Source: a virus
Strand: one strand, 5' to 3'
IMG/VR virus record: IMGVR_UViG_3300036818_000105
Span: 1 to 64,000 of that record
DNA length: 64,000 nt
Shown here: piece by piece, positions 1 to 64,000 of the stretch
Position numbering within the stretch: the first letter of the stretch is position 1
Layout: every line of letters starts with the position of its first letter
Position numbers and translations under genes: made by a program
The notes under the pieces: model-generated
Databases searched by the model: none
Seen by the model: the letters and a program-made list of their open reading frames with translations, nothing else
Told to the model about the DNA's origin: nothing

Positions 1-394
1 GGCTCATCGATGACTGAGGGACCCCGGCCCTCGCGGCGGCCGTTGTCAGCGGCAGGCCCGCGCCCTCCCGGAGCCTCCTGGCGTTCCGCGCGACGTTCCG
101 GGTCTGCTCCCATGACAGCAGCGCCCCGCCGCCCTCCCCGCCGCCCTCCCTTAGGCACCACAGGCGCGCCCTGCCCCGTCCCGGGAGCGTCCCGGCCGGG
201 AAGACCGGGGGAACATGCTCCCGGGCCGACAGCCGCGCCAGGAGGCTAGCCACGTAAACCGGGCTGAGGAACGTACCGTAAGCCTCTAGCTGCACCCGGA
301 CCGCGGCCGCGGTCGCCTCGCCGCCGAGGTCAGCGAGGGCCTTCAGGCACAGGTCGGCTGCCTGCTCACTAGTGAGGCCGCTCCTGGCGCTCAT
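1..394 (-). CDS. HTH DNA-binding protein, runs off left edge
   Basis: Hand translation [30 protein letters not shown]...[31 protein letters not shown] (XRE-like helix start); ATG overlaps the upstream stop. Confidence 0.6.
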
Positions 395-684
395 GAGGCG
401 TTCCCGAAGAGAGTCGCCTGGGACAGGCGGCGGGCGGCAGTCTCCGCATACCGCTCGTCGACTTCCACGCCGATCGCACGGCGGCCAAGGTTGCGCGCCG
501 CGACCAGCGTGGAGCCCGAGCCGGCGAACGGGTCGGGAGGGCAGGCGCCGATCAAGGTCTCCATCACGTCGACCGGCTTGGCGTGCGGGTGTCCGTAGCG
601 GGCGGCGAGGCCGTGGTCGCTGCCCTGAATGCGGCTTGCGGTCGCGATGACGCTGGACCGGCCGCCGATCCCTGACGGCCCCAC
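391..684 (-). pseudogene. C-terminal remnant of an N4/N6 DNA methyltransferase
   Basis: [30 protein letters not shown] and RRLSQ motifs; N-terminal catalytic half absent and the usual residues before DPF are missing. Confidence 0.75.
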
Positions 685-1150
685 GCCTTACGGGCCTCAG
701 CCCCGGAACTGGGTACAGCGGAGGGCGCAACGGGACGCGCGCCCCCCGCTGGCTCTCGGGCAGGCGGGGACCCGGTGCCGGGGGTCAGGCAGCCGGGTCC
801 CTCCTCCCGCTCCCCGCCGGCGCCCCCGTCCGGGGCCTGCGGGGAAGCTGGGGCCGGACCGGGGCTGGGGCGCCCCGGCCCGGCGTTGCGGGCGGGAGCA
901 TGGGGCTGCCCCTCGCGCCCGCTCTCCGCATTCCAGGCGTACGGGGGATCGCCTGCTGCGGAGTCTGGCACGGACGGGGCGGAGGGGTGGTCCGCCCCGT
1001 CCGTGGTCTGGGTACCCCGGGCACTGCCGTACCGGGTGGGAGTCTCGGCAGTGCCCGGGGCTGCGGCGAGGAGCCGGGCGGTTGGCTCGCTCGCCGCGCC
1101 CCGGCCGGCGGGGGCGTGGGTGCCGGCCGGGGTGATCTTGGGGTTGGGGG

Positions 1151-1294
1151 TCATGAGGCACCGCCGGCGGTGACGCGGGCCAGCGGCAGCGGGCAGTCGT
1201 GCGGCTTGTCCTCAAGCTCAAGGCAGGCACGGCACCCGCCGCCGCGGGGAATGGCCGGGGTCGTTTCCGCCGGGCGCTCGCTGTCGGGGGTCAT
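1151..1294 (-). CDS. small hypothetical protein with CxxC
   Basis: MTPDSERP start coupled (ATGA) to the upstream gene; CRAC..HDC. Confidence 0.5.
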   Translation of the reverse strand: MTPDSERPAETTPAIPRGGGCRACLELEDKPHDCPLPLARVTAGGAS

Positions 1295-1734
1295 GCCCGT
1301 CCCACCTCCCCGGGGACCTGCCACAGGTGAAAGCACGTGTCCATCACGCTGACCCACTCCTCGGCGGGCGGAAGCATCTGCGCGACGTAGATGTCACCGG
1401 GCATGAACCTGTACCGGGCGTCCTTGATCTCGTCCCAGGTCGGGTAGCGTCCCGGCTTAGGCGGGTGCTCGTTCGTCCGGTGGGAGATCGACAGGTGCCA
1501 GCGGGGCGCGGGCAGCCCGGCGGTCTCCGCGCCGACCTGCACCGTGAGGTGCCCGTCGGGAACGTTCCGCTGGTACATGCGCAGTCCCGGTGCGCCCGAC
1601 ACCTCGGCCATGAAGTCGCCGAACTCGCCGCGCGGGACGCGCGCCCAGCCGCCCAGGTCCGGCTCCGCGGGAGATGCCTTCTCCAGGTGCGCCCTTGCGT
1701 CCTCCCCCGGCGATGACGTCAGGTCCCCGCTCAA
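1291..1734 (-). CDS. conserved phage hypothetical protein
   Basis: WHLSISH..RYPTWDEIK..LPP...CFHLW motif set; coupled to both neighbours. Confidence 0.75.
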   Translation of the reverse strand: MSGDLTSSPGEDARAHLEKASPAEPDLGGWARVPRGEFGDFMAEVSGAPGLRMYQRNVPDGHLTVQVGAETAGLPAPRWHLSISHRTNEHPPKPGRYPTWDEIKDARYRFMPGDIYVAQMLPPAEEWVSVMDTCFHLWQVPGEVGRA

Positions 1735-2027
1735 CGCCCCGCCCCTTCCGCGTACGGGGACCGCAGGTACATGCCGGTCCCCTCGCCGTCGACCGCCGCG
1801 AGGACTACCGCCCGGACCGAGTCGTGGAGGTTCCCGCCCTCGTCGGCCAGGCTGAGATCCCGCAGGACCGTTCCCGCCCCGCCGGCCAGCCGGTGCGACG
1901 GGTCACGGGCAAGCTCGGCGAGCTCGAACAGGGCGACCGGGTTCTTGGTCATCAGCCGCTTGAGCGACAGCAGGACTGCCCGGGTTATGCCGTCGGGGAC
2001 CTCCGCCCCGGTGCGCAGGACTGTCAT
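1731..2027 (-). CDS. hypothetical protein
   Basis: Coupled ORF in early operon. Confidence 0.65.
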   Translation of the reverse strand: MTVLRTGAEVPDGITRAVLLSLKRLMTKNPVALFELAELARDPSHRLAGGAGTVLRDLSLADEGGNLHDSVRAVVLAAVDGEGTGMYLRSPYAEGAGR

Positions 2028-2182
2028 GGCGTCGTCCCCCGTTCCCTCGCCCGCGCCAGCGCTGTCTTGCGCGCCGTCCCGTTAGCCGGGTCCGGGGCAA
2101 GCCAGCGAAGAACGGCGCCCCATGCCCCGGCAGTCGCCCGGCCGTCGAAGATGACGACTTTGCCGGCGTCCACGGCGGTCAT
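2024..2182 (-). CDS. 52-aa hypothetical protein (not in ORF track)
   Basis: MTAVDAGKVVIFDG...; 4-nt overlaps at both ends fill the gap exactly. Confidence 0.55.
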   Translation of the reverse strand: MTAVDAGKVVIFDGRATAGAWGAVLRWLAPDPANGTARKTALARARERGTTP

Positions 2183-2442
2183 CGGCGCTCACCTCCGCAC
2201 GCGTGCGCAGCCTGCGCCTCCCGGGCGTACTGCACGAGAACCTCGGCGAGGATCAGGGCCGTTGTCTCCCGGCAGGCGGTGCCGCTCATGACGACGCGCC
2301 CCGACTTCTCCAGGACGATCAGGACGTGCCGGTCGATCTCGGATGGGGCGACGCCGGCCAGGGAGCCGACGGCGACCTCAGCCTCGGCGACGTCCCGTAC
2401 CGGCGTCGCCGGCGGCCGCGGGGGGCGGCGGAAGGGGTTCAC
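2179..2442 (-). CDS. hypothetical protein
   Basis: Coupled ORF. Confidence 0.65.
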   Translation of the reverse strand: MNPFRRPPRPPATPVRDVAEAEVAVGSLAGVAPSEIDRHVLIVLEKSGRVVMSGTACRETTALILAEVLVQYAREAQAAHACGGERR

Positions 2443-2624
2443 GCGTCCTCCTCCTCTTCCCGCCGCTGCCGCCGGGCGTCCCTCGCGTCCAGGGCGTCAA
2501 GTACCTTCTTCGCCGCGATCCCGGCAGCGGCCATGGCCGCCTCGAGCACCCGCATCGCGCCCTTGGCCGCCGTGTCGGCAACCCGCTCCGCCGCGCTTCT
2601 CTTCTCGCTACCGTGGTCAGCCAC
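2439..2624 (-). CDS. hypothetical helical protein
   Basis: GTG start overlapping the upstream stop. Confidence 0.55.
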   Translation of the reverse strand: MADHGSEKRSAAERVADTAAKGAMRVLEAAMAAAGIAAKKVLDALDARDARRQRREEEEDA

Positions 2625-2817
2625 GCTTGCGCCCCTTAACCGTGATGACGTGCGTTCCGTTGGCGTACGCCTGAATGTGGTCGACGTAGCAGGACCCGGC
2701 AACGGTGAGGATGTAGTCGTCAGCGATCGCATGCTCCTCGCTGTCGCCCGAGTCGAGGTCGGTGACGGTCACCTTGATGCGGGCCGGGCCGGCCGAGAGG
2801 GACTCGGGGGCGGTCAT
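2617..2817 (-). CDS. hypothetical protein
   Basis: Coupled ORF with beta-rich sequence. Confidence 0.65.
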   Translation of the reverse strand: MTAPESLSAGPARIKVTVTDLDSGDSEEHAIADDYILTVAGSCYVDHIQAYANGTHVITVKGRKRG

Positions 2818-3743
2818 GACGCGTGCTCCATCTCAGCCGCGCCGGGAAATTCCCGGACCTTCAGGTCTTCGGGCCAGCGATCTATGTCGCCGCCCTTGGA
2901 TCCAGCGCCAAGCTCGCGGCCGAGCACGGACCCGAGCTGCTTGCAGAAGAACGGAACCCCGGCCGCCGCGCACCCGTTGCGGAGAGACTGCAGCCAGTCG
3001 AGTTCGCACCGCCGCGCGCCGGGCCCCGACTCCCCTCCGCCGATCACCCAGTCAAGCCCGGAGTGCCCTAGCAGCCAGTCCGGGGCGAGCCGGACGTGCC
3101 CGAGCAGCGGTTCCGCGCTGATGAACCGGACGGCGGCCGGGGAGCCCAGCAGGGCGGGAATCCTGATGTCCGCCCAGTGCTGATCCTCGGCACTGACGCC
3201 CAGCCAGACGTTAGGCAGCGGCCACGGGCGGCAGTGGTAGACGTCGTGGCCGACGACTCCCGGCACGTACGTGGGGCTGTGCGTCGTCCCGGCCCAGTCC
3301 ATCGCCGAGCGGAGGTGGATGCCGGGCACGTGCCCCTTGCCGCACCGGCACTCGTCCCGCAGGAAAGAGCGCATCCGCGCGTGCCGCTTCGTCAGGATCA
3401 GGAACGTGTGCTGACTGGCCATCGCCATTACGGCGAAGACCCGGGCGATGTACTCGTCGGGCACGTCCTTGTGGAACAGGTCGCTCATCGAGTTGACGAA
3501 GATCCGGCGCGGGCGCTTCCACCGAAGCGGCTGCTCTAGCCTCTCCGGGCGGAGCATTACGTCGAACCCGTTCTCGAAGTGGTGCCCCGGAGTGCCCCGC
3601 CACCGCTCGGCGAACGTGCGCGCATAACAGTGCAGGCAGCCGTCGGAAACGTCATCGCACCCGGTCACGGGGTTCCAGGTAGCTCCCGGAGTCCCGTCAT
3701 CGGACTGCGTCCACTCAATGCCCGTCTTGTCGCTCACTGCCAC
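2814..3743 (-). CDS. phage Gp37/Gp68 family (DUF5131) protein
   Basis: TGIEWT, TWNPVTGC..SDGCLHCYA, FVNSMSDLFH, ILTKR, NVWLGVS, FISAEPLL, WVIGGGESG, FFCKQLG. Confidence 0.95.
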   Translation of the reverse strand: MAVSDKTGIEWTQSDDGTPGATWNPVTGCDDVSDGCLHCYARTFAERWRGTPGHHFENGFDVMLRPERLEQPLRWKRPRRIFVNSMSDLFHKDVPDEYIARVFAVMAMASQHTFLILTKRHARMRSFLRDECRCGKGHVPGIHLRSAMDWAGTTHSPTYVPGVVGHDVYHCRPWPLPNVWLGVSAEDQHWADIRIPALLGSPAAVRFISAEPLLGHVRLAPDWLLGHSGLDWVIGGGESGPGARRCELDWLQSLRNGCAAAGVPFFCKQLGSVLGRELGAGSKGGDIDRWPEDLKVREFPGAAEMEHAS

Positions 3744-3946
3744 TCGCCCCCGTCCTTAGCCGCCGCGAACCTCTCCGCCGCCTCCTCGTCCACGGCCACC
3801 CGCCTTGTGCCGTCCTCGTCAATCAATGCGAACCGGGCCCGCTCAAGCTCGTAAACCTCCGCGTCTGTCAGTGGCCGCCCGTCGCAGGGGACCGGCTGGT
3901 GCCGCAGCCGCCGTCTCCGCCACGCGAGGCCGGGGGAAAGCCACAT
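3734..3946 (-). CDS. hypothetical protein
   Basis: Coupled ORF. Confidence 0.55.
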   Translation of the reverse strand: MWLSPGLAWRRRRLRHQPVPCDGRPLTDAEVYELERARFALIDEDGTRRVAVDEEAAERFAAAKDGGEWQ

Positions 3947-4239
3947 CAGGTGTCCCTCCGCTCGTCCGGGGCGAACACGCGGATCGGGCCGGGCTCGCTC
4001 TTCCCGCCGGCGATCTCCGCTAGCTCACGCTCAAGCTCCCGCCGTTCCCGTCGCCACCGCCGTGCCCGGCCGGCTGCGCTCGCCGCCTCGGCCGCGACCG
4101 CCCCGAGCCCGGCCGTCACCAGGGCCGACGCCGTTACCAGGGCCAGGGGGGGCGTGAACCTGATCAGGCTCACCACTTCGTCAATCACTTCGTAATGCAT
4201 GCCGTTTGCCTTAACTCGCTTGCCAGTGACCTCGTTCAT
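3946..4239 (-). CDS. hypothetical membrane protein
   Basis: One hydrophobic segment; coupled. Confidence 0.6.
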   Translation of the reverse strand: MNEVTGKRVKANGMHYEVIDEVVSLIRFTPPLALVTASALVTAGLGAVAAEAASAAGRARRWRRERRELERELAEIAGGKSEPGPIRVFAPDERRDT

Positions 4240-4727
4240 GCCGCCGCGCTTTCCGGCGCTTCATCCGCATAGCCGCCAGCCGCCGTCAGCCACTGCGGCA
4301 CCCGCGTCCCGTCCTCCCGCGTGGTGATCACCGGCATGAGGGCCGGGTCATCACCTGAGGGGACCAGCCACCCGGACGCGTACGACTCAGCCGGGCGCGC
4401 ATGGGTGCGCAAGTGGCAAGGCGCGCAAAGGTGCAGGAGGTTGAACAGGGCGTGGATCCAGCGCCGCCTCGTTCCGCCAGCCTGCTTCGGCTGGCGGTGG
4501 TGGACGTGCACCGCGCGGGCCTTGCGGCACCGCTCGCACAGGCCGCCGGACCTCTCCGCTACCGCCAGGCGGGCCCGGCGCGGCGGGTCGGTGTTGCGGG
4601 CTCGCAGGGGTCGCACGGGGGCGTCCGGGGACAGTACGGGACGCGACCGGAGCGGGGCGGAGCGCTTCAGCTCCGCACTCCTCGTCCAAGGCTTGTCTCC
4701 CCTCGCCAGGGGCTTGCCGCGGTTCAC
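4236..4727 (-). CDS. HNH endonuclease
   Basis: CERC..HVHHR..NLLHLCAPCH..H..GWLV. Confidence 0.85.
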   Translation of the reverse strand: MNRGKPLARGDKPWTRSAELKRSAPLRSRPVLSPDAPVRPLRARNTDPPRRARLAVAERSGGLCERCRKARAVHVHHRQPKQAGGTRRRWIHALFNLLHLCAPCHLRTHARPAESYASGWLVPSGDDPALMPVITTREDGTRVPQWLTAAGGYADEAPESAAA

Positions 4728-4999
4728 CGGGCACCGTCCTTGAGTGCGAGGTCACGGGGATCGGAAGATCCGTCCTCGTTGAGGTTGATCACGCGGACCG
4801 GCGTGGTCTCCGGGTTGAGGCCGCCCCTGGCGAGCGAGCACCCGAAGCAGACGCCGGACGTGGCGCTCTCCGGCAGGCCGCCCCCCGGAGGACCGTAGTA
4901 ATCGTCTTCGGGGGTGCAGGTGTACGTGCGCTGGCACGTGCGGCAGGTGACCTCCTGCCAGGCGGCGCTGAACGGCTGCTCACTCTCCACCGGGGGCAC
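4724..4999 (-). CDS. zinc-finger hypothetical protein
   Basis: CRTC...CFGC. Confidence 0.6.
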   Translation of the reverse strand: MPPVESEQPFSAAWQEVTCRTCQRTYTCTPEDDYYGPPGGGLPESATSGVCFGCSLARGGLNPETTPVRVINLNEDGSSDPRDLALKDGAR

Positions 5000-6068
5000 C
5001 TCCCGCCACTGCCGGAGACAGGGCGCGCCACTTGCGCTCCAGGTAGGCGCGCAACTGCTCTTGCGCCCCGTCGTCGTCGACCCGGACCATGCGCAGGCTG
5101 AGCCCGGCCCCCTTGGCGTCGGCGGCGATCGCCTCGACGTCGGCCCGGTCCTGCGCCATGGGCACGAGGTCGGCGTAGTACTGGGCGCTCAGGCCGAGGC
5201 CGGGCTCCTCGTCGACGATCTCCGCGTCGACAACCTCGCCGGGGACGACATCTCCGACCGCGGGAGCCCCGGACGGCGCCTGAGGTGCCGCGCCCCCGCT
5301 GGTGATCGCCTTCAGTGCCTCGCCGGGAGCGGGCGGGAGCTGCGCCCGTATCCCCCCGGCCGCCAGCGCGCCGCTCACGATGTCGCGGACGGTGTCGAGG
5401 ATCTCCAGCACCGGCACCGGGTAGGGCGTGCGGTCACTGCCGCGCTGGCGCCACTCGATCCGCAGCATCGCCTTCAGGAAGATGCCGCGCTTGCGGGCCT
5501 CCTCCAGCATCTCCGCCTTGCCGATGACCTCGGTGGCCGCGTTGTAGCTGCCGGTGTCGAGCATGAACACGCCGACGCCGGGCAGGTCCGGGATCTGCAC
5601 GTTGATCCGCAGGTGCCGGGCGCACGCCTTTCCCTCCTTGGCGAGCCGGTCACGCAGGATCGCCTTGTCCCGCACCTCGTCGGGATCGGCCGGGTTCTCG
5701 GCGTGCGGGCAGAGGCACGGGCCGCCGCTGACCTGCTCGCGCCGCGAGTCGCACCGCCTCTGAATGCCAGAGGCCGCCCACTTCTCGTACCAGCCGCTCA
5801 CGACCTCGTCGGCCGGGGGGATGTTCACCCAGATCTCCGACTTGCCGGTGATGACCTCCCACTGGCCGCGCTGCCCCTCCCACGGGCGCGCCTCCCCGCC
5901 GTACAGGGCGGCGACCGCCTCGGCCGTGACCTGGCTGCCGGTCGTGAAGCGGAACGTGGTCAGCGTGGCCGGCCGCATCCCGCCGCTGGAGGCCGGGACC
6001 TGCTGGCCGATCCGGACGCGCCCGATCCGCTGGGCGCGGCGCTGCATGTCGAGGAATGAAACGGGCAT
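4980..6068 (-). CDS. phiC31 Gp3-like (recombination directionality factor-like) protein
   Basis: QRRAQRIGRVRIG, FRFTT, YEKW..GIQRRCD, PCLC, GVFMLDTGSYNAATE, YPVPVLE. Confidence 0.8.
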   Translation of the reverse strand: MPVSFLDMQRRAQRIGRVRIGQQVPASSGGMRPATLTTFRFTTGSQVTAEAVAALYGGEARPWEGQRGQWEVITGKSEIWVNIPPADEVVSGWYEKWAASGIQRRCDSRREQVSGGPCLCPHAENPADPDEVRDKAILRDRLAKEGKACARHLRINVQIPDLPGVGVFMLDTGSYNAATEVIGKAEMLEEARKRGIFLKAMLRIEWRQRGSDRTPYPVPVLEILDTVRDIVSGALAAGGIRAQLPPAPGEALKAITSGGAAPQAPSGAPAVGDVVPGEVVDAEIVDEEPGLGLSAQYYADLVPMAQDRADVEAIAADAKGAGLSLRMVRVDDDGAQEQLRAYLERKWRALSPAVAGGAPGGE

Positions 6069-6070
6069 CG

Positions 6071-7231
6071 CTACGCCACCTCCGCCAGTGCCGGGGTCTC
6101 GCCCGCGAGGTGCAGGCCGTGGTCGGCGAGCATCGCGCGGATGCCGTCGACGGTCTTCCCGCCGACGCCCTTAGTCGCGAGGAGCTGCCCGGCGGTCACC
6201 GCCGCGACCTGCTCGAGGTCCCGGTAGCCGGCCTTCGCCAGCGGGGACAGCACGCGTCCGTAGCCCTCGCCGTCAAGGTCGGCGAGGAACGGGGCGGGGA
6301 CAGTCCCGTCGGGCCGCGGGGGCCAGCAGACCTTGCCGGGCTTCGCGGCCTCCAGCTTCCGCCCGGCGATCAGGCCGGCGGACTTGCGGAAGTTCTCCCA
6401 CCCGAGCGCGTCCTCCTCGGGGCTGACCGGGATGAACCGGTAGCCGCGCCGGTGCTCGGGCCGCAGGTGCAGGACCGCGCCGAAGTCCGTCGGCGGCATC
6501 GGCTTCAGGCCGTCCATGAGGCCGGGGCGGCACTCGGGGCACCGCCGGTACGGGCCGACCTGCTCGGCCACCGGGCCCGGGTCCCGGCCGCTCTTGCCGT
6601 CGATGCAGCCCGTCAGCCCCGGACCGGAGCGGAACCGCCCGCCGGGCGCGAAGCCGATGCCCGGCAGGAACGCGATGATGTCGCACGTCCCGGCGTAGCC
6701 GAGCGGCTGGTTGTAGACCGGCATCTCGGCGGCGATGAACTGCGGGCTCCAGTCGGCGACCCAGTTAAGGAACCCGTCCACCATCCACTCGGCGACGTCC
6801 TCAACCGGCAGGTCGTCGTACATCCGGCCCTCAAGGTGCTCCGGCAGCAGCGGCAGGGAGAGGTCCGTGCCGCGCCCCTCCGGGGACGCCTGCCACAGGA
6901 TCAGGGTCTCCATCACGTCGTGGACGTAGCCGCCGACGTCCCTCTTGAGGCCCCGCTCCCGCTTGCCCTCGCCCTTCAGCCAGGAAACCGCGGCATCGCG
7001 GCCGTCATCGGCCAGCATCCTGGCGACAAGGCCGAGGTTGTCCACGGCGGCCTCGGCGGTGAGCCCGGCCGCCCACCCGGGCAGCCACGGCTTGGCGATC
7101 GTCGAGTCCCGCAGCGTCGTGACCGACTTGAGCATCTCGCCGGTCGGCGGGTAGGGGTAGTCTCGGGAGCCGTCGGAGTGGGTGACGGAGGTCTCCGTGA
7201 TGACGTCGGCCCCGGTGATCGTGGCGGTCAT
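6071..7231 (-). CDS. PD-(D/E)XK exonuclease-like protein with C-terminal HhH (RNAP alpha-CTD-like) domain
   Basis: SVTT..KPWL..WAA, GGYVH, E..VYN..GYAGTCD, IDGKSG; C-terminal LAKAGYRDLEQV...LLATKGVGGKTVDGIRAML. Confidence 0.8.
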   Translation of the reverse strand: MTATITGADVITETSVTHSDGSRDYPYPPTGEMLKSVTTLRDSTIAKPWLPGWAAGLTAEAAVDNLGLVARMLADDGRDAAVSWLKGEGKRERGLKRDVGGYVHDVMETLILWQASPEGRGTDLSLPLLPEHLEGRMYDDLPVEDVAEWMVDGFLNWVADWSPQFIAAEMPVYNQPLGYAGTCDIIAFLPGIGFAPGGRFRSGPGLTGCIDGKSGRDPGPVAEQVGPYRRCPECRPGLMDGLKPMPPTDFGAVLHLRPEHRRGYRFIPVSPEEDALGWENFRKSAGLIAGRKLEAAKPGKVCWPPRPDGTVPAPFLADLDGEGYGRVLSPLAKAGYRDLEQVAAVTAGQLLATKGVGGKTVDGIRAMLADHGLHLAGETPALAEVA

Positions 7232-7548
7232 CGCACGACCTCCCCGCAGTGCTCGGCCACGGCCTGAATCAGGTCCCCGGCAGCGGCCTCAACTTCCTCC
7301 GCCGCCTTCCGGAGCGCCTCGCCGTCCGGGTCCGCCTCGTCGCCGAGGTGCGGGTAGACGGCCTCCCAGTGCAGGGCGCCGGAGTCCAGTTCCTCGCAGG
7401 CCTCAAGGGCGTCTCCGAGGGCGACGAAGGCGGTGACGACCGCCTTGAGCGCCGCCCGCTCGCGCGGCCACGTCGCGGTCATCGCCGCGTGCAGGGCCGC
7501 GTGGGCTTCCCGGGCCGTCCCGGCCGGGGACAGTACCGCGGCGTTCAC
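7228..7548 (-). CDS. hypothetical protein
   Basis: GTG start (MNAAVLSP) coupled to the upstream stop. Confidence 0.6.
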   Translation of the reverse strand: MNAAVLSPAGTAREAHAALHAAMTATWPRERAALKAVVTAFVALGDALEACEELDSGALHWEAVYPHLGDEADPDGEALRKAAEEVEAAAGDLIQAVAEHCGEVVR

Positions 7549-8213
7549 AGGGCGCCGGCTTCCGCGAGGGCCGCGCGGGCGGCCACGGTGATCTCGTGCG
7601 TGCGGTTCAGCAGCGGGCCGGCCAGGTCGGGCCTCCCGATCGCGGCGCAGCGCTTCCGCACCCCGTCGGCGATCGAGGCGCGGTTGCGCCGGATCCCGGA
7701 GACCTCGGCGGCGGCGTTGCGCCCCAGCCCCTGCTCCGCGATCAGCTGGACGTCGTCCCACTCGCCGCCGGAGATCCTCAGGTACATCAGGTTGGCGGCC
7801 CATCCCTGGCCCGTGTAGAAGACGGGGCTGGTGCCCGGCCCGTCCGGTACCGGGGCCCCGGCCTCCTTGGCGGGCGCCGGCGAGGAGGCGGCCATGGTGT
7901 CGCCGATGACGGGGCGCGACCCCGGCCAGACGGCCGTCCCGCGGTCAAGGGGGCTGCCCTGGACGTACGGGCGGGTGCGGGCGGGGATCCGCAGCGGCGC
8001 CGTCTCGGCGGCCGGCCGGGGGCGGCGCGGCTGGAACGAGGGCAGCGGGTGCTCCTGTGCCGCGGGCGCCGTCAGCAGGGGCGAGCCCTGCCGGTGGGCG
8101 GGCCGGAAGTCGCGCCCGGGAACGTCCGCGATCATGTCGGCGGCCGACGGCTCGTCCCCGGCGGCGTGACGGGCGCGGAGGCGGGCGGAGATGAGCCCTG
8201 CAGGGTTCCTCAT
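7545..8213 (-). CDS. hypothetical protein
   Basis: Coupled ORF. Confidence 0.6.
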   Translation of the reverse strand: MRNPAGLISARLRARHAAGDEPSAADMIADVPGRDFRPAHRQGSPLLTAPAAQEHPLPSFQPRRPRPAAETAPLRIPARTRPYVQGSPLDRGTAVWPGSRPVIGDTMAASSPAPAKEAGAPVPDGPGTSPVFYTGQGWAANLMYLRISGGEWDDVQLIAEQGLGRNAAAEVSGIRRNRASIADGVRKRCAAIGRPDLAGPLLNRTHEITVAARAALAEAGAL

Positions 8214-8545
8214 GCCGTCGCCCCGGTCCCGGCCGGCCGGGCGTGGCGGCTCGGGGCGCGCAGGGCCAGGTGCGCCTCGACGACGACCGGGCCGAACCGC
8301 CTCTCGGCGACCAGCATCCCGTCCCGCTCGGCCACGTCGACCCCGAGGTGCCCGGCGATCTCGTCGAGGGCGGCCAGGCGGGCGCCCGGCGCGCCGGGGG
8401 GAACGGGGACGTTCAGGTGCGGGACCGGCAGCGAGGCGCCGGTGTGGACCGCGTACCAGGTGGCCACGTCGATCAGGCCGGTAACGAGGTCCGCTCCGGG
8501 GGAGCCGTCCTCAGCCAGTACCGGGGATGTAGCGGAGATGGTCAT
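8210..8545 (-). CDS. hypothetical protein
   Basis: MTISATS start; ..ERRFGPVVVEAH. Confidence 0.6.
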   Translation of the reverse strand: MTISATSPVLAEDGSPGADLVTGLIDVATWYAVHTGASLPVPHLNVPVPPGAPGARLAALDEIAGHLGVDVAERDGMLVAERRFGPVVVEAHLALRAPSRHARPAGTGATA

Positions 8546-8638
8546 GCTTTCCGGTGTCCCTTCCTCGTATCCTTGCTGTGTCCGGTGTCCCGGACTCAGC
8601 GACCCCCGGCGTGTACGGCGCCGGGGGCGCACTGTCTT

Positions 8639-9136
8639 CTAGGCGGTTGCTTCCTCCGCCGCCAGTTCCGCGGCCTCGCGCTCCGTGGCGATCTCGGCGA
8701 GCGCGTCGGCGACGGTCTTGCCGTCAGTCAGGTGCGGCTTTACCTGCTTGTAGAAGGCGGTGAAGTCCTTCCGCGCCCGGTCGGCCGACTCGCGGGAGTT
8801 CCTGGTCCGGGCCAGTACGATCGCCCTCGCGTTTTCCAGGTCAGCGAGGGTCATGTCGGCGGTCCGCTTCGGCCGCCCGACGCTGACCTGCATGAAGACG
8901 GGAATGCGGGGGAACAGCTCCGACTGGAACAGGTCCCCGCTGGTGGCGTTGACCTTCACCCATGCGGCGACGTGCGCGGCCCCCTGAAGGGCGGCCTGCT
9001 CGGCGAGGTACCCGGCGTTGCCGAGGATTGCCGCGGTGACGGCGGCGTCGGCCTCCGCCCGGGTCTCGGCCCCGGCCAGGAACCTCGCGCCGTGCTCGGC
9101 GCGGGCCTGCTTGAGCCACTCGGGGGCGTTCTTCAC
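8639..9136 (-). CDS. hypothetical protein
   Basis: GTG start (MKNAPEW) coupled to the upstream stop. Confidence 0.65.
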   Translation of the reverse strand: MKNAPEWLKQARAEHGARFLAGAETRAEADAAVTAAILGNAGYLAEQAALQGAAHVAAWVKVNATSGDLFQSELFPRIPVFMQVSVGRPKRTADMTLADLENARAIVLARTRNSRESADRARKDFTAFYKQVKPHLTDGKTVADALAEIATEREAAELAAEEATA

Positions 9137-9354
9137 GCTGACCTCCGCAGGGGGATGACGTTCGGGGCACTCTCGCGGGGAAGGCGGCAGGTCCGGTTGC
9201 ACGCCCCGCACCGGGTGGTCTTCGACTCGGCGCGGGCCTCCTGCTCGTGCTGGCACCGGCCGCAGCGGACGGTCACCAGGACGTACTCCTCGTGGATGAC
9301 CACGGGGCGGGCGCTGCCGGGGACGATGACGTCACGGGCCGGGGGGCGGGTCAT
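9133..9354 (-). CDS. zinc-ribbon protein
   Basis: CGRC...CGAC. Confidence 0.65.
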   Translation of the reverse strand: MTRPPARDVIVPGSARPVVIHEEYVLVTVRCGRCQHEQEARAESKTTRCGACNRTCRLPRESAPNVIPLRRSA

Positions 9355-9605
9355 GCGGCCGCTGCGCCTTTCGGCTCAGGTGCCTCGTCCTCGGCGCACG
9401 CCCCGGCCAGCAGGTCCCCGGCCTCGCACCCGAGCCCGTCCGCGATCCGGTAGATGACCTCGATGGAGACGCCGCCGGACTGCTGGTTGGACTCGATGTT
9501 GGCGAGGGTCTGGTACTTGACGTTGACGCGCCTGGCGAACTCGCCGAGCTTGACGCCGAGGCGCCTGCGCCTGTCGCGGATGATGCCGCCGTTGACTTGT
9601 GGCAT
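9351..9605 (-). CDS. XRE HTH regulator (Cro-like)
   Basis: IRDRRRRLGVKLGEFARRVNVKYQTLANIES...IADGLGC; first gene of the early leftward operon. Confidence 0.85.
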   Translation of the reverse strand: MPQVNGGIIRDRRRRLGVKLGEFARRVNVKYQTLANIESNQQSGGVSIEVIYRIADGLGCEAGDLLAGACAEDEAPEPKGAAAA

Positions 9606-9642
9606 ACCGGAAAGATTAGGAAGGCGAAGGAAGGTATGTCAA
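9606..9642 (-). promoter_or_regulatory. leaderless sigmaA-type promoter for the early operon
   Basis: TTGACA (9642-9637), 18 nt, TAATCT (9618-9613), 7 nt before the ATG; GGAAGG repeats in the spacer may be operators. Confidence 0.7.
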
Positions 9643-9796
9643 GTCATTGACGGAAGCTGCCCAGTTGTGACTGAATCAGGGGCGAGGGGGCGGAAGGAAA
9701 CGGAACTAGCGGGAGCGGCCGGGGGGCAGTGCGGCCCCGGCCCGGTCGTGCGTGCTACTTTGTTTCCTACTTCTTCCTAGTGCATGGTTAGGACTC

Positions 9797-10219
9797 ATGA
9801 CGGACCCACGCGACGACTGGCCGCGCCTTGCCGTTTACGTAGCCTCAGCACGCCAGGACGCGGGCTTCAGCACAGTCAGGTCATTCGCCGACGCGCTCGG
9901 GATCACCGAGCGCACCCTGGGCAACCTGGAGCGCGGCAGGCGCGTCAGCCGCGAAACCCTGCTCACCGTCGCGAGGGCAGTCGGGTGGACGCCAGACTCG
10001 CCGCGGAAGATCCTCGCGGGAGGCGAGCCGGTCACGCTCGCCGGGGAGCCCGCCCCCGTTGCGCGGCGGGCAGCCCCGCCCGCGCCGGGGGAAGACGCCC
10101 TCCGCCAGATCATGGAGGACGAGCGCCTGCCGCTCGAGCTGCGCCGCGCCATGGTCGCCCTCGCCCGGCTGATGCGCCAGGCAACTGACGCGGGTAACGC
10201 CGACGCCGACAGCGCCTAG
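9797..10219 (+). CDS. XRE HTH repressor (CI-like)
   Basis: WPRLAVYVASARQDAGF..FADALGITERTLGNLERG..VGWTPDS; divergent from the Cro-like gene. Confidence 0.85.
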   Translation: MTDPRDDWPRLAVYVASARQDAGFSTVRSFADALGITERTLGNLERGRRVSRETLLTVARAVGWTPDSPRKILAGGEPVTLAGEPAPVARRAAPPAPGEDALRQIMEDERLPLELRRAMVALARLMRQATDAGNADADSA

Positions 10220-10569
10220 GGCTCCCCCGCTGGCGGCACCAGGTGAACCGGCCGGGAATCGGGGCGCAGGCTTACCTCGGCGTGCCGGAGCGCGGTCAGG
10301 AGCGTCTCGGAGAGCCCGCCGACCAGCGTCTCAAGCTCGCAGAGCCTGCGCTCAGCGTCCTGCTTCCGCGCCCGCCGCTCGCGCTTCTCCCCGGCCCACG
10401 CGACCCACTGCCGCGCCCTCAGCGCCACGGCGCACGCCGTGTCGGCCGCCGCGCCGAGCCCGGACAGGTAGACGCCCCAGCCGGGGTGCCACTCCGCCCG
10501 TGCCAGCGCCACCGCGAGCCACCCGACGGTGACCATGACCCAGAGAAACCACCTGACTGCCGCCCCCAC
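10216..10569 (-). CDS. membrane protein
   Basis: Two hydrophobic segments plus coiled coil. Confidence 0.55.
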   Translation of the reverse strand: MGAAVRWFLWVMVTVGWLAVALARAEWHPGWGVYLSGLGAAADTACAVALRARQWVAWAGEKRERRARKQDAERRLCELETLVGGLSETLLTALRHAEVSLRPDSRPVHLVPPAGEP

Positions 10570-11060
10570 CGTTTCCGACCCCCTCCGGCCGCCACCCTTC
10601 TTACGGTAAGAGGGGGCGGCGTTGCCCAGCGCAGTGAAAGTACCCCCCGGCGGCCGGGGTCCTGGGCCTGTTGTGCCGGGAGATGGTCTGGCATGCGGGA
10701 AACCTTTACTCTTGTTGCAGGTTATTACCGGTTAGCTACTGTTCGGTCACGACCGTACAACGGTGACCGTGCCTTTCTTCACTTCCCCTTCACTTCTCCT
10801 TCACGTCCCCCGCCAGCCCCCCGGACATCCTCCGCCCCCGGGGCCCCGGCCGCGAGACCCCCGTTCAGGGGACATTCCCGTAACGGCCTGGCCGCCAGCG
10901 CCGGGACGGGGCCGGGGGTGACAGCCCCGTCCCGGCCGGTCAGTGGAAGTCCCAGATGGTGACCTGCGACGCGCGCAGCTCACTGAACTGCCAGCCGCGA
11001 GCCCACGGCGGCAGCACGTTCCCGTTCGCGAAGCTGTTCCCTCTCGCGTGACTATTGCCC

Positions 11061-11468
11061 TTACCCATGCTCACTCACTTCCCGGTACCCGGCGAGCCGC
11101 GCCTTCAGCGCCGCCCTCGTGTCCGCGTCCACGGTCATCGGGACCCCGGCCGAGTCGTACTGCGCACCGGATCCGGTGCGGGTCGCCCACCAGCGGCGTG
11201 ACGGCGACCGCCACACCCGCCAGCCGGGGAACTCCGCCTCCACCTCGCCGATCGCGGCGTCCTCGGCGGCCCGCCGCCCCAGCGCCTCCGCCAGCATCTC
11301 CGGTGAGTTCTGCGCCACCTCGCGCCGCTCCCCGCGCAGGACCAGCGCCCCGCAGAACATCGGGCCCGCCCGGCCGGCCGGCAGCAGGCACCAGAGCTCA
11401 GTCCCCGGGTGGTCGCGCAGGATGCCCTCCAGGGTCGCCGGGGCGCGCGCGGCGCGCACGGCGGTCAC
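11061..11468 (-). CDS. hypothetical protein with Trp-rich small domain
   Basis: EFPGWRVWRS..RWWATR..TVDADT; coupled start. Confidence 0.65.
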   Translation of the reverse strand: MTAVRAARAPATLEGILRDHPGTELWCLLPAGRAGPMFCGALVLRGERREVAQNSPEMLAEALGRRAAEDAAIGEVEAEFPGWRVWRSPSRRWWATRTGSGAQYDSAGVPMTVDADTRAALKARLAGYREVSEHG

Positions 11469-12052
11469 GTCGCCGCGCCCTGGCGTGCCCACCGGGTCCC
11501 GGCGACCGCCTTGTCGAGCTTGCGGCGCATCTCCGCCTCGTACGGGGCCTCGAAGTGCCCAGCGACCGCGCCCGGGGCGACCAGGCCCGGTGACCAGTAC
11601 GCCTGCAGGAACCCGAAGCGCGCGGTGACGGTGAACGCCCCGCGGTAGTCCCCCGCGATCTCACGGGCCGCCTTCCACAAGGGGGGCTCCCGGTCCACGG
11701 GCTCGGCGAGGTGCCCGTCAGGCCCGGTCACGTTCCCCGTCGCCGCGTGCACGGCCCTGCCGCTGCCGTCCTCCGCGGCCCGCTTGCCGCACGCCTCGCA
11801 CCACAGGTCCCCCGCCCTGGGCGGGCCGAAATCCTCCGCCATGGCCGCCCGCAGCTCGTCGGGGGTGCCCTCGGACAGGCAGCCGGGGCGGTCCTGGCGC
11901 CTGGCCCGCCAGCCGTGCTCCTCGTCGTAGCTGACCAGGTACGCGTCGCCCCAGTCGAGCCGGAGCGCCTCCAGTGCCTGTCTCTCGGCTGTGTCGTCTG
12001 CGGGGGCCGCGGGCACTGCCTCGCCCGCGGCCGGCTCCGTGTCCTGCGTCAT
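11465..12052 (-). CDS. hypothetical protein with Trp-rich small domains
   Basis: LRLDWGDAYLV..GWRARRQD..TPDELRAAM. Confidence 0.7.
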   Translation of the reverse strand: MTQDTEPAAGEAVPAAPADDTAERQALEALRLDWGDAYLVSYDEEHGWRARRQDRPGCLSEGTPDELRAAMAEDFGPPRAGDLWCEACGKRAAEDGSGRAVHAATGNVTGPDGHLAEPVDREPPLWKAAREIAGDYRGAFTVTARFGFLQAYWSPGLVAPGAVAGHFEAPYEAEMRRKLDKAVAGTRWARQGAAT

Positions 12053-12138
12053 CTCTGCTGCTCCGCTTCCCGGTAGCTCGTCGTGCGGACGACGCTACGG
12101 CCCTGCGCGGCCTGTGGGTTTCCTGGCGGAAACCTTCG

Positions 12139-13335
12139 TCAGATGACGCCCATGCGCCATGCCAGCCCCCGCAGGTCCCGGCCCCCCGCGTCGTCGAGCA
12201 TCTGCCGGACCAGGTCCCGGACCAGCGGCGAGTTGCGCACCTGCGCGGGTGACAGCCGCTCCGCCGCCCGCAGTTCCGTGACCGCCTCCCGCGTCTTGCC
12301 GCCGAGCATGACGTAGGCGCGGGCCTTCTCCATCCGCAGCGCGGCCCGCCGGTTGCCCGAGGCGAGCGCGCGCGGCTCGGCCGCCGACGCGTACTCCAGC
12401 GCCTTCTCCGCGTTGCCCGCCTCAACGGCCAGGGACGTGAGCCACACCGCCGTGTTGGAGGGCCCGAAAAGCTCCCACGCGTCCGGCCGGTCCTCCATCC
12501 AGCACGCGGCCTTCGCCGCCTCGGCGCCGTGCCCCGCGGCCCCGCCGTGGTCGCCGCTGACCGCGCAGGCCAGGGCGGCGGACAGGCGGAGCATCCCGTA
12601 GACCTCGCGGGCGAGCAGCGACTGCCCCGCGAGCGGCTCCATCGCGTCGGCCGCCGCGGGCATGGCCATCAGCGCCCGCGGCCGGTTCGCCGAGCTGCGC
12701 GCGTGCGCCGCCGCGAACGCCGCCGCGCCCCGCCACACCGGGTCGCCGAGCAGTGCCGCCGCCTCCCGGCCCCGCTCGGCAGCGACCCACGCGAGGTCGG
12801 GCTGCCCCGCGTACCGGAGGGTGATCACGGCCGACTCGGTTGCGGGGACCAGTAGCCGCAGCGCCTCCTCCCGCTCCGCGCCGCCCGCCGTGGCGGCCTG
12901 GACCTCGAGCTCGCCGATCAGCGAGGGGAGGTCGGCGATGAGGCGCGGGTAGTCCGACCAGCGGAGCGCCTTGTCGACCTGGTCGTTGAGCGCCGCCAGC
13001 CCCGCTACCGGGCGGGCCCGGATGTCGGGCGGGTCACCGGGGGAAGCGTCCAGCAGCACCTCTCGCAGCGGGGAGAGGTTCCAGGCGTGCCGTCCGGCCT
13101 GGATGCCGGGGGCGGGCTCGCCGAGCAGGGTGTCCGCGGAAACCTCCAGGGCGTCGGCGAGGTTGGCGACGTCGTACCTGTTGTCGAGCGCCGCGTGGCC
13201 GTTCTCGATCTTCGACAGCCAGCTTTTCGTGTGCCCCGCCAGCCCCGCCGCCTGCTCCAGGGAAAGCCCTTTCGCCCGGCGGGCGCGGCGAACCGTAAGC
13301 CCTATGCTGTCTCGTGCTCTGCTAGGATCGGTCAT
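12139..13335 (-). CDS. XRE HTH regulator with long alpha-helical C-terminal domain
   Basis: VRRARRAKGLSLEQAAGLAGHTKSWLSKIENG; FGPSN, AERLSPAQVR. Confidence 0.9.
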   Translation of the reverse strand: MTDPSRARDSIGLTVRRARRAKGLSLEQAAGLAGHTKSWLSKIENGHAALDNRYDVANLADALEVSADTLLGEPAPGIQAGRHAWNLSPLREVLLDASPGDPPDIRARPVAGLAALNDQVDKALRWSDYPRLIADLPSLIGELEVQAATAGGAEREEALRLLVPATESAVITLRYAGQPDLAWVAAERGREAAALLGDPVWRGAAAFAAAHARSSANRPRALMAMPAAADAMEPLAGQSLLAREVYGMLRLSAALACAVSGDHGGAAGHGAEAAKAACWMEDRPDAWELFGPSNTAVWLTSLAVEAGNAEKALEYASAAEPRALASGNRRAALRMEKARAYVMLGGKTREAVTELRAAERLSPAQVRNSPLVRDLVRQMLDDAGGRDLRGLAWRMGVI

Positions 13336-13751
13336 GACTAAGGGACCTCGCTCGCTGAACTGTAGACCTTCGACAAGCCCACAGTAGCAAGCGAGGTCCA
13401 GCCATTCCCGGGGCTTGATTCGCCCGTGACGGCAGCAACGGCGGCGAGTGCGTCGGCTCGCGCAAATGCACGTGCGACTGCACGCTACGCGCCGCCGGGC
13501 CGGCGGCCCGATAACCTGTAACCGCGCAATCGCGCCACGCCCCCGCCCTCTCCGGAGTTCCCCTTGGACGCGCCCACGGCCGCAATCCTGCTGCCGTCGA
13601 TGACGCGGCTGGCGGTCGCGGTGGCGGGGATTACCGGGCCTGCGGACGTGCGGGAGAGGCTGTGGCTGGCTGAGGCGGGAGAACTGGGCGAGGCTGAGGC
13701 CCGGTGGCTCGGCTCGGAGATCGACGCACTCGCGGGACTGCTGACCCGGCG

Positions 13752-13985
13752 CTAGCCCGTGAACCGCCGGACGACAATCTCGAAGTCCTCCACGCCGCGG
13801 CAGGCACCGAGTGCCATCGCGAGCGCCTGCGGCCCGTCATCCTCGGCCGCCACCACGTGCATCACGACCCGCCGTGAGTCCCCGTCCGGCACCGTGACCG
13901 CGACCTCAACCGGCCGGGCGCCGTTCGGGGGCAGCTCGGGCCACAGTGTCTCCATGCCCGCGTCCGGTGGCCGCATGAGGTCCAT
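13752..13985 (-). CDS. hypothetical protein
   Basis: Plausible composition only. Confidence 0.4.
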   Translation of the reverse strand: MDLMRPPDAGMETLWPELPPNGARPVEVAVTVPDGDSRRVVMHVVAAEDDGPQALAMALGACRGVEDFEIVVRRFTG

Positions 13986-14089
13986 GCGGTCACGGTAACC
14001 GCGGGGGGCGACATTCCGGGGAGCTGCCGGCCGCGTAACGTCCCGGCAACAGCGTGCACCGGACGAGGCAGCCCGGCGTCTAATGGGAC

Positions 14090-14842
14090 ATGACCAACCG
14101 AGCGCTACCCCTCACCGCCGCCGCCCTTGCCCTCGCAGGCCTCGCCGCGTGCGGCCCCTCGTCCTCGTCCACCGCGAGTGCCCCCGCGACCTCATCGAAA
14201 ACCGGTGCCGCGGCGAAGGCCCCGGCCGCAACGGGCACGGTGTCCGCCAAGGCGGCCTGCCAGGCCCTGGCCAACTGGGAGAACGGCTCCTCCAGTCAGT
14301 CCGTGGCCGACAATGCCAGCCTGCGGAAGACGTTCGCGGACACGACCCCGGCCCTGTCGAAGGCGTTCGCCACATGGACCTCCGGCATCAAGTCCGGCTC
14401 CGCGGCGACCGACTCCGATGCTGACTTCGTGTCACTTGAGTGCACGGTCAGCGGCGTCACGGTGTTCCCGTCGGATTCGGCATCGGCGGCGGCCCCGGCG
14501 GCGGGCGCGGCATCTAGCGCCCCCGCCGGGACGGCCTCGCAGGTGCAGGCCCTGGCGGCGGCCGAGGGCTACCTCGGCGACGGGCAGGGCTTCTCGCGGC
14601 TGGGCCTGATCGGCCAGCTTGACTCGTCATACGGCAACAGCTTCTCGGCGGCGGACGCGACCTGGGCCGTTGATCACTCGGACGCCAACTGGGACGCTCA
14701 GGCAGTCGACTGCGCCAAGGGGTACGTAAGCGACGGGCAGGGCTTCTCCCGCGAGGGGCTCATCCAGCAGATGACGTCCGCCTACGGCAGCAAGTTCACC
14801 GAGGCGCAGGCGGAATACGCCGCGACCGCGGTTGGCCTTTAG
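14090..14842 (+). CDS. ltp: Ltp-family surface lipoprotein (superinfection exclusion)
   Basis: Lipobox LAAC; two C-terminal repeats A..Y..GQGFSR.GLI.Q..S.YG..F..A.A..A. Confidence 0.9.
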   Translation: MTNRALPLTAAALALAGLAACGPSSSSTASAPATSSKTGAAAKAPAATGTVSAKAACQALANWENGSSSQSVADNASLRKTFADTTPALSKAFATWTSGIKSGSAATDSDADFVSLECTVSGVTVFPSDSASAAAPAAGAASSAPAGTASQVQALAAAEGYLGDGQGFSRLGLIGQLDSSYGNSFSAADATWAVDHSDANWDAQAVDCAKGYVSDGQGFSREGLIQQMTSAYGSKFTEAQAEYAATAVGL

Positions 14843-14860
14843 CCGCGCGGGCTTCCGGGG

Positions 14861-15208
14861 TCACGCCGGCACCTCGATCCCCTGTGCCGCCGCGCACGGC
14901 GCGCACAGGGGGACGTCGACCGGGCCGAGCGCCGGCGAGTCGTAACGCCTGGAGGTCACCGCGTCCATGGTGCAGATGCCCTTAGCCTCCGGGTGGGCGT
15001 GGCCGCAGAGGCAGTGGCACGGCCGGTACTCGCGCAGCGCCTTGCCGAACTCCCGCGCCGCGACCGCCGCGCGCACCTGAGGGTCGTCGGCCAGTTCCGC
15101 GGCGGAGCGGACGATCGGGCCGAGGCGGCCGAGGTAGGCCGCCACGGCGTTGCCCCAGGCGTCGACCAGGCGGATCGCGAACTCCTCCGGGTCGTCAGGC
15201 TCGCTCAC
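14861..15208 (-). CDS. Cys/His-rich hypothetical protein
   Basis: CHCLCGHAH..C..CAPC; coupled start. Confidence 0.6.
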   Translation of the reverse strand: MSEPDDPEEFAIRLVDAWGNAVAAYLGRLGPIVRSAAELADDPQVRAAVAAREFGKALREYRPCHCLCGHAHPEAKGICTMDAVTSRRYDSPALGPVDVPLCAPCAAAQGIEVPA

Positions 15209-15873
15209 CGTGCCTTCGCCTCGGGGACGGCCTGCCCGCACGCGTGGCACCTGCCCGACCTGCGGTCGATCTCCCGCTCGACCTCGCGCCTGATCCACGA
15301 GCTGACTTCCATGCCCTCGGCGGCCGCGACCTGCTTTGCCGCGGCGGCGAGGGCGACCGGGAACCTGACCGACACGTGCTCGCTCAGCGGCCCGGGTGCC
15401 CGCGTCTCCGTCTCCGCGTGGCCGCGCAGCAGTTCCAGTACCTTCGCCCGGACGTCGTCGAGGGTGAACTCCTCCTCGGCCGCCATGCCGATGTCGGCCA
15501 GCGCCTGCGCGCCCTCGGAGTTGTCGGCGTCGCGGATCAGGGCGAGGAGCAGGTGCTCCGTCGCCACGTAGTTGCAGCCGAGCTGCAGGGACTCGCGGAG
15601 GGCAAGCTCAGCGACCTTCCTGAAGCGCGCGGTCCACGGGAGCCACCCCGCGGACGGCCTGCTGCCCGGACGGTGGCACCGCCAGACGGCCTCACCCGCC
15701 GCCTTGTCCGTGACCCCGAGCGCGCCCAGCGCCTGGAAGGCCACCCCGCCGCCCTCGCCGATCAGGCCGAGCAAGAGGTGATCAGTCCCAACGGCATCGT
15801 GGCCCAGGCCGGCCGCCTCCCCCTGGGCTAGCTCGACGGCGCGCTTGGCGCGGTCGGTGTATCGCTCGAACAT
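15205..15873 (-). CDS. ClpC N-terminal (double Clp-N) domain fused to ribbon-helix-helix domain
   Basis: MFERYTDRAKRAVELAQ..GTDHLLLGL; ALRESLQLGCNYVATEHLLLAL; then VSVRFP..AAAEGMEVSSWIRR and CHAC. Confidence 0.9.
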   Translation of the reverse strand: MFERYTDRAKRAVELAQGEAAGLGHDAVGTDHLLLGLIGEGGGVAFQALGALGVTDKAAGEAVWRCHRPGSRPSAGWLPWTARFRKVAELALRESLQLGCNYVATEHLLLALIRDADNSEGAQALADIGMAAEEEFTLDDVRAKVLELLRGHAETETRAPGPLSEHVSVRFPVALAAAAKQVAAAEGMEVSSWIRREVEREIDRRSGRCHACGQAVPEAKAR

Positions 15874-15920
15874 GCTGTGATCCTCTCATCGGGTAATGCG
15901 TTACGGCAGGGCCGGGCGGG

Positions 15921-16532
15921 TCATCCGCGAGACACGGACGGCGCCAGCAGATCAAAGCGCCCGTGTTCGATCAGGTACTCCACGAGCCGGGCCTTGGCCT
16001 CGGGCGTCCGGTTATGAACGTCGTTGAACAGCGGCTGCTCGGCCTTGATGGCCGCCTTCTCGGCGGCGAGCGCGGCGGCGCGGCTCGGGTGCCGCTCCAC
16101 GGTCGACCTGATCGCGAAGTCCATCCATGACGACCCGTTGGCGTGCCCGTTCGTGCGGCTGCCCAGGTTGACGGCAATGCCGATGTACAGAAGCAGGTCC
16201 GCGGCGTCGTACCAGCGGTAGAGGGCGGTCTCGCGGCCTTCCGCGGGGACTTCCGCTTCTGCGGGCTCCCGCAAGGCCGGTTCCTGGGCCAGCATCCACT
16301 CGTGGGCGTCACTGTGCGGGGCGGACAACGGGACGTCCAGCCCGGCTTTACGCAAGGCGCAGCGCAGCTCGGGGAGGATGAGAAAGAGCATTGCTTCTGC
16401 GTACCAGGAGGCTTCGTGGTACGCGTCCGCATGTTTGGCGATCCGGCGTGCGGTCTGCTCGGTGAGGTCAAGCAGTGCGGCGGGGGTAAACGAACTTGCC
16501 TCGCCGCCCGCGGATTCTTCCACCGTGGTCAC
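15921..16532 (-). CDS. GIY-YIG nuclease
   Basis: ALYRWYD...LLYIGI...R..H...E..AIKAEQPLFN. Confidence 0.85.
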   Translation of the reverse strand: MTTVEESAGGEASSFTPAALLDLTEQTARRIAKHADAYHEASWYAEAMLFLILPELRCALRKAGLDVPLSAPHSDAHEWMLAQEPALREPAEAEVPAEGRETALYRWYDAADLLLYIGIAVNLGSRTNGHANGSSWMDFAIRSTVERHPSRAAALAAEKAAIKAEQPLFNDVHNRTPEAKARLVEYLIEHGRFDLLAPSVSRG

Positions 16533-17341
16533 GATGCCTCCAAATGCTCGCGCGCGTAGCTACCTGTAGTGGTGCTCTCTGCGTCACCGGTTCGGAAGTG
16601 TTGAGCATCATCAGCCACCGGTTCGTTAAATCGTGAACTCGTGGTTTTCGAGTTTGCGATTTGCGGCAAGCGGAGCGCGCCAGGCTTTTGATCTTGGGGA
16701 CCGGTTTTGACGTTGGGGGACGCTGAGGGGACGGGGTCGCCAGATTCGGCGACCTTTGATACCAAAAGTGGCGACCTTTGAGGCTCAGTGCTCGCCACTT
16801 CCGGCAAGCTATACGGATCTCCGTCCGTCTCTGTCGTGACGTGATAGCTCGCCACTTCCGGCGACCTTTCCTCGTCCTCGTAGTCCCCGGCCAGATCGTC
16901 AAAGGTAGCCACTTCCGGCGACCTTTGAGGCTTGGGGCGCGGCGGCAGGTGCGGGACCGTGAACCGCAGGGCGTGCCCCTTGGCGGCGTACACCAGGCGG
17001 CCGCGCTTGTCCCTGACCGGATACCCGTCCCGGCCGGTGATCGGCAACCGCATGTCGTAGCCCTCTTCGGCGAGGTCGGCCAGCGTCCGGGAGATCGCGC
17101 GGGCGCTCATGTTGCACCGCTCGACCAGGCCGTCCGTCCAGTCGCCGCGCCGGAACTCGCCTTCGATCGGCAGCGCCGCCCACGGGCTCGGCTTCGGCCA
17201 GTCCTCGGCTGGTGGAAGGGGGTCCTTCTCACGCCCGGGATCGCGGGCCTCGTCGGCGATCTCTTCCGCGACAAAGCGCATTAGCGGGGACCACTCGGAG
17301 GGCGCGCCGTCGCGGATCATGCGCCGCAGCTTGTAACCCAC
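16529..17341 (-). CDS. putative replication initiator (winged-HTH)
   Basis: EIADEARD..LVERCNMSARAISRTLADL; internal iteron-like repeats. Confidence 0.65.
   Translation of the reverse strand: MGYKLRRMIRDGAPSEWSPLMRFVAEEIADEARDPGREKDPLPPAEDWPKPSPWAALPIEGEFRRGDWTDGLVERCNMSARAISRTLADLAEEGYDMRLPITGRDGYPVRDKRGRLVYAAKGHALRFTVPHLPPRPKPQRSPEVATFDDLAGDYEDEERSPEVASYHVTTETDGDPYSLPEVASTEPQRSPLLVSKVAESGDPVPSASPNVKTGPQDQKPGALRLPQIANSKTTSSRFNEPVADDAQHFRTGDAESTTTGSYAREHLEAS
16739..16930. repeat. five ~20-bp iteron-like repeats, consensus GCCACTTCCGGCGACCTTTG
   Basis: Copies at 16739, 16761, 16794, 16851, 16908. Confidence 0.8.
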
Positions 17342-17519
17342 GGGCGCTCTCGGAGGGGATTAGCGGGCAGGGGGACACTGTCGATCTCCTGAAAGGACTC
17401 GGATCGGCAAGGCCCCCCGGAGCGCCCGCTATTGCGCTCCGGAGGTTCTCTCATGCAACTATCGCGGGGAGTCTACCCCTGTTTCGCCAGTTCGTCCCCG
17501 GCTCGCCCGGTGCGCGCGC

Positions 17520-17930
17520 TCAGCGTGCGGCGAGTGCGGCGTTCAGATGCTCTTGCACCGGCTCGAAGAAACCGAACGGCACGTACTCGCCGAGCTCGCC
17601 GATCGGCACCCACTCCACCGCGTCGTGCTCCTCGGGGTCCCCGATGCGCGCAGTCCCGGCGATCACGTCGCACGCCACGTAGGCCATGTGCCGTTTCGTG
17701 GCCGGGTGCACACGCTCGCCGAGAAACCGGCGCGCTTCCACGGTCAGCCCGGTCTCCTCCAGCGCTTCCCTCACTGCGGCCTGCTCGGCGCTCTCGCCCG
17801 CCTCGACGGCGCCGCCAGGCAGCGCCCACAGGACGGTCCCTTCCTGCTCGCGCCGCCGGGCCAGCAGCAGCCGCCCGTCCTGCACGATGACCGCCGACGC
17901 GACGGGGGGCTTGCCGTTGCCGTCAGACAT
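17520..17930 (-). CDS. NUDIX hydrolase
   Basis: Nudix box GGAVEAGESAEQAAVREALEETG. Confidence 0.95.
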   Translation of the reverse strand: MSDGNGKPPVASAVIVQDGRLLLARRREQEGTVLWALPGGAVEAGESAEQAAVREALEETGLTVEARRFLGERVHPATKRHMAYVACDVIAGTARIGDPEEHDAVEWVPIGELGEYVPFGFFEPVQEHLNAALAAR

Positions 17931-18594
17931 GCTGTTCCTCCAGTGCTTCCAGGACCGGCGGGAAAACTGATCCCCGCGGTATCCAGCCGGTTATCTCCGC
18001 CGCGGGCACCCACAGGACACCCTCGTTCTCCGCCTCGTCGCGGTTGACCGCCTCGCCTGCCTCGTAGGCGCAGGCGAAGTAGTGGCAGTGCACTCCCGTC
18101 ACGGGATGTACCCGGCTTCCGAGGTGCCGCGTCACTGCGCAGGCAACGCCGGTCTCGTTCAGGGTCTCCCGCACGGCGGTCGCCGCGGCGTCGTCGCCGG
18201 GCTTCACGGTCCCGGCGGGGAAGCCGGTCCTGATGCCGGACCCGTCATCGCGCCTGCGCACCAGGAGCACGTCCGGCCCGCGCGTCACGACGGCCATGGC
18301 GACGCGGAAGAACTGCGGCGCGGTCGGCCCCTCGGGACTGGCCAGCTCGGCGAACCGGGCGCGCTCATGGGATGCGGCCGCGGCGTAGGCGTCGTCGAGC
18401 TTCCGCTGGACCGCGGCGCGCGGCACAGTGCCGGGCTTCTCCGCCCAGCCTGCCACGGTCCTGACGGAGACCGCCAGCTTCACGGCGAACGCCTCCGTTG
18501 TCAGGCGCAGGGCAGTGCGCAGCGCGGTGGCGTCCCGTCCGGTCCACGCGCGCCCCGCCACCGTTAACCGCCCCAAATTGCATCGGAACCGCAT
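17923..18594 (-). CDS. XRE HTH-NUDIX fusion (start uncertain)
   Basis: WTGRDATALRTALRLTTEAFAVKLAVSVRTVAGW plus GTVKPGDDAAATAVRETLNETG. Confidence 0.85.
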   Translation of the reverse strand: MRFRCNLGRLTVAGRAWTGRDATALRTALRLTTEAFAVKLAVSVRTVAGWAEKPGTVPRAAVQRKLDDAYAAAASHERARFAELASPEGPTAPQFFRVAMAVVTRGPDVLLVRRRDDGSGIRTGFPAGTVKPGDDAAATAVRETLNETGVACAVTRHLGSRVHPVTGVHCHYFACAYEAGEAVNRDEAENEGVLWVPAAEITGWIPRGSVFPPVLEALEEQHV

Positions 18595-18714
18595 GGCGCC
18601 CGCCCGGCTCCGGAGGTTGACTGGACGCCGTGAGCCCTCAGGAGATGCAGCGGATCAGTGAGGCACTCGCGGGTGCACTCAGGCGCCTGGACGAACTGGA
18701 GCGCCATCTCGGCG

Positions 18715-19068
18715 TCAGCCACTCTCCCGCTCCTTCCCGAACGCATGCCGCTCCAGAGCGCCCAGCCGGTCGAGCACCTCTGCTAGCTGCTCGGTAAGCC
18801 TCTGGTACTCGGGTGTCGCGTCAGCGTCTCCTGGCATCTTCAGCACGAACGTTCCCCTCGTGCTGCCCCTGCTGACCACGCCCTCGTCGGCGAGTATGTC
18901 CAGCGCGTCCCGCAGTGTCCCGACCGCGACCCCGTACTGCTCGGCGAGCTCACGCTGTGACGGCAGCCGGGTCCCGACCTTGATCCGGCCGTCTTTCACC
19001 TGCCTACGCAGGTCTTCGGCTATCTGCTCGTAGGCGGCGCGGGGGTCGTTCACGTCGGGAACCGGCAC
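18715..19068 (-). CDS. GntR-family regulator (KorSA-like)
   Basis: YEQIAEDLRRQV..G.RLPSQRELAEQYGVAVGTLRDALDILADEG..GTFV. Confidence 0.93.
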   Translation of the reverse strand: MPVPDVNDPRAAYEQIAEDLRRQVKDGRIKVGTRLPSQRELAEQYGVAVGTLRDALDILADEGVVSRGSTRGTFVLKMPGDADATPEYQRLTEQLAEVLDRLGALERHAFGKERESG

Positions 19069-19133
19069 GTGTACAGGGTAGGTGCACGGCCTGGTCTAGG
19101 CCAGCCTGCCTCACCTGCATTTTCCGGATGAGC

Positions 19134-19163
19134 TTGACTGATTCAGATGTGTCAGTTTAAGCT
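19134..19163 (+). promoter_or_regulatory. promoter for the rightward Xis-WhiB-tra operon
   Basis: TTGACT, 18 nt, TAAGCT; CTAG/TAGAC elements and near-palindrome CTGGTCTAGGCCAG nearby. Confidence 0.55.
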
Positions 19164-19201
19164 AGATCAAGGTAGACATCACTAGACTAGGGAGAGCGCC
19201 G

Positions 19202-19483
19202 TTGAGCGACAAGACCACTGCGGAAGCGCCGGGCCGGCAGGCCGGGCTCTCTGTCGCGGAGGCCGCGGCCGCGATCGGGCTGTCCAAGATCACCGTGCTC
19301 CGCCGCATGCGGAGCGGCGCGTGGCCGGGCGGCAGGTGCGGTGCGAAATGGCTCGTATCCCAGCCGTTCGTTGACGCGCTCGTCATCGCGCTGACCACCA
19401 GCGCGCAGGTAAACGTCGAGGTCTTCGCCGCCGAGTGGATGACACGCAGCGAAAGCGGCGCGCCAGCCGGGGCGGTGGCCTAG
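19202..19483 (+). CDS. excisionase-like HTH protein
   Basis: LSVAEAAAAIGLSKITVLRRMRSGAWPG.RCG.KWLV. Confidence 0.8.
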   Translation: MSDKTTAEAPGRQAGLSVAEAAAAIGLSKITVLRRMRSGAWPGGRCGAKWLVSQPFVDALVIALTTSAQVNVEVFAAEWMTRSESGAPAGAVA

Positions 19484-19869
19484 GTGAAAGTTCCCCGGTC
19501 GCGTGCGACACCCCCGGCCCCGCTATGCCGAGGGCGTCCGCAACGCAACTCTTCCCGAGTGGCTGAGCGACGAGATCACCCGCCGTGCCGAGGCTGACGC
19601 GGCCGAGACCGACCGGCTAGCCCGCAGGGCCGCTTACGACAAGTGGGCCAAGGACTACGCCGCCTACATGATCGAGGGCCGGCCCGATGCGTGAGCAGGC
19701 TCTTGAGCAGACCGAGGTGTGCCAGGACTGCGGGAGGCCCTACCTGGTCGCCAGCGGTCATACCTGCCGTCCCCGGACCTGACCCCGAAACGAAACGGGC
19801 CGCCACCGGTATCTGACACCGGAGCGGCCCTCGCACCCCAGCCGACTCAACCGGAACAGGAGCGCTTGA

Positions 19870-20211
19870 GTGAGCACTCTAACCCACCGCCCTCCCCAGG
19901 GCACCCGGCCCGCTAGCGACAGGGAGGCGGAAGCCATGGCGTTCGCCTCCGCCGGCAACACCCCGGAGAGCCTCCGCGCCCACGCCGGCGACTCCCTGGT
20001 GACCGGGGCCCTCGCTGAGCACTGCCAGCTGACGCCGGACCAGGCGCGCGGCTGGCTGCTCGGCATCGCGGAGGCTGTCGAGTCCCTGCCCGCCGCCTGG
20101 GTGACCCCGGGCTACTGCCAGGGCTGCCACCAGAACCACCCCGGCCCGTGCGGCTGCTGGTGCCACCAGCCCGCCGCAGCGGTGCCCGTGCAGGAGGCGC
20201 GCCATGGCTGA
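19870..20211 (+). CDS. hypothetical protein with Cys/His-rich C-terminus
   Basis: CQGCHQNH..CGCWCH. Confidence 0.55.
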   Translation: MSTLTHRPPQGTRPASDREAEAMAFASAGNTPESLRAHAGDSLVTGALAEHCQLTPDQARGWLLGIAEAVESLPAAWVTPGYCQGCHQNHPGPCGCWCHQPAAAVPVQEARHG

Positions 20212-20301
20212 CGCCCCCCGCTCCGTGATCGAGCTTGACACCCGGTTCCCCACTCTCGTGCTCCCCGACGAGCCCGAGGCGGATGAAGACGGGGAGGCGG
20301 C

Positions 20302-20643
20302 GTGAACTCCGCAGCAACCCTCAGCGACGCGCCCGGTACCACGGCGCCCGTCATCCGCGACGTCTGGCTGGCCGCCCTGAAGCTCTACGGCACCGGCCGC
20401 ACCGCCGAAGCCCAGCGTGACATGGCCGATGACCCGGCATGGGTGGCGGGCCTCGCCTACATCGACGGCGTCCCCCCGGACGAGGAGCGGGCGCAGGACC
20501 TCGCGGTCGCGGGCGCCATCGGCCAGCTTGAGGCCGCCGGCCTCACCCCCGAGCAGGCGTACTTCCTCGCCAGCCTGGACAGGGACCTCGGCCCGTACGA
20601 GGACAACGCCGATTTCTCCCGCGTGCCCGAGGTGACCTCGTGA
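20302..20643 (+). CDS. hypothetical protein
   Basis: Coupled ORF. Confidence 0.65.
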   Translation: MNSAATLSDAPGTTAPVIRDVWLAALKLYGTGRTAEAQRDMADDPAWVAGLAYIDGVPPDEERAQDLAVAGAIGQLEAAGLTPEQAYFLASLDRDLGPYEDNADFSRVPEVTS

Positions 20644-20849
20644 GCGCCCGCCAGAGGATCCAGGTACCGCCCGAGAACGGTCCCTTCGCCTCCCTCGGCG
20701 CCGAGCTGGGCATGCTCGACGCCTGCCTTGACAGCGTCGACGCCCTGGCCGAGGCCGACACCGGACCGAAGCACGCCCGTAAGGACGTCCTCGCAGCCGG
20801 GCAGGCCGCCGTCAACGTCGTCAACGGCCGCAGGGGGCGGACCTCGTGA
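20640..20849 (+). CDS. hypothetical protein
   Basis: GTGA-coupled at both ends. Confidence 0.6.
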   Translation: MSARQRIQVPPENGPFASLGAELGMLDACLDSVDALAEADTGPKHARKDVLAAGQAAVNVVNGRRGRTS

Positions 20850-21058
20850 AGTACTTCACCGGGCTGCTCGCCGCCTGCGCTGGCACCTCCGCCGTCATCG
20901 TCGGCCTCGCCGTCGGGACCCCCTCGAACGTGCCCGCGGCCCCTGTCCCGTCCGTCTTCTGCCCGGCAGGCCAGCACGTGACCGGTATCGCCGCCGGGTC
21001 CCCGGAGTGCGCGGGCCCGGCGCGGGTGCCGCAGGTCGCAAAGGGGATGCTGCCGTGA
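20846..21058 (+). CDS. small secreted or membrane protein
   Basis: Signal-like N-terminus; coupled. Confidence 0.55.
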   Translation: MKYFTGLLAACAGTSAVIVGLAVGTPSNVPAAPVPSVFCPAGQHVTGIAAGSPECAGPARVPQVAKGMLP

Positions 21059-21324
21059 TCCCCGTGAAGATCCCCGAGATCCCGCTCCCCGAGCCCGCGT
21101 TCATGATCACGGTCAAGCGCGGGAGCGACAGGAACCGCCGGGCAGCGGTGAGCGCCCTCCGGTTCCTGCTGTGGGTGGTCCCGTCCGGTGCCGTCGACTA
21201 CGTCCTGGCGACCGCGGACGGGGGCCGTCACTCGCCCTGGCTGACCCTGGCCGCCACCTTCGCCCTCCTCGTGACCGCCGTGCTCGTCGTGAACGTGCGC
21301 GACGGCGGGAAGGACAAGTCATGA
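21055..21324 (+). CDS. two-TM membrane protein
   Basis: MIPVKIPE start; two hydrophobic helices. Confidence 0.6.
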   Translation: MIPVKIPEIPLPEPAFMITVKRGSDRNRRAAVSALRFLLWVVPSGAVDYVLATADGGRHSPWLTLAATFALLVTAVLVVNVRDGGKDKS

Positions 21325-21578
21325 CCGCCGCCCTCGCCGCCCGCGGCTGGCGCGCCCAGGCGGCCTGCCAGGGCGCCGACCCTGACCTGTTCTTCCCCGT
21401 CGCCCCGCCGAACACCGGTGCCGGGCAGCGGCAGGTAGCGCAGGCGCGCGAGGTGTGCCGGTCCTGCGCGGTCACCGCCGACTGCCTCCGCTTCGCCCTG
21501 GCCACCCGCCAGGCGCACGGCGTCTGGGCGGGGACGACCGAAGGGCAGCGGGCCGCGGCGCGAAGGACCCTGTCATGA
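21321..21578 (+). CDS. whiB: WhiB-family regulator
   Basis: W..QAAC..DPDLFFP..VCRSC.V..DC..GVWAGTTE.QR. Confidence 0.92.
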   Translation: MTAALAARGWRAQAACQGADPDLFFPVAPPNTGAGQRQVAQAREVCRSCAVTADCLRFALATRQAHGVWAGTTEGQRAAARRTLS

Positions 21579-22003
21579 CCGTCCGCGCCGCCGAGGTCCT
21601 GGCCTGGCACCCGGAGATCCCCGGATGGGACCTGGGTGCCCCGCCGTCCTGGCAGGACGCCGCCCTCTGCGCGCAGACAGACCCAGAGGCCTTCTTCCCG
21701 GAGAAGGGCGGCTCGGTCCGGTCGCCAAAGAGGGTCTGCGCGTCCTGCCCGGTCACGGCCGAGTGCCTTGAGTTCGCGCTTGAGAACCGCATGCCGTTCG
21801 GTATCTGGGGCGGCACGACCGAGCGGCAGCGCCGCGTGATCCTCGCCGCTCGCGAGCGCGAGGCCGGCGCCGTCCGCTGCGATTCGCGCCGGCATGTCCT
21901 CGCCGGGGGCAACGTGCTCCCGGACGGGAAGTGCGCGGCCTGCAGTGCCGCGGCCGCCAGGAGCGCCGAGGGGCGCCGCATTGCGAAGGGGCTGGCGGCG
22001 TAA
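21575..22003 (+). CDS. whiB: WhiB2-like regulator with C-terminal Zn motif
   Basis: WQDAALCAQTDPEAFFPEKGGS..CASC.V..EC..GIWGGTTERQRR; tail C..RH..CAAC. Confidence 0.93.
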   Translation: MTVRAAEVLAWHPEIPGWDLGAPPSWQDAALCAQTDPEAFFPEKGGSVRSPKRVCASCPVTAECLEFALENRMPFGIWGGTTERQRRVILAAREREAGAVRCDSRRHVLAGGNVLPDGKCAACSAAAARSAEGRRIAKGLAA

Positions 22004-22398
22004 TGGCAGACGAGCACGAGCTGGCGATCCTGGCGCAGCGCGGGGAACTCATCCGGGAGGCGCTCAGCAGGCCCCCGGGCCCGGTGCGCCCTGAGCCCGG
22101 CTACTACGTGTCGTACTTCTCGCGGGCCGAGGCCCTTGAGGAGCTACGCGAGATCGAGGACGAGGCCGCGCAGATCCGCCGGCGGCAGCGCCGCCGGGCA
22201 CCCGCGGCCCCCGGGCGCCGCAGCACCGGGGCGAGGCAGGCTGCCGCGCCCGTCCAGAACCGGAGGAATCCCTTGCAGTTCATCAGGCACGTCTTCGGCG
22301 CGGCGGTCATCGTCTCGGTAGTCCGGGGCGTATCGAAAAGCGACAAGAAGCCCGAGCCGCAGCCTGTCCCCTTCCGGCAGTACGGGGGGCGGCGGTGA
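22003..22398 (+). CDS. hypothetical protein (paralog of 22846-23385)
   Basis: TAATG-coupled start; C-terminal hydrophobic segment. Confidence 0.6.
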   Translation: MADEHELAILAQRGELIREALSRPPGPVRPEPGYYVSYFSRAEALEELREIEDEAAQIRRRQRRRAPAAPGRRSTGARQAAAPVQNRRNPLQFIRHVFGAAVIVSVVRGVSKSDKKPEPQPVPFRQYGGRR

Positions 22399-22679
22399 TC
22401 ACCCTCGGCGGGAAGTACCGGCGGCTCGACAAGCTGACCCGGATGATGACCAGGGCGAACGACACCTACCGCGCCGCCGACCCGAAGGACCGCGCCAAGC
22501 GGGCCCGGATCGGCCGCATGCAGCAGAAGCTCAGGGCTGCCCGCGCGGCGGAGGTCAGTCGGCTGCACGGCACCGGGACCCCGCTCGAGGTCGTCGGCGC
22601 GCACCTGGACGCCACCGACCCCTACCGCCGCGGCGTCCCCGGTAACCGCCCCGTCCGGCAGGGACGGGGGTCCCGGTGA
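22395..22679 (+). CDS. basic hypothetical protein
   Basis: Coupled ORF. Confidence 0.6.
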   Translation: MITLGGKYRRLDKLTRMMTRANDTYRAADPKDRAKRARIGRMQQKLRAARAAEVSRLHGTGTPLEVVGAHLDATDPYRRGVPGNRPVRQGRGSR

Positions 22680-22845
22680 GCCGCCCCCGGTACCGGGGGC
22701 GGCTCGTGGCGTGGCGCAAGCGCAACCCGCCCACCGGGCGAGGCAGGGGAAACTCGGCCGTCCCGCGCGGGCGCGACGGCCGCGGCCGGTTCGCCAGCAT
22801 GCCGGGTGCCCGCCGCCCGTTCCGTCCCGTCAGGGAGCTGCCCGC

Positions 22846-23385
22846 ATGAGCCGCGAGCGCTGGCTGGCGGCCCTGGCGAAGCGCGAGGAAGGGCTCCGGC
22901 TGGCCCTTGAGTACCCCAGCGGCGTGATGCGCCCCGGCGGGTACGCCGCGCACTACAACCGCGACGGGTGCCTGAGGGAGCTAGGCGAGATCGCCCGCGA
23001 GCGCGCGAGGCTGCAGGCGCCTCGCCAGGTGCCCGCAACGGCCCCCGCGCGCCGAATCGGCAGGCCCGGCCGCCCGGCCGCGCCCGTTCACAACCGGAGG
23101 AAAACCTTGAAGCTCAGCGCAATCATCGTGGTCGCCGACATGGCGGTCGTCACCTATGTCGAGAAGGGCATGACCGCGGGGCACCCGGCCAGCGCCGGCC
23201 ATCACGCCGTGCCGCCCGCGACCCTCACCGAGCACATCGTCGCCGGCCTGGTATTCGGCTCGCCGATCCTCCTGGTCCTCCTCGTGGCGTGGCTGCTCGC
23301 GGCCCGCGAGGCGAAGGCGAGGGCCGCAGCCTCCGCCCCGCGTTCCGGCTACCGCCTCGGCCAGCAGTCCGGGGGCCGGCTGTGA
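22846..23385 (+). CDS. membrane protein
   Basis: MSRERWL start; two hydrophobic segments. Confidence 0.6.
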   Translation: MSRERWLAALAKREEGLRLALEYPSGVMRPGGYAAHYNRDGCLRELGEIARERARLQAPRQVPATAPARRIGRPGRPAAPVHNRRKTLKLSAIIVVADMAVVTYVEKGMTAGHPASAGHHAVPPATLTEHIVAGLVFGSPILLVLLVAWLLAAREAKARAAASAPRSGYRLGQQSGGRL

Positions 23386-23597
23386 ACACGCTGGCACGCT
23401 GGCGCTTCAACGCGACGCTCCGCCGCCTCGGCCACTCGCCGCGGTGGGTCACCGCCCGCGGGTCCTGGTCGGCCGGGTGCCGCAACTGCTCGTGGTCCTG
23501 GTCCGGGCGCGGCACCCGCCCCGTGAACCTCGCCGCGGCAGTCCGGGCAACGGACACGTGCCAGCGCGGCCGTCGTCGCAGCGGACGGGGGCGCTGA
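23382..23597 (+). CDS. hypothetical protein with GH..W..CxxC
   Basis: Coupled; weakly similar to 23923-24240. Confidence 0.5.
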   Translation: MNTLARWRFNATLRRLGHSPRWVTARGSWSAGCRNCSWSWSGRGTRPVNLAAAVRATDTCQRGRRRSGRGR

Positions 23598-23602
23598 CCC
23601 CG

Positions 23603-23926
23603 ATGACCACCCGGGCCGCCCTTGCCGCCGGCACTGCCGTGTCGCTTGCCGTTACCGCCGTGTGGTCGTGGACGGCCACGCTGTCGATCGGCGCGCCCGC
23701 GGCCCCGCGCCTGACCCGGAACCTGCCGGGCGACTACGCGCAGCTCGCCGCGGCGGCCACCGGGAGCAGCCCGTGGGCGCTGTTCGCCGTCGTGGCCGCG
23801 ATCTACGTCCTGTGCTTCCTCGCCTCCGGGCTGCTCGCCCGGCGGAGGGCACTGCGGGAAGCGGCCGGTGACCTTGACCCGGATCAAGACACTAGGCCCG
23901 CAACGGCCTACGGGAAGGCGGCATGA
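23603..23926 (+). CDS. two-TM membrane protein
   Basis: Two hydrophobic helices. Confidence 0.55.
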   Translation: MTTRAALAAGTAVSLAVTAVWSWTATLSIGAPAAPRLTRNLPGDYAQLAAAATGSSPWALFAVVAAIYVLCFLASGLLARRRALREAAGDLDPDQDTRPATAYGKAA

Positions 23927-24240
23927 TGGCCGGCCGGTTCACGGTGCGCAGCCAGTCAGGGATCTCGGTCTACTCGCGCACGTACAAGGACACCCCCGCG
24001 GGCCGCCTAGAAGCCGCCCGGGACAAGGCTGCCGACAGTCTCCGCACCGCCGGGCACGACATGATGCACTGGCGGAAGGAAGCGCGGACTACGCCGCCTT
24101 ACTTCAGCGCGCACTGCGGGGCTTGCGGCGCCGGGGTGAAGGTCGTTGCCGGCCGGGCTCCCGCGAACCTGCCCGGCTACCCGAGCCTTCTCCGGCTCCG
24201 CAAGGTCCAGTGGTGCCCGGGCAAGGTGCGCCGCCGATGA
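23923..24240 (+). CDS. hypothetical protein with GH..W..CxxC
   Basis: Coupled at both ends. Confidence 0.6.
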   Translation: MMAGRFTVRSQSGISVYSRTYKDTPAGRLEAARDKAADSLRTAGHDMMHWRKEARTTPPYFSAHCGACGAGVKVVAGRAPANLPGYPSLLRLRKVQWCPGKVRRR

Positions 24241-25250
24241 CCGCCTACCGGTACAGCCGTTACCGGGCCCCGCGCCGCTACCGCCGGGTCCGTTACCCGT
24301 ACCGCTTCCGGTCCCGCAAGCAGCAGAACGCCGGGGCCTTCCCCGTCGTTGCGATCGTCGGCGCGGTCCTGCTTGCCGGGGCGGGGGCGGGGGCGAAGGC
24401 GGTCGTCCACCACGCGCCGAAGCCCGCGGCGAAGGCACCCGCCGTCACTGACCCCGCGGCGGCAGGCGTGATCGCCTTCGCCCGCTCCAAGGTCGGCAAG
24501 GTCCCCTACGCGTGGGGCGGGACGACGGACGCGGGCATGGACTGCTCGGGCCTGGCGCAGTCCGCCTACGCCGCGGCAGGGGTCCCGGTCGAGCGGACCT
24601 CGCAGGAGCAGTGGGCGTCCGAGCGGCGCGTGCCCGGCTCCGAGGTGACCGCCGGGGACCTGGTGTTCTTCGCCGGGTCGGACGGCACCGCCACCGCGCC
24701 GGGGCACGTCGGGATCGTCGTCAACCCGGCCGCCCACACCATGATCGACGCGTACGAGACGGGGACGTACGTCCGCTACGACACCTACGGGCTTGCCTCG
24801 TCAGCGCCGGGCCTGGGCACTGTCGTCGGCTTCACCGACCCCGACCCCAAAGCCCCCGCCTCCCCGGTTACGGCAGCGGCACCCGGCCCCGGGGAGACGG
24901 GTTACGTTTCCGCGCTCCTGGCCGCCGTCGGCGCGCCGGACGACAGCGCGAACGAGGACTCGGTGGCGGACTGGGCGCGCCTTGAGGGCCCCTGGGGGAC
25001 GGTCGGGCGCTGGAATCCCCTGAGCACCACCCTCGCCGAGCCGGGGTCGTGGAACTTCAACACCTTCGACGGGGACCTGCACGTGCAGTCGTACCCGACT
25101 GAGGCCGAGGGAGTGCGGGCGACCGCCGCGACGCTCCTGTCCGGCTACCCGCAGATCGTGTCCGCGCTCCGCTCCGGCGCGGGCGTGTGCGGGACGTCCC
25201 TCGCGGGCGAGTTCGGCGAGTGGAGCGGTAACTACGAGGAGGTCTGCTAG
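24237..25250 (+). CDS. membrane-anchored NlpC/P60 peptidase with lysozyme-like C-terminal domain
   Basis: PYAWGG..MDCSGL..GDLVFF..HVGIV; C-terminal E..WNPLSTT..VQSY..EG..ATAATL..Y. Confidence 0.88.
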   Translation: MTAYRYSRYRAPRRYRRVRYPYRFRSRKQQNAGAFPVVAIVGAVLLAGAGAGAKAVVHHAPKPAAKAPAVTDPAAAGVIAFARSKVGKVPYAWGGTTDAGMDCSGLAQSAYAAAGVPVERTSQEQWASERRVPGSEVTAGDLVFFAGSDGTATAPGHVGIVVNPAAHTMIDAYETGTYVRYDTYGLASSAPGLGTVVGFTDPDPKAPASPVTAAAPGPGETGYVSALLAAVGAPDDSANEDSVADWARLEGPWGTVGRWNPLSTTLAEPGSWNFNTFDGDLHVQSYPTEAEGVRATAATLLSGYPQIVSALRSGAGVCGTSLAGEFGEWSGNYEEVC

Positions 25251-26189
25251 ATGGGCACCGGGACGATCATCGACATTGCCCTGTACGCGGGGTGCGGCGC
25301 CTGCGCCCTTGAGGCCGTGGCCGCTTACGCGCGCCTGGCACGGGCGAGAGACGGGCACAAGGACGCCGGCAGCTGGCACGCCCCGCTGATCTTCACCTCC
25401 GCCGCCTTCGCCCTGCTCGGCATCCTCGGCGTCCTGTCCCCGGCGTCCGCCGCGGTCCTCGCGGCCCTGCCGCTGGCCGCGGTCGCCGCGATCGTCTGGC
25501 GCGCCTGGCGGGCGGCGGCAAGGGCGCTGGGGTGGGCGAAGGCGACGGCCATCGTCCTGGGCGGCCTTGCCGGCCGCGTGCGCGAGGCCCTGGGGCACAC
25601 CCGCGAGGACCTTCGCGACCTCCGCGGCAAGCTGAGCCGGGAGGGCGCCCCCGCTGATCCCGCAGCCCCCGGGGACGGCGGCCGCCGTTCAGCCGGCGGG
25701 GCGCCGAGGCTGGGGGCCGTCACCCGCGCCCGGCACGTCCCCCCGCTGATGGATGACCCGTACCTCGGCGCGCACCCCTACCCCGCCGACGTCGCCGCCA
25801 GCCTTGAGCTGGACCGGGTTCCCGTGCCCCCGCACTGGGACCGGACCGCGCAGGTCATCAGCGACTTCGATCCCGAAGACGACGACGACACGCAAGGGCA
25901 CGTCGCCGGGGAAGCCGCCGGGGTCCTCACCGTCGCCGCGGCGGTCGAGAACCGGGCAGAGCACCTCGCGCTCGCGGTCGGCCTGGACCCGGCGATCATC
26001 GAGGCCCACTATGACATCGCGGAGGGGTTCGCCGAGCTGGCCACCCGCTACGCGCTCCTCGTCCGCCGCGACCACCTCGTCATGGGGGACCTGCGCGAGT
26101 ACCGCGACCAGGGCGGGGTCATCCCGCACGACGGCCGCCGGTACATGGACGCCGGCGACCCCCGCCCCGACGGGGGCCAGGCGGCATGA
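25251..26189 (+). CDS. membrane protein, putative transfer accessory
   Basis: N-terminal TM helices; directly upstream of and coupled to traB. Confidence 0.6.
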   Translation: MGTGTIIDIALYAGCGACALEAVAAYARLARARDGHKDAGSWHAPLIFTSAAFALLGILGVLSPASAAVLAALPLAAVAAIVWRAWRAAARALGWAKATAIVLGGLAGRVREALGHTREDLRDLRGKLSREGAPADPAAPGDGGRRSAGGAPRLGAVTRARHVPPLMDDPYLGAHPYPADVAASLELDRVPVPPHWDRTAQVISDFDPEDDDDTQGHVAGEAAGVLTVAAAVENRAEHLALAVGLDPAIIEAHYDIAEGFAELATRYALLVRRDHLVMGDLREYRDQGGVIPHDGRRYMDAGDPRPDGGQAA

Positions 26190-28258
26190 TCCCCGGCAGC
26201 GAGGAGGACGCCGGCTTCGCGCGGCTGGCCCGCACCCCCGCGGAGACGGCCGCCGCGGCGGTACGGCCGGCCTGCTCCCTGGTGTGGACGGCGGCGGAAG
26301 TCATGCACTGGGCCGGCGTACAGGGCTCCGCCGACCTGGGGATCGCAACCGTCGTCGCGTCCTCGCTCGCCTGGGGGGCCGCGTCCCGCGGGTGGGTCCC
26401 GCCCGCGCTGCCCGCCTGGGTGGCGCTGGCCGGCGGGTGGACCGCCGCCGCCTGGTACCTCGGCCCCCTCGCCTGGCTGCCCGCCCCCATGCTGACCGCG
26501 GCGTGGATCGTCATCACCTGGGCCGCGCACCGGGCCGCGCGCCGTCACCCGGCCGTTGCCGGCGCCCGTCAGTGGCGGGAGGCGCGCGGCCGCTGGCTCG
26601 CCGTCCGCGGCAACTGGGGCCTGGGCGGCAGCCACCTGCTCGATTACCAGGAAACCCGCGTCGGCGAGCTGTACACCGTGTCGGCGCGGAAAGCGTCCCG
26701 CTACATTGGCAACCGCTCGGCCGAGGAGGACATCGCCGAGGCGGAGAACCTGCCGCTCGGCCGCGTCCAGATCCTGCCGCACGAGCTCGCCGGCCGGATC
26801 ATCATCTCGATCCGGCGCAAGGACCCGTGGGCGGAGCCGATCCTGCACCCGCTGACCGGCGAGAACCCGGATGCGGAACTGGCCGAGCGGCGCAGCATTA
26901 CCGACCTGGTGCCAGTCGGCCAGCACCCGGAAGCCGGCGGCCTGCTCACCATCCAGCTGTACGACGCCGAGGCCGGCGGGAAGAACATCGACATCACCGG
27001 CATCAAGGGCGCGGGGAAAGACGTGCTACTCGCCAGTGTCGCCGAGCACGTGACCGCGTGCGACGACGCGGTCATGGTGTGGATCGACGTCTCCATCAAG
27101 GGGACTGCCCAGCTGGGCGCCTGGGGCCCGGCGTGCCACCTGACCGCGCTCGGGGCGGACGCGAAGGCCCGCGCCGTCGCCGTCGTGGGGGTCCTCAACA
27201 AGGTCATCGAGTGGCGGGCCCGCACCTACAAGCCGGGCACCTACGCGCCGTCGGCGGATGACCCCGCAATCGTCCTGGTCGTCAACGAGTCGGACGCGGC
27301 CGCCGCGGTCCCCGGCCTCAAGCGGGAACTGGACGACTTCGCGACCAAGGCGCGCGAGTTCGGCGGTGTCTACATCCACGCGGGGCAGCGGAACACCAAC
27401 GACTACCACAGCGCGAAGCAGCGGTCCCAGGACGACGTGCACTGCACCGGGATGCTGGCCAACGCTAACGAGGCCCGGCACGCCGGCGGCTTCCCCCCGG
27501 CGCTGCGGGTCGGCGTGTGGTCAATCAGCATGCTCGGCGGCAGCACGGCCACCGGCCGCACGTGGGTGTTCGCCGCGACTAAGGCCGCCCACGGCGCGGC
27601 GGTCGAGCGGGTCGCCGCGGAGCGCGCGTTCAGTCAGCCGGGACTCCCCGCCGAGTGCCGGGAGTACCTCGGCGAGAGGTACGCGGCGCTGCTGGCGTCG
27701 GAGGTGTTCCCCCGGTGGGCGCAGGGACGCGACCCCGGCGGCTACGCGCCCGGCGGAGACGACGCGCAGGACGGCCCGCCCGCGGCACGGCCCGACGACG
27801 CGGCCGCGGCCCTCCCGGCCGTAACCGCGGCCACGGTAACCGCGGTCGCCGATCATGACCTCGAGGAGATGTGGAAGGCCCCCATGGACGAGAGCACCGC
27901 GGCGCGGAACGCGGCGATCCACCGGAAGCTCACGGACGCCAGCCGGAGCCTGGCCGTAGCCGCGGCGATTCCCCGGCCTGAGCCGGTCGCCCCGGAAACG
28001 CGGGCCGCGTTCACTGCGGAGCGGTGGCGGCAGGTTGCCGACGAGCCTCCCCGCCAGGTGCTCGGCCCGCTGCTGGGGATGCTCGAGGAGGGCACGACGA
28101 TCAGCGCGGTCGCCGGCCAGTTCACGGGCGGCAAGAAGTGGCAGGCCCGCAAGTGGCTGGAGTACCTCCGGCTCGCGGGCGCGGCCTACGTCGACGGCGA
28201 GCGGTCGGCGGCCCGCTGGCGGCTGGCCCCTCCCCTGGGCGAAGGTGACGCGCAGTGA
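26186..28258 (+). CDS. traB: TraB-like FtsK/SpoIIIE DNA translocase
   Basis: N-terminal TMs, Walker A GIKGAGKD, Walker B-like IVLVVNE, AGQR, C-terminal winged helix ending RWRL. Confidence 0.8.
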   Translation: MIPGSEEDAGFARLARTPAETAAAAVRPACSLVWTAAEVMHWAGVQGSADLGIATVVASSLAWGAASRGWVPPALPAWVALAGGWTAAAWYLGPLAWLPAPMLTAAWIVITWAAHRAARRHPAVAGARQWREARGRWLAVRGNWGLGGSHLLDYQETRVGELYTVSARKASRYIGNRSAEEDIAEAENLPLGRVQILPHELAGRIIISIRRKDPWAEPILHPLTGENPDAELAERRSITDLVPVGQHPEAGGLLTIQLYDAEAGGKNIDITGIKGAGKDVLLASVAEHVTACDDAVMVWIDVSIKGTAQLGAWGPACHLTALGADAKARAVAVVGVLNKVIEWRARTYKPGTYAPSADDPAIVLVVNESDAAAAVPGLKRELDDFATKAREFGGVYIHAGQRNTNDYHSAKQRSQDDVHCTGMLANANEARHAGGFPPALRVGVWSISMLGGSTATGRTWVFAATKAAHGAAVERVAAERAFSQPGLPAECREYLGERYAALLASEVFPRWAQGRDPGGYAPGGDDAQDGPPAARPDDAAAALPAVTAATVTAVADHDLEEMWKAPMDESTAARNAAIHRKLTDASRSLAVAAAIPRPEPVAPETRAAFTAERWRQVADEPPRQVLGPLLGMLEEGTTISAVAGQFTGGKKWQARKWLEYLRLAGAAYVDGERSAARWRLAPPLGEGDAQ

Positions 28259-28326
28259 GCGGCCTTGAGCCTCAGTGCCCGCCTCGCGCGTGCCCGCGCG
28301 CCCGCTCGCGGATGCGGGCGACGAAA

Positions 28327-28390
28327 CTTGAGCGCACTCAAGCCTGAACCCTTGAGTGCGCTCAAGTTCCGGCCCTTGAGTGCACTCAAG
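28327..28390. repeat. three 16-bp palindromes CTTGAGYGCRCTCAAG at 24-bp period
   Basis: Copies at 28327, 28351, 28375; half site at 28264. Confidence 0.9.
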
Positions 28391-28625
28391 GAACAGTTAC
28401 TCACAGTGACGGACAGGCGTGCCAGAAAAGGGCCCGCCTGCGAAAACACCGGAAGGAATCACCGCCGATGCGCTGGAACGGAAACGGGCCCCGGCCAGCG
28501 CGACGCGCTCGAGCGCGAGTTCGCCGGCGCCTAGTCCCCCTTGGACGCGGGTACCCGGTGTATTCCGACCCCCGGCGCCGGGTACCCGCCCCAATCCCCT
28601 GAAAAGATCTTCAAGGACGGTAACG

Positions 28626-29642
28626 ATGGACGACGTGCCCAAGCATGACATCCACGAGGCGGCAGGCCGCCCGCTGCGCCGCGCCCGCTTCGCCGCATGG
28701 GCGGTGTTCCTGGGCATGGCCGGGACCACGATGGCGTTCCAGACTTACCACTCGCTGCACTACGGGCAGATGCCGTGGCCGCTCGCCTACCTGTACGGGA
28801 TCGTCCCGCTCGGCATCTCGATCGGCGTGCTCATGTTCGCCGCCGTCTGGCCGTCGCGGTGGGCTCAGGGCGGCGCTTACGCGATCACGGCCGGGGCGAT
28901 GTACATGTCCGCGTCGGCAACCGGCGCCGTCACGCTGCACGCCGCCGCGCCGCACGCCGAGCTGCTGTTCGGCTTCCTCCTCGACGGCGCCGCGCTCCTC
29001 GCCGTCCGCTTCATCTTCGACGGCCCGACAGCCGGCCAGGCGGTAGCGGAAGTCGCCCGGCGCGAGGCGGAACTTACGGGTGCCGCTACCGCCGCGCGGG
29101 AAGACCTCGGCCGGGCGGTAACGGAGCACCGGAAGGCCGCCGCCGAGACGGAAGCCGGGCACGCGGCCGAGAAGGAACGACTCGAGCGGAAGCTGGCCGC
29201 CGCAGGGGAAGCGACGGAAACGTGGCAGGCAGAGGCTGCGAGGGTCCACCAGATGACCGTGAGCGTCCTGGAGGAGCGGGAGCGCGTCGCCCTCGCCGAG
29301 GCGGAAGCGGCGAGCGCAAGGGCGGAACGACTCGAGCGGAAGCTGGCCGCCGCTACCGGGTCCGGCAAGGGCGGTAGCGGAACCCGGAAGCCCGCCGCCG
29401 CTACCGCCCCGGAGCGCCCGGAAGCGACGGCCGTAAACCCGGATGACCTTCCGGGCGACTGGGGCGACTGGGACACTGAGGCGCGGGTCCTGTTCCTCGT
29501 GAACGAGAAGGGGTTCTCGGCGTCCAAGGCCGGCGTCGAGGCCGGCGTGACCGATGCCCGCGGGCGGCAGATCGCCCGGATGGCGAAGGACCTCGGTGCG
29601 ACCGCCCCGCAGGACGTTGTCGGCGAGGTGCCGGAATCCTGA
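28626..29642 (+). CDS. SpdB2/DUF2637-like spread protein
   Basis: Four TMs, coiled coil with duplicated ERLERKLAAA, C-terminal HTH-like segment; follows traB. Confidence 0.65.
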   Translation: MDDVPKHDIHEAAGRPLRRARFAAWAVFLGMAGTTMAFQTYHSLHYGQMPWPLAYLYGIVPLGISIGVLMFAAVWPSRWAQGGAYAITAGAMYMSASATGAVTLHAAAPHAELLFGFLLDGAALLAVRFIFDGPTAGQAVAEVARREAELTGAATAAREDLGRAVTEHRKAAAETEAGHAAEKERLERKLAAAGEATETWQAEAARVHQMTVSVLEERERVALAEAEAASARAERLERKLAAATGSGKGGSGTRKPAAATAPERPEATAVNPDDLPGDWGDWDTEARVLFLVNEKGFSASKAGVEAGVTDARGRQIARMAKDLGATAPQDVVGEVPES

Positions 29643-29724
29643 CGGCCCCGCATCAAGATCATTTAGAGCCCCATTCGCGGACATGTATTCCGGGGTAGTC
29701 GACCGTGCACGACTGAAGCGATGC

Positions 29725-29765
29725 CAAAAGAGCGGCCCGGCCCCTGAATCCTCAGGGACCGGGCC
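29725..29765 (-). terminator. intrinsic terminator between convergent genes
   Basis: GGCCCGG.CCCTGA-loop-TCAGGG.CCGGGCC stem with a T-tract on the minus strand. Confidence 0.6.
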
Positions 29766-29930
29766 TTCCGCCTGTCAGGCCCGGTCCTGCGCCTGCGCGT
29801 CGTTGCAGCCGTCCGGGCACGGGCCGCCGTGCCCTTCGCGGCGGTCGTCACCGTGGAGCGAGTCGGGCTCATCGCAGTGCTTGCAGCAGCTGAACATCTT
29901 CGGGGGTCCTTTCGGATCGGGATTCGGAGG

Positions 29931-30326
29931 TCAGGCGGCTTTGGCGAGCGACCGCCGGGACGTGAGCAGGATGTCGGCCGTGGTCGCCGCGAGCAGGTGC
30001 CAGCACTGCCGGTCGTGCGCCCCGGCGGGGCAGCAGCAGGAGATGCCGTCGGAGGCGTACCGGCTGCCGTCGCGCTTGCTTGACGGGACGCTGTAGAACC
30101 CGTGGTCCTCGGCCTTGACCTCGCCGGCGCGGATCGCGGCATCAGCCTGGGCGCGCTGCTTGTCGTTGAAGGTGCCGCGCTCAGCCGCCTTGGCCTGGGC
30201 CTGGCGGACCTTGCGGTCGCACAGCAGGCTCATGCCGCGGGCAACCGATGCCGGGGCCCGGAGGGTGCCTTTGCAGCCGGGCCGCTTGCACTCGATTCGC
30301 TCGGCGTTCTCGGTGCCCGTCATCAT
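29931..30326 (-). CDS. Zn-ribbon plus SWIM zinc-finger protein
   Basis: C..C..L..P.SVARG...C; C.CPAG....CWHLLAA. Confidence 0.75.
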   Translation of the reverse strand: MMTGTENAERIECKRPGCKGTLRAPASVARGMSLLCDRKVRQAQAKAAERGTFNDKQRAQADAAIRAGEVKAEDHGFYSVPSSKRDGSRYASDGISCCCPAGAHDRQCWHLLAATTADILLTSRRSLAKAA

Positions 30327-30346
30327 GTCCCCCTAGTCGCTTCCTT

Positions 30347-30364
30347 GTGTCCACTAGTGTACAC
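30347..30364. promoter_or_regulatory. Phd/YefM-type operator palindromes
   Basis: GTGTCCAC (30347) and GTGTACAC (30357) upstream of the phd-like gene. Confidence 0.6.
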
Positions 30365-30391
30365 GAGAGACCATGGGTTAGCATAGGTGTC

Positions 30392-30568
30392 ATGACAGAA
30401 AACCTGGAACCCGAGTACAGCGTTCGCGATCTCAGGGGCAAGCTGGCCGACATCCTTAACGCCGCCGCCGCGCACGGGACGATCACCTACGTGACCAGCA
30501 GGGGCCGGCGCATTGCCGCGGTAGTGCCGCTATCGGTCGCCGAGGCCGCCACGTCCAGGGGCGAGTGA
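30392..30568 (+). CDS. Phd/YefM-family DNA-binding domain (orphan antitoxin-like)
   Basis: SVRDLRGKLADILNAA..G.ITYVTSRGRRIAAVVP. Confidence 0.85.
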   Translation: MTENLEPEYSVRDLRGKLADILNAAAAHGTITYVTSRGRRIAAVVPLSVAEAATSRGE

Positions 30569-30580
30569 GAAGATGCGGGG

Positions 30581-30919
30581 ATGCTCGTTAACCTCACGCC
30601 CCACCCAGTCGCGATCTACCGCGACAAGTCAGTCGAGGACGGCCCGGACGAGGTGATCCCGCCATCGGGAACGGTGGCGCGCATCGCCACGATCGAGCTC
30701 GGCACGGGCCTGTCCGCGCACAGCGGGCGCAGCTACGAGCTCGTCGAGTACGGGCACGCCCACGACCTGCCGCAGCCGGTGGCCGGCACCGGCTACGTCG
30801 TCTCCCTCGTCGTCGCCCTGGCCGTCCGCGGCCGCGACGACCTCCTCGCCCCCTACCTCGAGGTGCGCAATGAGGCGGGGACGATGATCGGGTGCCGTTA
30901 CCTGCAGAGGGCGTGCTGA
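30581..30919 (+). CDS. NLTPH-motif conserved protein (possible Crn4-like ring nuclease)
   Basis: LVNLTPH..IPPSG.VARI..LP.P..G..YVVS..R.DLL.P..R..G..IGC; functional label recalled, not verified. Confidence 0.7.
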   Translation: MLVNLTPHPVAIYRDKSVEDGPDEVIPPSGTVARIATIELGTGLSAHSGRSYELVEYGHAHDLPQPVAGTGYVVSLVVALAVRGRDDLLAPYLEVRNEAGTMIGCRYLQRAC

Positions 30920-30926
30920 CCCGCCG

Positions 30927-31817
30927 TCAGGAGAACACCCGGACGTACTGGACCTCGATGCTCGCGGCCCGGTCGAACGGAGTCTGGGCCGAGCCGAGGA
31001 CGGGGCCGCCGTACGAGGTCCCGGCCGTGATCCACATCGGGGCGCCGGTCACGTAGGAGCCCGAGATGGTGCAGTACAGCACGCCGTCGTAGTAGACCTC
31101 GCAGTAGTTGCCGCTGGCGCCGTGGCCGAAGGCGAGGGTCACGTAGGTCCAGGCGTCGGGCAGGATGTTCGGCGCCACCGGGACGGCCGCGGTGTTCTCG
31201 GGCGACAGCTGAACGGTCTTGCCGTCATAGGTCCACGGGTCGGTCGTTGCCTCAGAGCCGGAGCCGGTCCCGTAGTGGTAGCTGACGTAAGAGCCGCCGT
31301 ACTGCGTCTCGACGGCGTCGATCTCCCCGCCCGCCGGCCAGCCGCTGCCGTAGCACCAGAGTGAGGACCAGCAGGCGAACACGTGGCCGCTGCCGCTGGT
31401 GAACCCCGAGAACTTGACCAGCGCCTCGATCACGCCGGCTGAGGTCGGGTACTGCCCCGGCGACTGGATGATCCCGCAGTCGGCCGTGCTCGTCGTAGCC
31501 AGCCTGAGGACGCTGAGGCCCCCGTCGGTCGTCACCTCGACGTTACGGGGGCTGGCCGGGTTCTCGCCGACTCCCGACCCGTTGGTTACCGGCGTGGTGG
31601 TCCCGGGCATGTAGCGCCAGGCGTACAGGTCAGACGGCAAGTACTGCTCGAGCAGCGCGTGACCCGCTGCCAGGGCGGACGGGTACGGCACCGTCCCGGA
31701 CGGCGGGGGCACCGTGACGGGCGGCGGGGTGGCAGCCGCGGGCAGGGTGACGCTGGCACTGACGGGAAAGGCGACGCCGCCGACAGTGGCCGATCCCGAG
31801 ACGGTGACTGCGGTCAC
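30927..31817 (-). CDS. GH16-like glycoside hydrolase
   Basis: W..LW..GWPAGGEIDAVE catalytic motif; ..YYDG.., IEVQYVRVF. Confidence 0.8.
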   Translation of the reverse strand: MTAVTVSGSATVGGVAFPVSASVTLPAAATPPPVTVPPPSGTVPYPSALAAGHALLEQYLPSDLYAWRYMPGTTTPVTNGSGVGENPASPRNVEVTTDGGLSVLRLATTSTADCGIIQSPGQYPTSAGVIEALVKFSGFTSGSGHVFACWSSLWCYGSGWPAGGEIDAVETQYGGSYVSYHYGTGSGSEATTDPWTYDGKTVQLSPENTAAVPVAPNILPDAWTYVTLAFGHGASGNYCEVYYDGVLYCTISGSYVTGAPMWITAGTSYGGPVLGSAQTPFDRAASIEVQYVRVFS

Positions 31818-32095
31818 GGCGTGACCGCCGTGAAGACGTTCGGGCTGGCCGGCGACACCTTGAACGTCAGCCCCGGGCACGTCGGGACGGCGAACGCCTC
31901 AGCCGCGGCCGGGGCGCCCGCGAGCGTGAGCGTCCCGGAAACCGGGTACGTCGCGGAGCCGACCTTCGCTGACCCGGTGACGGTAACGGTCCCGGCCGGC
32001 GTGCCGGCATTGCCGCTGACGACGTACGTCAGCGTGATCGTCTGACCCGAGGCGGGCGCGCTCGGGCTGACGGTGAGGGCGACGGTTACCGCCAT
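31814..32095 (-). CDS. small Ig-like beta protein
   Basis: Thr/Val-rich strands; coupled to GH16. Confidence 0.65.
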   Translation of the reverse strand: MAVTVALTVSPSAPASGQTITLTYVVSGNAGTPAGTVTVTGSAKVGSATYPVSGTLTLAGAPAAAEAFAVPTCPGLTFKVSPASPNVFTAVTP

Positions 32096-32123
32096 CTGAT
32101 TCTCCCTGGTCCTGGTCTTCTGC

Positions 32124-32873
32124 CTAGACGCCGAGCAGCGCGGGCCATGTCTGGGGCCCGACGGTGCCGTCGACGGTGATCTTCGCCGCCGCCTGCACGG
32201 CCTTGACCGCGGCGAGGGTCGCGGGCCCGAACGACCCGTCGACCGTGACCGCGTGCCCCCGCTGGCCGCACTGGAACTGAGCGGTCCGGACGAAGGTCCC
32301 GGTCGCTCCCTGCCTGAGCTCGGGAAGCTGCTGCATGAGGGTCTCCGTCCAGGCTGGCGTGGGCGGTGCCGCCGGGGCGCCGAAGAAGTTGCCAAGCAAG
32401 AGCGACTGGTCGAGGACCCGCCCCATGGCGCTTGACGTCCACTGGGTTCCGTCCATGGCGACCGGCGTCATGCGGCACGACGACGGGCCGCAGACGTGCT
32501 CGCCGGCCCCGTAGTGCGCCGACCAGAGGCGCACCGAGGGCCGCTCGATCCCGGAGCGGTCGAGGACGGGCAGTACCTGCGCCTCCATCGTGTACGCGCT
32601 GGCGTAGACGACCGGCCTGGCAATGCCCCGTGCCACCTGCCGGGCGTGCCAGCCGGGGACGTCGGACGCGCTCGCCGCGCCGCTCTCGACGTCGAGGGCG
32701 TCCGCGTTGCTGCCGGCGAGCAGGGCGATCGACAGGTGCTCCGCCTTCGGGAACGCCGCGACGACCCAGTCGTAGTTCGGCTGGTTGCCGACCGACCCGT
32801 CGACGTAGGCGGCGTAGGCGGCGGCCCCGGCCGGGAACTGGCCGTTCAGCGCCGTGTCGTACATGGTGATCAC
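32124..32873 (-). CDS. endolysin (GH25-like muramidase plus peptidoglycan-binding domain)
   Basis: ALDVESG, PVVYAS, LWSAHY, GTQW; LRQGATG..VDGSFGPAT.AAVKAVQ..VDGTVGPQTW. Confidence 0.85.
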   Translation of the reverse strand: MITMYDTALNGQFPAGAAAYAAYVDGSVGNQPNYDWVVAAFPKAEHLSIALLAGSNADALDVESGAASASDVPGWHARQVARGIARPVVYASAYTMEAQVLPVLDRSGIERPSVRLWSAHYGAGEHVCGPSSCRMTPVAMDGTQWTSSAMGRVLDQSLLLGNFFGAPAAPPTPAWTETLMQQLPELRQGATGTFVRTAQFQCGQRGHAVTVDGSFGPATLAAVKAVQAAAKITVDGTVGPQTWPALLGV

Positions 32874-33190
32874 GGCGCGTCCCCGCATCCCAGGTCCTGG
32901 CGAAGCTGGTGGATCTCGGCGACGAGCGCGGCCGTGAACGTCCCCGAGGCGGGCTTCTTCGGCGCGGCGGCGTCCGCCCGGTCGAGGGTGACGACCAGGC
33001 CGCACCACTTGCCCTGCTCGGAGTTCACCTCGTGGGAGGTCCAGAGCAGGTTCCCGACCCCGGCGAGGGCGGCGATGAGGAACAGGACGACGACCGCCCG
33101 GCCCTGCAGCCGCGACAGCCCCCGTTCCCCGCGCTCTCCCTGCACGCCCCGGGGGCCGACGGGGAACCTCTCGCCAGCCTCGTTACTCAT
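32870..33190 (-). CDS. single-TM lysis-associated protein
   Basis: One TM, ends LGC; between holin and endolysin. Confidence 0.6.
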   Translation of the reverse strand: MSNEAGERFPVGPRGVQGERGERGLSRLQGRAVVVLFLIAALAGVGNLLWTSHEVNSEQGKWCGLVVTLDRADAAAPKKPASGTFTAALVAEIHQLRQDLGCGDAP

Positions 33191-33452
33191 GAGCGCCACC
33201 CTCCGAAGGCAAGGGCGGCGAGGACGGTGAGGGCGGCTCCTCCTGCGGGCGCGGTGAGTCCGACAATGACCCAGGCCCGGACAAGATGGTGGCGACGGCG
33301 GAGCGCGCGGCAGGTGCGATGCACCCAAGCGCGACGACGAGCAGGGCCGCGTTGGGGGACAAGGACTCCACTTGCTTCCAGATCACCCAGATACCGAACC
33401 CGGTGAGCCCCACGTCCCGTAGCAGCGGCCATGCTTTCTGGAGCCACCCCAC
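33183..33452 (-). CDS. holin-like protein
   Basis: Two TMs, RDVGL..G..VIW.Q; in lysis cassette. Confidence 0.65.
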   Translation of the reverse strand: MGWLQKAWPLLRDVGLTGFGIWVIWKQVESLSPNAALLVVALGCIAPAARSAVATILSGPGSLSDSPRPQEEPPSPSSPPLPSEGGAHE

Positions 33453-33473
33453 GTCGCCTCGCTTCCCCGCTGA

Positions 33474-33725
33474 TCACGAACTTCCCGGAGGGGAACTCCC
33501 CGGCGGGCCGGCCCACTTCGCGCCTGTCATCGGGTCAGCGTGCGGGTCGAGGGTCTTCTCCGGCCGCGGGACGGTGCCCGGCCCGGCGCCGAGCAGTTCC
33601 AGCACGTCCGCGACTGGCACCTCGGCAGCGTCGGCCCGCTGGTAGCTCCGCATGATCGCGACGGCCCGGTCGAGCGCCTGCCGTGCCTCGTCGTCCTGCG
33701 CGGGCCGCTTCCGGCCCCGGATCAC
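33474..33725 (-). CDS. hypothetical protein
   Basis: GTGA-coupled start. Confidence 0.55.
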   Translation of the reverse strand: MIRGRKRPAQDDEARQALDRAVAIMRSYQRADAAEVPVADVLELLGAGPGTVPRPEKTLDPHADPMTGAKWAGPPGSSPPGSS

Positions 33726-34066
33726 AGAAGGGCCTTCGCGAAGCTCAGCATCGACCTGACGGCGGGGCTTTCCACGACAGCGAGGACCGCGTTGAAGTCG
33801 GGGACGTGCGCGGTGAGCATTCCCCGCAGGGTCTCCGCCTGGGGGGCGGTGACGGTGAGCGTGGAGCCCTCCGGCGGGTTGGAGGCGAGGGACTTGAGGA
33901 AGTCGGCTGCCTCGCTGATCTCGGGGGCCACGTCCTTCGAGAACCACGACTCCGCCCGGGTGAGGGCCGGAATGTGGGCTGCGGCGAGCGCCTTGAGTCC
34001 TGCCGTCTCCGCCTGGCTGATCGTGATGCTCGCGCCGCCGTCGGGGGTCGCGGTGATGTCGGCCAT
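33722..34066 (-). CDS. hypothetical protein with internal repeat
   Basis: ITIS.AET..L...AAHIP and LTVT..QAETL...TAHVP; AAGGAG SD. Confidence 0.7.
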   Translation of the reverse strand: MADITATPDGGASITISQAETAGLKALAAAHIPALTRAESWFSKDVAPEISEAADFLKSLASNPPEGSTLTVTAPQAETLRGMLTAHVPDFNAVLAVVESPAVRSMLSFAKALL

Positions 34067-34127
34067 GGGCAGGCTCCTTGTGGGGCGCGCGGGGAAGGCG
34101 GGTTGTCTTGGGCATCAGCCTAATCCC

Positions 34128-34162
34128 GTGCACGTGCTAATGCACGCGACGTCTGCACGTGC
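34128..34162 (-). promoter_or_regulatory. TGCACGTGC triplet box upstream of the lysis operon
   Basis: TGCAC at 34129, 34141, 34154; TAGGCT -10-like hexamer follows on the minus strand. Confidence 0.65.
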
Positions 34163-34203
34163 GTTATGCCTGCCAGCCCTCGGCCGGCCTAGGATCGGGG
34201 AGC

Positions 34204-34504
34204 ATGGACACGGGCAAGCTGACGTGGGGACCCGGCTGGCTTGCCACCGTCCCGCAGGAGACGTGGACGCTCACGGGAACTTACGGGCCAGGGGCCGCAC
34301 CGCACTGCCGGGTCTTCTGGGGCTCCCACGGCTGCCAGCACCCGCGCGGCCACCCTCCGGAGGACCCGCACTCGTGCGACTGCTGCGAGTGCCCCGATGA
34401 GGCGTGCAAGCCCGTCCTGCGTGGCTAAGCCCCCGTACTACGGGCCGACGACGCACTTCTACGGCGAGGACGCGGAGGCGCTCGGCCTGCCGATGGTCAG
34501 CTAG
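34204..34504 (+). pseudogene. Cys/His-rich phage protein, apparently frameshifted
   Basis: CRVFWGSHGC..RGH..H.C.CCEC in one frame, CVAKPPYYGPTTHFYGED in the next. Confidence 0.5.
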
Positions 34505-34507
34505 CCG

Positions 34508-34768
34508 CTAGTGCGAGCAGTTCGACGTGCCCGCACCGAAGCCGGGGATGCCGTGCGCCGTCCACGCCGGCTCAGCCGGCGGTGCCACTGTCCCCTCCGG
34601 CGCGTACTCAGCCTGCCCGCCGGCGACTAGGCCGGGGGCCTCGCGGGAACTGGCCCAGAACGCCTCGCCGACGGACACGTTCGCTAGCCTCCCGGACCAA
34701 GCGCTCTGGACCATCGGCTGGAGGGCCAGCAAAAGGATCGGCTGGTTTGGCGGAAGCGGAAACCCCAC
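34508..34768 (-). CDS. hypothetical protein
   Basis: Starts MGFPL. Confidence 0.6.
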   Translation of the reverse strand: MGFPLPPNQPILLLALQPMVQSAWSGRLANVSVGEAFWASSREAPGLVAGGQAEYAPEGTVAPPAEPAWTAHGIPGFGAGTSNCSH

Positions 34769-34772
34769 CTGA

Positions 34773-35090
34773 TCAGGCTACTTCCCCGGGCGCACCGAGG
34801 ACGGTAACGAAGCCGCCCCCCGCGTCCGCGACGACCTGCCAGCCCGCGTCCCGCAGGACGCCCGTATAGCGCTCCAGCGCGGCGTCCGTCGTCGACTGAA
34901 GGGTCTCGCCAGGCCCCGTGGACATGTTCACGCGGGTGACACGGACCTCTCCCGATTCCTGCCACGCGCGCCAGCCGGAGGCGATGACCTCGCCGCCCAC
35001 CGTGACCGCCTCCAGGTACCGCGCCTTTTGCATGGCACCCGACACGGCCTCAACGGTCGGAGGGTTCGTGTCGGTCAGTGGAAATCCCAT
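34773..35090 (-). CDS. hypothetical protein
   Basis: Starts MGFPL. Confidence 0.6.
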   Translation of the reverse strand: MGFPLTDTNPPTVEAVSGAMQKARYLEAVTVGGEVIASGWRAWQESGEVRVTRVNMSTGPGETLQSTTDAALERYTGVLRDAGWQVVADAGGGFVTVLGAPGEVA

Positions 35091-35106
35091 GATCCAACGC
35101 TAACCC

Positions 35107-35394
35107 TCAGATCAGGCGACCGCACCTCGTGCAGAATGAGCCGGGCGGGATGCGGTGCTCGCACGGGGCCTCGCTGGCGGGCTCGGCCGCGCCCGTGCCG
35201 ACGTCCGTGTGCGCCGTGCTGGCCACGGGCTGGCCATCCCGGTCAAAGCGGCTGAGTTCAGCATCAATGGCGCCCTCGACCCAGACTGACCGGGGCGTCT
35301 CGCCGCGCGCCTTGTCGATCGCTTCCGCCTTCGGCTCGCTTACGCGGACCGGGATGACAACTCGCTTGCCCTCAGGGGTCCGTTCTCTCGCCAT
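35107..35394 (-). CDS. ribbon-helix-helix regulator with C-terminal Zn motif
   Basis: VIPVRVSEPKAEAIDKARGETPRSVWVEGAI; CEH..CTRC. Confidence 0.8.
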   Translation of the reverse strand: MARERTPEGKRVVIPVRVSEPKAEAIDKARGETPRSVWVEGAIDAELSRFDRDGQPVASTAHTDVGTGAAEPASEAPCEHRIPPGSFCTRCGRLI

Positions 35395-35400
35395 GGAAGG

Positions 35401-35416
35401 AGTATACGCGTATACT
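35401..35416. promoter_or_regulatory. bidirectional leaderless promoter/operator palindrome AGTATACGCGTATACT
   Basis: TATACT on each strand, 6 nt before the RHH ATG and before the tnpB GTG. Confidence 0.75.
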
Positions 35417-35422
35417 GATTGA

Positions 35423-36685
35423 GTGACTATACGGAACCGGCTATACCCCGACGCACGGGCGGAAGCGATCATGCGCGACCTGCACTGTGCGCAAGCCCGG
35501 TACGTGTGGAACCTCTGCGTCGAGCAGGAATCCTGGTGGCGGCGGGACCGCGGGAAGATGCCAACCTGGGTAGAGCGATGCCGCCAGTTGGCTGAGGCGC
35601 GGACTGAGTTTGAGTGGCTTCGCGCGGGCAGTAATGCAGTCCAGCAGCAGGCCATCAGGGACTTCGGACGGGCGATGACCGCCTTCCTTGATCCGAAGAA
35701 CCCGGCTAGAGAGCCAACGTTCCGGAAGGCGGTCCGCGATGAAGGATTTCGCATCGTCGGGGAGCGATCGGGACCGCACGTTTCCTGGGGCCTTCGGCGC
35801 CTGAACCGCAATTGGGGCGAGGTCCGCATCCCGAAGGTCGGCTGGGTCCGCTTCCGCTGGTCTAGGCCAGTTCCGGGAGATGTGAAGTCCTTCCGGGTCA
35901 CCCTTGACCGCGCAGGCCGATGGCACGTCTCGTTTCCGTCTCCGCAGGGCGCCGTCGGCCGTCGGCCGACCGGGGCGGCCGTCGGCATTGACCGGGGCGT
36001 CCGAACTGCCCTGGTCACCTCAGAAGGCCAGCATTTCCGAGTGCCCAGAATTGGCGACCGTGCTGCAGGGCGGTACGTCGCCCTGCAGCGGCGCATGTCC
36101 CGCCAGCAGAAGGGCTCGCGCAAGAGGGAGAAAACCCGGCTGGCAATGGCCCGGATCGCGGTAAGGGTTGCCGACCGGCGCAAGGACTGGGCAGAGAAGG
36201 TCTCCACGCGACTTGTTAGCGACTACGACCTGATCGTGTTCGAAAAGCTGAACGTGGTCCGCATGACTCGCAAGTCTGCACCCAAGTCCGATCCTGATCA
36301 GGTCGGTGCATTCCTTCCCAACAAGGCCCGCGCGAAGGCTGGGCTGAACCGAGGCATCCTCGCGGCATGCTGGGGCATTCTGGCCGCCCGTGCCGAGGAG
36401 AAGGCTGTCGCATCAGGCGTGAGTGTCATCTACGTCAACCCGAGATTCACCTCGCAGCAGTGCCATGCGTGCGGCCACGTGAGCCGGAAGAACCGCGAGA
36501 GCCAAGCGGTATTCCGGTGTGAGTCCTGTGGCCACCATGATCATGCTGACGCGAACGCTGCGAAGAACGTACTTGCCCGGGGGCTAGGCACAATGGCGGT
36601 CCCTGCGCACGCCCCGGGTCACGGGGTGCAACGCCCGCATAAGTCCGCGAGAGCGGCGGCGGGAACCACCCGGAGTGCGACATAA
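35423..36685 (+). CDS. tnpB: TnpB RNA-guided endonuclease (IS200/IS605-derived), copy 1
   Basis: RLYP, ARYVWN, RuvC-I GIDRG, RuvC-II FEKL, TSQQCHAC..CESC, RuvC-III DANAAKN. Confidence 0.96.
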   Translation: MTIRNRLYPDARAEAIMRDLHCAQARYVWNLCVEQESWWRRDRGKMPTWVERCRQLAEARTEFEWLRAGSNAVQQQAIRDFGRAMTAFLDPKNPAREPTFRKAVRDEGFRIVGERSGPHVSWGLRRLNRNWGEVRIPKVGWVRFRWSRPVPGDVKSFRVTLDRAGRWHVSFPSPQGAVGRRPTGAAVGIDRGVRTALVTSEGQHFRVPRIGDRAAGRYVALQRRMSRQQKGSRKREKTRLAMARIAVRVADRRKDWAEKVSTRLVSDYDLIVFEKLNVVRMTRKSAPKSDPDQVGAFLPNKARAKAGLNRGILAACWGILAARAEEKAVASGVSVIYVNPRFTSQQCHACGHVSRKNRESQAVFRCESCGHHDHADANAAKNVLARGLGTMAVPAHAPGHGVQRPHKSARAAAGTTRSAT

Positions 36686-36745
36686 GCACTCCGGGAAATC
36701 CCCGTCCATCAAGTCGGGGAGGATGTCAAATCCAGTACTTCGCGT
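36560..36745 (+). ncRNA. predicted omegaRNA for TnpB copy 1 (5' end approximate; guide from 36730)
   Basis: Hairpins CCCGGAGTGC..GCACTCCGGG and TCCCCG..CGGGGA, then GGATGTCAA right-end motif (TCAA 36726-36729). Confidence 0.7.
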
Positions 36746-36775
36746 GGCAGTGCCCGAGGTGACAGGAGGATCGCC

Positions 36776-37360
36776 ATGAGCAACCCAGACATTCAGTATT
36801 TCGGCAGTTCCGGCACGTGGGTAAAGCCCCCGAACGCCGTCCGCGTTGACGTGGTGCTCAAGGGCGGCGACGGCGCCGCCCCCGGCACCGTGCCGGGCGG
36901 AGGCGGCGACCCGCTCTCGGGCCCTGCGTTTACAGGCACCGGAACCCTTAACGGCAGCACGGGCGGTGGGGGCGGCGGCGGTACGGCCGTGTATCCCGCT
37001 GCCCGGGGAGGCTCCGGGCCGCGCGTCAGCGTGGTCTGCAGCCCGAGCCCGGCCGCGTCTCCCGTAGGAATCCTAGGCTCGCTGAGCGTGGATTCTTACG
37101 ACGCCGATGACTTTCCCGCCGAGCTTCACGTCGAGGTCGGCAAGGGCGGCAGGCCCGGAGGCCGGGACGGGTACGCGCTGATCGTCACTCACCTGGCCTC
37201 GCCTAGCCTGCCGTCAGTTCCGCCGCATGACCTGATGCTTCACGCCCACTCCCGCGACCACCCGGACGACGGGGAGCCGCACGAGCACCTTCACGCCGGG
37301 CCCGGTCACATGGGACTTGAGCACGTCCACCCGCACCGGCATGCCTCGGGAGAGCAGTGA
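36776..37360 (+). CDS. glycine-rich domain protein with His-rich tail
   Basis: IQYF.SSGTWVKP..V.V...GG.G..V.VG.GG..DGY.LIVT; AGGAGG SD. Confidence 0.75.
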   Translation: MSNPDIQYFGSSGTWVKPPNAVRVDVVLKGGDGAAPGTVPGGGGDPLSGPAFTGTGTLNGSTGGGGGGGTAVYPAARGGSGPRVSVVCSPSPAASPVGILGSLSVDSYDADDFPAELHVEVGKGGRPGGRDGYALIVTHLASPSLPSVPPHDLMLHAHSRDHPDDGEPHEHLHAGPGHMGLEHVHPHRHASGEQ

Positions 37361-38853
37361 TGAATGACGTCACTAACCAGATCACGGCTCACCTGATGGA
37401 CGCCGCCAAGCTGGCGATCGAGGCAGGCGGCAACTACACCGGGAAGTACGCGATCATCGCCCAGGCGACGGTTGACTCTGACGGGTCGATCATTCTCACC
37501 TGGGAGCGGTACGGCCCGAACGGGATGGACAGCGGAGGCGGCCAGGGATGAGCACGGAGCACCAGATCACCAAGCGCGCCGCTGACGGCACCCTGACCAT
37601 CGCCGAGCTGCGGGAGTTCATTGACGAGTTCGAGAAGGCCGCCGACGCGGCGTTCGCGTCACCAGCCGACGGGACGGCAGCGATCCCAGACTGGTGGGGG
37701 CTCAAGCCGAAGGCCCGGATAGCGTTCGGCGGCGGGATCAAGTCGATAAGCGTCACCATCCCCGGAGAGGCGGAGTAGCGGTGAGCGCAGGCCTTTACCT
37801 TGGATTGGTCGGCATGGTCATCTGCGCTGTCGCGGCGGCCGGAAGCGCATGGGGGGCGGTACGGGAGATCCGGGGTTGCCCGGGCGGGGCGGCGCTGATT
37901 GCCGCCTGCCTGGCGCTTGCAGTAGTCGGGGTCGCAGCCGTGGTCTCGGGCATGCTCGTGGCGATGGGAGAGGTGCGATGAGTGTCACCATCCCCGGAGG
38001 GGGCGATAAGCAGTGAGCGACGTTCAGGACCGCATCGAGCGGACGCGCGCCGTCCGCCGCACCACTGTTCTCGTTGTCGCCCTGAGTGCCGTTGCCCTCG
38101 TCGTGAACCTCACGGAGGGATCGGCCGGGGTAGCGGCGGTGGCGGCGGTTGCGATCACCTTCCTCCTGGTGCTGATGGCCATCCAGACGCGCCAGATCGG
38201 GGCCTTGCGGCGGCGGGAGCGGGAGCTTAACCGCCCGCGCATGACCCCCGGGGACTACCGGCGGCTACGGGAGATGGAGACCGAGCTCGGCTGGGAGCCG
38301 AGCGAGCCGCCCCCCGGGGCTGAACTTCCGCCGGCGGCCGTCCCGGGGCGGATAACCGCCGTGGCGGGGCCGCTGCCGGGGGTGGCTGCCCTGTGCGGCT
38401 CCGGCAGCCTGTCCGCCCCGATGACGGGACCGGGCGGTCGCTGGCGCCCGCTCAGTGAACTGCCCAAGGCCAAGGCGGCCGAGCACTTCGCGCAACTGGC
38501 CAGGGTAGGCCGGGAGTCCTGCATCTCGTACTGTCCGGTCTGCGAGCGGCGAGGCCGGGACCAGGCAACGGCCGAGGGCATCCCGGCCGCGCCGCCGGTC
38601 GAGAAGATGTGCCGGGAGCTTGAGGACCAGCGGCGGCTTGAGGAAGATCGGTGGGAGCAGCAATGAGGATCGGCTGGCATGTTCACCTGCTCGGCCCCCT
38701 CGACCTGGGCGGCACCGTGTGGCGGTCGAAGCCGCGCCGTAAGCGGCGGCAGGTGTACCACGGGACACTGACAGGCTGGCGTTGCCAGCACAACCACAGC
38801 CGGATGGACCTCGCGGTTGAGTGCGCCCGGCGCGAGGCACGGAGGAGGGCGCG

Positions 38854-39369
38854 GTGAGCGAGTGGTGGTACCCGACCAGGGACCTGCACGCTCTGCTGCG
38901 GGACGCACCCGACGATGCCCTGGTCGCCGGCTGGGACAAGGATTTTACCGACAGCGAGCACATGGCCTACGCGCCGGACCTTGACGGCCTGCGGAAGCTC
39001 GCGGCGGAACTCAACATCTCCTGCCAGGGTGACATCAACCCGGATTACCTGGAAAGCCAGGTGCTCCACGAGCACGAGCACGCCGAGGCGGCGCAGGCGG
39101 CCGGGTTCGCGAAGGTCCGCTACGGGCTGTATGCCCGGCGCGAGCGGGAAGGTTTGCCCGGCGGCGGTTACAGCGTCACAACGCACTGGCAGACGAGGAT
39201 CGAGCACGCTGCCCCGTCGGGGCCGGTGACGAAACTGGCTTACGCGGGGATCCTGATCGCTCCCTGCCGCCTGTCGCCGAGTGACGAGAAGGGGCTGCGG
39301 GTGATGGGCTACCGGGACGCGGAAGACGTACGAGAGCGCCTGAGCAGACTCAAGGGAGCACGGCGATGA
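38854..39369 (+). CDS. possible zincin-like protein
   Basis: VLHEHEHAEAA HExxH motif. Confidence 0.45.
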   Translation: MSEWWYPTRDLHALLRDAPDDALVAGWDKDFTDSEHMAYAPDLDGLRKLAAELNISCQGDINPDYLESQVLHEHEHAEAAQAAGFAKVRYGLYARREREGLPGGGYSVTTHWQTRIEHAAPSGPVTKLAYAGILIAPCRLSPSDEKGLRVMGYRDAEDVRERLSRLKGARR

Positions 39370-40612
39370 GCGAGAGTAACTACGGGCAGGTCACTGGCCA
39401 TGCGGTGACCGGCGGCGTCACGATCGGTGAAGGCACCGAACTGGGCACGGCGTACCTCGGCGTACCCCCGCACGACATGATGAGCGAGGAAGACTGCCTC
39501 CGGTACGGCGGCCACTGCTTCGAGGGCACCGGCGAGGTGAAGGCATCGATCCCGCCGCAGTACGTGCAGAAGTGCAGGCACTGCGGCAAGGGGCGGGTGG
39601 CCGTACCGCGTGAGCCGTTCGAGTACCGGGACTGGCCGCTGAAGGGAGCGGGGCAGTGAGGGTCCTCATCGAGAAGGACGTCGAGCTGTACCCGGAGACG
39701 GTGCTGCTGTTCGGGGACAGTGAGATCGTGTTCCCGTCGGTGCCGAGGAACTGGGAGAAGAAAGCAGGCACCGAGGTGCCTGATGACGTGGCCGCACGGT
39801 GGAAGACTGCCCGTGACGCGTGGCGGCGCGCGCAGCAGGAGGCAGAGGCATGGCCCGCTCCCGTGAGCGAGGAGGCACCGTGACCGTTCAGCGGTACCGG
39901 CGCAAGCCGGTGCAGGAAGACCGTGAGGACCAGTTCGCGGCCCGGTATGAACCGGGAAGGCCGCTCGACGACCTCGCCGAGGTCGCGCGCATGGCTGACG
40001 GCGACGCCGTGCTCACAGAAGTCAGCTACCGCAGCGGTCTCTTTCGTAACCTCGCGGGACCGTACCTGGTCGTGCTGTACTCGCGCGTTCCCGACGAGCA
40101 CGCGGCCGAGGTGACCGCTCAGCTGGTGAAGCCGGGCGATTACCTCGCCTACAGCTCCGGAAACGAGTTCCTGTACGAGTCAGACGAGGCCGGCTGGCGG
40201 CAGTTCTACGACCTGGTGACCGGAGAGGACGGCGGCCGGTGAAGCCGGTAATGATCCACGCGGACGGCACCGACTGCCTCCATGAGGGGACGGCGCAGGC
40301 GACGGTGGCCGACGAGGGCGGCCCGGTCTGCGCGGGCGGCCAGCCGGTCACCCGCGTCCGCTTCAACGGCCAGGTGCTCACCGTCGAGGAGGCATGCCAG
40401 GCCCTCAAGAACATCGCCGACGTCTTCGCCAAGCAGCTGACCCCGGCGATTACCTCTCTCGCCAGCCTGGCCAGCCAGATCGGCGCGGCCATGGAGCCGG
40501 CGATCCGCGCGCTCGCCGCCGCAGCGCAAGTAGTTGACGAGGAACGGCAGGCGGACGACGACGACGAGGAACCGTGGTCCACCCCGTTCACGATGACGTT
40601 CGGGGAGACGCC

Positions 40613-41149
40613 GTGAGCGGGGACCTGACTGCCCGCGTAGCCGGGCTGGCCGCCGCGATTGAGGCCGGCCTTGCCGAGGACGAGGCCGCAGCGAAGGCGT
40701 GGGAGCGCGCACCGTGGCCTGAGCCCGGCGAGAGCGCGATGCACTGGCGCCCGGTCGGCAAGCGCTGCGTCCGCTACGACAACGGCCGGGACGAGCCCTT
40801 GCAGGCGATCGACGTGAGCGGCCGGGTGGCCCTGTACGCCGAGGCGATCTGGGTTAAGTGGGACGCCACGGGCGAACGGGCCGTCCACGTCGCCCGCAAC
40901 GACCCCGCTCGCGCTCTCCGGCACGTTAAGGCCACCCGTGACCTCGTTGCCGAGATCCTCGCTGAGCGGCACGACTACAACGTCGGGGACGAGTTCTACT
41001 CCTGCTCGCAGGCGGTTGAGTACGGTACGGACGGCGAGCCGGGATCGGGCTGCTCCGACCAGGAGCGGGCGGGCAAGCCCTGCGACTGCGGACGGGACGA
41101 GAGGGTAGCCCGGATGCTCGGCATCATCGCTACTGAATGGGGAGAGTGA
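40613..41149 (+). CDS. DUF6221-like protein
   Basis: LAEDEAAA..HVARNDPARALRHVKATRDLV. Confidence 0.7.
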   Translation: MSGDLTARVAGLAAAIEAGLAEDEAAAKAWERAPWPEPGESAMHWRPVGKRCVRYDNGRDEPLQAIDVSGRVALYAEAIWVKWDATGERAVHVARNDPARALRHVKATRDLVAEILAERHDYNVGDEFYSCSQAVEYGTDGEPGSGCSDQERAGKPCDCGRDERVARMLGIIATEWGE

Positions 41150-41404
41150 AAGGCGACCGTGGACTTCAACGACGACAGCTTTACGAGGCTGGTCGGCGGG
41201 GCGGTAAAGCTCGCCTGCCCGTTCGCGGACGAGGTCACCACCTACTCCGGGACAGGCTTCGTCACCCTTGACAGCGGGCAGGTGTTCCGCTTCGAGGTCA
41301 GGGAGGTGACCCCGGAGGACGCGGCCGGCGAGTCCGCCGCGTGGCCCGAGGATTCCGAAGCGCCCCCGGGTAATTCCGGGCCGGCCTTGGACGACGACCT
41401 CAGG

Positions 41405-41629
41405 ACGCCGTGGCAGGCTGACCGCGACAAGGCCGAGCGAGCCGGCAAGTGGCCGGAGTCGTGGGGGCCGTTCCACCGTCACTTCGCCAGTGACGCGGTC
41501 CACCGGGACGGGGGCCCCGAGTGCGACCAGCCGGGGACGCCGCGCCGGGTCTACCTGTTCGACCCCGATTACCTCCGCGAGCACGAGATAGCGGTTGCCC
41601 GGTACGCCATCGCCCACCCGGAGGAGTTC
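41405..41629 (+). repeat. ~225-bp near-identical inverted repeat, copy 1 (partner 51287-51511)
   Basis: Both copies encode TPW.ADRDKAERAGKWPESWGPFHRHFASDAVHRDGGPECDQPGTPRRVY.. Confidence 0.92.
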
Positions 41630-44600
41630 ATGCCTGAAGGAGGCACCGATGCGACGTGATCCCTTCACCTGGCCCCGCGAGGAGTGCCCGGTAGAGTCCG
41701 CTTCCCTGGTGCTGCGCCTGAAGGACGGCCGCAGGGTCGAGTACGCGGTCAGCGAGCCCGACGCGGCCCGCCTGCTGTGCGACTACGCGCCCGGCCGCTA
41801 CCCGGGCGACGACGACATCCTGTACGGGAACCTTCCGATCGTGCCCGACCCGCGCGTTACCGAGCCCCGCCCGCCGCTCCAGTTCACGGTGACGTTCGGG
41901 TTCCGGCTCATGAGGCGGGATGAGTTCCTGCGGGTCGCGGAGACGCCAGCCGAGGAGGCGGCCCGTGATCAGGGTTGAAGTCACGAACGAGCCCGACGTA
42001 ACCCGCATGGTGGCCGCGTTCACGACCCTGCCGGTACTGCTGGACTCCGACTACGAGGTGTTCCTTGCTGGCGGGTTCGGCCCCGGCGGGAATGCGGCGA
42101 TGCTCCGGGCGTGGCGCAGGGACGGCCAGCGAGGCGGCAGCGGCGGGAGCGCGGGCATCATCCACCACGGGCCGGGCGCGCTCGGGGGATTCGACGGCAT
42201 GGGCGGCGGGGGCGGAACTGGCGGCGGCGGCCGGGTAGAGATGCACAACCACGGACTCGCCGGACCCTGCCTGCCGGGATGCCCGAGCTATGCGGCAAGG
42301 GAGTCGTGATGGGCCACCAGGTCATTAAGCAGCCGGACGGCCTGTACGCGATCTTCTCCAGCTTCTCGGATACCTGGATCGTCTACGACGCCCCCCGGCA
42401 GGAAGTCATCGACTACTACGCCGAGAAGGCCGCGAGGGAGGCGCGAGAGAGTACCGCCCGGTTGCTGGACGACGTGGACGAGAACCCCCGCAAGGCGTAC
42501 TGCCAGTTCGCCATGACCTTCGCCGAGGCCAACGCCAAGAGCAAGGCGCACGGCGGCGAGGTACTTGACGGGCCGGTCGACGCGGAGCTGCTGGCCGAGA
42601 TGACGGCCGCGTGGGGCGACGCGGAGGACGATGGCGATGGCTGAGCCGTGGTACTGCGAGGCGTACGGCCCGCGCGCCCCGAAGGCGGAGACGCTCTGCT
42701 TCATCGCGCCCGGCCCGGTCCCCCGCGCCTGCGCCTCACCGGAGACGTGCCGCGAGACGATGGCCGCCGAGCGGCAGCGGGTATGGCGGCGGATCAACGA
42801 GATGGCGGCCAGCGGCGACCCGGACGGGGAGTTCCTCGCCGGAGAGTTCACTGACCCGGCGCAGATCCTGGGCGGCGGTGACGATGGACAGGCGTAAGCC
42901 TGGCTGCCAGGGCGCTAGCTACGGCACCGACTACTCGGCGGCACCGCACGGCGCGCACGAGTTCCTCGCGTCGCGGTACGCGGAGCCGGGCGAGTGCTAC
43001 GGCTGGACTCAGCAGGAAGGGGACGCCAGCACCCTCGCCGACCGGCTCGACCAGGTGGCCCGCGACAACGCACGGCCGCTGAAGATGCCGCCTGGTATCC
43101 GCCTGGAGTGCCACCCGCTGGTGGTTCACGTCCTGCAGCAGCTGTTCGTCCCGTCATACGGCGAGTTCACCGCTAGCCTGAGCACGGGCGAGGACATGAT
43201 GAAGCCGCAGATCCCGGTCGTGGTCACGGCGGGGATGGGGCGCGGGCAGTGGCGGATCACTGCCGATGACGGGCTCATCGCAGAGGGAGCGGTGCGCGAT
43301 GGCTGATTCCCTGGAAGAGACTAAGCGGTACATCGCCGAGTACGAGGCCCGCGAGCGCGCCCTCCGCGACTGGACGGCACGAAGCCAGGACACCCCGCTC
43401 GGCCGCGTCGCAGCCCTCATCCTCGCCGAGGACGACGAGGCCGCGAACCTGTCGGGCGGCCAGGGACCCGAGTACTACTCGGGACTGGCGTTCGCACTCG
43501 GCGCGATCACGGACGAGGTGCTAGGCGATGGCTGACGAGGACGACCCGCTAGCGGGCTTCAACCCGGACGAGGCACTCGGCCAGATGCGGGAGCTGGCAG
43601 GCGGCGAGGACAACGCGAACGAGGTAGTCAGGCTGTTCACGCGGGTGAAGGTGCGGGCGAAGGCGGAAGAACTCTGGCAGCGCGCCGAGGCTGACCCGGA
43701 GTTCGCCGCCGAGCTAGGCGAGGAACTCGCGTCCCTCCGTGAGTCCGGGCCGTATATCACCTACCCCGGCGGCATGAGCAAGCCGGAGAAGTGCGAGGTG
43801 TGCGGCACCCTGGTTATCGTCGTTCCTGAGGTGCCCGCCAGCGCCCGCACCGAGCCGGAGCCTGCGCTGTGGGAGTCCGGGCAGTGGCGCAAGCACACCC
43901 CGCGCCGCTGCAAGGCGATGCGGAGGGAGACATGATGGCCGAGATGACACAGAAGTTCTACCTCCTGGTCTGCCGGGAGTGCGGCAACGGCGACCTCGTG
44001 ATGCCCTTCGGCAGCGCAGAAGAACGCGGCAAGTGGGCCGGGGGGCACACGAGAGGCACCGGGCATGACCGCTGGTTCGTCACCGAGTCGGACCACCGGC
44101 TGTCCGGCCAGGAGGTAGCCGGGATGCTGGCCCGCGCCGGCGAGGCGCTGCGGGAACTCGCCCTGCCGGAGGATCCCCGGCTCGCCGAACTCCGCCACCT
44201 CGCCGCCGACCTGGTTGAGCTGCACGCGGCGGGCGCGCTGGCGGGAGTCCGGGCGGTCGTCGCCGAGCGGCTGCGTCAGGTACGCGGAGAACCCGCTGAG
44301 GGCATCGACGGAAGGGCGTACCAGGCCGCCATGCTGGCCGGGGAGATCGACCGGGAAGGAACCACGTGACCGCCTTCGCCCGGTGGAGCATCGCGGCCAC
44401 GCACCGCCTCCACGGCCTCACCGAGGGCCCGTGCACGCCGCACACGGCCCGCTACGACCTCGCCGGGGGCGGAACCGCGATCGTTACCCTGGAACTTCCC
44501 CTCGGCCCTCCTGCGTCGGCCGGGAGGACCGTGATGATGCTGCCCGCGCCTCCCGCCGGAAGCCTCGTCGAGCACGTGGCCCTGTTCGCCGAGGACGGGA

Positions 44601-45867
44601 CCGAGTTGATCGAGATCCGGTGCGACCCGCCGGAGGCCGCCGGTGACAGCGGGACGTGGCAGGTTGCCGTCGCGGCCCCGGACCTGGACGAAGGCGCGGT
44701 CGCCGAGGCCCCTGAGGATGTCCGGCTGGTCATCGGCGACCGGGAGTACCCGTGCGACGTGCTGCGCGACCCGGAACAGGACAGCGACGGCTGCGCGGCA
44801 TGGGTCGTGGTGCCCCGCGAGGCGCTCCCGCCTCTCGGAGACGGCGCGTGCGTGCGCGCCGCGGTGCTCCCGGCCAGAACACTGCTGGTCCTCGACCTTG
44901 GGCTGACGACGTGACCGCCTCTGAGCCCGAGTACGACTACCCGCGCACCGGCAGCGGCCCGCTCTGCGCCGCCGAGGAGAGCGGGTACCTGGACAGCACC
45001 GACGTGTTCTGCCCGTTCCTGCCGGGCCCGGACTACAGGTGCACATCGGGATGCCCGACGAACCGGGAACGGGTCTGCATCAACGGACTGGACGGTGAAT
45101 GAACGCATGGCCCTTGCAGTGACATCCGACGGCCGCCGGTACGCCGCGCCCGGCTTCAACCATGAGGCGCACGACCGCTGGGTACTGGCGGGGAACTGCC
45201 CTGTCATCAGCGTGGCGAAGTCGTGGTGCGACAAGAAGGCCGGGCATGACGGCCGCCACGGGTCGCCTCTCGTGCTTCCGCCGGGACCTGGCGAGGTACC
45301 AGGGGGCGCGCTGCTGCCGGGCAAGCCTGAACCCGGCATGCGGCCGTCCCCCGTCCGCTACGTCGAATGGGACTGGTGATGGCGCACGAGATCGTGATCC
45401 GCCTTGGCCGCCCGTTCGGCGTGCAGACGGACCACGGCGCGTTCCTCGCTGGCGTCCGCGAGATAACGATCCCGTTCGCCGACCGGGAGTCCGCTGAGGC
45501 CGCCCAGCGCGAGGTCGGGGTGTTCGTCCGGGAGGTGCACGACGCTGGCGGGGAGGACTACCTGCCTGTAGTAGCGGGCGAGGTGGTGCCGGAAGATTTC
45601 GAGCGGGTGCTCAGGGAGCAGGCGGGGCAGATGCGCGCCTCGATCCTCGCACCCAAGCCCGACCTCGGCGACGTGCGCGGCGACCTGGCCCGCGACATGC
45701 GCGACCTGCGGGAGCTGGACGAGATCAACGCGATCATCCCGCTTCCCGCCCGCTGCCCCGCCTGCGGGATACGCGACGACGTGCCGATGGACAGTTCCCC
45801 GCTGCCGGAGACTGACGACGAGGCCCGCAGTTACTGCACTACCTGCGGAAGGCGGGTGGACTGACGG

Positions 45868-46101
45868 CTACGAGCCGCCCATCTTCGGTCCGCAGGCGAT
45901 GCCCGCATTGGCCCACATGACCGCGGCGCGGACGTGCCTGAGCGCCTCGTCCCGCTCTACGCCCTCGGGCACCTCGTCAACGATCAGCTCGGCTAGCTCC
46001 CGTCCGCCCTTGCGGATCTCCTGGTAGACCGCCACCTCGCCCGGCCCTGACGGCGGGTGGTGCGTGAACCAGTTCTCTAGCTGCTGGCCCTGCTCTGACA
46101 T
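45868..46101 (-). CDS. Acb2/Tad1-like hairpin protein (candidate anti-defence sponge)
   Basis: NWFTHHPP..YQEIR..RELAELI..P.G.ER..AL....AVMWANAGIA. Confidence 0.7.
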   Translation of the reverse strand: MSEQGQQLENWFTHHPPSGPGEVAVYQEIRKGGRELAELIVDEVPEGVERDEALRHVRAAVMWANAGIACGPKMGGS

Positions 46102-46193
46102 CGCGCCTCGCCCTCCTGGCCTGATTACCCACTTGCGGTCAATTCTGAAGGCGGTGATCGGCCCGTACCGGACCTCAGCCATCCCGCCTCCCT

Positions 46194-46230
46194 CGTGCAC
46201 GTGCAGGCATCTCGTGCATTGGCACGTGCA
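46194..46230 (+). promoter_or_regulatory. TGCACGTGCA triplet box upstream of the terminase operon
   Basis: CGTGCA at 46200, 46213, 46225. Confidence 0.65.
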
Positions 46231-46248
46231 TGCGGCATCATAGGGGAC

Positions 46249-46701
46249 ATGGCCACCTCCCGTCCCGGCACGCGCGCCGACCTTACCCGTGTCGCGATCT
46301 TCGGATCGGTAGACGGCCTCGGCCTGTACCTCGGCATCGTCGCCGGCCTGATCGTCGCCCGCCAGCAGCCGTCAGCCGTCTGGGTCGCCGCAGTGTCCGG
46401 CGGAACCGCCGAGCTCATCAGCATGGCCAACGCGCAGCGCCTCAGTGACCGCAAGTCAGGCGTCACGGCCGCCCTCGTCGTCGGGGCCGCGTCGTTCGCC
46501 GGGTGCGTCGCCCCTGCCGTCCCGTACGCGGCATGGCGGGGCGAGTGGGCGCTCGCGGCCTCCCTCGCCCTCGCCGCCGCCGTCGCGGGGGTCATCAGCT
46601 GGCTCCGGCCCGAGCGCGGGGTCCTGGCCGTCGCGGAAACCTATGCGCTGCTCACCGTGACCGCCGTCGCGTGCGGGCTGATCGGGCTGTGGCTGCGGTG
46701 A
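46249..46701 (+). CDS. VIT1/CCC1-family membrane protein
   Basis: IFGSVDGL..AELISMA...LS..AAL..G.ASFAG..P.VPY. Confidence 0.75.
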   Translation: MATSRPGTRADLTRVAIFGSVDGLGLYLGIVAGLIVARQQPSAVWVAAVSGGTAELISMANAQRLSDRKSGVTAALVVGAASFAGCVAPAVPYAAWRGEWALAASLALAAAVAGVISWLRPERGVLAVAETYALLTVTAVACGLIGLWLR

Positions 46702-46711
46702 GGCGGCGGCG

Positions 46712-47164
46712 ATGGTGAAGCACGGCGGCCACCTGTGGGCAAGGCACCCCGCGGTCCGCAGCGGCAGCGACCTCAGCACCGGGGAACGGGCGGCGGACGG
46801 CCTCAAGGCAATCTTCGGGACCTGGACCCTCCTGTTCGCCATCATCATCGGCATCATCTTGTGGATCACCCTGGTCACCGACCCCGGCGAGCTCCGCCTG
46901 AACCTCGGCCTGTCGTTCCTCGCCAGCGTCCAGGGGGTGATCCTCCAGATCGCCGCCAACCGCGGTGACCGGATCGCCGGGGAAGTCGCCCTGCACACCG
47001 CGGGCAACACGGACGCCCTGAAGCAGCAGAGCGGGGAGATCCTGACCCTGCAGAAGCAGCAGATGGACCTGCTGTCCGGCATCGAGCACGCCAACTCCGA
47101 GCTCGCCCTCATCCGCCAGGCCGTCGCCGCGCGCCCGCAGTCACCCGAAGGAGGCGGCACGTGA
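46712..47164 (+). CDS. DUF1003-family membrane protein
   Basis: TGERAAD...FGTW..LNL.LS.LASVQ..IL.IAANR. Confidence 0.8.
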   Translation: MVKHGGHLWARHPAVRSGSDLSTGERAADGLKAIFGTWTLLFAIIIGIILWITLVTDPGELRLNLGLSFLASVQGVILQIAANRGDRIAGEVALHTAGNTDALKQQSGEILTLQKQQMDLLSGIEHANSELALIRQAVAARPQSPEGGGT

Positions 47165-47439
47165 GCCGCACACGAGACCAGCTAACCCGCCTCGAGGCAT
47201 CCGTCGCCCGCCTCGAGGAGGCCCTCGCCGGACACGCCACCCACCTCCGCGAGCAGGCCGCCGCGACCCGCATCGAGGTCAAGAACGCCGGGGCATCCGC
47301 TGACGCCGCCCACGCCGGGGTCCAGGCCCTCGCAGACATGCTCCCCGTCCCCGTCCCGGTCGACCCGGTGACAGGCGGGCCGGCCGTGCAGCCGCCCGCT
47401 GCCCGGCGCGCGGTCAAGCCGCCGAAAGAGCAGGCGTAG
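47161..47439 (+). CDS. hypothetical coiled-coil protein
   Basis: Coupled ORF. Confidence 0.6.
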   Translation: MSRTRDQLTRLEASVARLEEALAGHATHLREQAAATRIEVKNAGASADAAHAGVQALADMLPVPVPVDPVTGGPAVQPPAARRAVKPPKEQA

Positions 47440-47484
47440 GTGCGCGGGCCCGGCGCCGAGATCACAACCTGACCAGGAAAACCC

Positions 47485-48078
47485 ATGACCACGCAAACAC
47501 CCCGCAGCCGCGGCGGCAACGGCAAGTTCACCCGCGCCGCCGAGAGCCGCAAGCGCGACTGCCGTGCCGCCGAGCTCCACGGGCAGGGCTGGTCCTACCA
47601 GCGGATCGCCGACGAGCTCGGGTTCGCGTCCAAGGGCCACGCGCACAACGGCGTGATGCGCGCCTACGCCGACATGTGCACCGAGGAGGCGGGGCAGGCC
47701 CGGCAGGCCGACCTTGACCGCATCGACCGGCTCATCGAGCAGGCGTGGCAGGTGATGCTGACCCCGCACCTGACCGTGAACAACGGCAAGGTCATCCGCC
47801 ACTTCGCGGGCTTCGAGCGCGACGAGGACGGCATCGAGCGCCTCGACATGGACGGCAAGCCGATCCCGGTCTTCGTGGACGTGCTCGACGACGGCCCGAG
47901 GCTCGCCGCGGTCGGCGTCATCAAGGGGCTGCTCGAGCGCCGGGCGAGGATCTTCGGCTACGACGCCCCCGCCAAGTCCCGCGTCGAGGTGATCACGGCC
48001 GACATGGTCGAGTCGCAGATCGCCGACCTCGAGTCCCAACTGGCCCGCAATGACCCCGCTGGTCCAGGCACCCCCTGA
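47485..48078 (+). CDS. terS: terminase small subunit
   Basis: HTH GWSYQRIADELGF, DDGPRLAAV, RRARIFGYDAP; overlaps the terL start. Confidence 0.8.
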   Translation: MTTQTPRSRGGNGKFTRAAESRKRDCRAAELHGQGWSYQRIADELGFASKGHAHNGVMRAYADMCTEEAGQARQADLDRIDRLIEQAWQVMLTPHLTVNNGKVIRHFAGFERDEDGIERLDMDGKPIPVFVDVLDDGPRLAAVGVIKGLLERRARIFGYDAPAKSRVEVITADMVESQIADLESQLARNDPAGPGTP

Positions 48079-50818
48079 CCGCCTGCGGTACCTGCTGGAG
48101 CTCCAGCGCCGCGCCGCGAGGATCAAGCACGGGATCACCAGGTACTACGACGACCCGGTCGGCTTCGCGCGTGACTGCATCGACTGGGGCGACAGCGAGG
48201 GCCTGACCGAGTACCAGGAGGAGATCCTCGACGGGATTCCCCGCCGCAAGCGCGTCGCGGTACGAGGCCCCCACGGGCTCGGCAAGGCGCTAGAATTGAG
48301 TGTGCGCATACCCACCCCTTCCGGCTGGTCGACCATCGGCGGCCTGCGCGTCGGCGACGAGGTTTTCGACGAGCACGGCAAGCCCTGCCGGGTGACGGGC
48401 AAGTCGCCCGTATGGCACGGCGACACGTACGAAGTCGAGTTTGCGGACAAGACCGTCATCACCGCTCACGGCGAGCACGAGTGGAACGCAGTCGACGTCT
48501 ACCACCGCCCGAAGACACCGAAGCCAGACCGGCGGCCTGTGCCCGTTTCGGACTGGCGCGACCACTGGGTATCGACTAGGCGCGTCACTACCGCGTACAT
48601 GGCGGAGCACATGCTCTCGCCTGGCGGTCAGCTTCGGTGGCGCATCCCGGCAGCACGCCCGCTGGAGCTACGTGCCGCCGACCTGCCGGTTGACCCGTAC
48701 ATCCTTGGGTACTGGCTCGGTGACGGATCGTCGAGGGGCGCCCAGATAACGATCTGCGCCAGCGACTGGCCGAGCCTGCAAGAGCGCCTGAAGGATGCCG
48801 GGTATCACCATGGCGAGCCCCGGCCGCATAAGGCCAGCCCGTCAACCTTCTCAGTGGGCGTCTCCACGCAGCCGGTGCGCCGTGGCGGCGGCCAGCATGA
48901 CACGCTGGCGCTCAGGCTCCGCAATCTCGGCGTCCTCGGCAATAAGCACATCCCGGTGATCTACCAGCGGGCATCCGCGGCGCAGCGCATGGAGGTTGTG
49001 CGCGGACTGTGGGACTCGGACGGCTACCGGCAGGCTGGCGGCAGCGACGAGATCACGCTCACCTGCAAGCCGCTAGCGGATGACGTAGCTGAGCTGCTGC
49101 GGTCTCTCGGCCTGGTGGTCCGGGTAAGCGAAAGCGACTCCAAGATTGACGGGCGCGTGGTCGGCCGCAGGTGGCGCATCGCCGCCCGGTTCGACTTCAA
49201 CCCCTACCGTCTTGCGCGCTACGACTGGGAGCCCCGCGGCCGGCAGTCCTCTCGCCACACCCAGCGGACGATCACGGATATCCGCAGGGTGGCCGACAAG
49301 CCGACCCAGTGCATCGAGGTGGACTCGCCGTCGCACCTGTACCTCGCTGGCGACTCAATGATCCCGACGCACAACTCCGGGATAGCGGCCATCGCCGTCC
49401 ACTGGTTCGCCCTGACGCGGGACGCGGCCGGCGTCGACTGGAAGATCCCTGCGACCGCCGGGTCATGGCACCAGCTGACCCAGTACCTGTTCCCTGAGAT
49501 CCACAAGTGGGCCGGGCGCCTGCGATGGGACAAGGTGCGGGACGGCCGCCCGTTCTCCCGCGCGCACGAGCTCCAGAACCTGAACCTGCGCCTGGCGCAC
49601 GGCTCCGCCTTCGCGGGGGCATCGGCGAACGCGGCGCTGATCGAGGGCGCGCACGCCGACTCGCTGCTGTTCCTGTTCGACGAGGGAAAGGCCATCCCGG
49701 CCGCCACGTTCGACGCATGTGAGGGCGCCCTCGGCGGCACGGGCGAGGCCTTCGCCCTGATCCTGTCAACGCCGGGGGCACCGTCAGGGCGCTTCTACGA
49801 CATCTGCGCGCGCAAGCCCGGCTACGAGGACTGGCACCCTGTCCACGTCACCCTCGAGCGCGCGATCGCCGCCGGGCGCATCAGCGAGGAGTGGGCTGAG
49901 CAGCGCGCCCGTCAGTGGGGCACCGAGTCGGCGATCTACCAGAACCGCGTCCTGGGCGAGTTCTACGCCAGTGACGAGGACTCGGTTATCCCCCTCGCGT
50001 GGGCGGAGGCGGCGGTTGCCCGCTGGCACGCCTGGGACGAGGCCGGGCGTCCGGAACCGGGCAGGCCGCGCACGGTTGGCGTGGACGTGGCCCGCACCGG
50101 CCAGGACCGCACGGTCCTCGCCCTCCGCAACGGCCCGGTGATCACGGAGCTGCGCCGGTCGGTGAAGGAAGACACGATGCAGACCACCGGCCGCGTGAAG
50201 GGCATCCTTGACGCCGACGACTCGGTTACCGCCGTGGTCGACGTGATCGGCATCGGCGCAGGCGTCGTTGACCGCCTCCGCGAGCAGCACGCCCGGGTGC
50301 TGGCTTTCAACGCCTCCCGCGGGTCGAAGGCGAAGGACAGCACGAGGGAGTTCGGCTTCGCGAACCGCCGGAGTGAGGCGTGGTGGACGATGAGGCAGGC
50401 GCTGGACCCGTCGAGCGACCCGGATATCTGCTTCCCTGACGACGAGATGCTGCTCGGTGACCTCTCGGCACCGCAGTGGAAAGTCACGTCATCCGGAAGG
50501 ATCGCGGTGGAGACTAAAGAGGAGATCGCCAAGCGCCTAGGCCGGTCAACTGACGACGGTGACGCGGTAATTCAGGCTTTCGTCCCGCACCTCGGCGAGT
50601 CTTCGCCGGGCACCGTCCGCAAGTGGGCCGGGTCCGTCGAGCTCGACAGCATGGGCGTGAGCGAGGAAACGAAGGCTCACCGCCGCATGAGGGAGATCGC
50701 GGGCAAGGCGGCCGAGGGACTTGAGGACGCGCCGTGGGATCTCGACGGATTCTCGCCGCAGGACGGCGATGACAGACCGCAGGGCGGGCGACGGGGCAAC
50801 GTCCGGACGTGGCAGTAG
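48050..50818 (+). CDS. terL: terminase large subunit with intein
   Basis: VAVRGPHGLGK/S Walker A, FLFDEG Walker B, STPG, RVLGEF, GVDVAR.G.D, VDVIGIGAGV.DRL, RS.DDGDA. Confidence 0.95.
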   Translation: MTPLVQAPPDRLRYLLELQRRAARIKHGITRYYDDPVGFARDCIDWGDSEGLTEYQEEILDGIPRRKRVAVRGPHGLGKALELSVRIPTPSGWSTIGGLRVGDEVFDEHGKPCRVTGKSPVWHGDTYEVEFADKTVITAHGEHEWNAVDVYHRPKTPKPDRRPVPVSDWRDHWVSTRRVTTAYMAEHMLSPGGQLRWRIPAARPLELRAADLPVDPYILGYWLGDGSSRGAQITICASDWPSLQERLKDAGYHHGEPRPHKASPSTFSVGVSTQPVRRGGGQHDTLALRLRNLGVLGNKHIPVIYQRASAAQRMEVVRGLWDSDGYRQAGGSDEITLTCKPLADDVAELLRSLGLVVRVSESDSKIDGRVVGRRWRIAARFDFNPYRLARYDWEPRGRQSSRHTQRTITDIRRVADKPTQCIEVDSPSHLYLAGDSMIPTHNSGIAAIAVHWFALTRDAAGVDWKIPATAGSWHQLTQYLFPEIHKWAGRLRWDKVRDGRPFSRAHELQNLNLRLAHGSAFAGASANAALIEGAHADSLLFLFDEGKAIPAATFDACEGALGGTGEAFALILSTPGAPSGRFYDICARKPGYEDWHPVHVTLERAIAAGRISEEWAEQRARQWGTESAIYQNRVLGEFYASDEDSVIPLAWAEAAVARWHAWDEAGRPEPGRPRTVGVDVARTGQDRTVLALRNGPVITELRRSVKEDTMQTTGRVKGILDADDSVTAVVDVIGIGAGVVDRLREQHARVLAFNASRGSKAKDSTREFGFANRRSEAWWTMRQALDPSSDPDICFPDDEMLLGDLSAPQWKVTSSGRIAVETKEEIAKRLGRSTDDGDAVIQAFVPHLGESSPGTVRKWAGSVELDSMGVSEETKAHRRMREIAGKAAEGLEDAPWDLDGFSPQDGDDRPQGGRRGNVRTWQ
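48287..49375 (+). mobile_element. 363-aa class 3 intein with LAGLIDADG endonuclease
   Basis: Starts with Ala (ALELSVRIPTP), ends THN/S; LGYWLGDG and RGLWDSDG; W-C-T triad (HEW, QCI, PTHN). Confidence 0.92.
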
Positions 50819-50832
50819 GCAGGCCGACCCGC

Positions 50833-51237
50833 CTACATGAACTCCACGTCCTCCCCGGCCGCCGCTGCCTTCCGTAGCCCGTCGATGAACCGCTCAGTGT
50901 TTTCCCGCGCGCGGTAGACCGCGCCGTCCAGCAGCGGCAGCAGCTGCTCTAGCCGGTCCGCGAGGTGAGCGCCGTGCTGCGGGTGAATGACCCCGTCGCA
51001 GTCCGAGTGAACGAGCAGGAACAGCAGCGGGTCGTCTCCGGGGATGGCGTCCCACTCGCCCAGGTAGTTCTTGTCCTCGAACATCTCCCACGGCAGTTCG
51101 TAGTACGCCTCGCCGCGCAGGACGTTAGGCGTTCTGTCGCTGACCTGGTACCCCGCCGCCCTGGCCACCTCGCGCCGCCACCGCTGGAACCCGCCGTACG
51201 GCCCGTGCCAGCACTCGTGACTGGTGTCTAGTCCCAC
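50833..51237 (-). CDS. conserved phage hypothetical protein
   Basis: Y.GF..WR..A..LL.HSDCDG.I..FIDGL..AA..GE.VEF. Confidence 0.8.
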   Translation of the reverse strand: MGLDTSHECWHGPYGGFQRWRREVARAAGYQVSDRTPNVLRGEAYYELPWEMFEDKNYLGEWDAIPGDDPLLFLLVHSDCDGVIHPQHGAHLADRLEQLLPLLDGAVYRARENTERFIDGLRKAAAAGEDVEFM

Positions 51238-51259
51238 GCCCGGCAGCCTACATGCGCGC

Positions 51260-51550
51260 TCAGGCCGGGCCCTCCCCTTCCGCCGCGAACTGCTCCGGGT
51301 GGGCGATGGCGTACCGGGCCACTATCAGCTCGTGCTCGCTCAGGTATTCAGGGTCAAAGACGTAGACCCGGCGCGGCGTCCCCGGCTGGTCGCACTCGGG
51401 GCCCCCGTCCCGGTGGACCGCGTCACTGGCGAAGTGACGGTGGAACGGCCCCCACGACTCCGGCCACTTGCCGGCTCGCTCAGCCTTGTCGCGGTCGGCC
51501 TCCCACGGCGTGCGGGTGTCCTGGTCGTCCTCTGGGTCCGGGGTGCTCAT
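51260..51550 (-). CDS. hypothetical protein duplicated from the C-terminus of 41159-41659
   Basis: Contains inverted repeat copy 2. Confidence 0.75.
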   Translation of the reverse strand: MSTPDPEDDQDTRTPWEADRDKAERAGKWPESWGPFHRHFASDAVHRDGGPECDQPGTPRRVYVFDPEYLSEHELIVARYAIAHPEQFAAEGEGPA

Positions 51551-51801
51551 GACTTCCTCCGGTTGCTGGTCACCACGGGCTCGAACTCGGCCGTCCAGCC
51601 CTCAGTGCCACGGTAGACGGTAACCGGGGCGTTCTTCGGCGCGAACGCCGCGCCTTCCATGCGGACCACCCCGATGCCGGGCAGCGTGATGCCGTCTCCG
51701 GCTAGGGCGTACTCGCCCGGGAGGTAGCGCGTCCCGCACCGTTCGTGACCCGGCCCTTGGCAGCGTCCCGTCCCGGCGACACGGCAGCGCCACTCAGGCA
51801 T
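51547..51801 (-). CDS. hypothetical protein
   Basis: MPEWRC start; coupled. Confidence 0.55.
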   Translation of the reverse strand: MPEWRCRVAGTGRCQGPGHERCGTRYLPGEYALAGDGITLPGIGVVRMEGAAFAPKNAPVTVYRGTEGWTAEFEPVVTSNRRKS

Positions 51802-52156
51802 TGCCGTCAGCCCCTTCCCCCGGCGCGAACTTAGCGGCCTCTCGCTCGATGTCCGGGTTGTCCTCAGCCGACTCCAGTACGAGCGATGCGCCGCGCTGGA
51901 GCCGGTTGGCGAGCACGAGCGCGTCTTCGGCCGTGAGCAGGACAGAGGAGACGCTCGGCGTGCCGTCCCCGTCCTCGCTGTTGATGACCAGTCCGACCAT
52001 GCCGGGGTCATGTGCCGCGTCCCCGCAGTGCTCGCAGGTAGACGCGCCCTCAGGCTCGTAGACGTGCTCGACGATGATCACGGTGTCTTCGTCAGGGTGG
52101 ACGCACCCGAGGATGCGTGAGCGGATTCTGATGCCGCCGGGCTCGTTGTCACTCAT
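51794..52156 (-). CDS. hypothetical protein
   Basis: MSDNEPG start 7 nt after TATACT (leaderless). Confidence 0.65.
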   Translation of the reverse strand: MSDNEPGGIRIRSRILGCVHPDEDTVIIVEHVYEPEGASTCEHCGDAAHDPGMVGLVINSEDGDGTPSVSSVLLTAEDALVLANRLQRGASLVLESAEDNPDIEREAAKFAPGEGADGNA

Positions 52157-52225
52157 AAGCCAGAGTATACCCGGATATTGCCGCTTCACTGTGTAGTGCG
52201 CACGTTCATCATGTAGAATAAGGTC

Positions 52226-52471
52226 ATGACCGACGCTAGCCCGGTTGCCATCCAGCGAGCCATCGCGGCCAACATCCGAGCCGAACGCGCCCGCGCCCGG
52301 CTCTCTCAGCAGGCCGTGGCAGACGCCATGCAGAAGCGCGGGTTCGCCTACTGGCGCCAGCAGACAACCGGAGCGACCGAACGCGGCGAGCGCCGGATAA
52401 CCGCCGATGAACTGACCGCACTCGCCGCCGTATTCGGCACCGCGCCGGAGACGCTCTGGCGGATGCCGTGA
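52226..52471 (+). CDS. XRE HTH regulator coupled to tnpB
   Basis: IAANIRAERARARLSQQAVA..ERGERRITADEL..LA..F; TAGAAT 6 nt upstream. Confidence 0.9.
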   Translation: MTDASPVAIQRAIAANIRAERARARLSQQAVADAMQKRGFAYWRQQTTGATERGERRITADELTALAAVFGTAPETLWRMP

Positions 52472-53658
52472 GGCGGGCCTACAAGTTCCTCGCATACCCG
52501 ACGCGACCCCAGGAGGGCCGCTCGGGCGCGCTGCTGCGCGACCACTGCGACCTGTACGACGCCGCGCTCGAGGAACGCCGCGAGGCGTGGCGGATGCGGA
52601 AAGCTCCGGTGTCCTACGGCATGCAGTCTGCCCAGCTCAAGGAGATCCGAGCGGCCGACCCGGACGGGCAGGGGAGGCACTCGTTCACCGCCCAGCAGCA
52701 AACCCTGCGCAGGCTCAACGACGCGTTCGTTATGTTCTACAAGCGGTGCAAGATCCCGGGCAAGAAGCCGGGCTACCCGAGGTTCAAGCCGTACGCCCGG
52801 TTCGATCAGGTCCGGTTCGTCGCCGGAGACGGTGCGAAGTGGACCCCGGCGAACGGCATTGGCTGGGCACGCGCCTACTTCCAGGCGGTCGGCTCGGTCA
52901 AGGTGAAGCAGCACCGGCCGGTGACGGGCACCGTCAAGGCGCTCCAACTCAAGCGGGAGCACCGCCGCTGGTACGTCATCGTCATCACCGAAACTGAGCC
53001 GGTGCCGCTGCCCCCGGCGGGCCGTGAAGTCGGCGTAGACGTGGGGGTGGTGCGGTTCCTGACCACCTCGGACGGCGGGATCGTGGCCAATCCGCGTTTC
53101 TTCGCCGCGTCGGCCGGGGTGATCGCGGACTTGCAGCGCCGCATGAACCGCGCCAGGCCGGGTTCGGGGAACCGCAAGCGGATCAGGCGCGCCCTGGCCC
53201 GGGAGCACCGCAAGGTCAGGAACTCCCGCCGCGACTTCCACCACAAGACCGCGCGAATTCTCATTGACGAGTGTGACGTGATCGCCCTGGAAGACCTCAA
53301 CACGGAAGGGATGACCAGGCGTCCCAAACCGAAGCCCGACCCGGACAAGCCGGGCGAGCACCTCCCGAACGGGGCCGCCTCCAAGGCCGGCCTGAACAAG
53401 TCGATACGCGACGCGGGCTGGGCACAGTTCATGAGCATCATCGTCGGCAAGGCTGAGAGCGCCGGCCGGCGAGTGATCCTGGTGGACCCGCGGAACACGA
53501 GCATCGACTGTCACCAGTGCGGGCGAAGATGCGAGCGCCCGCAGCAGGACACGGTTATCTGCCCCGCGCACGGCGCGATGGACGCCGACGTGAACGGGGC
53601 CAGAAACATCGCCAGCAGGGCCGGGCTGGGCTCTGGTCAGGCCGCGCGAGCGGCCTGA
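52468..53658 (+). CDS. tnpB: TnpB RNA-guided endonuclease, copy 2
   Basis: RAYKFLAYPT, GYPRFK, RuvC-I GVDVG, RuvC-II LEDL, TSIDCHQC..CPAH, RuvC-III DVNGARN. Confidence 0.96.
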   Translation: MRRAYKFLAYPTRPQEGRSGALLRDHCDLYDAALEERREAWRMRKAPVSYGMQSAQLKEIRAADPDGQGRHSFTAQQQTLRRLNDAFVMFYKRCKIPGKKPGYPRFKPYARFDQVRFVAGDGAKWTPANGIGWARAYFQAVGSVKVKQHRPVTGTVKALQLKREHRRWYVIVITETEPVPLPPAGREVGVDVGVVRFLTTSDGGIVANPRFFAASAGVIADLQRRMNRARPGSGNRKRIRRALAREHRKVRNSRRDFHHKTARILIDECDVIALEDLNTEGMTRRPKPKPDPDKPGEHLPNGAASKAGLNKSIRDAGWAQFMSIIVGKAESAGRRVILVDPRNTSIDCHQCGRRCERPQQDTVICPAHGAMDADVNGARNIASRAGLGSGQAARAA

Positions 53659-53710
53659 GAAGGTGGCGGAGCGATCCGCCATAGCAGTCACCCAGTTTTC
53701 CAGATACGTC
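53580..53710 (+). ncRNA. predicted omegaRNA for TnpB copy 2 (5' end approximate; guide from 53692)
   Basis: Hairpins CAGGCCGC..GCGGCCTG and TGGCGGA..TCCGCCA, then GCAGTCAC right-end motif (TCAC 53688-53691). Confidence 0.72.
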
Positions 53711-53810
53711 GACGACTTCTTTCTCTCCTCCCTGCTGCACGGCGGCGAAAGCCCCGCCGCCAGGCAGCAGGGAGCGTGACCGGCACTGCCTCCGCACGCT
53801 AGCCTGTGAG

Positions 53811-53846
53811 CGTGCACGTGCATTCGTCGCGTGCAGATGCACACGC
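53811..53846 (+). promoter_or_regulatory. TGCACGTGCA box upstream of the portal operon
   Basis: CGTGCA at 53811, 53817, 53830; AGGAGG SD at 53858-53863. Confidence 0.6.
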
Positions 53847-53875
53847 TAGCGGCGGAGAGGAGGTGATGCTTGGGT

Positions 53876-55492
53876 ATGGTCGACACTCGCTCCGCAAATG
53901 TCGTCGCCTTCCCCGACCTCGCGCCGAAGGGCTCTCGCGGCCCCAGCGGCAAGCGGGCCCTTTTGGGTCCAGAGGTAGGGACGTCGTTCGATTACGGACA
54001 GCGCTTGTTCGCCTACTATTAGTTAAGGCGAAGGAGATGTGTTCGACTACGGCTTAGCGAATTTTCCGCTCGTGACTACAAAACGATGTTGTCCCGTAAC
54101 GGAATGTGCGCGGCCATCGAGCAGGTACTCACTCTCCCGATCAGGGGCGCCCCGTACACCATCGAGCCCGCCAAGGGTGACCAGGGCGAGGCCGAGTTCG
54201 TGACCAGCGTTCTCATGACAGCCGACGAGGACGGCGGCATGAAAACACCTATCAGCACGCTGGTCGGCCAGATTACGAGCGCGCAGATTTTCCGTCGCGC
54301 CTTCTTCGAACGTACTTACAAGGTTCGCGAATCCGACGGCAAGATCATTTACGACAAGGTGGCCTTTCGCCCCCCCGCGACCTGTCAGGCCAGGTACAAC
54401 GACCGTACGGGCGAGCCGAACGGGTTCCGTCAGCAGGTCTGGTTGTTCGGCGGGAACTTGATGCTCAACCGCACTCAGAAGGTTCCCGGCTACGTCGACA
54501 TCCCGAAAATCAGGAGCTACATATACACCCACGGGAAACACAGGGAACCTCTCACTGGTGTCAGTGAGATGGAAACGGCCTACTGGTGCTACCAGACCCA
54601 GGCGAAGCTAGCCTACCTATGGCTCAGCTTTCTCGAGGGAATGGCGATGCAGCGCCTCGTCGTCTACGGCAACGACCAGCCGGAGGCATCCCAGCGAGCG
54701 GATGACATCTCCCAGCTGCGCGGTTCCGGCATTGTCGGCCTTATCCACCCGATCGACGGGCAGAAGTCGTTCGAGGCCCTCCCCACGGCCGCGGACGCGG
54801 GCGCCCAGTTCGCGGCGTGCATGACGTACCTGGAGAACTGGGCAGCCAGCAGCGTCCTCGCCGGCTTCCTGCAGCTTTCCGGCGCGGCGGCGAAGGGCAC
54901 CCGGGCGGGCGGCGGCGCCAGTGCCGGCTCCTACGGCATGAGCGAGGACCAGAGCTCGTACTACCTGGCCTCCCGTGAGGCGGCGGCAACGGAGATAGCG
55001 GACAGTATCTCCCATGACCTGATCCGCCCCCTGGTGACCCTGAACTTCGGCGCGGACGCGGCGTTCCCGAAGTGGAAGTTCGGCCCGTTGCAGGAGGCCA
55101 TGACGGCCGTACTTTTCACCATGTTCGGGCAGCTAGCCGCCGCCCCCAAATTGAACCTGCCCCTCGCGTTCGTGGACCTCCTCACCGAGCGGATGGCGGT
55201 GATCCTGAACCTGGACGCGGACCAGATTCACGAGTCGCTGGTGAATACCGCGTCGCAGCGGGCGGAGGCGCTGGCGGGCAATCCCCCGCCCGGCATACCC
55301 CCGGAGGCCGCGGCGGGACTGGGGCAGTTGCAGGGGCTGGCGCAGGCGGGGACGTCGATCGCGCAGCAGGCGATAGCGAGGAACGGCGGGCCGCCGACGC
55401 CGCCGAAGGTGACCATGCCGCCGGCCGGGCCGCCCGCGCCCCCGCCCAAGCCGCCGATGGCCGGGGGACTCGCGGGGGCGGCGGCGCAGTGA
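53876..55492 (+). CDS. portal protein (DUF935/Mu gp29-like); 5' part interrupted, continuous ORF 54086-55492
   Basis: IEQVLTLPIR, AFFE, FRP..TC, GFRQ, P..G.S, SVLAGFL.L, GSY.MS.DQS, LIRPLV.LNFG..FP..KFGPL; follows terL. Confidence 0.85.
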
Positions 55493-57036
55493 CCGGGTGC
55501 GCGAGGTGCAACGGCGAGGGGTGGACGTGCGAGTCGCATCCCCGCCGCGCGTGGGGTGACATGTGCTGCGACGGGCCACGCCGGGCGGCGATCGTGCACC
55601 AGTTGCACCGCCTGCTGCCGTACGGCGGGCCATTCCGGCTGGCGTGGCGGATCCGCGTGCTGTGCGAGCACGGCGCGTGCCACTGCGGCGGCGCCGGCGA
55701 CCCGTGCCCGGACTGCAATTCCACGGCTGACGTCAACTGGGCCGACAATCATTGCGGAGGCGTCCTGATGACCCCGGAGGAGGCCGCGAACTTCTGCGAG
55801 GACGACGAGGACCCGCGCGAGGTCTTCGCCCGGTTCGACGCCGGGCCGCACGTCGTCACCGGCCAGGCGTGGTACGAGGCGGGCGGCACGCTGCCGCTTG
55901 CCCTTACCGCCGTGCGCAACGGCACGGGCACGGCCGAGCGGGTCCGGCGGGGACTGGACTACATCAAGGCGACATACGGGCCGGGGGCGAGCCAGTGAGC
56001 CTGACGATGCTGACGGAGATCGCAGACCACTGCACCGTGCGGACTCCCCTCGGCGAGACCGAGTTCGCCGACGTCACCGTGATGGTCGTCGAGAACGTAC
56101 TGACCGTGAACCGCGACGGCCGCACGCTGGCGTGGTTCGCGGCCGGGTCATGGCGGGTGAGCTTCCTGTGAGCGAGTGGCGGCGCGACCCGGTCAAGTAC
56201 TGGTGGGAACTCGGCTACTGGGACGAGCCCCGGCAGGAGTTCATCGGCGTGGCGTGGGTGACTGACGAGGTGATCGCCCGCGCCGACCCCAGGATGACCG
56301 CCGCGTACCTGTACCGCAAGCTCGGCACCGTGCCGCCGCCGCTGGCCGGGTATCCTCCGCCGCCACCCGTGCCGGTGACGGTCGTGTACGCGGAGGGATC
56401 GCGGTGAGCGACTACAAGATCGCGAAGACGCTGCGGGTCGTCCGGGAGGGCGCCGGCGGTGCGTCTCGCCTCTACATCGACGGCGAGCCGTTCGACTACG
56501 CGACGGTCGACGGGTACACGGTCCACCCGAGGCGGGGCGAGATGCCGGGCGTTACCGTCACGATCGCCGCGTGGCGGGTCGAGCTCGTGGACGACACCGA
56601 CGCGAAAGCCGGGCGAGTTGTCGCCGGCCGCGCCAGGTTCCGAACCAGATCAGGAGAGTTAGCCCAGTGACCGAGAGCAAGCCCGGTGCCGTTGCCGTCA
56701 TCGACCAAGCCGGCCGCCACCACCACTTCGACGCGGACGACTGGCTCGTAGACCTGAAGGGCTACCTGCACGTCACGAAGGACGGCAAGAACGACGATCC
56801 TGTCGCCTTCTTCACGCCGGGCTTCCTCGGCGTCTACAGGGTCAGCGCCCGCGCCGCCGCGCCGGTAACGGTCATCGGTTCACCCCGAACCGCTGCCGCA
56901 AGCGCCGCCATCGAGACCTTGCGGCGGGAAGTCGAGGCGGCGCCAAGCGGAGAAGGAAAGGCGGGTGATGCCCTGTGATCGACGATGACCCTCAAGACGG
57001 GCACCGTGGCAGGGCGGGCGGGACCGGGGGCGTGCC

Positions 57037-57516
57037 GTGAGCGAGAAGAGGCGAACCGAGAACGTGCTGTCCGTCCGGCTTGACGACGAGACCTCGGCCG
57101 AGCTTAAGTGGGCGGCCGGCGAGTCCGGCGTCAGCGCGTCTGAGCTAGCCCGCCGCGGCCTTCGCCCGGTGCTGTCCTATATCCGCGCTGAGTGGTACGA
57201 GAAGCACGGCAGCGAGGACGACTGGGGTGAGGTGGTTGCCGCCGGGCCGGTGCAGCCGCGCAAGCTCGACGCCTCGTTCGGGGTGCGCCTCGCTTACGAG
57301 CAGGTGCTTGAGGTCGCGCAGGCCGCCGAGGCATGCGGCGTGACGATCTCCGCGTACCTGCGGGAAGCCGGGCTTGCCCTTGCCGCGGCCCAGCGGGCAG
57401 GCGGCACGGCCAGGTGCTCTCACCTGAGCATCGGCGGCGCGGTCAGCGCGGAGTGCGGCACTTGCGGCTCGCTGCCGGTTGCCCTCACGGTGCACGCCCC
57501 GGCGAGGCGACCGTGA
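57037..57516 (+). CDS. tandem ribbon-helix-helix protein
   Basis: SVRLDDE..AA..GVSASELAR and GVRL..E..V..AAE..GVTISAYLRE. Confidence 0.75.
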   Translation: MSEKRRTENVLSVRLDDETSAELKWAAGESGVSASELARRGLRPVLSYIRAEWYEKHGSEDDWGEVVAAGPVQPRKLDASFGVRLAYEQVLEVAQAAEACGVTISAYLREAGLALAAAQRAGGTARCSHLSIGGAVSAECGTCGSLPVALTVHAPARRP

Positions 57517-58055
57517 CCGCCGACAACCGGGTTACCGCGCTCCGGTTCGCGATTGACGCGATGGCGGTCGACGGGAACCTGTCCGCCGCCCGCGCCGGGG
57601 ACGTCACGGCTACCGCCAGTGTCTTTTACCGCTGGCTGGAGGGCCCGGCCGTCATGGTCCTGGCCCTCGGCCCGTTCACCTACCAGCAGGCCGCCCCGGA
57701 AGGACCGGGGACGCCGACTCTTACGAAGGGAACCACAGTGCAGCTCACCGATACCCAGCAGGTCACCCTGTCCGTTGCCGAGCAGGACAGCAAGGGGCAG
57801 CCGGTCACGGGCGACGCCCTCGCCTGGTCGGTTGACAACCCGGCGGTGATCGCGGTCACCCCGTCGGCTGACTCCTACTCGTGCCTGTGCGTCGCGGGAA
57901 CGGACGGGACGGCGACGGTCACCGTGGCGGACAACAGCGTTAACCCGCCGCTGACCGCGACGGACGTGCTCACGGTCGTCTCGTCGGCCGCGACCGCCCT
58001 CGTGATCAGTGAGGGCACGGCAGAGGACCAGGCGCCGGCGGCCCCGGCGGCCTGA
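57513..58055 (+). CDS. Ig-like domain protein
   Basis: VTLSV...DSKG.PV....WSVDNPAVIAV...GTATVTV. Confidence 0.7.
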   Translation: MTADNRVTALRFAIDAMAVDGNLSAARAGDVTATASVFYRWLEGPAVMVLALGPFTYQQAAPEGPGTPTLTKGTTVQLTDTQQVTLSVAEQDSKGQPVTGDALAWSVDNPAVIAVTPSADSYSCLCVAGTDGTATVTVADNSVNPPLTATDVLTVVSSAATALVISEGTAEDQAPAAPAA

Positions 58056-58657
58056 GCCGGGCAGCCCGGGCGGCGGGGGGGAGCAGCGCAGTGCCGCCGC
58101 CCGGGCGCGCCTTGGCCCCGCTGGTCAGCCGTAATGCCACGATAGGCCTGATACGGGAGGATGCCCGGCAGGAGGCAGGTGAAGGCGTGATTACTGATAC
58201 GGCCGCGTTCGACGCGGTAACTGACCTGATGGACGAGGTCCAGCGGGGGAACCAGATGCTCGCGAGGCTCTGCGAGAAGGCGGGCATCGACGTGGCGGAG
58301 GCACGGAGGCTGCCGGGCGAGGTGCCGTCGCCGGCCAGGGCCGCGTGATGCGCCGCGTGCTGTCGCTGGCCGCGATCCTGGCTGCCGCCGTGGGCGGCCT
58401 GCTGCTGACTGGCGGCGGCGTGCACCAGGCGGTCACGTACGGCTTCGGCGCGCTATTCGGGCTCGGCGTCGGCATGGCGTGGCGGTCTCGGTGAAGGCGC
58501 GGATCTGGAAGGACCCGGAGACCGGCCGCTGGTGCTTTAACGTGCAAGGCCACGGCCTGCGCTCAACCGGCGACCGGGCAGTTTGGCGTAGCGCGGTCGA
58601 CGAGGCACTGGACGACATGCGGTGGATCGAGTCGCGCCGGCACGCGTGGAGGCGGAC

Positions 58658-59380
58658 GTGACCACCCCGCTTCCGCCCCGGCAGCCGTACCCGCCCGGCC
58701 AGCCGCCGCCTCCCCAGCAGCAGCAGCAGGACGACGCACTGGACGACGCCGCCCTTGCCGTGGCGGTCGCCGCCTTTCTCGCCGGCGCTACCGCCGCTGC
58801 CGCGGGCGGCGGGGTCGCCGTGATGCTCGCCGCGCTCAAGCTCCGGTTCGCCCTGACGTCCGCCGCGTGGTCGGCGCTCGGCGCGGTGCTGACCCTCGTC
58901 ACCGAGCACCCCCCGGCGGTTACCGGCATCATCGGGCCCGCGTCAGCGCAAACCTCGCGGATGAACACGGCACGGCGGGCCCAGTACGTGATCGCGGCGT
59001 CTAAGCGGGTACTCGGGGCGGCGCGGGGGGCGCGGTCGAAGGGCCTGCCGGTGATCGCGGCGGTACAAGCCCAGCTCGCTAAGGAGCGGCGGTTCTACTC
59101 CCAGCACATGGCGGCGATGTGGAACCGGGCGGCAGCGGCGGGGAAGACAGACATGGCGGCAGCGGAACACGGGGACCTGCTTGGTTGGCTGGCCATGAAA
59201 AGCGCCACTACGTCGCCCGAGTGCAAGGCGGCCTCGGGGTGGAACTACCACGCGTCAGCCATGCCGGACATAGGTTACCCAGGGTCAGTACATCCTCACT
59301 GTAAGTGCATACCTGTTGCTCCCTGGCCGGGCGGGAAGCTGCTGCCGAGCCGTGGTGCAAGGTTTGCGAGGGCGGCATGA
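58658..59380 (+). CDS. MuF/gp7-like head morphogenesis protein
   Basis: LGW.A....TSPEC..A.G.N...PG.VHPHCKC. Confidence 0.8.
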   Translation: MTTPLPPRQPYPPGQPPPPQQQQQDDALDDAALAVAVAAFLAGATAAAAGGGVAVMLAALKLRFALTSAAWSALGAVLTLVTEHPPAVTGIIGPASAQTSRMNTARRAQYVIAASKRVLGAARGARSKGLPVIAAVQAQLAKERRFYSQHMAAMWNRAAAAGKTDMAAAEHGDLLGWLAMKSATTSPECKAASGWNYHASAMPDIGYPGSVHPHCKCIPVAPWPGGKLLPSRGARFARAA

Positions 59381-60698
59381 CGACATCCGGCCGGATCGTG
59401 ATCTCTGTCGGTCCCGGCGATGACCTGGCCGACGTCGCGTGCGGGCTCGCAGCCGAAGCGGGACTGCCGCTCGGTGAGTGGATGAGGGACAAGGTAATCG
59501 AGCGGCGTTATCCCGGGCGGGGGCACCGGCAGGTACCCGTCGTGGACGCCGGTCACGGTTTCGAGGCCGAGGTAGACGAGGGCATCGCGTCGGACATCCT
59601 GCTGCTGTGGCGGAACGGCATCGAGACGGTGTTCTCCTGCCAGCACCTAGCCCGCGACGGCCGCCAGGTTGTAATCCGGCATGTCAGCGACCTGCGCCGT
59701 GCCGCAGCCCTGCTGCCGTGGGCGACATGCGGCACTTCCAACCTGCTTGAGTACGCCGCTCTGACCGAGCACTGCCAGGGGCAGTGGCTGGACTGGCCTC
59801 ACGTCTGGGAGAGGAGCGCGCCGTGACCTGGCGTGACCTGAAGCCGCTTGACGGCTGGTACGAGCTGGAGCGCCCGGAGGTGTCGGAGGAAAACGGTTCC
59901 GCCCTCGCCGGGTTCCCGCATGGCGGGCACATCGCGCTGGACTTCAACGACCCCCAGTCCCGTGAGTGGTTCGCTGAGTGGCTGCGGTCTAAGCGGGGCT
60001 GGACGGCGTTCATGGCCTGGGTCGATGAGAAGCGGTGACGCACATGAGCCAGCGCATCTGGAAAGACCAGGAGACCGGCATGTGGCACTTCGACGTGCAA
60101 GGCCACGGCCTGCGAGCCGCCGGTGTCCGCAGTACCCGGCAGGCCGCACTCGCTGAGGCGCTCGACGGTTTCTGGAAATTCTGCGCCGGCATAGGAGAGC
60201 TTGCCGAGGCGGGCACGCTGCCGCTGGCCGTGAGACGCGAGTCTGTGACGGTGAGGTCCGCATGAGCGCTCAGGTCATCGCCGCGCTGCGCAGGCGCGCG
60301 GACACGCTGGAAGCGGACGCGAAGGTCTTCCGCGCTGACCGCGAGGTGGCCTTCAGGTACGCGCCCACCGTCGGGGATGCAGCGGCAGTGAATCCCGGCC
60401 TGCTGCGGTTCGTTGCTGCCGAGTTCCGCAAGCTGGCCGACGAGGCCGAGGGGTACGAGCTGCAGGCCGGAAGCGGGGGCGCAACGTGATCAAGGACCCT
60501 GAGGCCGGCGACTTCGTCACGCTGTCCGGCCGGATCGTCAGCGTCAACAGGGGCACGGCGCTGGTAGAGGTCTACCGCTCCGACCCGGTTGGCCTGCGCG
60601 TCCCGGTGCAGTGCGGGGCACTGGAGCACGTTGAGCCGGTTGCGGACGCTGACCGTCCCGCCGAGCGCGTGCCGCTAAGTTCCATGGACTGGGAGTAG
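59377..60698 (+). other. second accessory gene array in the head module
   Basis: 59377-59826, 59823-60038, 60035-60265, 60262-60489, 60486-60698, all coupled. Confidence 0.7.
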
Positions 60699-60701
60699 CC
60701 G

Positions 60702-62696
60702 ATGACCGTCACTGCCCGGCCTAAGCCCGTGATTGCGGCCCCTGTCGCCCCGCCTCCGGCCCCGCCCCGCCGCCGCGGCATGACCCCGCTGACCCCGATG
60801 CGGGTGCAAACCGCGAAGTCGATGAGCAGGCTCGCCGACCACCTGCAGAAGGACAGCCCGGACCTGCCCGCGCACCAGCACCTGCGCGACGCGGCGAGGA
60901 CTCTCCGGGCCGGGAACGAGGAGGCGTCGCAGCGGCACCTGCGCGCGGCCATGTTCTCCCTCACCCCGCAGAGCTTGATGCGGAACGGCCAGCACACCGA
61001 CGACGCGCACCTCGCGGCACGGCAGGCCATGCACGGGCTTCACCGGCATCTCCTGCTGGTGAAGGACATCAGCGATGTCGCGGCGAGGAACCAGGCGGCT
61101 ATCCGGCGGGACTCCTACGACGACGACTCCTCCTCCCCGCCCCCCCTGACCTCCCCGGTGCGAGCCGGCCCGAACGCGGGGTACGGTCCCGGTGCGCTGG
61201 CGCAGAAGCCGGCCGTCCGGCAGCCACCGGGGAACCAGGCGCTGAACGCCCCGGCGAGGGCGGGAACAGGAAAGCCGGACCCCAACGTTGCCGACCCGGT
61301 CGGGCCGCAGCCGAGGGGATCGAAGCAGTTCGCGTACGGGTGGGATGACCTGTCGGCAGTTGTGGAGCTGGCGAGCCGCCCGAAAGTCACTGAGCTGAGC
61401 GCCGCTTCCCGTCTCAAGGCACATGACACCGCGTCGGCTACCGCGCACCGGACCGCGTCCGAGCACGCGAAGATGGACGAGGCGCGCAACGCGCACGGCG
61501 AGTTCGCCAAGGTCGGCGTAGCGGACCTCGTGCTGCACCATGACGGCACGGTGGGAAGCAAGAAGACCAAGGCCGCGATCGGCAGCCTGGCCCATGAGGA
61601 CGGTAAGTGGGCCGCGACCCACGCTGACGGGACCGTCACTAAGCACGCCACCAAGCAGGCCGCCCTCGCGGCGATAGTCACCCGCCACAACAAGGCCGGC
61701 AAGGCGGCGGCGATCGCGGCCCCGGGGAAGCCTGCAACGGCCGCCGTCCCTCCTGACTCGCACCCGGCCGGCGATCTCGCCGCGCCGGGCAAGCCAGCCG
61801 CGGCGAAGGCGGGGCCGGCACCGCAGGCACCCGCCCCGGCGGCCGCGAAGGTGCCCATCGTGCACGCGGCCGACCTCACTGTCCACAAGGACGGGTCGGT
61901 TACCAGCAAGAAAACCGGCGCCCAGGTCGGCGCGATCAGCAAGGCCGGGGCGGGTTACAGCGCCACGCACGCTGACGGCACGGTCACCCAGCACGCGACG
62001 AAGGTCGCTGCCGTCAAGGCCGTCGTGACCAGCCACAACAAGGCGGCCAAGGGCGCGGCAGCCGGGAATGCCGGCGCCTCCTCGCTAAAGCCGAAGCCGT
62101 CAGCCCCGGCAGCGGCGGCAAAGGCCGCCGCCGCGCAGCCGCCGCAGCCGAAGCTGTCCCAGGCGGAGAAGCGGCGGCTCACCGGTATCTGGTCCGTCTC
62201 GTACCGGTACTCAGGCAAGTCGGGCGGGGCAGGCAAGGAAGGCCAGGATTTCACTGACGAACTGCACCGGCTGCTGTCCACGAACAAGCCGCCGGACGTA
62301 TGCGGGAAGGGCTGCCAGGAAGCGCACAAGTTCCTGTCCATGGTCGACCAGGATGCCACCGTGCAGCACAAGGAACTGCGGCGCGGCATCACGCTGGACG
62401 CCGCGGACGCGAAGCGGATGTTCACCCCGGGCAAGACCATGGACATGCCAGCCGCGTCATGGACAACCAAGGCCTCTACCGCAGTGCAGTTCTCGAAAGG
62501 CGACGCGGGGCCGGGAAAAACGAAGGTCATCCTGCACACGGCGCCGCCGGCGAAAGGCCTGGACATAGCCGGCATGTCGAATTACCCGACGGAAGCCGAA
62601 GTGGTCACCGGCGGCCGGTACTCGGTGGACTCGGTGAAGACCGTGAAGGGAGTCATGCACGTGTACGTGACCCAGGGGGACTTCAGTGCTCACTAA
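60702..62696 (+). CDS. modular head-associated protein with C-terminal ADP-ribosyltransferase domain
   Basis: R-S-E motifs LRRG, ASWTT..A.QF, EAEVV; two ~60-aa internal repeats. Confidence 0.75.
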   Translation: MTVTARPKPVIAAPVAPPPAPPRRRGMTPLTPMRVQTAKSMSRLADHLQKDSPDLPAHQHLRDAARTLRAGNEEASQRHLRAAMFSLTPQSLMRNGQHTDDAHLAARQAMHGLHRHLLLVKDISDVAARNQAAIRRDSYDDDSSSPPPLTSPVRAGPNAGYGPGALAQKPAVRQPPGNQALNAPARAGTGKPDPNVADPVGPQPRGSKQFAYGWDDLSAVVELASRPKVTELSAASRLKAHDTASATAHRTASEHAKMDEARNAHGEFAKVGVADLVLHHDGTVGSKKTKAAIGSLAHEDGKWAATHADGTVTKHATKQAALAAIVTRHNKAGKAAAIAAPGKPATAAVPPDSHPAGDLAAPGKPAAAKAGPAPQAPAPAAAKVPIVHAADLTVHKDGSVTSKKTGAQVGAISKAGAGYSATHADGTVTQHATKVAAVKAVVTSHNKAAKGAAAGNAGASSLKPKPSAPAAAAKAAAAQPPQPKLSQAEKRRLTGIWSVSYRYSGKSGGAGKEGQDFTDELHRLLSTNKPPDVCGKGCQEAHKFLSMVDQDATVQHKELRRGITLDAADAKRMFTPGKTMDMPAASWTTKASTAVQFSKGDAGPGKTKVILHTAPPAKGLDIAGMSNYPTEAEVVTGGRYSVDSVKTVKGVMHVYVTQGDFSAH

Positions 62697-64000
62697 ATCA
62701 GGACTGCCCGGCTGGTTCCCGGAGGACTTCAAGACCGACCCGGCACTGCTGGCGGCGTTCGAGGACGACGCAGAGTGGCACGCGACGGGCAGGAAGCAGG
62801 ACGGCCACGCGCATGCCCGCACCTGGGATGAGCTCGCCGCCGTCATCGAGCTGTCGGCCAGGACGGCCGCACTTGAGGTGACCCCGGCCCCGTACGGCAA
62901 GCCAGGCGGCAAGGGCCTGTATGACGTGAAGGGGCTCAGTCACACCCCTTACTTCGAGCAGGTCGTCAAGGCGCTGCGCGGGCGCGGCATGGACAAGGGC
63001 AAGGCCTCAGCGGTCGCGTACGGGGCGCTGCGGAAGTGGGCGGCGGGCGGCGGCAAGGTCCATCCCGAAGTCCGCGCTGCGGCCACCGCCGCACTGGCCG
63101 GGGAGAAGGCGATCGGCGCGTCCGCTAAGGCGGTCCACGGGCACGCCAACCGGCCGCGCCGTGTCATTGACCTCGACTGGGCGGCGTGGGACGCCGGCCA
63201 CGGCGAGGCGTCGGTTAAAGCCCACGACACGGCCAGCGCCACGGCGAGCAGGGACGCGAAGGCGAAGATGGCGGCGGACCACCTCCACGCGGCAGCGGAC
63301 CAGGCGGACCGGAAGTTCCCGTCCGCCAGCGCGGGCAGCGACATCCACGCGGCCGCCGACTCGTTCTCCGCCGGCGACGCGCAGGGGGCGCACCAGCACC
63401 TCGCCGACGCCCGCTCGAAGCTGAGGGGCGCGAGCGAGGCCAAGGGAAAGGTCCCCGGCCGCGATCCCGTCGCCAATGACTTCAGCGGCCTCGACAGCAC
63501 CCTGAAGCAGGGCCAGGGCCAGGCGCAGATGATGGCCCAGCAGCAGGATGACGACGCGAAGGCGGCAGCGAAGATGGCGAAGAAGGCGGCGAGGGCGCAG
63601 AACCACGCGGTGACGTGGGCTGACGTGGCGAGGGTGGTCGAGCTGGCCGCTAACCCGGCCCAGCCCAGGGTTGCCTCCGGGAGCACAGGGGCGGGGCAGT
63701 TCACGTCCGGGGCCAGCACCGCCCCGGCGGCCGCGCCGCCCCCGGCCGGCGGGAAGAGCGTCGCCAGCCAGACGGCCAGCGCCACCGCCAAGGCGACGAT
63801 CGCCAAGAAGGCGCAGCAGAAGGCGGCGCTGATGAAGACGGCGGCGCAGGCCCGTGCTAAGGCCGACGCCCTCGAAGCGCAGATGCACACGCTGAAGCAG
63901 GAACTGGCGAGCGCGTCCGGGGCGACGTCCAGCGGCCAGTCCGGCAGCACCACGTCCGCCGGCAGTTCCACGACCAGTTCCGGCGCCTCCACCACGGCGA
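62686..64000 (+). CDS. modular head-associated protein, runs off right edge (not in ORF track)
   Basis: Hand translation MLTKSGLPGWFPED..PYGKPGGKGLY..KWAAGGGKVHPEVRAAA..NPAQPRVASGSTGAGQF; no stop before the window end. Confidence 0.75.
   Translation, partial: MLTKSGLPGWFPEDFKTDPALLAAFEDDAEWHATGRKQDGHAHARTWDELAAVIELSARTAALEVTPAPYGKPGGKGLYDVKGLSHTPYFEQVVKALRGRGMDKGKASAVAYGALRKWAAGGGKVHPEVRAAATAALAGEKAIGASAKAVHGHANRPRRVIDLDWAAWDAGHGEASVKAHDTASATASRDAKAKMAADHLHAAADQADRKFPSASAGSDIHAAADSFSAGDAQGAHQHLADARSKLRGASEAKGKVPGRDPVANDFSGLDSTLKQGQGQAQMMAQQQDDDAKAAAKMAKKAARAQNHAVTWADVARVVELAANPAQPRVASGSTGAGQFTSGASTAPAAAPPPAGGKSVASQTASATAKATIAKKAQQKAALMKTAAQARAKADALEAQMHTLKQELASASGATSSGQSGSTTSAGSSTTSSGASTTA

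What the first reader, a model, noticed from the sequence alone, without database searches (positions are those of the whole stretch)
17520..29642. A tailed phage carrying an actinomycete ICE-type (TraB) conjugation module
Seen: NUDIX x2, GntR, Xis-like, many small membrane proteins, a two-domain wall hydrolase, an FtsK-like TraB with C-terminal winged helix and a 4-TM coiled-coil SpdB2-like gene sit between phage replication and lysis genes. No integrase or RCR rep marks them as an independent insertion, and the operon includes phage-type whiB genes. Known: pSAM2-type elements use KorSA (GntR), Pif (NUDIX), TraSA and Spd proteins for mycelial dsDNA transfer. Inference: a phage-ICE hybrid able to spread both by virion and by hyphal conjugation.
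Basis: partly seen in the sequence, partly recalled or inferred. Interest (0 to 1): 0.8.

Follow-up and report, generated by a model that had tools for sequence, protein, structure and literature searches.

The report
Large actinomycete phage with TraB-like DNA pump
A complete 124-kb tailed phage of soil actinomycetes carries, as an inherited part of its genome, a membrane DNA pump of the kind Streptomyces plasmids use for mating, with its probable docking repeats, so its DNA may also pass between hyphal cells without virus particles.

Summary
Window 17520-29642 encodes two NUDIX proteins, a short GntR regulator, a weak excisionase-like HTH, two WhiB proteins, several one-TM proteins, a membrane-anchored NlpC/P60 hydrolase, a conserved membrane protein (g53), a 690-aa ATPase (g54) and a 4-TM/coiled-coil/HTH protein (g55).

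g54 hits no Pfam, NCBIfam or PHROG family. Its model (pLDDT 83.6) matches the FtsK motor (Z 24.5) and the TcpA coupling protein (Z 24.1). It has N-terminal membrane helices and a C-terminal winged helix. Its family profile aligns to Streptomyces plasmid FtsK/SpoIIIE-domain proteins (hhalign 98%).

Right after its stop lie three 16-bp palindromes, which make six 8-bp words. Twenty of 25 related loci have an 8-mer cluster at that place, as at the clt sites of Streptomyces plasmids.

The contig is a complete circularly assembled phage with TerL, portal, head protein, tape measure and a tyrosine integrase. A collinear sibling phage carries the module at the same position, and no att-like repeats bound it, so it is not a nested element.

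Transfer itself is untested. The published precedent is the plasmid-phage pZL12. This scan has already noted TraB-type modules on other phage genomes. I class it as a new variant of a known kind.

The parts
17520..17930 (-). NUDIX hydrolase (136 aa), Pif-like by position only
   Evidence: Pfam NUDIX E 2.8e-24. Homologues lie next to the module in only 2 of 37 related loci and are absent from sibling phage G001.
17923..18576 (-). Second NUDIX protein (217 aa) with an N-terminal extension
   Evidence: Pfam NUDIX E 7.3e-17 at residues 91-196.
18715..19068 (-). Short GntR-family HTH regulator (117 aa), candidate repressor of the divergent operon
   Evidence: Pfam GntR E 4.7e-20. Homologues are present in 5 of 37 related loci.
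19069..19201 (.). Divergent AT-richer intergenic region with TCTAG/CTAGAC-type half-sites, candidate operator and promoter region
   Evidence: Sequence read and inverted repeat I2. The motif count is not above chance. The role is inferred only.
19202..19483 (+). Small HTH protein, weakly excisionase/MerR-like
   Evidence: HTH_17 E 0.005, TIGR01764 E 0.0012, phrog_1840 E 1.6e-4. All are below curated cut-offs.
21321..22003 (+). Two WhiB-like genes (85 and 142 aa)
   Evidence: phrog_472 E 3e-26 for the second. WhiB homologues lie upstream of the pump in 15 of 37 loci.
20846..23926 (+). Run of small proteins with one predicted TM helix (g42, g43, g46, g49, g50). g46 and g49 are paralogues.
   Evidence: Hydropathy scan. 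g46 and g49 both match the same stretch of the sibling. No family hits.
24210..25250 (+). Membrane-anchored NlpC/P60 peptidoglycan endopeptidase with a conserved, unassigned C-terminal domain
   Evidence: Pfam NLPC_P60 E 4.3e-19. Model Z 20.0 to NlpC/P60 structures. The C-terminal domain reaches only Z 5.3. Present in 13 of 37 loci.
25251..26189 (+). g53, a conserved membrane protein always paired with the pump (candidate accessory transfer protein)
   Evidence: 2-3 TM helices. No family. A homologue lies directly upstream of the pump in 26 of 29 loci with at least 600 bp upstream.
26186..28258 (+). g54, TraB-like DNA translocase: N-terminal membrane helices, FtsK-type motor (Walker A at G277-K278, Walker B at D367-E368), disordered linker, C-terminal winged helix
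   Evidence: AF2 pLDDT 83.6. Foldseek: TcpA and FtsK at E about 1e-11. VIA: FtsK Z 24.5, 330 residues aligned. Invariant motifs. hhalign 98.1-98.4% to Streptomyces plasmid proteins. HTH_28 in 21 of 37 and HTH_29 in 17 of 37 family members.
28327..28390 (.). clt-like site: three 16-bp palindromes CTTGAGYGCRCTCAAG at 24-bp spacing, giving six 8-bp words
   Evidence: 3 matches against 0.08 expected. It is one of only two places in the 124-kb genome with at least 4 copies of an 8-mer in 150 bp. The same kind of cluster sits at the same place in 20 of 25 loci.
28626..29642 (+). g55, 4-TM + coiled-coil + C-terminal HTH-like membrane protein (candidate spread or pore protein)
   Evidence: Translation and hydropathy. 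79 homologues, of which 3 carry DUF2637 over the shared TM part. Atlas leads to DUF2637 and SpdB_N clusters score below 0.9.

Best explanation
The region is an inherited, self-regulated DNA-transfer module of a temperate tailed phage. It is not a foreign element nested in the phage.

Its core is the gene pair g53-g54, a short repeat site and g55. g54 is a membrane-anchored hexameric-type FtsK-fold ATPase. Its C-terminal winged helix most likely docks on the 8-bp words placed just after its own gene, which would make a clt-like site. The pump would then move the double-stranded phage genome, excised or replicating, across a septum or between touching hyphae.

The likely helpers are:
- the NlpC/P60 hydrolase, to open peptidoglycan;
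- g53 and the one-TM proteins, as membrane partners;
- g55, as a spread or pore protein.

The divergent GntR gene would keep the operon off, and the NUDIX proteins may act like the Pif immunity factor.

Shown here: the gene content, the fold, the conserved ATPase motifs, the homology to plasmid FtsK/SpoIIIE-domain proteins, the repeat site and its conservation, the synteny, and the phage nature of the replicon.

Inferred: DNA binding by the winged helix, pumping, the roles of the partner proteins, regulation, and that the cargo is the phage genome.
For: 1. The replicon is a complete phage. There is a 127-bp end overlap. IMG/VR classes it as having direct terminal repeats and 100% completeness. 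It has TerL with an intein, a Mu-type portal, a head protein, a tape measure and a tyrosine integrase.

2. g54 has the FtsK motor fold.
- Foldseek gives TcpA 9.7e-12 and FtsK 2.7e-11.
- VIA gives FtsK Z 24.5 (rmsd 3.7, 330 residues aligned, model residues 130-503), TcpA Z 24.1 and EssC Z 24.0, against HerA at Z 17.9 or less.
- G277, K278, E368 and D370 are invariant and D367 nearly invariant in 37 sequences.

3. g54 has TraB-like architecture. The model shows helices at 26-140, the motor, a disordered linker at 517-557, and three helices plus a hairpin at 623-680 with pLDDT of about 87-95. HTH_29 'winged helix-turn-helix' is hit in 17 of 37 family members.

4. g54 is homologous to plasmid transfer-type proteins.
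- hhalign of the family against a PGAP-annotated 'FtsK/SpoIIIE domain-containing protein' of a Streptomyces linear plasmid gives prob 98.1, E 1.3e-13.
- hhalign against a 716-aa protein of an 89.7-kb circular S. anulatus plasmid gives prob 98.4, E 5.5e-15. That plasmid also carries GntR, NUDIX, kilB and a terminase gene nearby.
- 18 of 24 weak tblastn hits are on Streptomyces plasmids.

5. There is a clt-like site. See the parts list for the window. In 20 of 25 loci with at least 200 bp downstream, an 8-mer occurs 3-6 times within 150 bp after the stop. In 13 of these no other window of the locus reaches that count. The words fall into classes (CTCAAG/A, ACGTGCG, TTGGCCGG) that track the residues of the winged helix's wing. 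Thoma et al. 2015 state that clt regions hold 8-bp repeats read by the cognate TraB (passages of PMC4447253). The pWTY27 paper places clt at and just after the tra gene (passages of PMC3583192).

6. The module is inherited, not inserted. Sibling G001 (head protein 96% identical) is collinear, shares 93 of 212 proteins, and has the module at the same place between shared flanks. No att-like repeats are present. g53 is adjacent to the pump in 26 of 29 loci.

7. The family sits in phages. TerL or a capsid gene lies on the same record for G001, G002, G004, G005 and G006, which is 5 of 6.

8. GntR and NUDIX genes are typical of AICE regulation and immunity (passages of PMC2440964).
Against: - No sequence library names g54. 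PF01580 is absent from it, from 37 family members and from the genome. Among 10 distant relatives there is one sub-threshold hit, E 0.0012.
- EssC/EccC secretion ATPases score as high as FtsK by fold (Z 23-24).
- The repeat classes do not follow the recognition helix strictly. Loci with the same helix (VSKWTARTYLERLR) carry either ACGTGCG or CTCAAA words. The link between wing residues and word class may be shared ancestry only.
- Several of the 25 loci are near-duplicates (L006/L022, L010/L011, L009/L032, L037/L038, L027/L039), so independent support is smaller than 20 of 25. Five loci lack a cluster.
- In the window the words form palindromes, which would also suit a dimeric repressor or the HTH of g55.
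- g55 and g53 have no demonstrated link to Spd or TraA proteins. Nothing but GntR, NUDIX and the pump is shared with the two plasmid loci.
- The sibling lacks the NUDIX pair.
- The host is unknown, and it is not shown to be mycelial. Close head-protein relatives lie in MAG bins named Actinospica, Mycobacterium, Streptosporangiaceae and Kineosporiaceae, and such binning of phage contigs is unreliable.
- No relative of the pump was found in 185,579 species genomes by the pattern scan, nor in cultured phages.
Confidence: 0.55

Rival explanations
1. Segregation pump. The FtsK-fold protein and its repeat site clear or partition replicating or excised phage DNA across closing cross-walls or sporulation septa of the same mycelium, like FtsK/SpoIIIE with KOPS/SRS. 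This would secure inheritance of the prophage or phage DNA, not transfer to other cells.
For: The best structural match is the FtsK motor itself (Z 24.5). Short oriented words read by a C-terminal winged helix is also how FtsK works (established knowledge, recalled). No ParB_N partition gene is found in the genome, so another inheritance device would be useful. Two WhiB developmental-type regulators sit in the operon.
Against: The words are clustered at one site next to the gene. FtsK-type guidance needs words spread and polarised over the replicon. A wall hydrolase and several membrane proteins are co-conserved, which fits envelope crossing better. The nearest sequence relatives are plasmid proteins.
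Confidence: 0.15
2. Exclusion or defence device. This reading sees a membrane ATPase with a DNA-binding end that blocks or expels incoming DNA of related phages or plasmids, with NUDIX and GntR as part of an immunity unit.
For: HerA-type ATPases of anti-phage systems share the fold at Z 16-18. Pif of pSAM2 is an immunity factor (passages of PMC2440964). The left arm of the phage holds other exclusion-type genes such as Ltp.
Against: The defence HerA proteins score clearly lower than FtsK and TcpA. A self-encoded cluster of recognition words next to the gene argues for action on the phage's own DNA. I did not run a PADLOC scan, so this reading has not been tested against the defence library.
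Confidence: 0.1
3. Nested AICE or plasmid remnant. The module is a recently captured integrative conjugative element lying inside the phage.
For: The GntR-NUDIX-transfer gene content resembles AICEs. GC is slightly higher over 20-28 kb (0.74-0.75) than in the right half of the window.
Against: There is no integrase, replication gene or att-like repeat in or around the module. A collinear sibling phage has the module at the same position between shared flanks. The pump family is found on phage records and not in 185,579 species genomes. The left arm at 1-16 kb has a similar GC of 0.70-0.74.
Confidence: 0.05
4. Protein-secretion ATPase. This reading makes g54 an EssC/EccC-like coupling ATPase that exports phage proteins through the membrane partners.
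For: EssC and EccC ATPase domains match at Z 23-24.
Against: There is a single ATPase domain, not the three of EssC/EccC. The protein has a C-terminal winged helix, and a DNA word cluster sits at the gene's end. No WXG-type or other T7SS parts were seen among the scanned proteins.
Confidence: 0.05

Closest known systems
TraB/Tra-clt transfer loci of Streptomyces plasmids (pSVH1, pWTY27, pJV1, pIJ101)
   Same: A single membrane-anchored FtsK-type pump of about 690 aa (pWTY27 TraA is 688 aa with N-terminal TM helices; passages of PMC3583192). A C-terminal winged helix. A cluster of short repeats at or just after the gene's 3' end. A divergent GntR regulator. Neighbouring poorly conserved membrane proteins (passages of PMC4447253).
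   Different: The pump does not reach Pfam PF01580 and is only 26-27% identical to the plasmid proteins over the motor. The GntR is 117 aa with no effector domain. An NlpC/P60 hydrolase and WhiB genes lie in the operon. The carrier is a 124-kb virion-forming phage.
Streptomyces plasmid-phage pZL12 / phiZL12 (Zhong et al. 2010), with pFP4 and pSLE1
   Same: A replicon that has virion genes and a tra function. [quoted passage not shown] An 89.7-kb S. anulatus plasmid with GntR, NUDIX, a pump homologue, kilB and a terminase looks like this type.
   Different: The pZL12 paper itself is not held, so I did not read it. The pZL12/pSLE1 type has ParAB, whereas this genome shows no ParB_N and has a tyrosine integrase. 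There is no DNA or protein match to PLSDB or INPHARED at default thresholds.
AICEs of the pSAM2 type (KorSA, Pif, TraSA, Spd)
   Same: A GntR regulator, NUDIX genes, an FtsK-type pump and small membrane proteins. The replicon as a whole has an integrase (passages of PMC2440964).
   Different: The module has no RepSA/RepAM-type replication gene and no attP-int-xis block. The integrase lies about 70 kb away among phage genes. The NUDIX pair is not conserved with the module (2 of 37 loci).
FtsK/SpoIIIE and the TcpA coupling protein of pCW3
   Same: These are the best structural matches over both motor subdomains. FtsK also reads 8-bp words with a C-terminal winged helix (recalled).
   Different: Identity is 13-15%. 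The words are clustered at one site and not spread over the replicon.

Membership tests
Streptomyces TraB/Tra dsDNA translocase | FtsK/SpoIIIE ATPase domain recognised by sequence (Pfam PF01580) | tested here: not met
   0 hits for g54, for 37 family members at E up to 1 and for the genome in six frames. There is one sub-threshold hit, E 0.0012, among 10 distant relatives.
Streptomyces TraB/Tra dsDNA translocase | FtsK-type motor fold with Walker A and B motifs, homologous to plasmid Tra proteins | tested here: met
   FtsK Z 24.5 and TcpA Z 24.1. Foldseek E about 1e-11. G277, K278, E368 and D370 are invariant and D367 nearly invariant. hhalign prob 98.1 and 98.4 to Streptomyces plasmid proteins, one of them annotated as FtsK/SpoIIIE domain-containing.
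Streptomyces TraB/Tra dsDNA translocase | N-terminal membrane association | tested here: met
   The model shows helices at 26-140 and a hydrophobic segment at 92-110. This is prediction only.
Streptomyces TraB/Tra dsDNA translocase | [quoted passage not shown] | tested here: met
   Three helices plus a beta hairpin at 623-680, with pLDDT of about 87-95. HTH_28 in 21 of 37 and HTH_29 in 17 of 37 family members.
Streptomyces TraB/Tra dsDNA translocase | Cognate clt with repeated short (about 8-bp) words near the gene | tested here: met
   Three palindromes, giving six 8-bp words, lie 69 bp after the stop. 20 of 25 loci have such a cluster.
Streptomyces TraB/Tra dsDNA translocase | Specific binding of the winged helix to the repeats, hexameric pore, ATP-driven transfer of dsDNA | not testable with these tools
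   This needs EMSA or footprinting, microscopy and mating assays.
Streptomyces TraB/Tra dsDNA translocase | GntR-type kil-kor repressor (TraR/KorA type) | tested here: inconclusive
   A GntR HTH gene is divergent from the operon, but it is 117 aa and lacks an effector domain. The operator is guessed only.
SpdB2-type spread protein | Sequence relation to SpdB2 / SpdB_N, or the pore-forming, peptidoglycan-binding and DNA-binding properties | tested here: inconclusive
   g55 hits 0 Pfam families even at E up to 1. 3 of 79 homologues carry DUF2637. Atlas rows with SpdB_N on 18-29% of members score 0.77-0.79, which makes them leads only.
AICE (pSAM2 type) | int-xis-attP and a replication gene within the element | tested here: not met
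   None among the scanned module proteins. There are no bounding repeats. The only integrase found lies at 98558-99892 of the contig.
Plasmid-phage of the pZL12 type | Virion genes together with a tra gene on one replicon | tested here: met
   TerL, portal, head protein and tape measure, together with the TraB-like pump.
Plasmid-phage of the pZL12 type | Plasmid maintenance by ParAB | tested here: not met
   No ParB_N match in the genome. ParA was not searched for.

The most novel reading that the evidence does not exclude
A whole lineage of large temperate actinophages uses its own divergent TraB-like pump, docking site, wall hydrolase and membrane partners as a 'movement' system. After infection or induction in one hyphal compartment, naked phage genomes are pumped through cross-walls and into touching hyphae. 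The virus would then spread cell to cell without particles, much as plant viruses do. The system is old enough in phages to have become a family of its own, separate from the plasmid Tra proteins.
Probability: 0.3. Interest if true: 0.8.

Novelty: new variant of a known kind. Interest (0 to 1): 0.6.

Why it matters
If the module works as its anatomy suggests, some tailed phages of filamentous actinomycetes have a second route of spread that needs no virions. That would affect three things:
- how prophages move through soil populations;
- how plaques and lysogeny behave in mycelia;
- how the line between phage, plasmid and AICE is drawn.

The pump family is large: 834 cluster representatives at E up to 0.001. 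It is unnamed in Pfam, NCBIfam and PHROGs, so present annotation pipelines cannot see it. It also offers a natural series of pump and DNA-word pairs for studying how FtsK-type winged helices read DNA.

The idea itself has a laboratory precedent in pZL12, and this scan has flagged comparable modules on other phages. This is therefore an extension of a known idea, not a first.

Tried and rejected
Searches that gave nothing:
- Megablast of the region, and tblastn of g54, against INPHARED phages and PLSDB plasmids at default thresholds: no match. Only a relaxed tblastn at E up to 5 gave weak plasmid hits.
- Pfam, NCBIfam and PHROGs on g53, g54 and g55: no family.
- phmmer of g54 against PDB sequences: noise only. 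The family profile gave FtsK at E 0.01.
- Pattern scan of 185,579 species genomes for the pump: none.
- tRNA scan of the window: none.
- Sigma-70 promoter and terminator scan of the module: not above shuffles.
- The GntR operator guess GGTCTAGNC: 2 matches against 1.63 expected.
- att-like direct repeats at the edges: none convincing.
- tblastn of the module proteins against two plasmid tra loci: only GntR, NUDIX and the pump matched.
- The atlas gave leads under 0.9 only.
- The C-terminal domain of the hydrolase: best Z 5.3, unassigned.
- The listing of cluster members gave no names.

Literature searches:
- Searches on 'phage-plasmid' + Streptomyces + TraB, on actinobacteriophage/FtsK/AICE terms and on DUF2637 found no paper describing a TraB-type module on an integrating tailed phage in the held library.
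- The pZL12 and pFP4 papers are not held, so that gap is not proof of absence.
- No supplements were requested.

An error of mine:
- In one search the row for the window was computed from a wrong stop, because I had included the stop codon in the coordinates. It gave 2 copies.

Not done:
- PADLOC was not scanned.
- ParA was not searched for.
- Host assignment failed. Only MAG bin names of head-protein relatives are available.

Full report
What the replicon is

The window is the first 64 kb of a single 124,491-bp contig. Its first 127 bases repeat at its end. IMG/VR classes it as a virus record with direct terminal repeats and 100% estimated completeness. GC is 67-75%, and no tRNA lies in the window.

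Phage hallmark genes are present:
- a large terminase interrupted by a LAGLIDADG domain, 48050-50818;
- a Mu-type portal, 54104-55492;
- a major head protein at contig 71252-72163, phrog_1650 E 1.7e-67;
- a 1553-aa tape measure, contig 79479-84140;
- a tyrosine integrase, contig 98558-99892.

Upstream of the finding lie a Gp3-like protein, an exonuclease, DUF5131, an Ltp lipoprotein, a Clp_N protein and a GIY-YIG protein. Downstream lie a protein with a PG_binding_1 end next to a small TM protein, which are probable lysis genes. So the setting 'inside a tailed temperate phage' is right.

What is in 17520-29642

I called genes by third-position GC.

On the minus strand:
- two NUDIX genes (E 2.8e-24 and 7.3e-17);
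- a 117-aa GntR HTH protein (E 4.7e-20).

Divergently, on the plus strand:
- a small HTH protein with only sub-threshold excisionase-type hits;
- several small ORFs;
- two WhiB-like genes;
- five proteins with one predicted TM helix, two of them paralogues;
- a membrane-anchored NlpC/P60 endopeptidase, Pfam E 4.3e-19 and fold Z 20.0. Its conserved C-terminal domain stays unassigned, with a best match of Z 5.3;
- g53, 312 aa with 2-3 TM helices and no family;
- g54, 690 aa;
- a 367-bp spacer;
- g55, 338 aa from the ATG at 28626, with about four TM helices, a coiled coil holding a perfect 30-nt internal repeat, and an HTH-like end.

The pump, g54

No sequence library names g54. Pfam, NCBIfam, PHROGs and phmmer against PDB all gave nothing.

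It has 66 relatives in the word-indexed search. All come from metagenome sources, and several lie on 80-137-kb contigs. A profile of 37 of them finds 834 cluster representatives at E up to 0.001.

G277, K278, E368 and D370 are invariant and D367 nearly invariant, giving Walker A and B motifs.

The AlphaFold model built on that alignment has mean pLDDT 83.6. It shows N-terminal helices (26-140), a beta-rich subdomain, a RecA-type core, a disordered linker (517-557), and three helices plus a hairpin at the C-terminus.

Foldseek puts the pCW3 coupling protein TcpA (9.7e-12) and the FtsK motor (2.7e-11) first. The second look gives:
- FtsK Z 24.5 (rmsd 3.7, 330 residues aligned, model residues 130-503);
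- TcpA Z 24.1;
- EssC Z 24.0 and EccC Z 23.4;
- HerA and VirB4 clearly lower, at Z 17.9 or less.

The family profile touches FtsK sequences only weakly (E 0.01). PF01580 is not reached by any of 37 members, nor by the genome in six frames. Among 10 distant relatives it appears only once, sub-threshold.

Homology to plasmid transfer-type proteins is nevertheless detectable.
- A relaxed tblastn gives 24 weak hits, 18 of them on Streptomyces plasmids. Five of these 18 (and one more hit, on a Gordonia plasmid) lie under genes annotated as FtsK/SpoIIIE-domain protein or DNA translocase FtsK.
- hhalign of the family against one such protein gives probability 98.1 (E 1.3e-13).
- hhalign against a 716-aa protein of an 89.7-kb circular S. 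anulatus plasmid gives 98.4 (E 5.5e-15).
- That plasmid carries GntR, NUDIX, kilB and a terminase gene near the pump. It looks like a cultured analogue of a plasmid-phage.

The C-terminal HTH is supported by HTH_28 in 21 of 37 members and HTH_29 in 17 of 37.

The repeat site

Sixty-nine bases after the stop of g54 lie three copies of the 16-bp palindrome CTTGAGYGCRCTCAAG at 24-bp spacing, 28327-28390. That is 3 matches against 0.08 expected, and they are the only ones in the window.

Counting non-overlapping 8-mers in 150-bp windows, only two places in the whole 124-kb genome reach four copies. One is this site. The other is an iteron-like cluster near 120.7 kb.

I then looked at the same place in related loci: 8 from IMG/VR and 29 from metagenomes. 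Of 25 loci with a stop and at least 200 bp downstream, 20 have an 8-mer present 3-6 times within 150 bp after the stop. In 13 of these, no other window of the locus reaches that count (with the window's row corrected).

Five loci show no cluster. Several loci are near-duplicates, so the independent number is lower.

The words differ between lineages: CACTCAAG / CGCTCAAG / CGCTCAAA, AACGTGCG / AATGCGTG, and TTGGCCGG. Their orientation is mixed, so the conserved unit is the 8-bp word and not the palindrome.

The word class tracks the residues of the wing after the recognition helix: GE(R/K) or GTR with CTCAA words, and G(K/S/Q)G with ACGTGC words. It does not track the recognition helix itself in every case. 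The correlation is not corrected for shared ancestry.

This layout is what is described for clt sites.
- Thoma et al. 2015 write that clt regions contain direct 8-bp repeats recognised by the cognate TraB (passages of PMC4447253).
- The pWTY27 study maps clt to the last 16 bp of the tra gene plus the adjoining 159 bp, with 7-bp repeats bound by the 688-aa, N-terminally membrane-anchored Tra protein (passages of PMC3583192).

Inherited or inserted?

1. Relatives. A sibling phage record has 124,995 bp with direct terminal repeats. Its head protein is 96% identical and its portal 65%.
- It is collinear with this genome and shares 93 of 212 predicted proteins.
- It has GntR, WhiB, the TM proteins, NlpC/P60, g53, the pump (51% identical) and g55 at the same position, between shared flanking genes.
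- It lacks the NUDIX pair and a homologue of this integrase.

2. Synteny across 37 loci.
- g53 lies directly upstream of the pump in 26 of 29 loci with enough upstream sequence.
- WhiB is present in 15 loci, NlpC/P60 in 13, g55 in 9, GntR in 5 and NUDIX in 2.

3. Edges. No att-like direct repeats bound the region, and no integrase or replication family was found in it.

Phage hallmark genes lie on the same record for 5 of 6 IMG/VR relatives that I tested. TerL is in two fragments. An HK97-type capsid is in two others, which have a different head gene from this phage. G001 is the fifth.

The module is therefore an old, mobile part of phage genomes in this group, not a nested AICE.

The partners

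g55 has 79 relatives. Three of them carry DUF2637 over the shared TM region. The atlas lists DUF2637 and SpdB_N-bearing clusters, but only at scores of 0.76-0.80, which are leads and no more.

SpdB2 of pSVH1 is a 409-aa oligomeric, pore-forming, peptidoglycan-binding membrane protein with a coiled coil (passages of PMC4447253). g55 is similar in kind. The order of its parts differs, and no homology is shown.

g53 and the one-TM proteins have no family.

GntR regulators and NUDIX (Pif) proteins are usual in AICEs (passages of PMC2440964). Here the GntR is truncated, and the NUDIX genes are not conserved with the module.

Reading

Best reading, 0.55: a TraB-type double-stranded-DNA transfer and spread module that acts on the phage's own genome through the adjacent word cluster.

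The anatomy, the fold, the homology, the site and the inheritance are shown. DNA binding, pumping, cargo and regulation are inferred.

Rivals:
- an FtsK-like segregation device (0.15);
- an exclusion or defence device (0.10);
- a nested element (0.05);
- a secretion ATPase (0.05).

Against the main reading stand the following:
- there is no PF01580 membership;
- secretion ATPases match equally well by fold;
- the site in this window is palindromic, which also suits a dimeric repressor;
- the host is unknown;
- the pump family is absent from species genomes and from cultured phages.

Comparison and novelty

The kind is known. pZL12/phiZL12 is a Streptomyces plasmid that also makes phage particles, and its transfer is cited as needing a tra gene and two neighbours. 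pSLE1 and PhiNon1 are described as similar elements (passages of PMC4487206 and PMC5431353). I could not read the pZL12 or pFP4 papers.

This scan has already noted TraB-type modules on other phage genomes. Those notes gave me the pZL12 lead.

New here:
- a divergent, unnamed pump family that lives on large integrase-bearing phages;
- a co-conserved partner, g53, and a wall hydrolase;
- a series of lineage-specific 8-bp word sites.

I class it as a new variant of a known kind, with interest 0.6.

Noticed in passing
contig 120,690-120,810 (outside the window; L004:10690-10810): Four to five copies of a roughly 13-bp word (CCCGGACCCTTCA, one inverted) next to an AT-rich patch. Besides the clt-like site, this is the only place in the genome with at least 4 copies of an 8-mer in 150 bp. 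It is a candidate origin or partition iteron array.
   Followed up: partly
window 16735-16928: Three to four copies of a roughly 25-30-nt repeat (GCCACTTCCGGCGACCTTT core) at 57-bp spacing, in the 1.1-kb gene-poor gap between the GIY-YIG gene and the NUDIX genes. It is a candidate regulatory or iteron array at the left edge of the module.
   Followed up: no
homologues P0026, P0071, P0112, P0116 of the pump (not in the window): Long forms of the pump (1074-1281 aa) carry an insertion of roughly 400 aa with a LAGLIDADG_3 domain, seen in 4 of 4 tested. It splits the match at profile position about 279-283, at or next to the Walker A loop. It is probably an intein homed into the ATPase motif, which speaks for a conserved, active ATPase. 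L023 seems to hold such a form, but its frame has stops as I cut it.
   Followed up: partly
window 48050-50818: The large terminase is interrupted by a LAGLIDADG/Hom_end domain at residues 313-377, probably an intein.
   Followed up: no
window 52468-53658: A TnpB-type gene (OrfB_IS605 + Cas12f1-like TNB) lies between terminase and portal. Earlier notes of the scan treat it.
   Followed up: no
contig 66407-67960 (outside the window): A TROVE (Ro60-like) domain protein lies in the head-gene region. Earlier notes of the scan treat it.
   Followed up: no
L005:12255-12480 (sibling phage): In the sibling, a small gene not seen in the window sits between the repeat cluster and the g55 homologue. Its product (MPLPPMTPEQRAASLEKAK...) looks to me like an actinobacterial IHF-type DNA-bending protein. 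That name is recalled and was not tested.
   Followed up: no
window 28390-28420 and the same place in L005, L006: A conserved word, TTACTCACAGTGA (CTACTCACAGTGA in L005), follows the repeat cluster just before the next gene in three loci. It may be a promoter or operator element.
   Followed up: no

What the first reader, a model, noticed from the sequence alone, without database searches (positions are those of the whole stretch)
36560..36810. TnpB-1 guide also mirrors its neighbouring gene with only silent mismatches
Seen: after TCAA (36726-36729) comes ATCCAGTACTTCG (36730-36742). About 60 bp downstream the Gly-rich gene reads ATTCAGTATTTCG (36791-36803), 11 of 13 nt. The differences are ATC/ATT and TAC/TAT in I-Q-Y-F. 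The resident gene uses AT-ending codons atypical for this genome (also CCA just 5', where a TAM would lie). Inference: self-recoded immunity. The match is short, so its weight comes from repeating the TnpB-2 pattern with a divergent TnpB, which suggests a general strategy.
Basis: partly seen in the sequence, partly recalled or inferred. Interest (0 to 1): 0.82.

Follow-up and report, generated by a model that had tools for sequence, protein, structure and literature searches.

The report
Phage TnpB aimed at neighbour gene
A large uncultured phage carries a transposase-less RNA-guided DNA cutter (TnpB) whose guide spells the usual start of the gene next door as related phages write it, while the phage's own copy is spelled differently at two silent positions, the layout expected of a cutter that attacks rival phages and spares itself, though no cutting has been shown.

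Summary
ATCCAGTACTTCG (36730-36742) follows the conserved right end of the TnpB-1 guide-RNA scaffold (...GGAGGATGTCAA, 36729). The next gene reads ATTCAGTATTTCG (36791-36803), differing at two silent positions.

I recovered DNA for 23 homologous loci, giving 17 distinct alleles. Ten alleles carry the guide's first 13-15 bases exactly at the same codons. None has ATT; three have TAT.

The likeness to the gene family stops after 15 bases, about a guide's length.

Two bacterial relatives of TnpB-1 inserted after TGAC. The phage-gene sites are preceded by GAC in 12 of 17 alleles, and by full TGAC in three.

TnpB-1 keeps its D-E-D catalytic residues. Its scaffold RNA shows compensatory pairing across 78 sequences. 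There is no tnpA and no left end, only a divergent small gene across a 16-bp palindrome.

TnpB-2 in this genome repeats the pattern against the portal gene (16 of 18, both mismatches silent).

Best reading (about 0.55): an RNA-guided, free-standing homing or rival-excluding nuclease with a self-immune allele. Main rival: an insertion footprint with no present role.

Cutting, the recognition motif and guide loading are untested. Earlier notes of this scan describe the same layout in at least 15 other genomes. My paper searches found no published description.

The parts
35107..35394 (-). small divergent gene (95 aa), read as a ribbon-helix-helix/Arc-like regulator of the cassette
   Evidence: ORF seen. 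Pfam and PHROGs give no hit, so the fold is my reading of the sequence. Arc repressors in IS605 elements are described in bioRxiv 10.64898/2026.09.24.754181 (abstract read).
35401..35416 (.). 16-bp perfect palindrome AGTATACGCGTATACT between the two start codons, flanked by two promoter-like sites
   Evidence: Sequence. One search finds TATACT -10-like hexamers on both strands (2 sites found, 0.3 expected).
35423..36685 (+). tnpB-1, 420 aa, full length, catalytic residues kept
   Evidence: Pfam OrfB_IS605 and Cas12f1-like_TNB. PHROG transposase, 1e-77. The alignment to ISDra2 TnpB 8EXA keeps D (GIDRG), E (FEKLN), D (ADANAA) and two CxxC pairs.
36560..36729 (+). guide-RNA (omega RNA) scaffold: 3' end of tnpB plus right end, with terminal hairpin 36700-36719 and end motif GGAGGATGTCAA
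   Evidence: 78-sequence alignment A5. RNAalifold gives 15 pairs, 12 with compensatory changes. Weak Rfam HgcC hit at 36598-36741, E 0.03, below threshold.
36730..36745 (+). guide template; the first 13-15 bases equal the common allele of the neighbour gene family
   Evidence: Conservation in A5 stops at 36729.
36746..36775 (+). spacer with ribosome-binding site AGGAGG (36764-36769); no likeness to the gene family
   Evidence: Local alignments of 36745-36775 against shuffles give p 0.98, 0.57 and 0.45. No terminator-like site.
36776..37360 (+). resident glycine-rich gene (194 aa), intact
   Evidence: ORF. 91 homologues with the conserved head MSNPDIQYF..SGTWVKP. No Pfam or PHROG family.
36787..36803 (+). 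resident counterpart of the target: AGAC, then ATTCAGTATTTCG, with mismatches to the guide at positions 3 (36793) and 9 (36799)
52226..53709 (+). second cassette: XRE-type HTH gene (52226-52471), tnpB-2 (52468-53658), right end ...GTCAC (53691), guide 53692-53709
54824..54841 (-). portal-gene site matching the TnpB-2 guide at 16 of 18, both mismatches silent (TYLENW)
   Evidence: 0 expected in shuffles.

Best explanation
TnpB-1 is an IS605-derived RNA-guided nuclease cassette that has lost its transposase and left end. It is now a regulated phage gene: small divergent gene, palindromic promoter, tnpB, guide-RNA scaffold. Its guide is templated by the 13-15 bases just after the right end. These are a guide-sized relic of the start of the neighbouring glycine-rich gene, in the spelling most related phages use, taken from a site preceded by a TGAC-like motif.

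Inferred mechanism: in a cell co-infected by a related phage, the TnpB-guide RNA complex cuts that phage's gene at codons 6-10. The break either destroys the rival, or is repaired from the carrier genome so that the cassette and the neighbouring allele are copied in. This would be an RNA-guided version of the 'intronless homing' of free-standing phage homing endonucleases.

The carrier's own gene escapes because two silent differences lie at guide positions 3 and 9, inside the roughly 12-base seed.

Shown here: the anatomy, the conserved scaffold RNA, the intact catalytic residues, guide = common allele, resident = mismatched allele, and the motif inferred from relatives. Inferred: expression, guide loading, cutting, the motif of this particular enzyme, and the outcome (homing versus killing).
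For: (1) Guide boundary. 77 of 82 related loci end the scaffold with a GGAGGATG[T/C]CAA-like motif and then diverge completely. 12 of 15 predicted pairs show compensatory changes.

(2) Guide equals the family's common allele at the same codons. 10 of 17 distinct alleles (from 23 loci) match the guide perfectly from position 1 for 13-15 bases.

(3) The likeness is guide-sized. The 31 bases after it show no likeness to gene bodies or upstream regions.

(4) Motif. Two independent insertions of the same TnpB clade (61-63% identical proteins) have left junctions ...TTGAC|CGAG and ...CTGAC|CGAG before a left-end hairpin. Empty sites of one locus read ...CCGAC|ATG and ...CTGAC|ATG. The phage-gene site is preceded by GAC in 12 of 17 alleles.

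(5) The nuclease looks active: full length, D-E-D and zinc-finger cysteines kept.

(6) For ISDra2 TnpB the guide is about 16 nt. Double mismatches within positions 1-12 abolish cleavage, and positions 13-16 are tolerated (review PMC13639567, passages read; PMC8612924, passages). The resident mismatches are at positions 3 and 9.

(7) Independent repeat in the same genome: the TnpB-2 guide matches the portal gene at 16 of 18 with two silent mismatches, 0 expected by chance. None of the portal-bearing relatives has that cassette.

(8) None of the five related viral loci with DNA upstream of the gene has a tnpB there. Two of five related phage genomes searched have no TNB-domain match at all.
Against: No expression or cleavage data exist, and no sequencing run could be listed.

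The motif of TnpB-1 itself is unknown. If it is strictly TGAC, only 3 of 17 alleles carry it, and each of those has one seed mismatch. No sampled allele would then be a perfect target.

Known relatives of the gene are distant. The best protein is 60% identical, and the loci with DNA are 38-46% identical in most cases. Homologous repair from the carrier may therefore be inefficient, and the sensitive sibling population is unsampled.

Two silent A/T-ending codons among four are not rare in a gene with GC3 of 0.80 (my estimate about 0.18).

For TnpB-2, none of the 19 portal alleles that carry the site matches the guide exactly; the best has 1 mismatch.

The guides of the two phage-borne relatives L003 and L004 showed no convincing second match in their own genomes.
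Confidence: 0.55

Rival explanations
1. Footprint only. An IS605 element once inserted after (N)GAC at codon 5 of a copy of this gene. The phage regained a whole gene by illegitimate recombination or duplication, and the element then lost tnpA and its left end. The guide-gene likeness is history. The cassette is now inert or decaying, and the two silent differences are ordinary divergence of the replacement allele.
For: The match starts at the right end and follows a TGAC-like site, as any IS200/IS605 insertion flank does. Ordinary insertions of such elements occur in this phage group: L176 carries a 1,746-bp tnpA+tnpB element absent from the otherwise 99.9-100% identical L139. There is no tnpA and no left-end hairpin. 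The silent differences are statistically unremarkable for this gene.
Against: The ORF is full length with catalytic residues and a scaffold RNA that fits the family consensus. The remnant is trimmed to guide length, and the next 31 bases are unrelated. A second, unrelated tnpB in the same genome shows the same relation to a gene 1.1 kb away, inside an essential portal gene where a simple insertion would be lethal. While TnpB is active, a matching resident allele would be cut, so the mismatches matter in any case.
Confidence: 0.28
2. Conventional transposon maintenance. The element is a non-autonomous IS mobilised by a TnpA supplied in trans, and the guide simply restores the element after excision from this site.
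For: This is the established role of TnpB (preprint 10.1101/2023.03.14.532601 and PMC10690162, abstracts seen in the listing).
Against: No left end or hairpin was found within 1.3 kb upstream. The divergent gene starts 28 bp from tnpB. No tnpA-like ORF was seen in the ORF lists of the window; I ran no dedicated tnpA search of the genome. After excision there would be no TGAC-like motif joined to the guide, since the left junction is gone.
Confidence: 0.07
3. RNA-guided regulation. TnpB-1 binds the start of the resident gene without cutting and tunes its expression, as TldR proteins do.
For: The near-match lies at codons 6-10 of the next gene, on the same strand. Phage-encoded TnpB-derived transcription factors exist (listing, 10.1101/2025.07.22.666180, abstract start only).
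Against: The catalytic D-E-D residues are intact, unlike TldR as I recall it. Two seed mismatches should prevent stable pairing. The guide fits other phages' alleles better than its own.
Confidence: 0.05
4. Chance resemblance between a random flank and the gene start.
For: The 11-of-13 pair alone is only mildly unusual in 64 kb.
Against: There is exact 13-15-base identity to the same codons in 10 of 17 distinct alleles from other phages. The identity starts at guide position 1 and follows GAC. A second case exists in the same genome.
Confidence: 0.02

Closest known systems
IS200/IS605 TnpB with right-end guide RNA (ISDra2, IS608 type) and TnpB-driven transposon homing (Karvelis 2021, PMC8612924; preprint 10.1101/2023.03.14.532601; plasmid gene drive, PMC11870625)
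   Same: Same protein family and catalytic residues. The guide RNA overlaps the 3' end of tnpB, and the guide is templated by the bases just after the right end. The inferred motif is TGAC-like, close to ISDra2's TTGAT.
   Different: There is no tnpA and no left end. The guide's target is not the vacated insertion site but a gene 61 bp away, in other genomes. Self and non-self differ by base substitutions, not by presence or absence of the transposon.
Free-standing phage homing endonucleases (T4 SegF, SegG, SegB, Mob): intronless homing and localized marker exclusion (review PMC13565253, passages read)
   Same: A nuclease gene sits between phage genes. The target lies in a conserved gene beside it in relatives that lack the nuclease. 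The carrier is protected by sequence differences at the site. The expected outcomes are homing and/or exclusion of the rival.
   Different: Recognition would be by a guide RNA, not by the protein. That review lists intronless homing and transposon homing as separate kinds and gives no TnpB example of the former.
Phage-encoded Cas12r-CRISPR of Thermus Lalka phages (bioRxiv 10.64898/2026.04.20.719267, abstract read)
   Same: A TnpB/Cas12-lineage nuclease carried by a phage and proposed to act in conflicts between mobile elements.
   Different: That system has a CRISPR array with many spacers against integrative elements. Here a single fixed guide is aimed at an allele of the phage's own neighbouring gene.
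Arc repressors of IS605 elements (bioRxiv 10.64898/2026.09.24.754181, abstract read)
   Same: A small gene lies beside tnpB, with a palindrome in the shared promoter region.
   Different: The window's 95-aa protein matched no Pfam or PHROG family. Its Arc/RHH nature is my reading of the sequence only.

Membership tests
TnpB RNA-guided nuclease (IS200/IS605 OrfB) | OrfB_IS605 and zinc-ribbon TNB domains | tested here: met
   Pfam 6e-16 and 1.1e-19, both over the cut-off.
TnpB RNA-guided nuclease (IS200/IS605 OrfB) | RuvC catalytic D-E-D | tested here: met
   The alignment to ISDra2 TnpB (8EXA/8BF8) places D in GIDRG, E in FEKLN and D in ADANAA. The ISDra2 residue numbers D191/E278/D361 are recalled; D191A is named in PMC8612924.
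TnpB RNA-guided nuclease (IS200/IS605 OrfB) | Structured guide-RNA scaffold overlapping the 3' end of the gene and ending at the right end | tested here: met
   78-sequence alignment; 12 of 15 pairs compensatory; conservation ends at 36729.
TnpB RNA-guided nuclease (IS200/IS605 OrfB) | RNA-guided, motif-dependent DNA cleavage | not testable with these tools
   Needs a bench assay.
Autonomous or mobilisable IS605 transposon | tnpA (Y1 HUH transposase) in the element | tested here: not met
   No tnpA beside tnpB-1. The relatives L032 and L061 have one divergently upstream.
Autonomous or mobilisable IS605 transposon | Left end with subterminal hairpin after the target motif | tested here: not met
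   Hairpin scans upstream of tnpB-1 found none of the left-end type seen in L182 and L034.
Free-standing homing endonuclease (intronless homing) | Target lies in a neighbouring conserved gene of relatives that lack the nuclease | tested here: met
   Sequence level only. 10 of 17 alleles match the seed exactly. No tnpB within the related viral loci.
Free-standing homing endonuclease (intronless homing) | Carrier allele differs at the site and is spared | tested here: inconclusive
   Two seed mismatches are present. Sparing is inferred from ISDra2 data.
Free-standing homing endonuclease (intronless homing) | Biased inheritance or co-conversion in mixed infection | not testable with these tools
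   Needs an isolate and a co-infection experiment.
TldR-type nuclease-dead RNA-guided regulators | Loss of RuvC catalytic residues | tested here: not met
   All three acidic residues are kept. The definition of TldR is recalled.

The most novel reading that the evidence does not exclude
Large actinobacterial phages have repeatedly turned IS605 TnpB into RNA-guided free-standing homing or exclusion nucleases. Each has a private regulator and a fixed, guide-sized 'spacer' copied from the common allele of a nearby conserved gene. This genome runs two such weapons, one against the glycine-rich gene and one against portal. The allele spectrum of the target already shows the arms race: the only alleles with the full TGAC motif each carry a seed mismatch, and seed-perfect alleles lack the motif's T.
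Probability: 0.4. Interest if true: 0.85.

Novelty: new variant of a known kind. Interest (0 to 1): 0.76.

Why it matters
TnpB is known to keep its own transposon in place by cutting the vacated site. Free-standing phage homing endonucleases are known to cut a neighbour gene's rival allele. If this cassette works as read, it joins the two. It would be a natural, programmable, single-guide nuclease used in phage-against-phage competition or gene drive, protected by silent recoding. That would be a plausible step between transposon-bound TnpB and host- or phage-serving Cas12 systems.

It also gives a concrete test set: one enzyme, one scaffold, one guide, a predicted motif (TGAC-like), and natural sensitive and immune alleles.

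Tried and rejected
No close phage relative. Megablast of 34700-37800 and tblastn of the gene against 50,697 deposited phage records found nothing.

A single-protein scan of viral contigs for the gene found no relative. A scan with an alignment of homologues was needed.

The contigs of the closest homologues, P0001 (60% identical) and P0002, could therefore not be read, and the nearest empty or occupied sites remain unseen.

An exact scan of viral contigs for right end plus guide found no other copy. The window's own record may be left out of that collection.

No sequencing run was listed for 36300-37000: 'no RNA holder listed', and read laying was not used.

Remnant test. I looked for likeness of 36745-36775 to the gene body, to homologues and to their upstream regions. 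None was found. An apparent 17-of-24 likeness to L004's downstream region in the MAFFT alignment is within chance by my estimate.

Left end and motif from the window itself: nothing was found. The copies in G010 and G011 share homology only from the tnpA-tnpB intergenic promoter onward. The motif therefore rests on two junctions, L182 and L034, plus two empty sites.

L127, the tnpB of relative G003, is only 31% identical, and its flanks are absent from this genome, so it gave no help.

The guides of L003 and L004 had no convincing second match in their own genomes. L004's guide matches window 34546-34563 (-) with 2 mismatches. That site follows GCGT, not GAC; the motif is not conserved in three relatives; and G001 has no homologue in the 72% held. 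I treat this match as unexplained and possibly chance.

Post-hoc association: motif-perfect alleles against seed-perfect alleles, Fisher p 0.051, small n and related sequences. It is reported only as a lead.

Supplementary files of papers were not opened. Motif tables in the supplements of TnpB surveys might already list this clade.

Paper searches found no description of TnpB acting by substitutions against a neighbour gene in phages. The library lacks most subscription journals.
Full report
**What is there.** The window is the first 64 kb of a 124,491-bp virus record with direct terminal repeats and 70.7% G+C. At 35423-36685 (+) lies a 420-aa TnpB with Pfam OrfB_IS605 and Cas12f1-like TNB domains. 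Aligned to ISDra2 TnpB (8EXA/8BF8), it keeps the three RuvC acidic residues and both CxxC pairs. Twenty-eight bases upstream, on the other strand, a 95-aa ORF starts (35107-35394). The two starts are separated by the perfect palindrome AGTATACGCGTATACT (35401-35416), with a TATACT -10-like hexamer facing each way. That protein matched no Pfam or PHROG family. I read it as Arc/RHH-like, and a 2026 preprint reports Arc repressors in IS605 elements (abstract). No tnpA and no left-end hairpin were found.

**The observation.** Alone this is weak: 0.45 such matches are expected per 64 kb.

**Where the guide starts.** I collected two viral relatives (L003, L004) and 80 genomic relatives, from Streptosporangiaceae, Actinomadura, Actinoallomurus, Mycobacterium and others. 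In 77 of these 82 loci the region after the stop codon ends in a hairpin plus a GGAGGATG[T/C]CAA-like motif, and everything after it is unrelated between loci. I dropped L042, L059, L106 and L110 (motif at an unexpected place or context) and L103 (no motif). On the 78-sequence alignment RNAalifold predicts 15 pairs, 12 of them with compensatory changes.

The neighbour gene belongs to a family with 91 detectable homologues, several on contigs of about 125 kb. They share the conserved head MSNPDIQYF..SGTWVKP. Of these 26, 23 include the gene start. L011, L026 and L029 are partial.

The 23 loci give 17 distinct alleles over 6+20 bases.
- Ten match the guide perfectly from position 1, for 13 bases (2 alleles), 14 bases (7) or 15 bases (1, L028).
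- None has ATT.
- L007, L008 and L022 have TAT, and L030 has ATA.
- L014 and the L016 group have TTC for Tyr to Phe.
- L006 differs at three positions.

So the guide spells the majority allele. The resident gene is the only copy carrying two silent seed differences in an unchanged IQYF. None of the five viral loci with upstream DNA has a tnpB there. Of five related phage genomes searched, two have no TNB-domain match, and the target 13-mer occurs once in each of three of them.

**Guide-sized likeness.** The 31 bases after the 15-mer show no likeness to homologue gene bodies (p 0.98), to the resident gene (p 0.57) or to homologues' upstream regions (p 0.45). This contrasts with an ordinary insertion in the same phage group. 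L176 carries a 1,746-bp tnpA+tnpB element that is absent from L139, and both flanks are 99.9-100% identical for as far as the loci run.

**The recognition motif.** The window has no left end, so I turned to the TnpB-1 clade in bacteria, whose proteins are 61-63% identical. Two independent elements have left junctions ...CCCTCTTGAC|CGAGAAGCC... (L182) and ...CACCGCTGAC|CGAGCGG... (L034). In each, a hairpin like the right-end hairpin follows 16-18 bases later. For L182, two other species have the uninterrupted site ...CCCCGAC|ATG and ...GTCTGAC|ATG. The clade therefore inserts after TGAC, close to ISDra2's TTGAT as I recall it.

In the phage gene family the guide match is preceded by GAC in 12 of 17 alleles, GAT in 4 and GTC in 1. 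The full TGAC occurs in 3 (L007, L008, L030). The resident gene has AGAC. This makes chance very unlikely. It says the guide came from, or is aimed at, a genuine TnpA/TnpB-type site. It also raises a caveat: if T at -4 is required, no sampled allele combines the motif with a perfect seed (0 of 10 against 3 of 7; Fisher p 0.051, post hoc).

**Would the resident allele be spared?** For ISDra2 TnpB the guide is about 16 nt (PMC8612924, passages). Double mismatches within positions 1-12 abolish cleavage, while positions 13-16 are tolerated (review PMC13639567 citing Nakagawa 2023, passages). The resident differences are at positions 3 and 9. The relatives' matches cover positions 1-13 or more. This is an analogy, not a measurement.

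**The codon argument.** ATT, TAT and CCA are rare in this genome (7.3%, 6.0% and 3.7%). My ORF set was chosen by high GC3, and the gene itself has GC3 of 0.80 with an unexceptional 5' end. The silent differences alone do not prove selection.

**TnpB-2.** Alignment with six viral relatives places its right end at ...GTCAC (53691). The next 18 bases match the minus strand of the portal gene 1.1 kb away at 16 of 18, with 0 expected by chance. Both differences are silent in TYLENW. Of 46 portal loci, 19 carry the motif. None matches the guide exactly (the best, L138, has 1 mismatch), and the site is spelled in six ways. None of these loci has the TnpB-2 cassette, and homology to them resumes at about 53830-53893. 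A simple insertion inside portal would be lethal, so this second case argues against 'mere footprint'.

**Reading.** The guide most likely began as the flank of a real insertion after (N)GAC at codon 5 of a copy of the gene. The phage now has a whole, differently spelled gene 46 bases further on, and the element has lost tnpA and its left end. What remains is a regulated nuclease loaded, if expressed, with the common allele of its neighbour.

That is the logic of free-standing homing endonucleases. A 2026 review keeps such 'intronless homing' apart from transposon homing and gives no TnpB example (PMC13565253, passages). My searches found no published case.

I give this reading 0.55, the inert-footprint reading 0.28, and the rest to conventional maintenance, regulation and chance.

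**Earlier notes of this scan.** Unchecked AI notes on this genome describe the TnpB-2/portal match and the private regulators. I re-derived the former. A word search shows the same layout noted in at least 15 other genomes. These notes are leads, not evidence.

Noticed in passing
L003:4270-4330 (viral contig, TnpB 65% identical to TnpB-1): The 13-base right-end motif GGGAGGGTGCCAA occurs twice, 30 bases apart, so that two guide-like stretches follow one scaffold. This is a mini-array-like duplication.
   Followed up: no
L176:176-1921 versus L139-L144 (viral contigs, upstream of portal): A complete 1,746-bp IS605 (tnpA + tnpB) is present in one phage contig and absent from otherwise 99.9-100% identical siblings. 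The insertion lies after ...CGCTAC, and its guide equals the siblings' empty site. This is a clean natural plus/minus pair for conventional TnpB homing in phages.
   Followed up: partly
window 34546-34563 (-), inside ORF 34508-34768: The guide of the L004 TnpB (another phage) matches this site with 2 mismatches, in the frame WTAH.IP of a gene conserved in three relatives. The site is not preceded by GAC, and the motif is not conserved in those relatives. Possibly chance.
   Followed up: partly
window 54824-54841 and portal loci L132-L149, L173: The 18 bases targeted by the TnpB-2 guide are spelled in six different ways (mostly synonymous; some read Phe for Tyr) among portal genes that are 83-88% identical in protein. 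No baseline was computed.
   Followed up: no
loci L007, L008, L030 versus the ten seed-perfect alleles: The only three alleles with the full TGAC motif before the target each carry one seed mismatch. The ten seed-perfect alleles have CGAC, AGAC or GAT. This could be escape in the population, or chance (Fisher p 0.051, post hoc).
   Followed up: partly
window 36598-36741 (+): A weak Rfam match to HgcC family RNA (22 bits against a threshold of 50, E 0.03) covers the TnpB-1 scaffold. I recall that family overlapping IS605 orfB 3' ends.
   Followed up: no
window 51260-51550 (-) and protein P0069: A 96-aa ORF starting MSTPD... resembles an insert found inside one homologue of the glycine-rich protein (P0069), which hints at domain shuffling in this family.
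   Followed up: no
L182 (G011) and L184 (G010): The same TnpB-1-clade element sits at the same place, directly before the ATG of the same downstream gene, in two different species' genomes. It is either old or was transferred with its flank.
   Followed up: partly

Follow-up and report, generated by a model that had tools for sequence, protein, structure and literature searches.

A TnpB cassette between the terminase and portal genes of a soil actinophage, with a guide that may address the portal genes of related phages

The terminase-portal locus and its tnpB cassette

The window analysed here (the whole stretch of 64,000 nucleotides) is part of a 124,491-bp record, all of which was covered by the genome-wide searches, and derives from a 124-kb actinophage from soil. 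In this phage, the interval separating the large terminase gene from the portal gene contains a cassette composed of an XRE regulator gene, a tnpB gene (tnpB-2), an omegaRNA scaffold and one guide. The genes concerned are:

52226..52471, plus strand: XRE-type helix-turn-helix gene, 81 aa (Pfam HTH_31 at 6.3e-07 and HTH_3; PHROG transcriptional repressor)
52468..53658, plus strand: tnpB-2, gene for a 396-aa RNA-guided nuclease of the IS200/IS605 family (Pfam OrfB_IS605 at 1e-23; Cas12f1-like_TNB at 5e-16)
54086..55492, plus strand: portal protein gene, which holds the target (Pfam Portal_Mu at 1.5e-25; PHROG portal protein)

The stop codon of the XRE gene overlaps the start of tnpB-2 (GTGA), and the same overlap in relatives is formed by the end of an IS200 Y1 tnpA; the XRE gene is probably a regulator that is co-transcribed with tnpB-2. 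The small minus-strand ORFs at 50833-52156 received no function from Pfam or PHROGs.

TnpB-2 is a member of an IS200/IS605 family found in multiple copies in genomes of Actinomycetota, and it shares 60-78% identity with IS copies from Actinomycetota MAGs. Alignment to ISDra2 TnpB (8BF8/8EXA) bore out the claim that all three RuvC acidic residues are present, namely D191 (GVDVG), E275 (IALEDL) and D372/D374 (DADVNGARN), and the protein also carries a CxxC...CxxH zinc finger. With this triad intact, TnpB-2 lacks the loss of RuvC catalytic residues that marks a TldR. An autonomous IS200/IS605 transposon would have a Y1 TnpA and a left end with a hairpin, and neither was found: the original prediction that tnpA is missing agrees with 0 matches to Pfam Y1_Tnp (PF01797) across the whole 124-kb record, and a profile search of the phage for the left end of the element gave nothing (best E 2.3), using a profile that recovered 3/9 control loci outside its training set (E 8.7e-14, 6.4e-07 and 1.5e-04). 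With no left end and no tnpA, the TnpB-2 element is to all appearances unable to transpose. No CRISPR repeat-spacer array was detected in 50800-54200 or 50800-55500.

The gap between terminase and portal genes measures ~3 kb in the window vs ~0.15 kb in L049 and ~1 kb in L051, two distant relatives that have a short gap without the cassette and portal proteins of 68% and 84% amino-acid identity, respectively (for L051 over residues 1-229 only). The terminase gene contains a LAGLIDADG intein-like insert, and a different IS605 element lies 330 bp upstream of the portal gene in relative L053; L021-L025 show exact empty sites for it, and L026 covers just 85 nt of its left flank. L053 was the only locus with a tnpB upstream of the portal gene among 87 portal and pattern loci; its tnpB belongs to a different element in canonical insertion, and the L053 contig stops short of the portal target. 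The variation in gap size, the intein-like insert and the L053 element mark the terminase-portal region as a hot spot of selfish nucleases.

A megablast search of the INPHARED phage collection with 51500-56000 returned no match, and no related phage with the same flanks minus the cassette was found. In IMG/VR, TnpB-2 retrieved only 6 distant loci at 37-42%, and there is therefore no second phage copy of the cassette in that collection. A near-identical cassette (about 97-99%), spanning right end, guide and flank, occurs in contigs from further soil runs (X1, record 2; parts of X3 and X4); this comparison comprised DNA contigs from four runs, in which uncovered stretches are uninformative, and the contig that spans the guide is of low depth, its guide letters not being legible. 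No RNA runs containing 52200-55500 were listed.

Right end, guide and TAM

The omegaRNA scaffold and the adjoining guide were delimited as follows:

53615..53691, plus strand: omegaRNA scaffold, 3' part (alignment of the window with 19 relatives)
53615-53638, plus strand: invariant block of 24 nt, unchanged even at third codon positions (same alignment with 19 relatives)
53637-53658, plus strand: hairpin A, which contains the tnpB-2 stop codon (RNAalifold, compensatory changes in 3 pairs)
53663-53682, plus strand: hairpin B (RNAalifold, compensatory changes in 7/8 pairs)
53688-53691, plus strand: right-end terminus TCAC (conservation among the 19 relatives stops at 53691)
53692..53710, plus strand: guide-templating segment CCAGTTTTCCAGATACGTC, the 19 nt that directly follow the right end (right-end conservation stop, empty sites and portal match)
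53728..53774, plus strand: strong hairpin 17 nt after the guide (20-nt arms, 90% complementary, no U tract)

Both 3' hairpins are preserved in the window itself through compensatory changes, and a search of the whole window against Rfam at gathering thresholds returned no family. The right end had been predicted at TCAC, a placement upheld by 19/19 close relatives and by empty sites: 18/19 relatives end in CAGTCAC and 1/19 in CAGTCAT, with sequences that are conserved up to there and unrelated beyond. In the empty sites of five related genomes (L196-L200), ...GGCCAT runs straight into the flank found after TCAC in L060, so that the element lies between a 5' CCAT (the TAM) and the guide-templating flank. 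The same conservation stop and empty sites confirm that the guide starts directly after TCAC. Immediately 5' of the left end, the motif was CCAT in 12 and TCAT in 1 of the 17 relatives examined, in agreement with the empty sites. An independent derivation of the family TAM, based on left-end flanks together with empty sites, predicts CCAT; the motif is not readable in the window with its missing left end. The hairpin at 53728..53774 may be the 3' boundary or terminator of the guide transcript; a scan for consensus terminators did not call it.

The portal target in the resident phage and its relatives

Two further features lie within the portal gene:

54823..54841, minus strand: resident target copy CCAGTTCTCCAGGTACGTC, encoding T-Y-L-E-N-W (reverse complement comparison with the guide)
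54842..54845, minus strand: resident TAM position, CTGC (Ala codon GCA), cf. CCAT or TCAT (Met codon ATG) in 13/14 of the relatives' alleles

Direct comparison of the two segments gave identity of the guide to the minus strand of portal 54823-54841 at 17/19 nt, as had been claimed. The target site lies ~1.1 kb from the guide in opposite orientation, 740 nt inside the portal gene. Mismatches fall at guide position 7 (plus-strand 54835, GAG in the portal vs GAA) and guide position 13 (plus-strand 54829, TAC in the portal vs TAT), and comparison of the codons showed that both are silent third positions in T-Y-L-E-N-W, again as originally described. This was the sole match with ≤3 mismatches in the window, where 0.01 were expected (100 shuffles), and it was also unique across the whole 124,491-bp record. 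Among genomes simulated with a first-order Markov model, 0/300 contained a match at ≤2 mismatches and 2/300 at ≤3. These match statistics are valid only because the 19-mer query was fixed in advance by the right-end boundary. A second match to the own guide within the own locus (≤3 mismatches) was seen in 0/19 bacterial IS copies, and the flank of TnpB-1 had no second match either. The similarity between guide and portal is guide-sized and ends at 19-20 nt, which rules out a longer portal duplication around the guide. A direct similarity between 53694-53713 and 54480-54499 (16/20) was at chance level.

Portal genes of related phages were then compared at the same site. The 42 loci with the portal site represent 14 distinct alleles, and in 13 of these CCAT or TCAT directly abuts the target, which has 1-4 guide mismatches. 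Guide positions 1-12 are matched perfectly in 4/14 alleles (8 loci), which differ from the guide at 1-2 distal positions; among them is L020, placed as nearest relative by a quick tree (91% amino-acid identity). The tree set consisted of 51 sequences (29 unique rows), and loci were kept only if the tblastn match spanned residues ≤5 to ≥390. The variable target positions (7, 10, 13 and 16) are all codon third positions. The check originally proposed was to look in the portal genes of related phages for perfect guide matches next to a conserved 5' TAM. The TAM is indeed conserved in 13/14 alleles, but a perfect match occurs in 0/14 alleles and 0/42 loci, the best being 18/19, so that the relative with a perfect-match portal allele which the proposal called for is missing from this set. 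The exact 19-mer guide likewise had 0 matches in IMG/VR. A degenerate CAT-plus-target scan of IMG/VR and JGI metagenomes returned 60 loci, none perfect, of which 25 were portal homologues and 35 were unrelated sequences with 3-5 mismatches.

The suggestion that the resident allele escapes through loss of the TAM fits what we observed: it appears to have lost the motif, with CTGC instead of CCAT (Met to Ala), and also has the mismatch at guide position 7. As judged by sequence only, the resident portal allele would be resistant to TnpB-2. A W-A-A-S allele devoid of the TAM is likewise found in L021-26 and in a soil relative that is abundant and has no cassette; since these relatives do not carry TnpB-2, the loss of the TAM does not have to reflect adaptation to TnpB-2. 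The portal DNA of known relatives is only 74-80% identical to the resident gene. In the group with 82-88% portal identity, tblastn searches up to 3 kb upstream per locus found no homologs of the window's upstream genes, and such differing upstream flanks would limit co-conversion of the cassette.

Competing readings and comparison with known systems

The explanation that we favour, and consider probable, is that TnpB-2 is an immobilised RNA-guided nuclease that cuts the portal alleles of rival phages, either for rival exclusion or as a form of freestanding homing. The original prediction of a domesticated nuclease directed against the portal of related phages fits the element boundaries, the TAM and its apparent loss from the resident allele, the 17/19 match, the distribution of portal alleles, the intact RuvC residues and RNA stems and the lost transposition parts, tnpA among them; against it stands the lack of a perfect target among the 14 portal alleles. 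Expression of the cassette, cleavage by the nuclease, the effect of mismatches and any drive are inferred. Briefly, a transcript running across the 3' end of tnpB-2 and the right end would yield an omegaRNA whose last ~19 nt are CCAGUUUUCCAGAUACGUC, and the TnpB-omegaRNA complex would bind DNA in which 5'-CCAT is followed by the guide sequence. This combination would correspond to the portal template strand of related phages, in the conserved T-Y-L-E-N-W-M codons, and the complex would cut the rival portal via its RuvC site. The resident portal would be spared through the lost TAM (CTGC, Met to Ala) and the silent differences at guide positions 7 and 13. Such an encounter might take place in mixed infection or on superinfection of a lysogen. 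The break would either destroy the rival genome (exclusion) or be repaired from the resident genome, which would convert the rival portal to the resistant allele; a conversion tract reaching 1.1-2.4 kb leftward would copy the cassette too, as in the intronless homing of T-even seg/mob genes.

A bolder version is a long shot: the cassette would be a functional RNA-guided gene drive that operates between phages with a single spacer, and its guide would have been acquired instead of descending from an insertion flank. Acquisition would have proceeded by the rejoining of a TnpB cut in a portal allele to the right end. The captured piece is guide-sized (19-20 nt), starts at the right end and equals the TnpB TAM-to-cut distance (15-21 bp for ISDra2 TnpB), which suggests capture by this route. 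If the guide was acquired in this manner, it would represent a primitive 'spacer acquisition' route, and phage TnpB cassettes would stand as a living intermediate on the way from transposon omegaRNAs to CRISPR immunity.

The main competitor, unlikely but deserving serious weight, is that the guide is a functionless scar: an IS605 copy inserted at the portal CCAT site of some phage, after which tnpB, the right end and a stub of flank were moved by rearrangement. The portal site is a bona fide insertion site for the family (CCAT, then flank), IS605 elements do transpose into related phages, as in L053, and both the loss of left end and tnpA and the absence of the perfect target among portal alleles are consistent with such a history. 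A relic of this kind is nonetheless hard to reconcile with a full-length tnpB-2 ORF that keeps its catalytic residues, with omegaRNA stems maintained by compensatory changes in the window itself, with a retained stub that is precisely guide-sized and begins precisely at the right end, or with the near-identical cassette in contigs of other soil runs; nor would a neutral scar predict the TAM and seed differences of the resident target. The insertion could alternatively be an ordinary one, in which the 19 nt are native DNA of the insertion site and TnpB performs the usual restorative transposon homing. This is the default for IS200/IS605 elements as described for ISDra2 (PMC8612924) and is exactly the pattern of the element in L053, yet we give it scant credence here: the left end and tnpA are absent, and there is therefore no excision to restore. 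In addition, 53692-53830 is not native DNA in any relative, since homology to the 45 blastn-matched portal loci (L009-L053) starts at 53830-54068 or later; no uninterrupted CCAT followed by CCAGTTTTCCAGATACGTCGACGAC... was found upstream of the portal gene among relatives; and the degenerate scan gave only portal-coding or unrelated sites. The portal match, the TAM in relatives and the silent mismatches would all have to be chance.

Little credence, too, goes to self-regulation, whereby the omegaRNA, with or without TnpB, would bind the portal gene of its own phage, or the mRNA of that gene, and tune portal expression in a TldR-like or antisense manner. The guide is complementary (antisense) to the mRNA of the resident portal gene at 17/19 positions, one mismatch would be a G-U pair, and phage-encoded TnpB relatives (TldR) are described as RNA-guided repressors (10.1101/2023.11.30.569447, PMC13418256). 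Against this, the RuvC triad is intact, unlike that of TldR, the resident site is without the TAM needed for DNA binding (a requirement described in PMC8612924), the site lies deep inside the gene rather than at a promoter, and the guide fits the alleles of relatives equally well or better than the resident one. That the resemblance arose by chance in a G+C-rich genome is very unlikely indeed. An all-against-all repeat search of the 4.7 kb at 50800-55500 gave several chance pairs of like quality (17-19 nt at 85-89%, e.g. a 19-nt pair at 89%), and sliding 18-mers from G+C-rich flanks often match somewhere in the genome with 2 mismatches, but the expectation for the fixed 19-mer and the simulated genomes given above, the independent coincidence of the TAM in 13/14 alleles and the silence of both mismatches argue against it.

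TnpB is a transposon-maintenance nuclease and the ancestor of Cas12. To our knowledge, its exaptations comprise CRISPR effectors and dead repressors. In the literature covered, we came across no account of a TnpB guide in a phage that is directed against a neighbouring gene in rival phages; the supplementary tables of PMC10691335 on immobilised TnpBs may be relevant here. If the favoured reading, a nuclease aimed at rival portals, is true, it would constitute a third exaptation route, the RNA-guided equivalent of freestanding homing endonucleases, and would show a guide uncoupled from its insertion site, a key step to CRISPR-like targeting. It would also add an RNA-programmable mechanism to phage-phage competition and account for solo tnpB genes being common in phage head-gene regions. 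Since the sequences define the guide boundary and the TAM as well as candidate targets and a predicted resistant allele, the locus is a particularly clean test case for plasmid-interference or in vitro cleavage assays.

Compared to ISDra2-type TnpB (Karvelis 2021, PMC8612924; 8BF8, 8EXA, 8H1J), TnpB-2 is alike in family, domain order and RuvC D-E-D triad. According to the description in PMC8612924, the two also share a scaffold that overlaps the tnpB 3' end and ends at the right end, a guide that equals the sequence immediately beyond the right end, and a TAM identical to the motif that TnpA targets on the 5' side of the left end. Unlike the ISDra2 element, the TnpB-2 cassette is without tnpA and left end, its family TAM is CCAT rather than TTGAT, and its guide addresses an essential neighbour gene 1.1 kb off, in opposite orientation and in the spelling of other phages, not its own donor joint. 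TldR (10.1101/2023.11.30.569447, PMC13418256), encoded in prophages together with its guide, and TnpB-2 are alike in being immobilised TnpB relatives in phages with a guide aimed elsewhere than at their own insertion flank; TldR is described as catalytically dead and targets host promoters, whereas TnpB-2 keeps D191, E275 and D374 and addresses phage coding sequence.

The freestanding homing endonucleases SegB, SegF, SegG and MobE of T-even phages are described as mediating intronless homing and localised marker exclusion (PMC13565253, PMC2330249, PMC2790892), and the homing-type table in the review PMC13565253 lists intronless homing for protein endonucleases only. Freestanding homing calls for a target in a nearby conserved gene of nuclease-free relatives, which is what we found (13/14 alleles with the TAM, none at 19/19). 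In both cases, for TnpB-2 by prediction, the nuclease gene lies between conserved essential genes, the target falls within a conserved gene nearby in related phages, a few substitutions separate self from non-self, and co-conversion of flanking markers is expected. They differ in recognition, as TnpB-2 would use a 19-nt RNA guide and a 4-nt TAM, and the T-even enzymes use protein-DNA contacts.

Phage-borne CRISPR-Cas systems resemble TnpB-2, in its proposed role, as virus-encoded RuvC nucleases of the TnpB/Cas12 lineage that are RNA-guided against competing mobile elements. The Cas12j systems of huge phages and the mini-arrays of archaeal viruses are phage-borne CRISPR-Cas aimed at rival viruses. 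Cas12r of Thermus Lalka phages is likewise described as a phage-borne system against rival viruses (10.64898/2026.04.20.719267, PMC11437467). Unlike these systems, TnpB-2 has no repeats, array or adaptation genes, and relies on a single guide fixed at the right end of a transposon.

The cassette and its genomic neighbourhood

The IMG/VR virus record is 124,491 bp long and has direct terminal repeats; the window is its initial 64 kb and carries the following features.

35423..36685: TnpB-1, a second tnpB (420 aa; 35% identical to TnpB-2)
48050..50818: large terminase, a 922-aa ORF (PHROGs)
52226..52471: XRE-type HTH gene (81 aa), overlapping the tnpB-2 start
52468..53658, plus strand: tnpB-2 (396 aa; Pfam OrfB_IS605, 1e-23; Cas12f1-like_TNB, 5e-16)
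54086..55492: Mu-type portal gene (Pfam; PHROG portal)

Alignment of TnpB-2 with the ISDra2 TnpB (8BF8/8EXA) placed D191 in GVDVG, E275 in IALEDL and D372/D374 in DADVNGARN, in agreement with the original prediction that all three RuvC acidic residues are present. The absence of tnpA, also predicted, extended to the whole 124-kb record, in which no Y1 transposase was found. The left-end profile of the family found no left end in the phage (best E 2.3), and the same profile found it in 3 of 9 control loci. With neither a left end nor a tnpA in the record, the cassette (HTH gene, tnpB-2, predicted omegaRNA scaffold and guide) is immobile by the peel-and-paste route. No repeat array was found around it. 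Low-depth contigs from other soil metagenome runs, with ~97–99% identity to the HTH–tnpB-2 cassette (X1, covering 53518-53754; X3 and X4, covering 52203-53697), indicate that the cassette occurs in more than one sample, and one such contig covers the right end, guide and downstream flank.

A divergent intergenic region (52157-52225) separates the HTH gene from a minus-strand gene with a probable start near 52156. A TAGAAT −10-like hexamer, read from the sequence only, lies 7 nt upstream of the HTH ATG, a position that would fit a leaderless transcript of the HTH–tnpB pair.

The terminase–portal gap is ~3 kb here versus ~0.15 kb and ~1 kb in the related portal loci L049 and L051, respectively. 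The terminase has an insert of ~355 aa (residues ~88–441, roughly 48311-49372) with a LAGLIDADG_3 Pfam domain at residues 313–377; it looks like an intein and is missing from the L049 and L051 terminases. Inserts homologous to it (29–31% identity) interrupt the portal genes of three other related loci (L052, L158 and L179). A 50-aa ORF lies 5′ of the portal gene (53870-54085) and is divided from it by one in-frame TAG (54020-54022); the same region in L020 and L022 is one unbroken longer portal ORF (585 and 544 aa, respectively). Either the portal start is variable, or the N-terminus is split or read through. DNA homology with relatives begins at 53830-53893.

Right end, predicted omegaRNA scaffold and TAM of the TnpB-2 family

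A search across genomes, one per species, gave 112 TnpB-2 relatives, and the best 80 of these were retained. Among these best 80, ~20 were 60–78% identical to TnpB-2 and came from Actinomycetota MAGs, often in multiple copies per genome. In many relatives, the stop of an IS200-type tnpA overlaps the tnpB start, which is the exact place of the HTH gene in the window. The 3′ regions of 19 relatives aligned to the window were all conserved through ...CAGTCAC (one ending CAGTCAT) and unrelated from the following base. The right end predicted at TCAC (53688-53691) is thus borne out by a break in conservation at 53691 in 19 of 19 relatives, with which empty insertion sites agree. In the final 85 nt before this end, a 24-nt block was invariant, including third codon positions, and RNAalifold showed compensatory double changes in three pairs of hairpin A and in seven of the eight pairs of hairpin B; in the window, two window-specific double changes preserve 8/8 pairs of hairpin B. 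By its sequence, the anatomy of the 3′ region is that of a predicted omegaRNA scaffold. A strong hairpin (53728-53774) starts 17 nt past the guide.

A conserved left end, starting CAA or CAG, was seen in 13 of the 17 relatives whose upstream region was inspected, with CCAT directly 5′ in 12 and TCAT in one; the DNA 5′ of these motifs was unrelated among them. No clear left boundary was seen in the remaining four (L055, L065, L068 and L072). When the whole locus of the bacterial copy L060 was searched against relatives of its genome, five genomes contained the uninterrupted site, which read ...CTCGGCCAT (or GGGCAT) followed directly by the post-TCAC sequence of L060. By these empty sites, insertion in the family takes place 3′ of (C)CAT and generates no duplication, and templating of the guide starts at the first base past TCAC. 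Often, as on the left side of L058, L060, L067 and L071 among others, the CCAT target reads on the opposite strand as a start codon (ATGG...), so IS copies tend to lie at the 5′ ends of opposite-strand genes.

The guide and portal alleles

The guide, CCAGTTTTCCAGATACGTC, occupies 53692-53710 directly after TCAC, and the portal minus strand at 54823-54841 reads CCAGTTCTCCAGGTACGTC. Re-reading the sequence upheld the 17/19 identity originally noted, in which the two mismatches fall at third codon positions and are silent (Glu GAA/GAG and Tyr TAT/TAC). This site was the sole second match to the guide at ≤3 mismatches in the window (expected 0.01), and also in the whole genome.

A protein-based IMG/VR scan yielded 46 portal loci, and a degenerate DNA pattern added 19 viral and 41 metagenome loci, 25 of which were portal homologues. 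All loci with the site in a portal context gave a set of 42 loci and 14 distinct alleles. In 13 of these alleles, CCAT (11) or TCAT (2), the antisense of the Met codon within W-M-A/T, abuts the 5′ side of the guide-like 19-mer on the minus strand. A single mismatch, at position 13 (counted from TCAC), separates the L012/L143/L165/L178 allele from the guide. Three more alleles (L020; L158/L179; L174) differ only within positions 13–16, and the others have 1–2 mismatches inside positions 1–12. The variable target positions 7, 10, 13 and 16 are all codon third positions, and each of the two guide-specific letters is present in some portal allele. No perfect copy of the guide was found: none among the 14 alleles (42 loci), and no hit to the exact 19-mer in IMG/VR. 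The original proposal that the guide targets the portal allele of related phages was therefore sustained as regards the abutting TAM and not as regards a perfect 19/19 match.

The resident allele has CTGC at the TAM position, where Ala GCA replaces Met ATG, and mismatches guide positions 7 and 13; both proposed routes of escape, silent changes and TAM loss, can thus be read in its sequence. The GCA-GCC spelling is common to the window and L021–26. In a quick portal tree, L021–26 were nested among W-M alleles and were not sister to the window, for which the nearest row, in a placement that is tentative, was L020 (91% amino-acid identity; TAM present). A portal relative abundant in three soil runs (~90% identity) has T at 54829, like the guide, and retains GCAGCC, hence lacks the TAM.

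The TAM-removing ATG to GCA change (54842-54844) altered 3/3 bases in the window and L021–L026 alike, and may represent a patch acquired by recombination or a long-standing polymorphism.

Alternative explanations and comparison with known systems

Several chance pairs of comparable quality emerged when repeats were sought all-against-all across the 4.7-kb neighbourhood, and sliding 18-mers from the G+C-rich flanks often had 2-mismatch matches, so the significance of the portal match depends on the 19-mer being pre-set by the right-end boundary. For that 19-mer, Markov-simulated genomes gave a match at ≤2 mismatches in 0/300 and at ≤3 in 2/300. The terminase–portal region is open to ordinary insertions, as pictured by the related phage L053: a 1,746-bp IS200/IS605 element of another family (L053:676-2421) lies 330 bp upstream of the portal, with a Y1 tnpA on the minus strand and tnpB on the plus strand. 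This phage is 100% identical to L022–L025 in both flanks, the site is empty in L021–L025 (e.g., L024:2421|2422), and the element was inserted without duplication, its guide being its own flank, as in a canonical insertion. A second match to the own guide within the own locus was found in 0 of 19 bacterial copies, and for TnpB-1, which belongs to a different omegaRNA family, the DNA past the probable right end (flank to ~36745) had none in the phage genome (18-mers, ≤2 mismatches). Both chance resemblance and a plain insertion flank are poor explanations, since the match begins at the right end, is guide-sized and falls in an adjacent essential gene, the independently derived TAM is present in nearly all relatives and not in the resident allele, and the resident differences are silent. 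That the portal-like guide is a scar, a rearrangement fossil with no present function, seems to us unlikely.

The best reading of these sequences, which we consider moderately probable, is that of a putative immobilised TnpB–omegaRNA that would cut rival portal alleles. In action the cassette would resemble a freestanding homing endonuclease, with RNA as the module that supplies specificity, and its effect on rivals could be exclusion, homing or both. By tblastn, no homologs of the window's upstream genes were found upstream of the portal in the 82–88% group (≤3 kb per locus), which bears on whether the cassette is co-converted. The record contains a single tyrosine recombinase match (G000:C1:99257-99790, outside the window; 538-aa open frame) and no serine recombinase was found in it; from the former, the phage may be temperate, in which case the cassette could act from a prophage.

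In the portions of full-text literature covered on TnpB/OMEGA, homing and phage tnpB (including PMC13565253, PMC8612924, the Arc preprint, phage papers mentioning tnpB and a 2023 TnpB/Cas12 census, PMC10691335), we found nothing equivalent and no account of a TnpB guide in a phage that addresses a neighbouring gene of rival phages. The system resembles ISDra2, in which the TAM is the TnpA target motif, cleavage requires the TAM plus a guide match, and cuts fall 15–21 bp from the TAM (PMC8612924); here, the family TAM is likewise the CCAT insertion motif 5′ of the left end. It differs from freestanding homing endonucleases in that specificity here would come from RNA; a 2026 review that treats OMEGA systems and the types of homing gives intronless homing for protein endonucleases only (PMC13565253).
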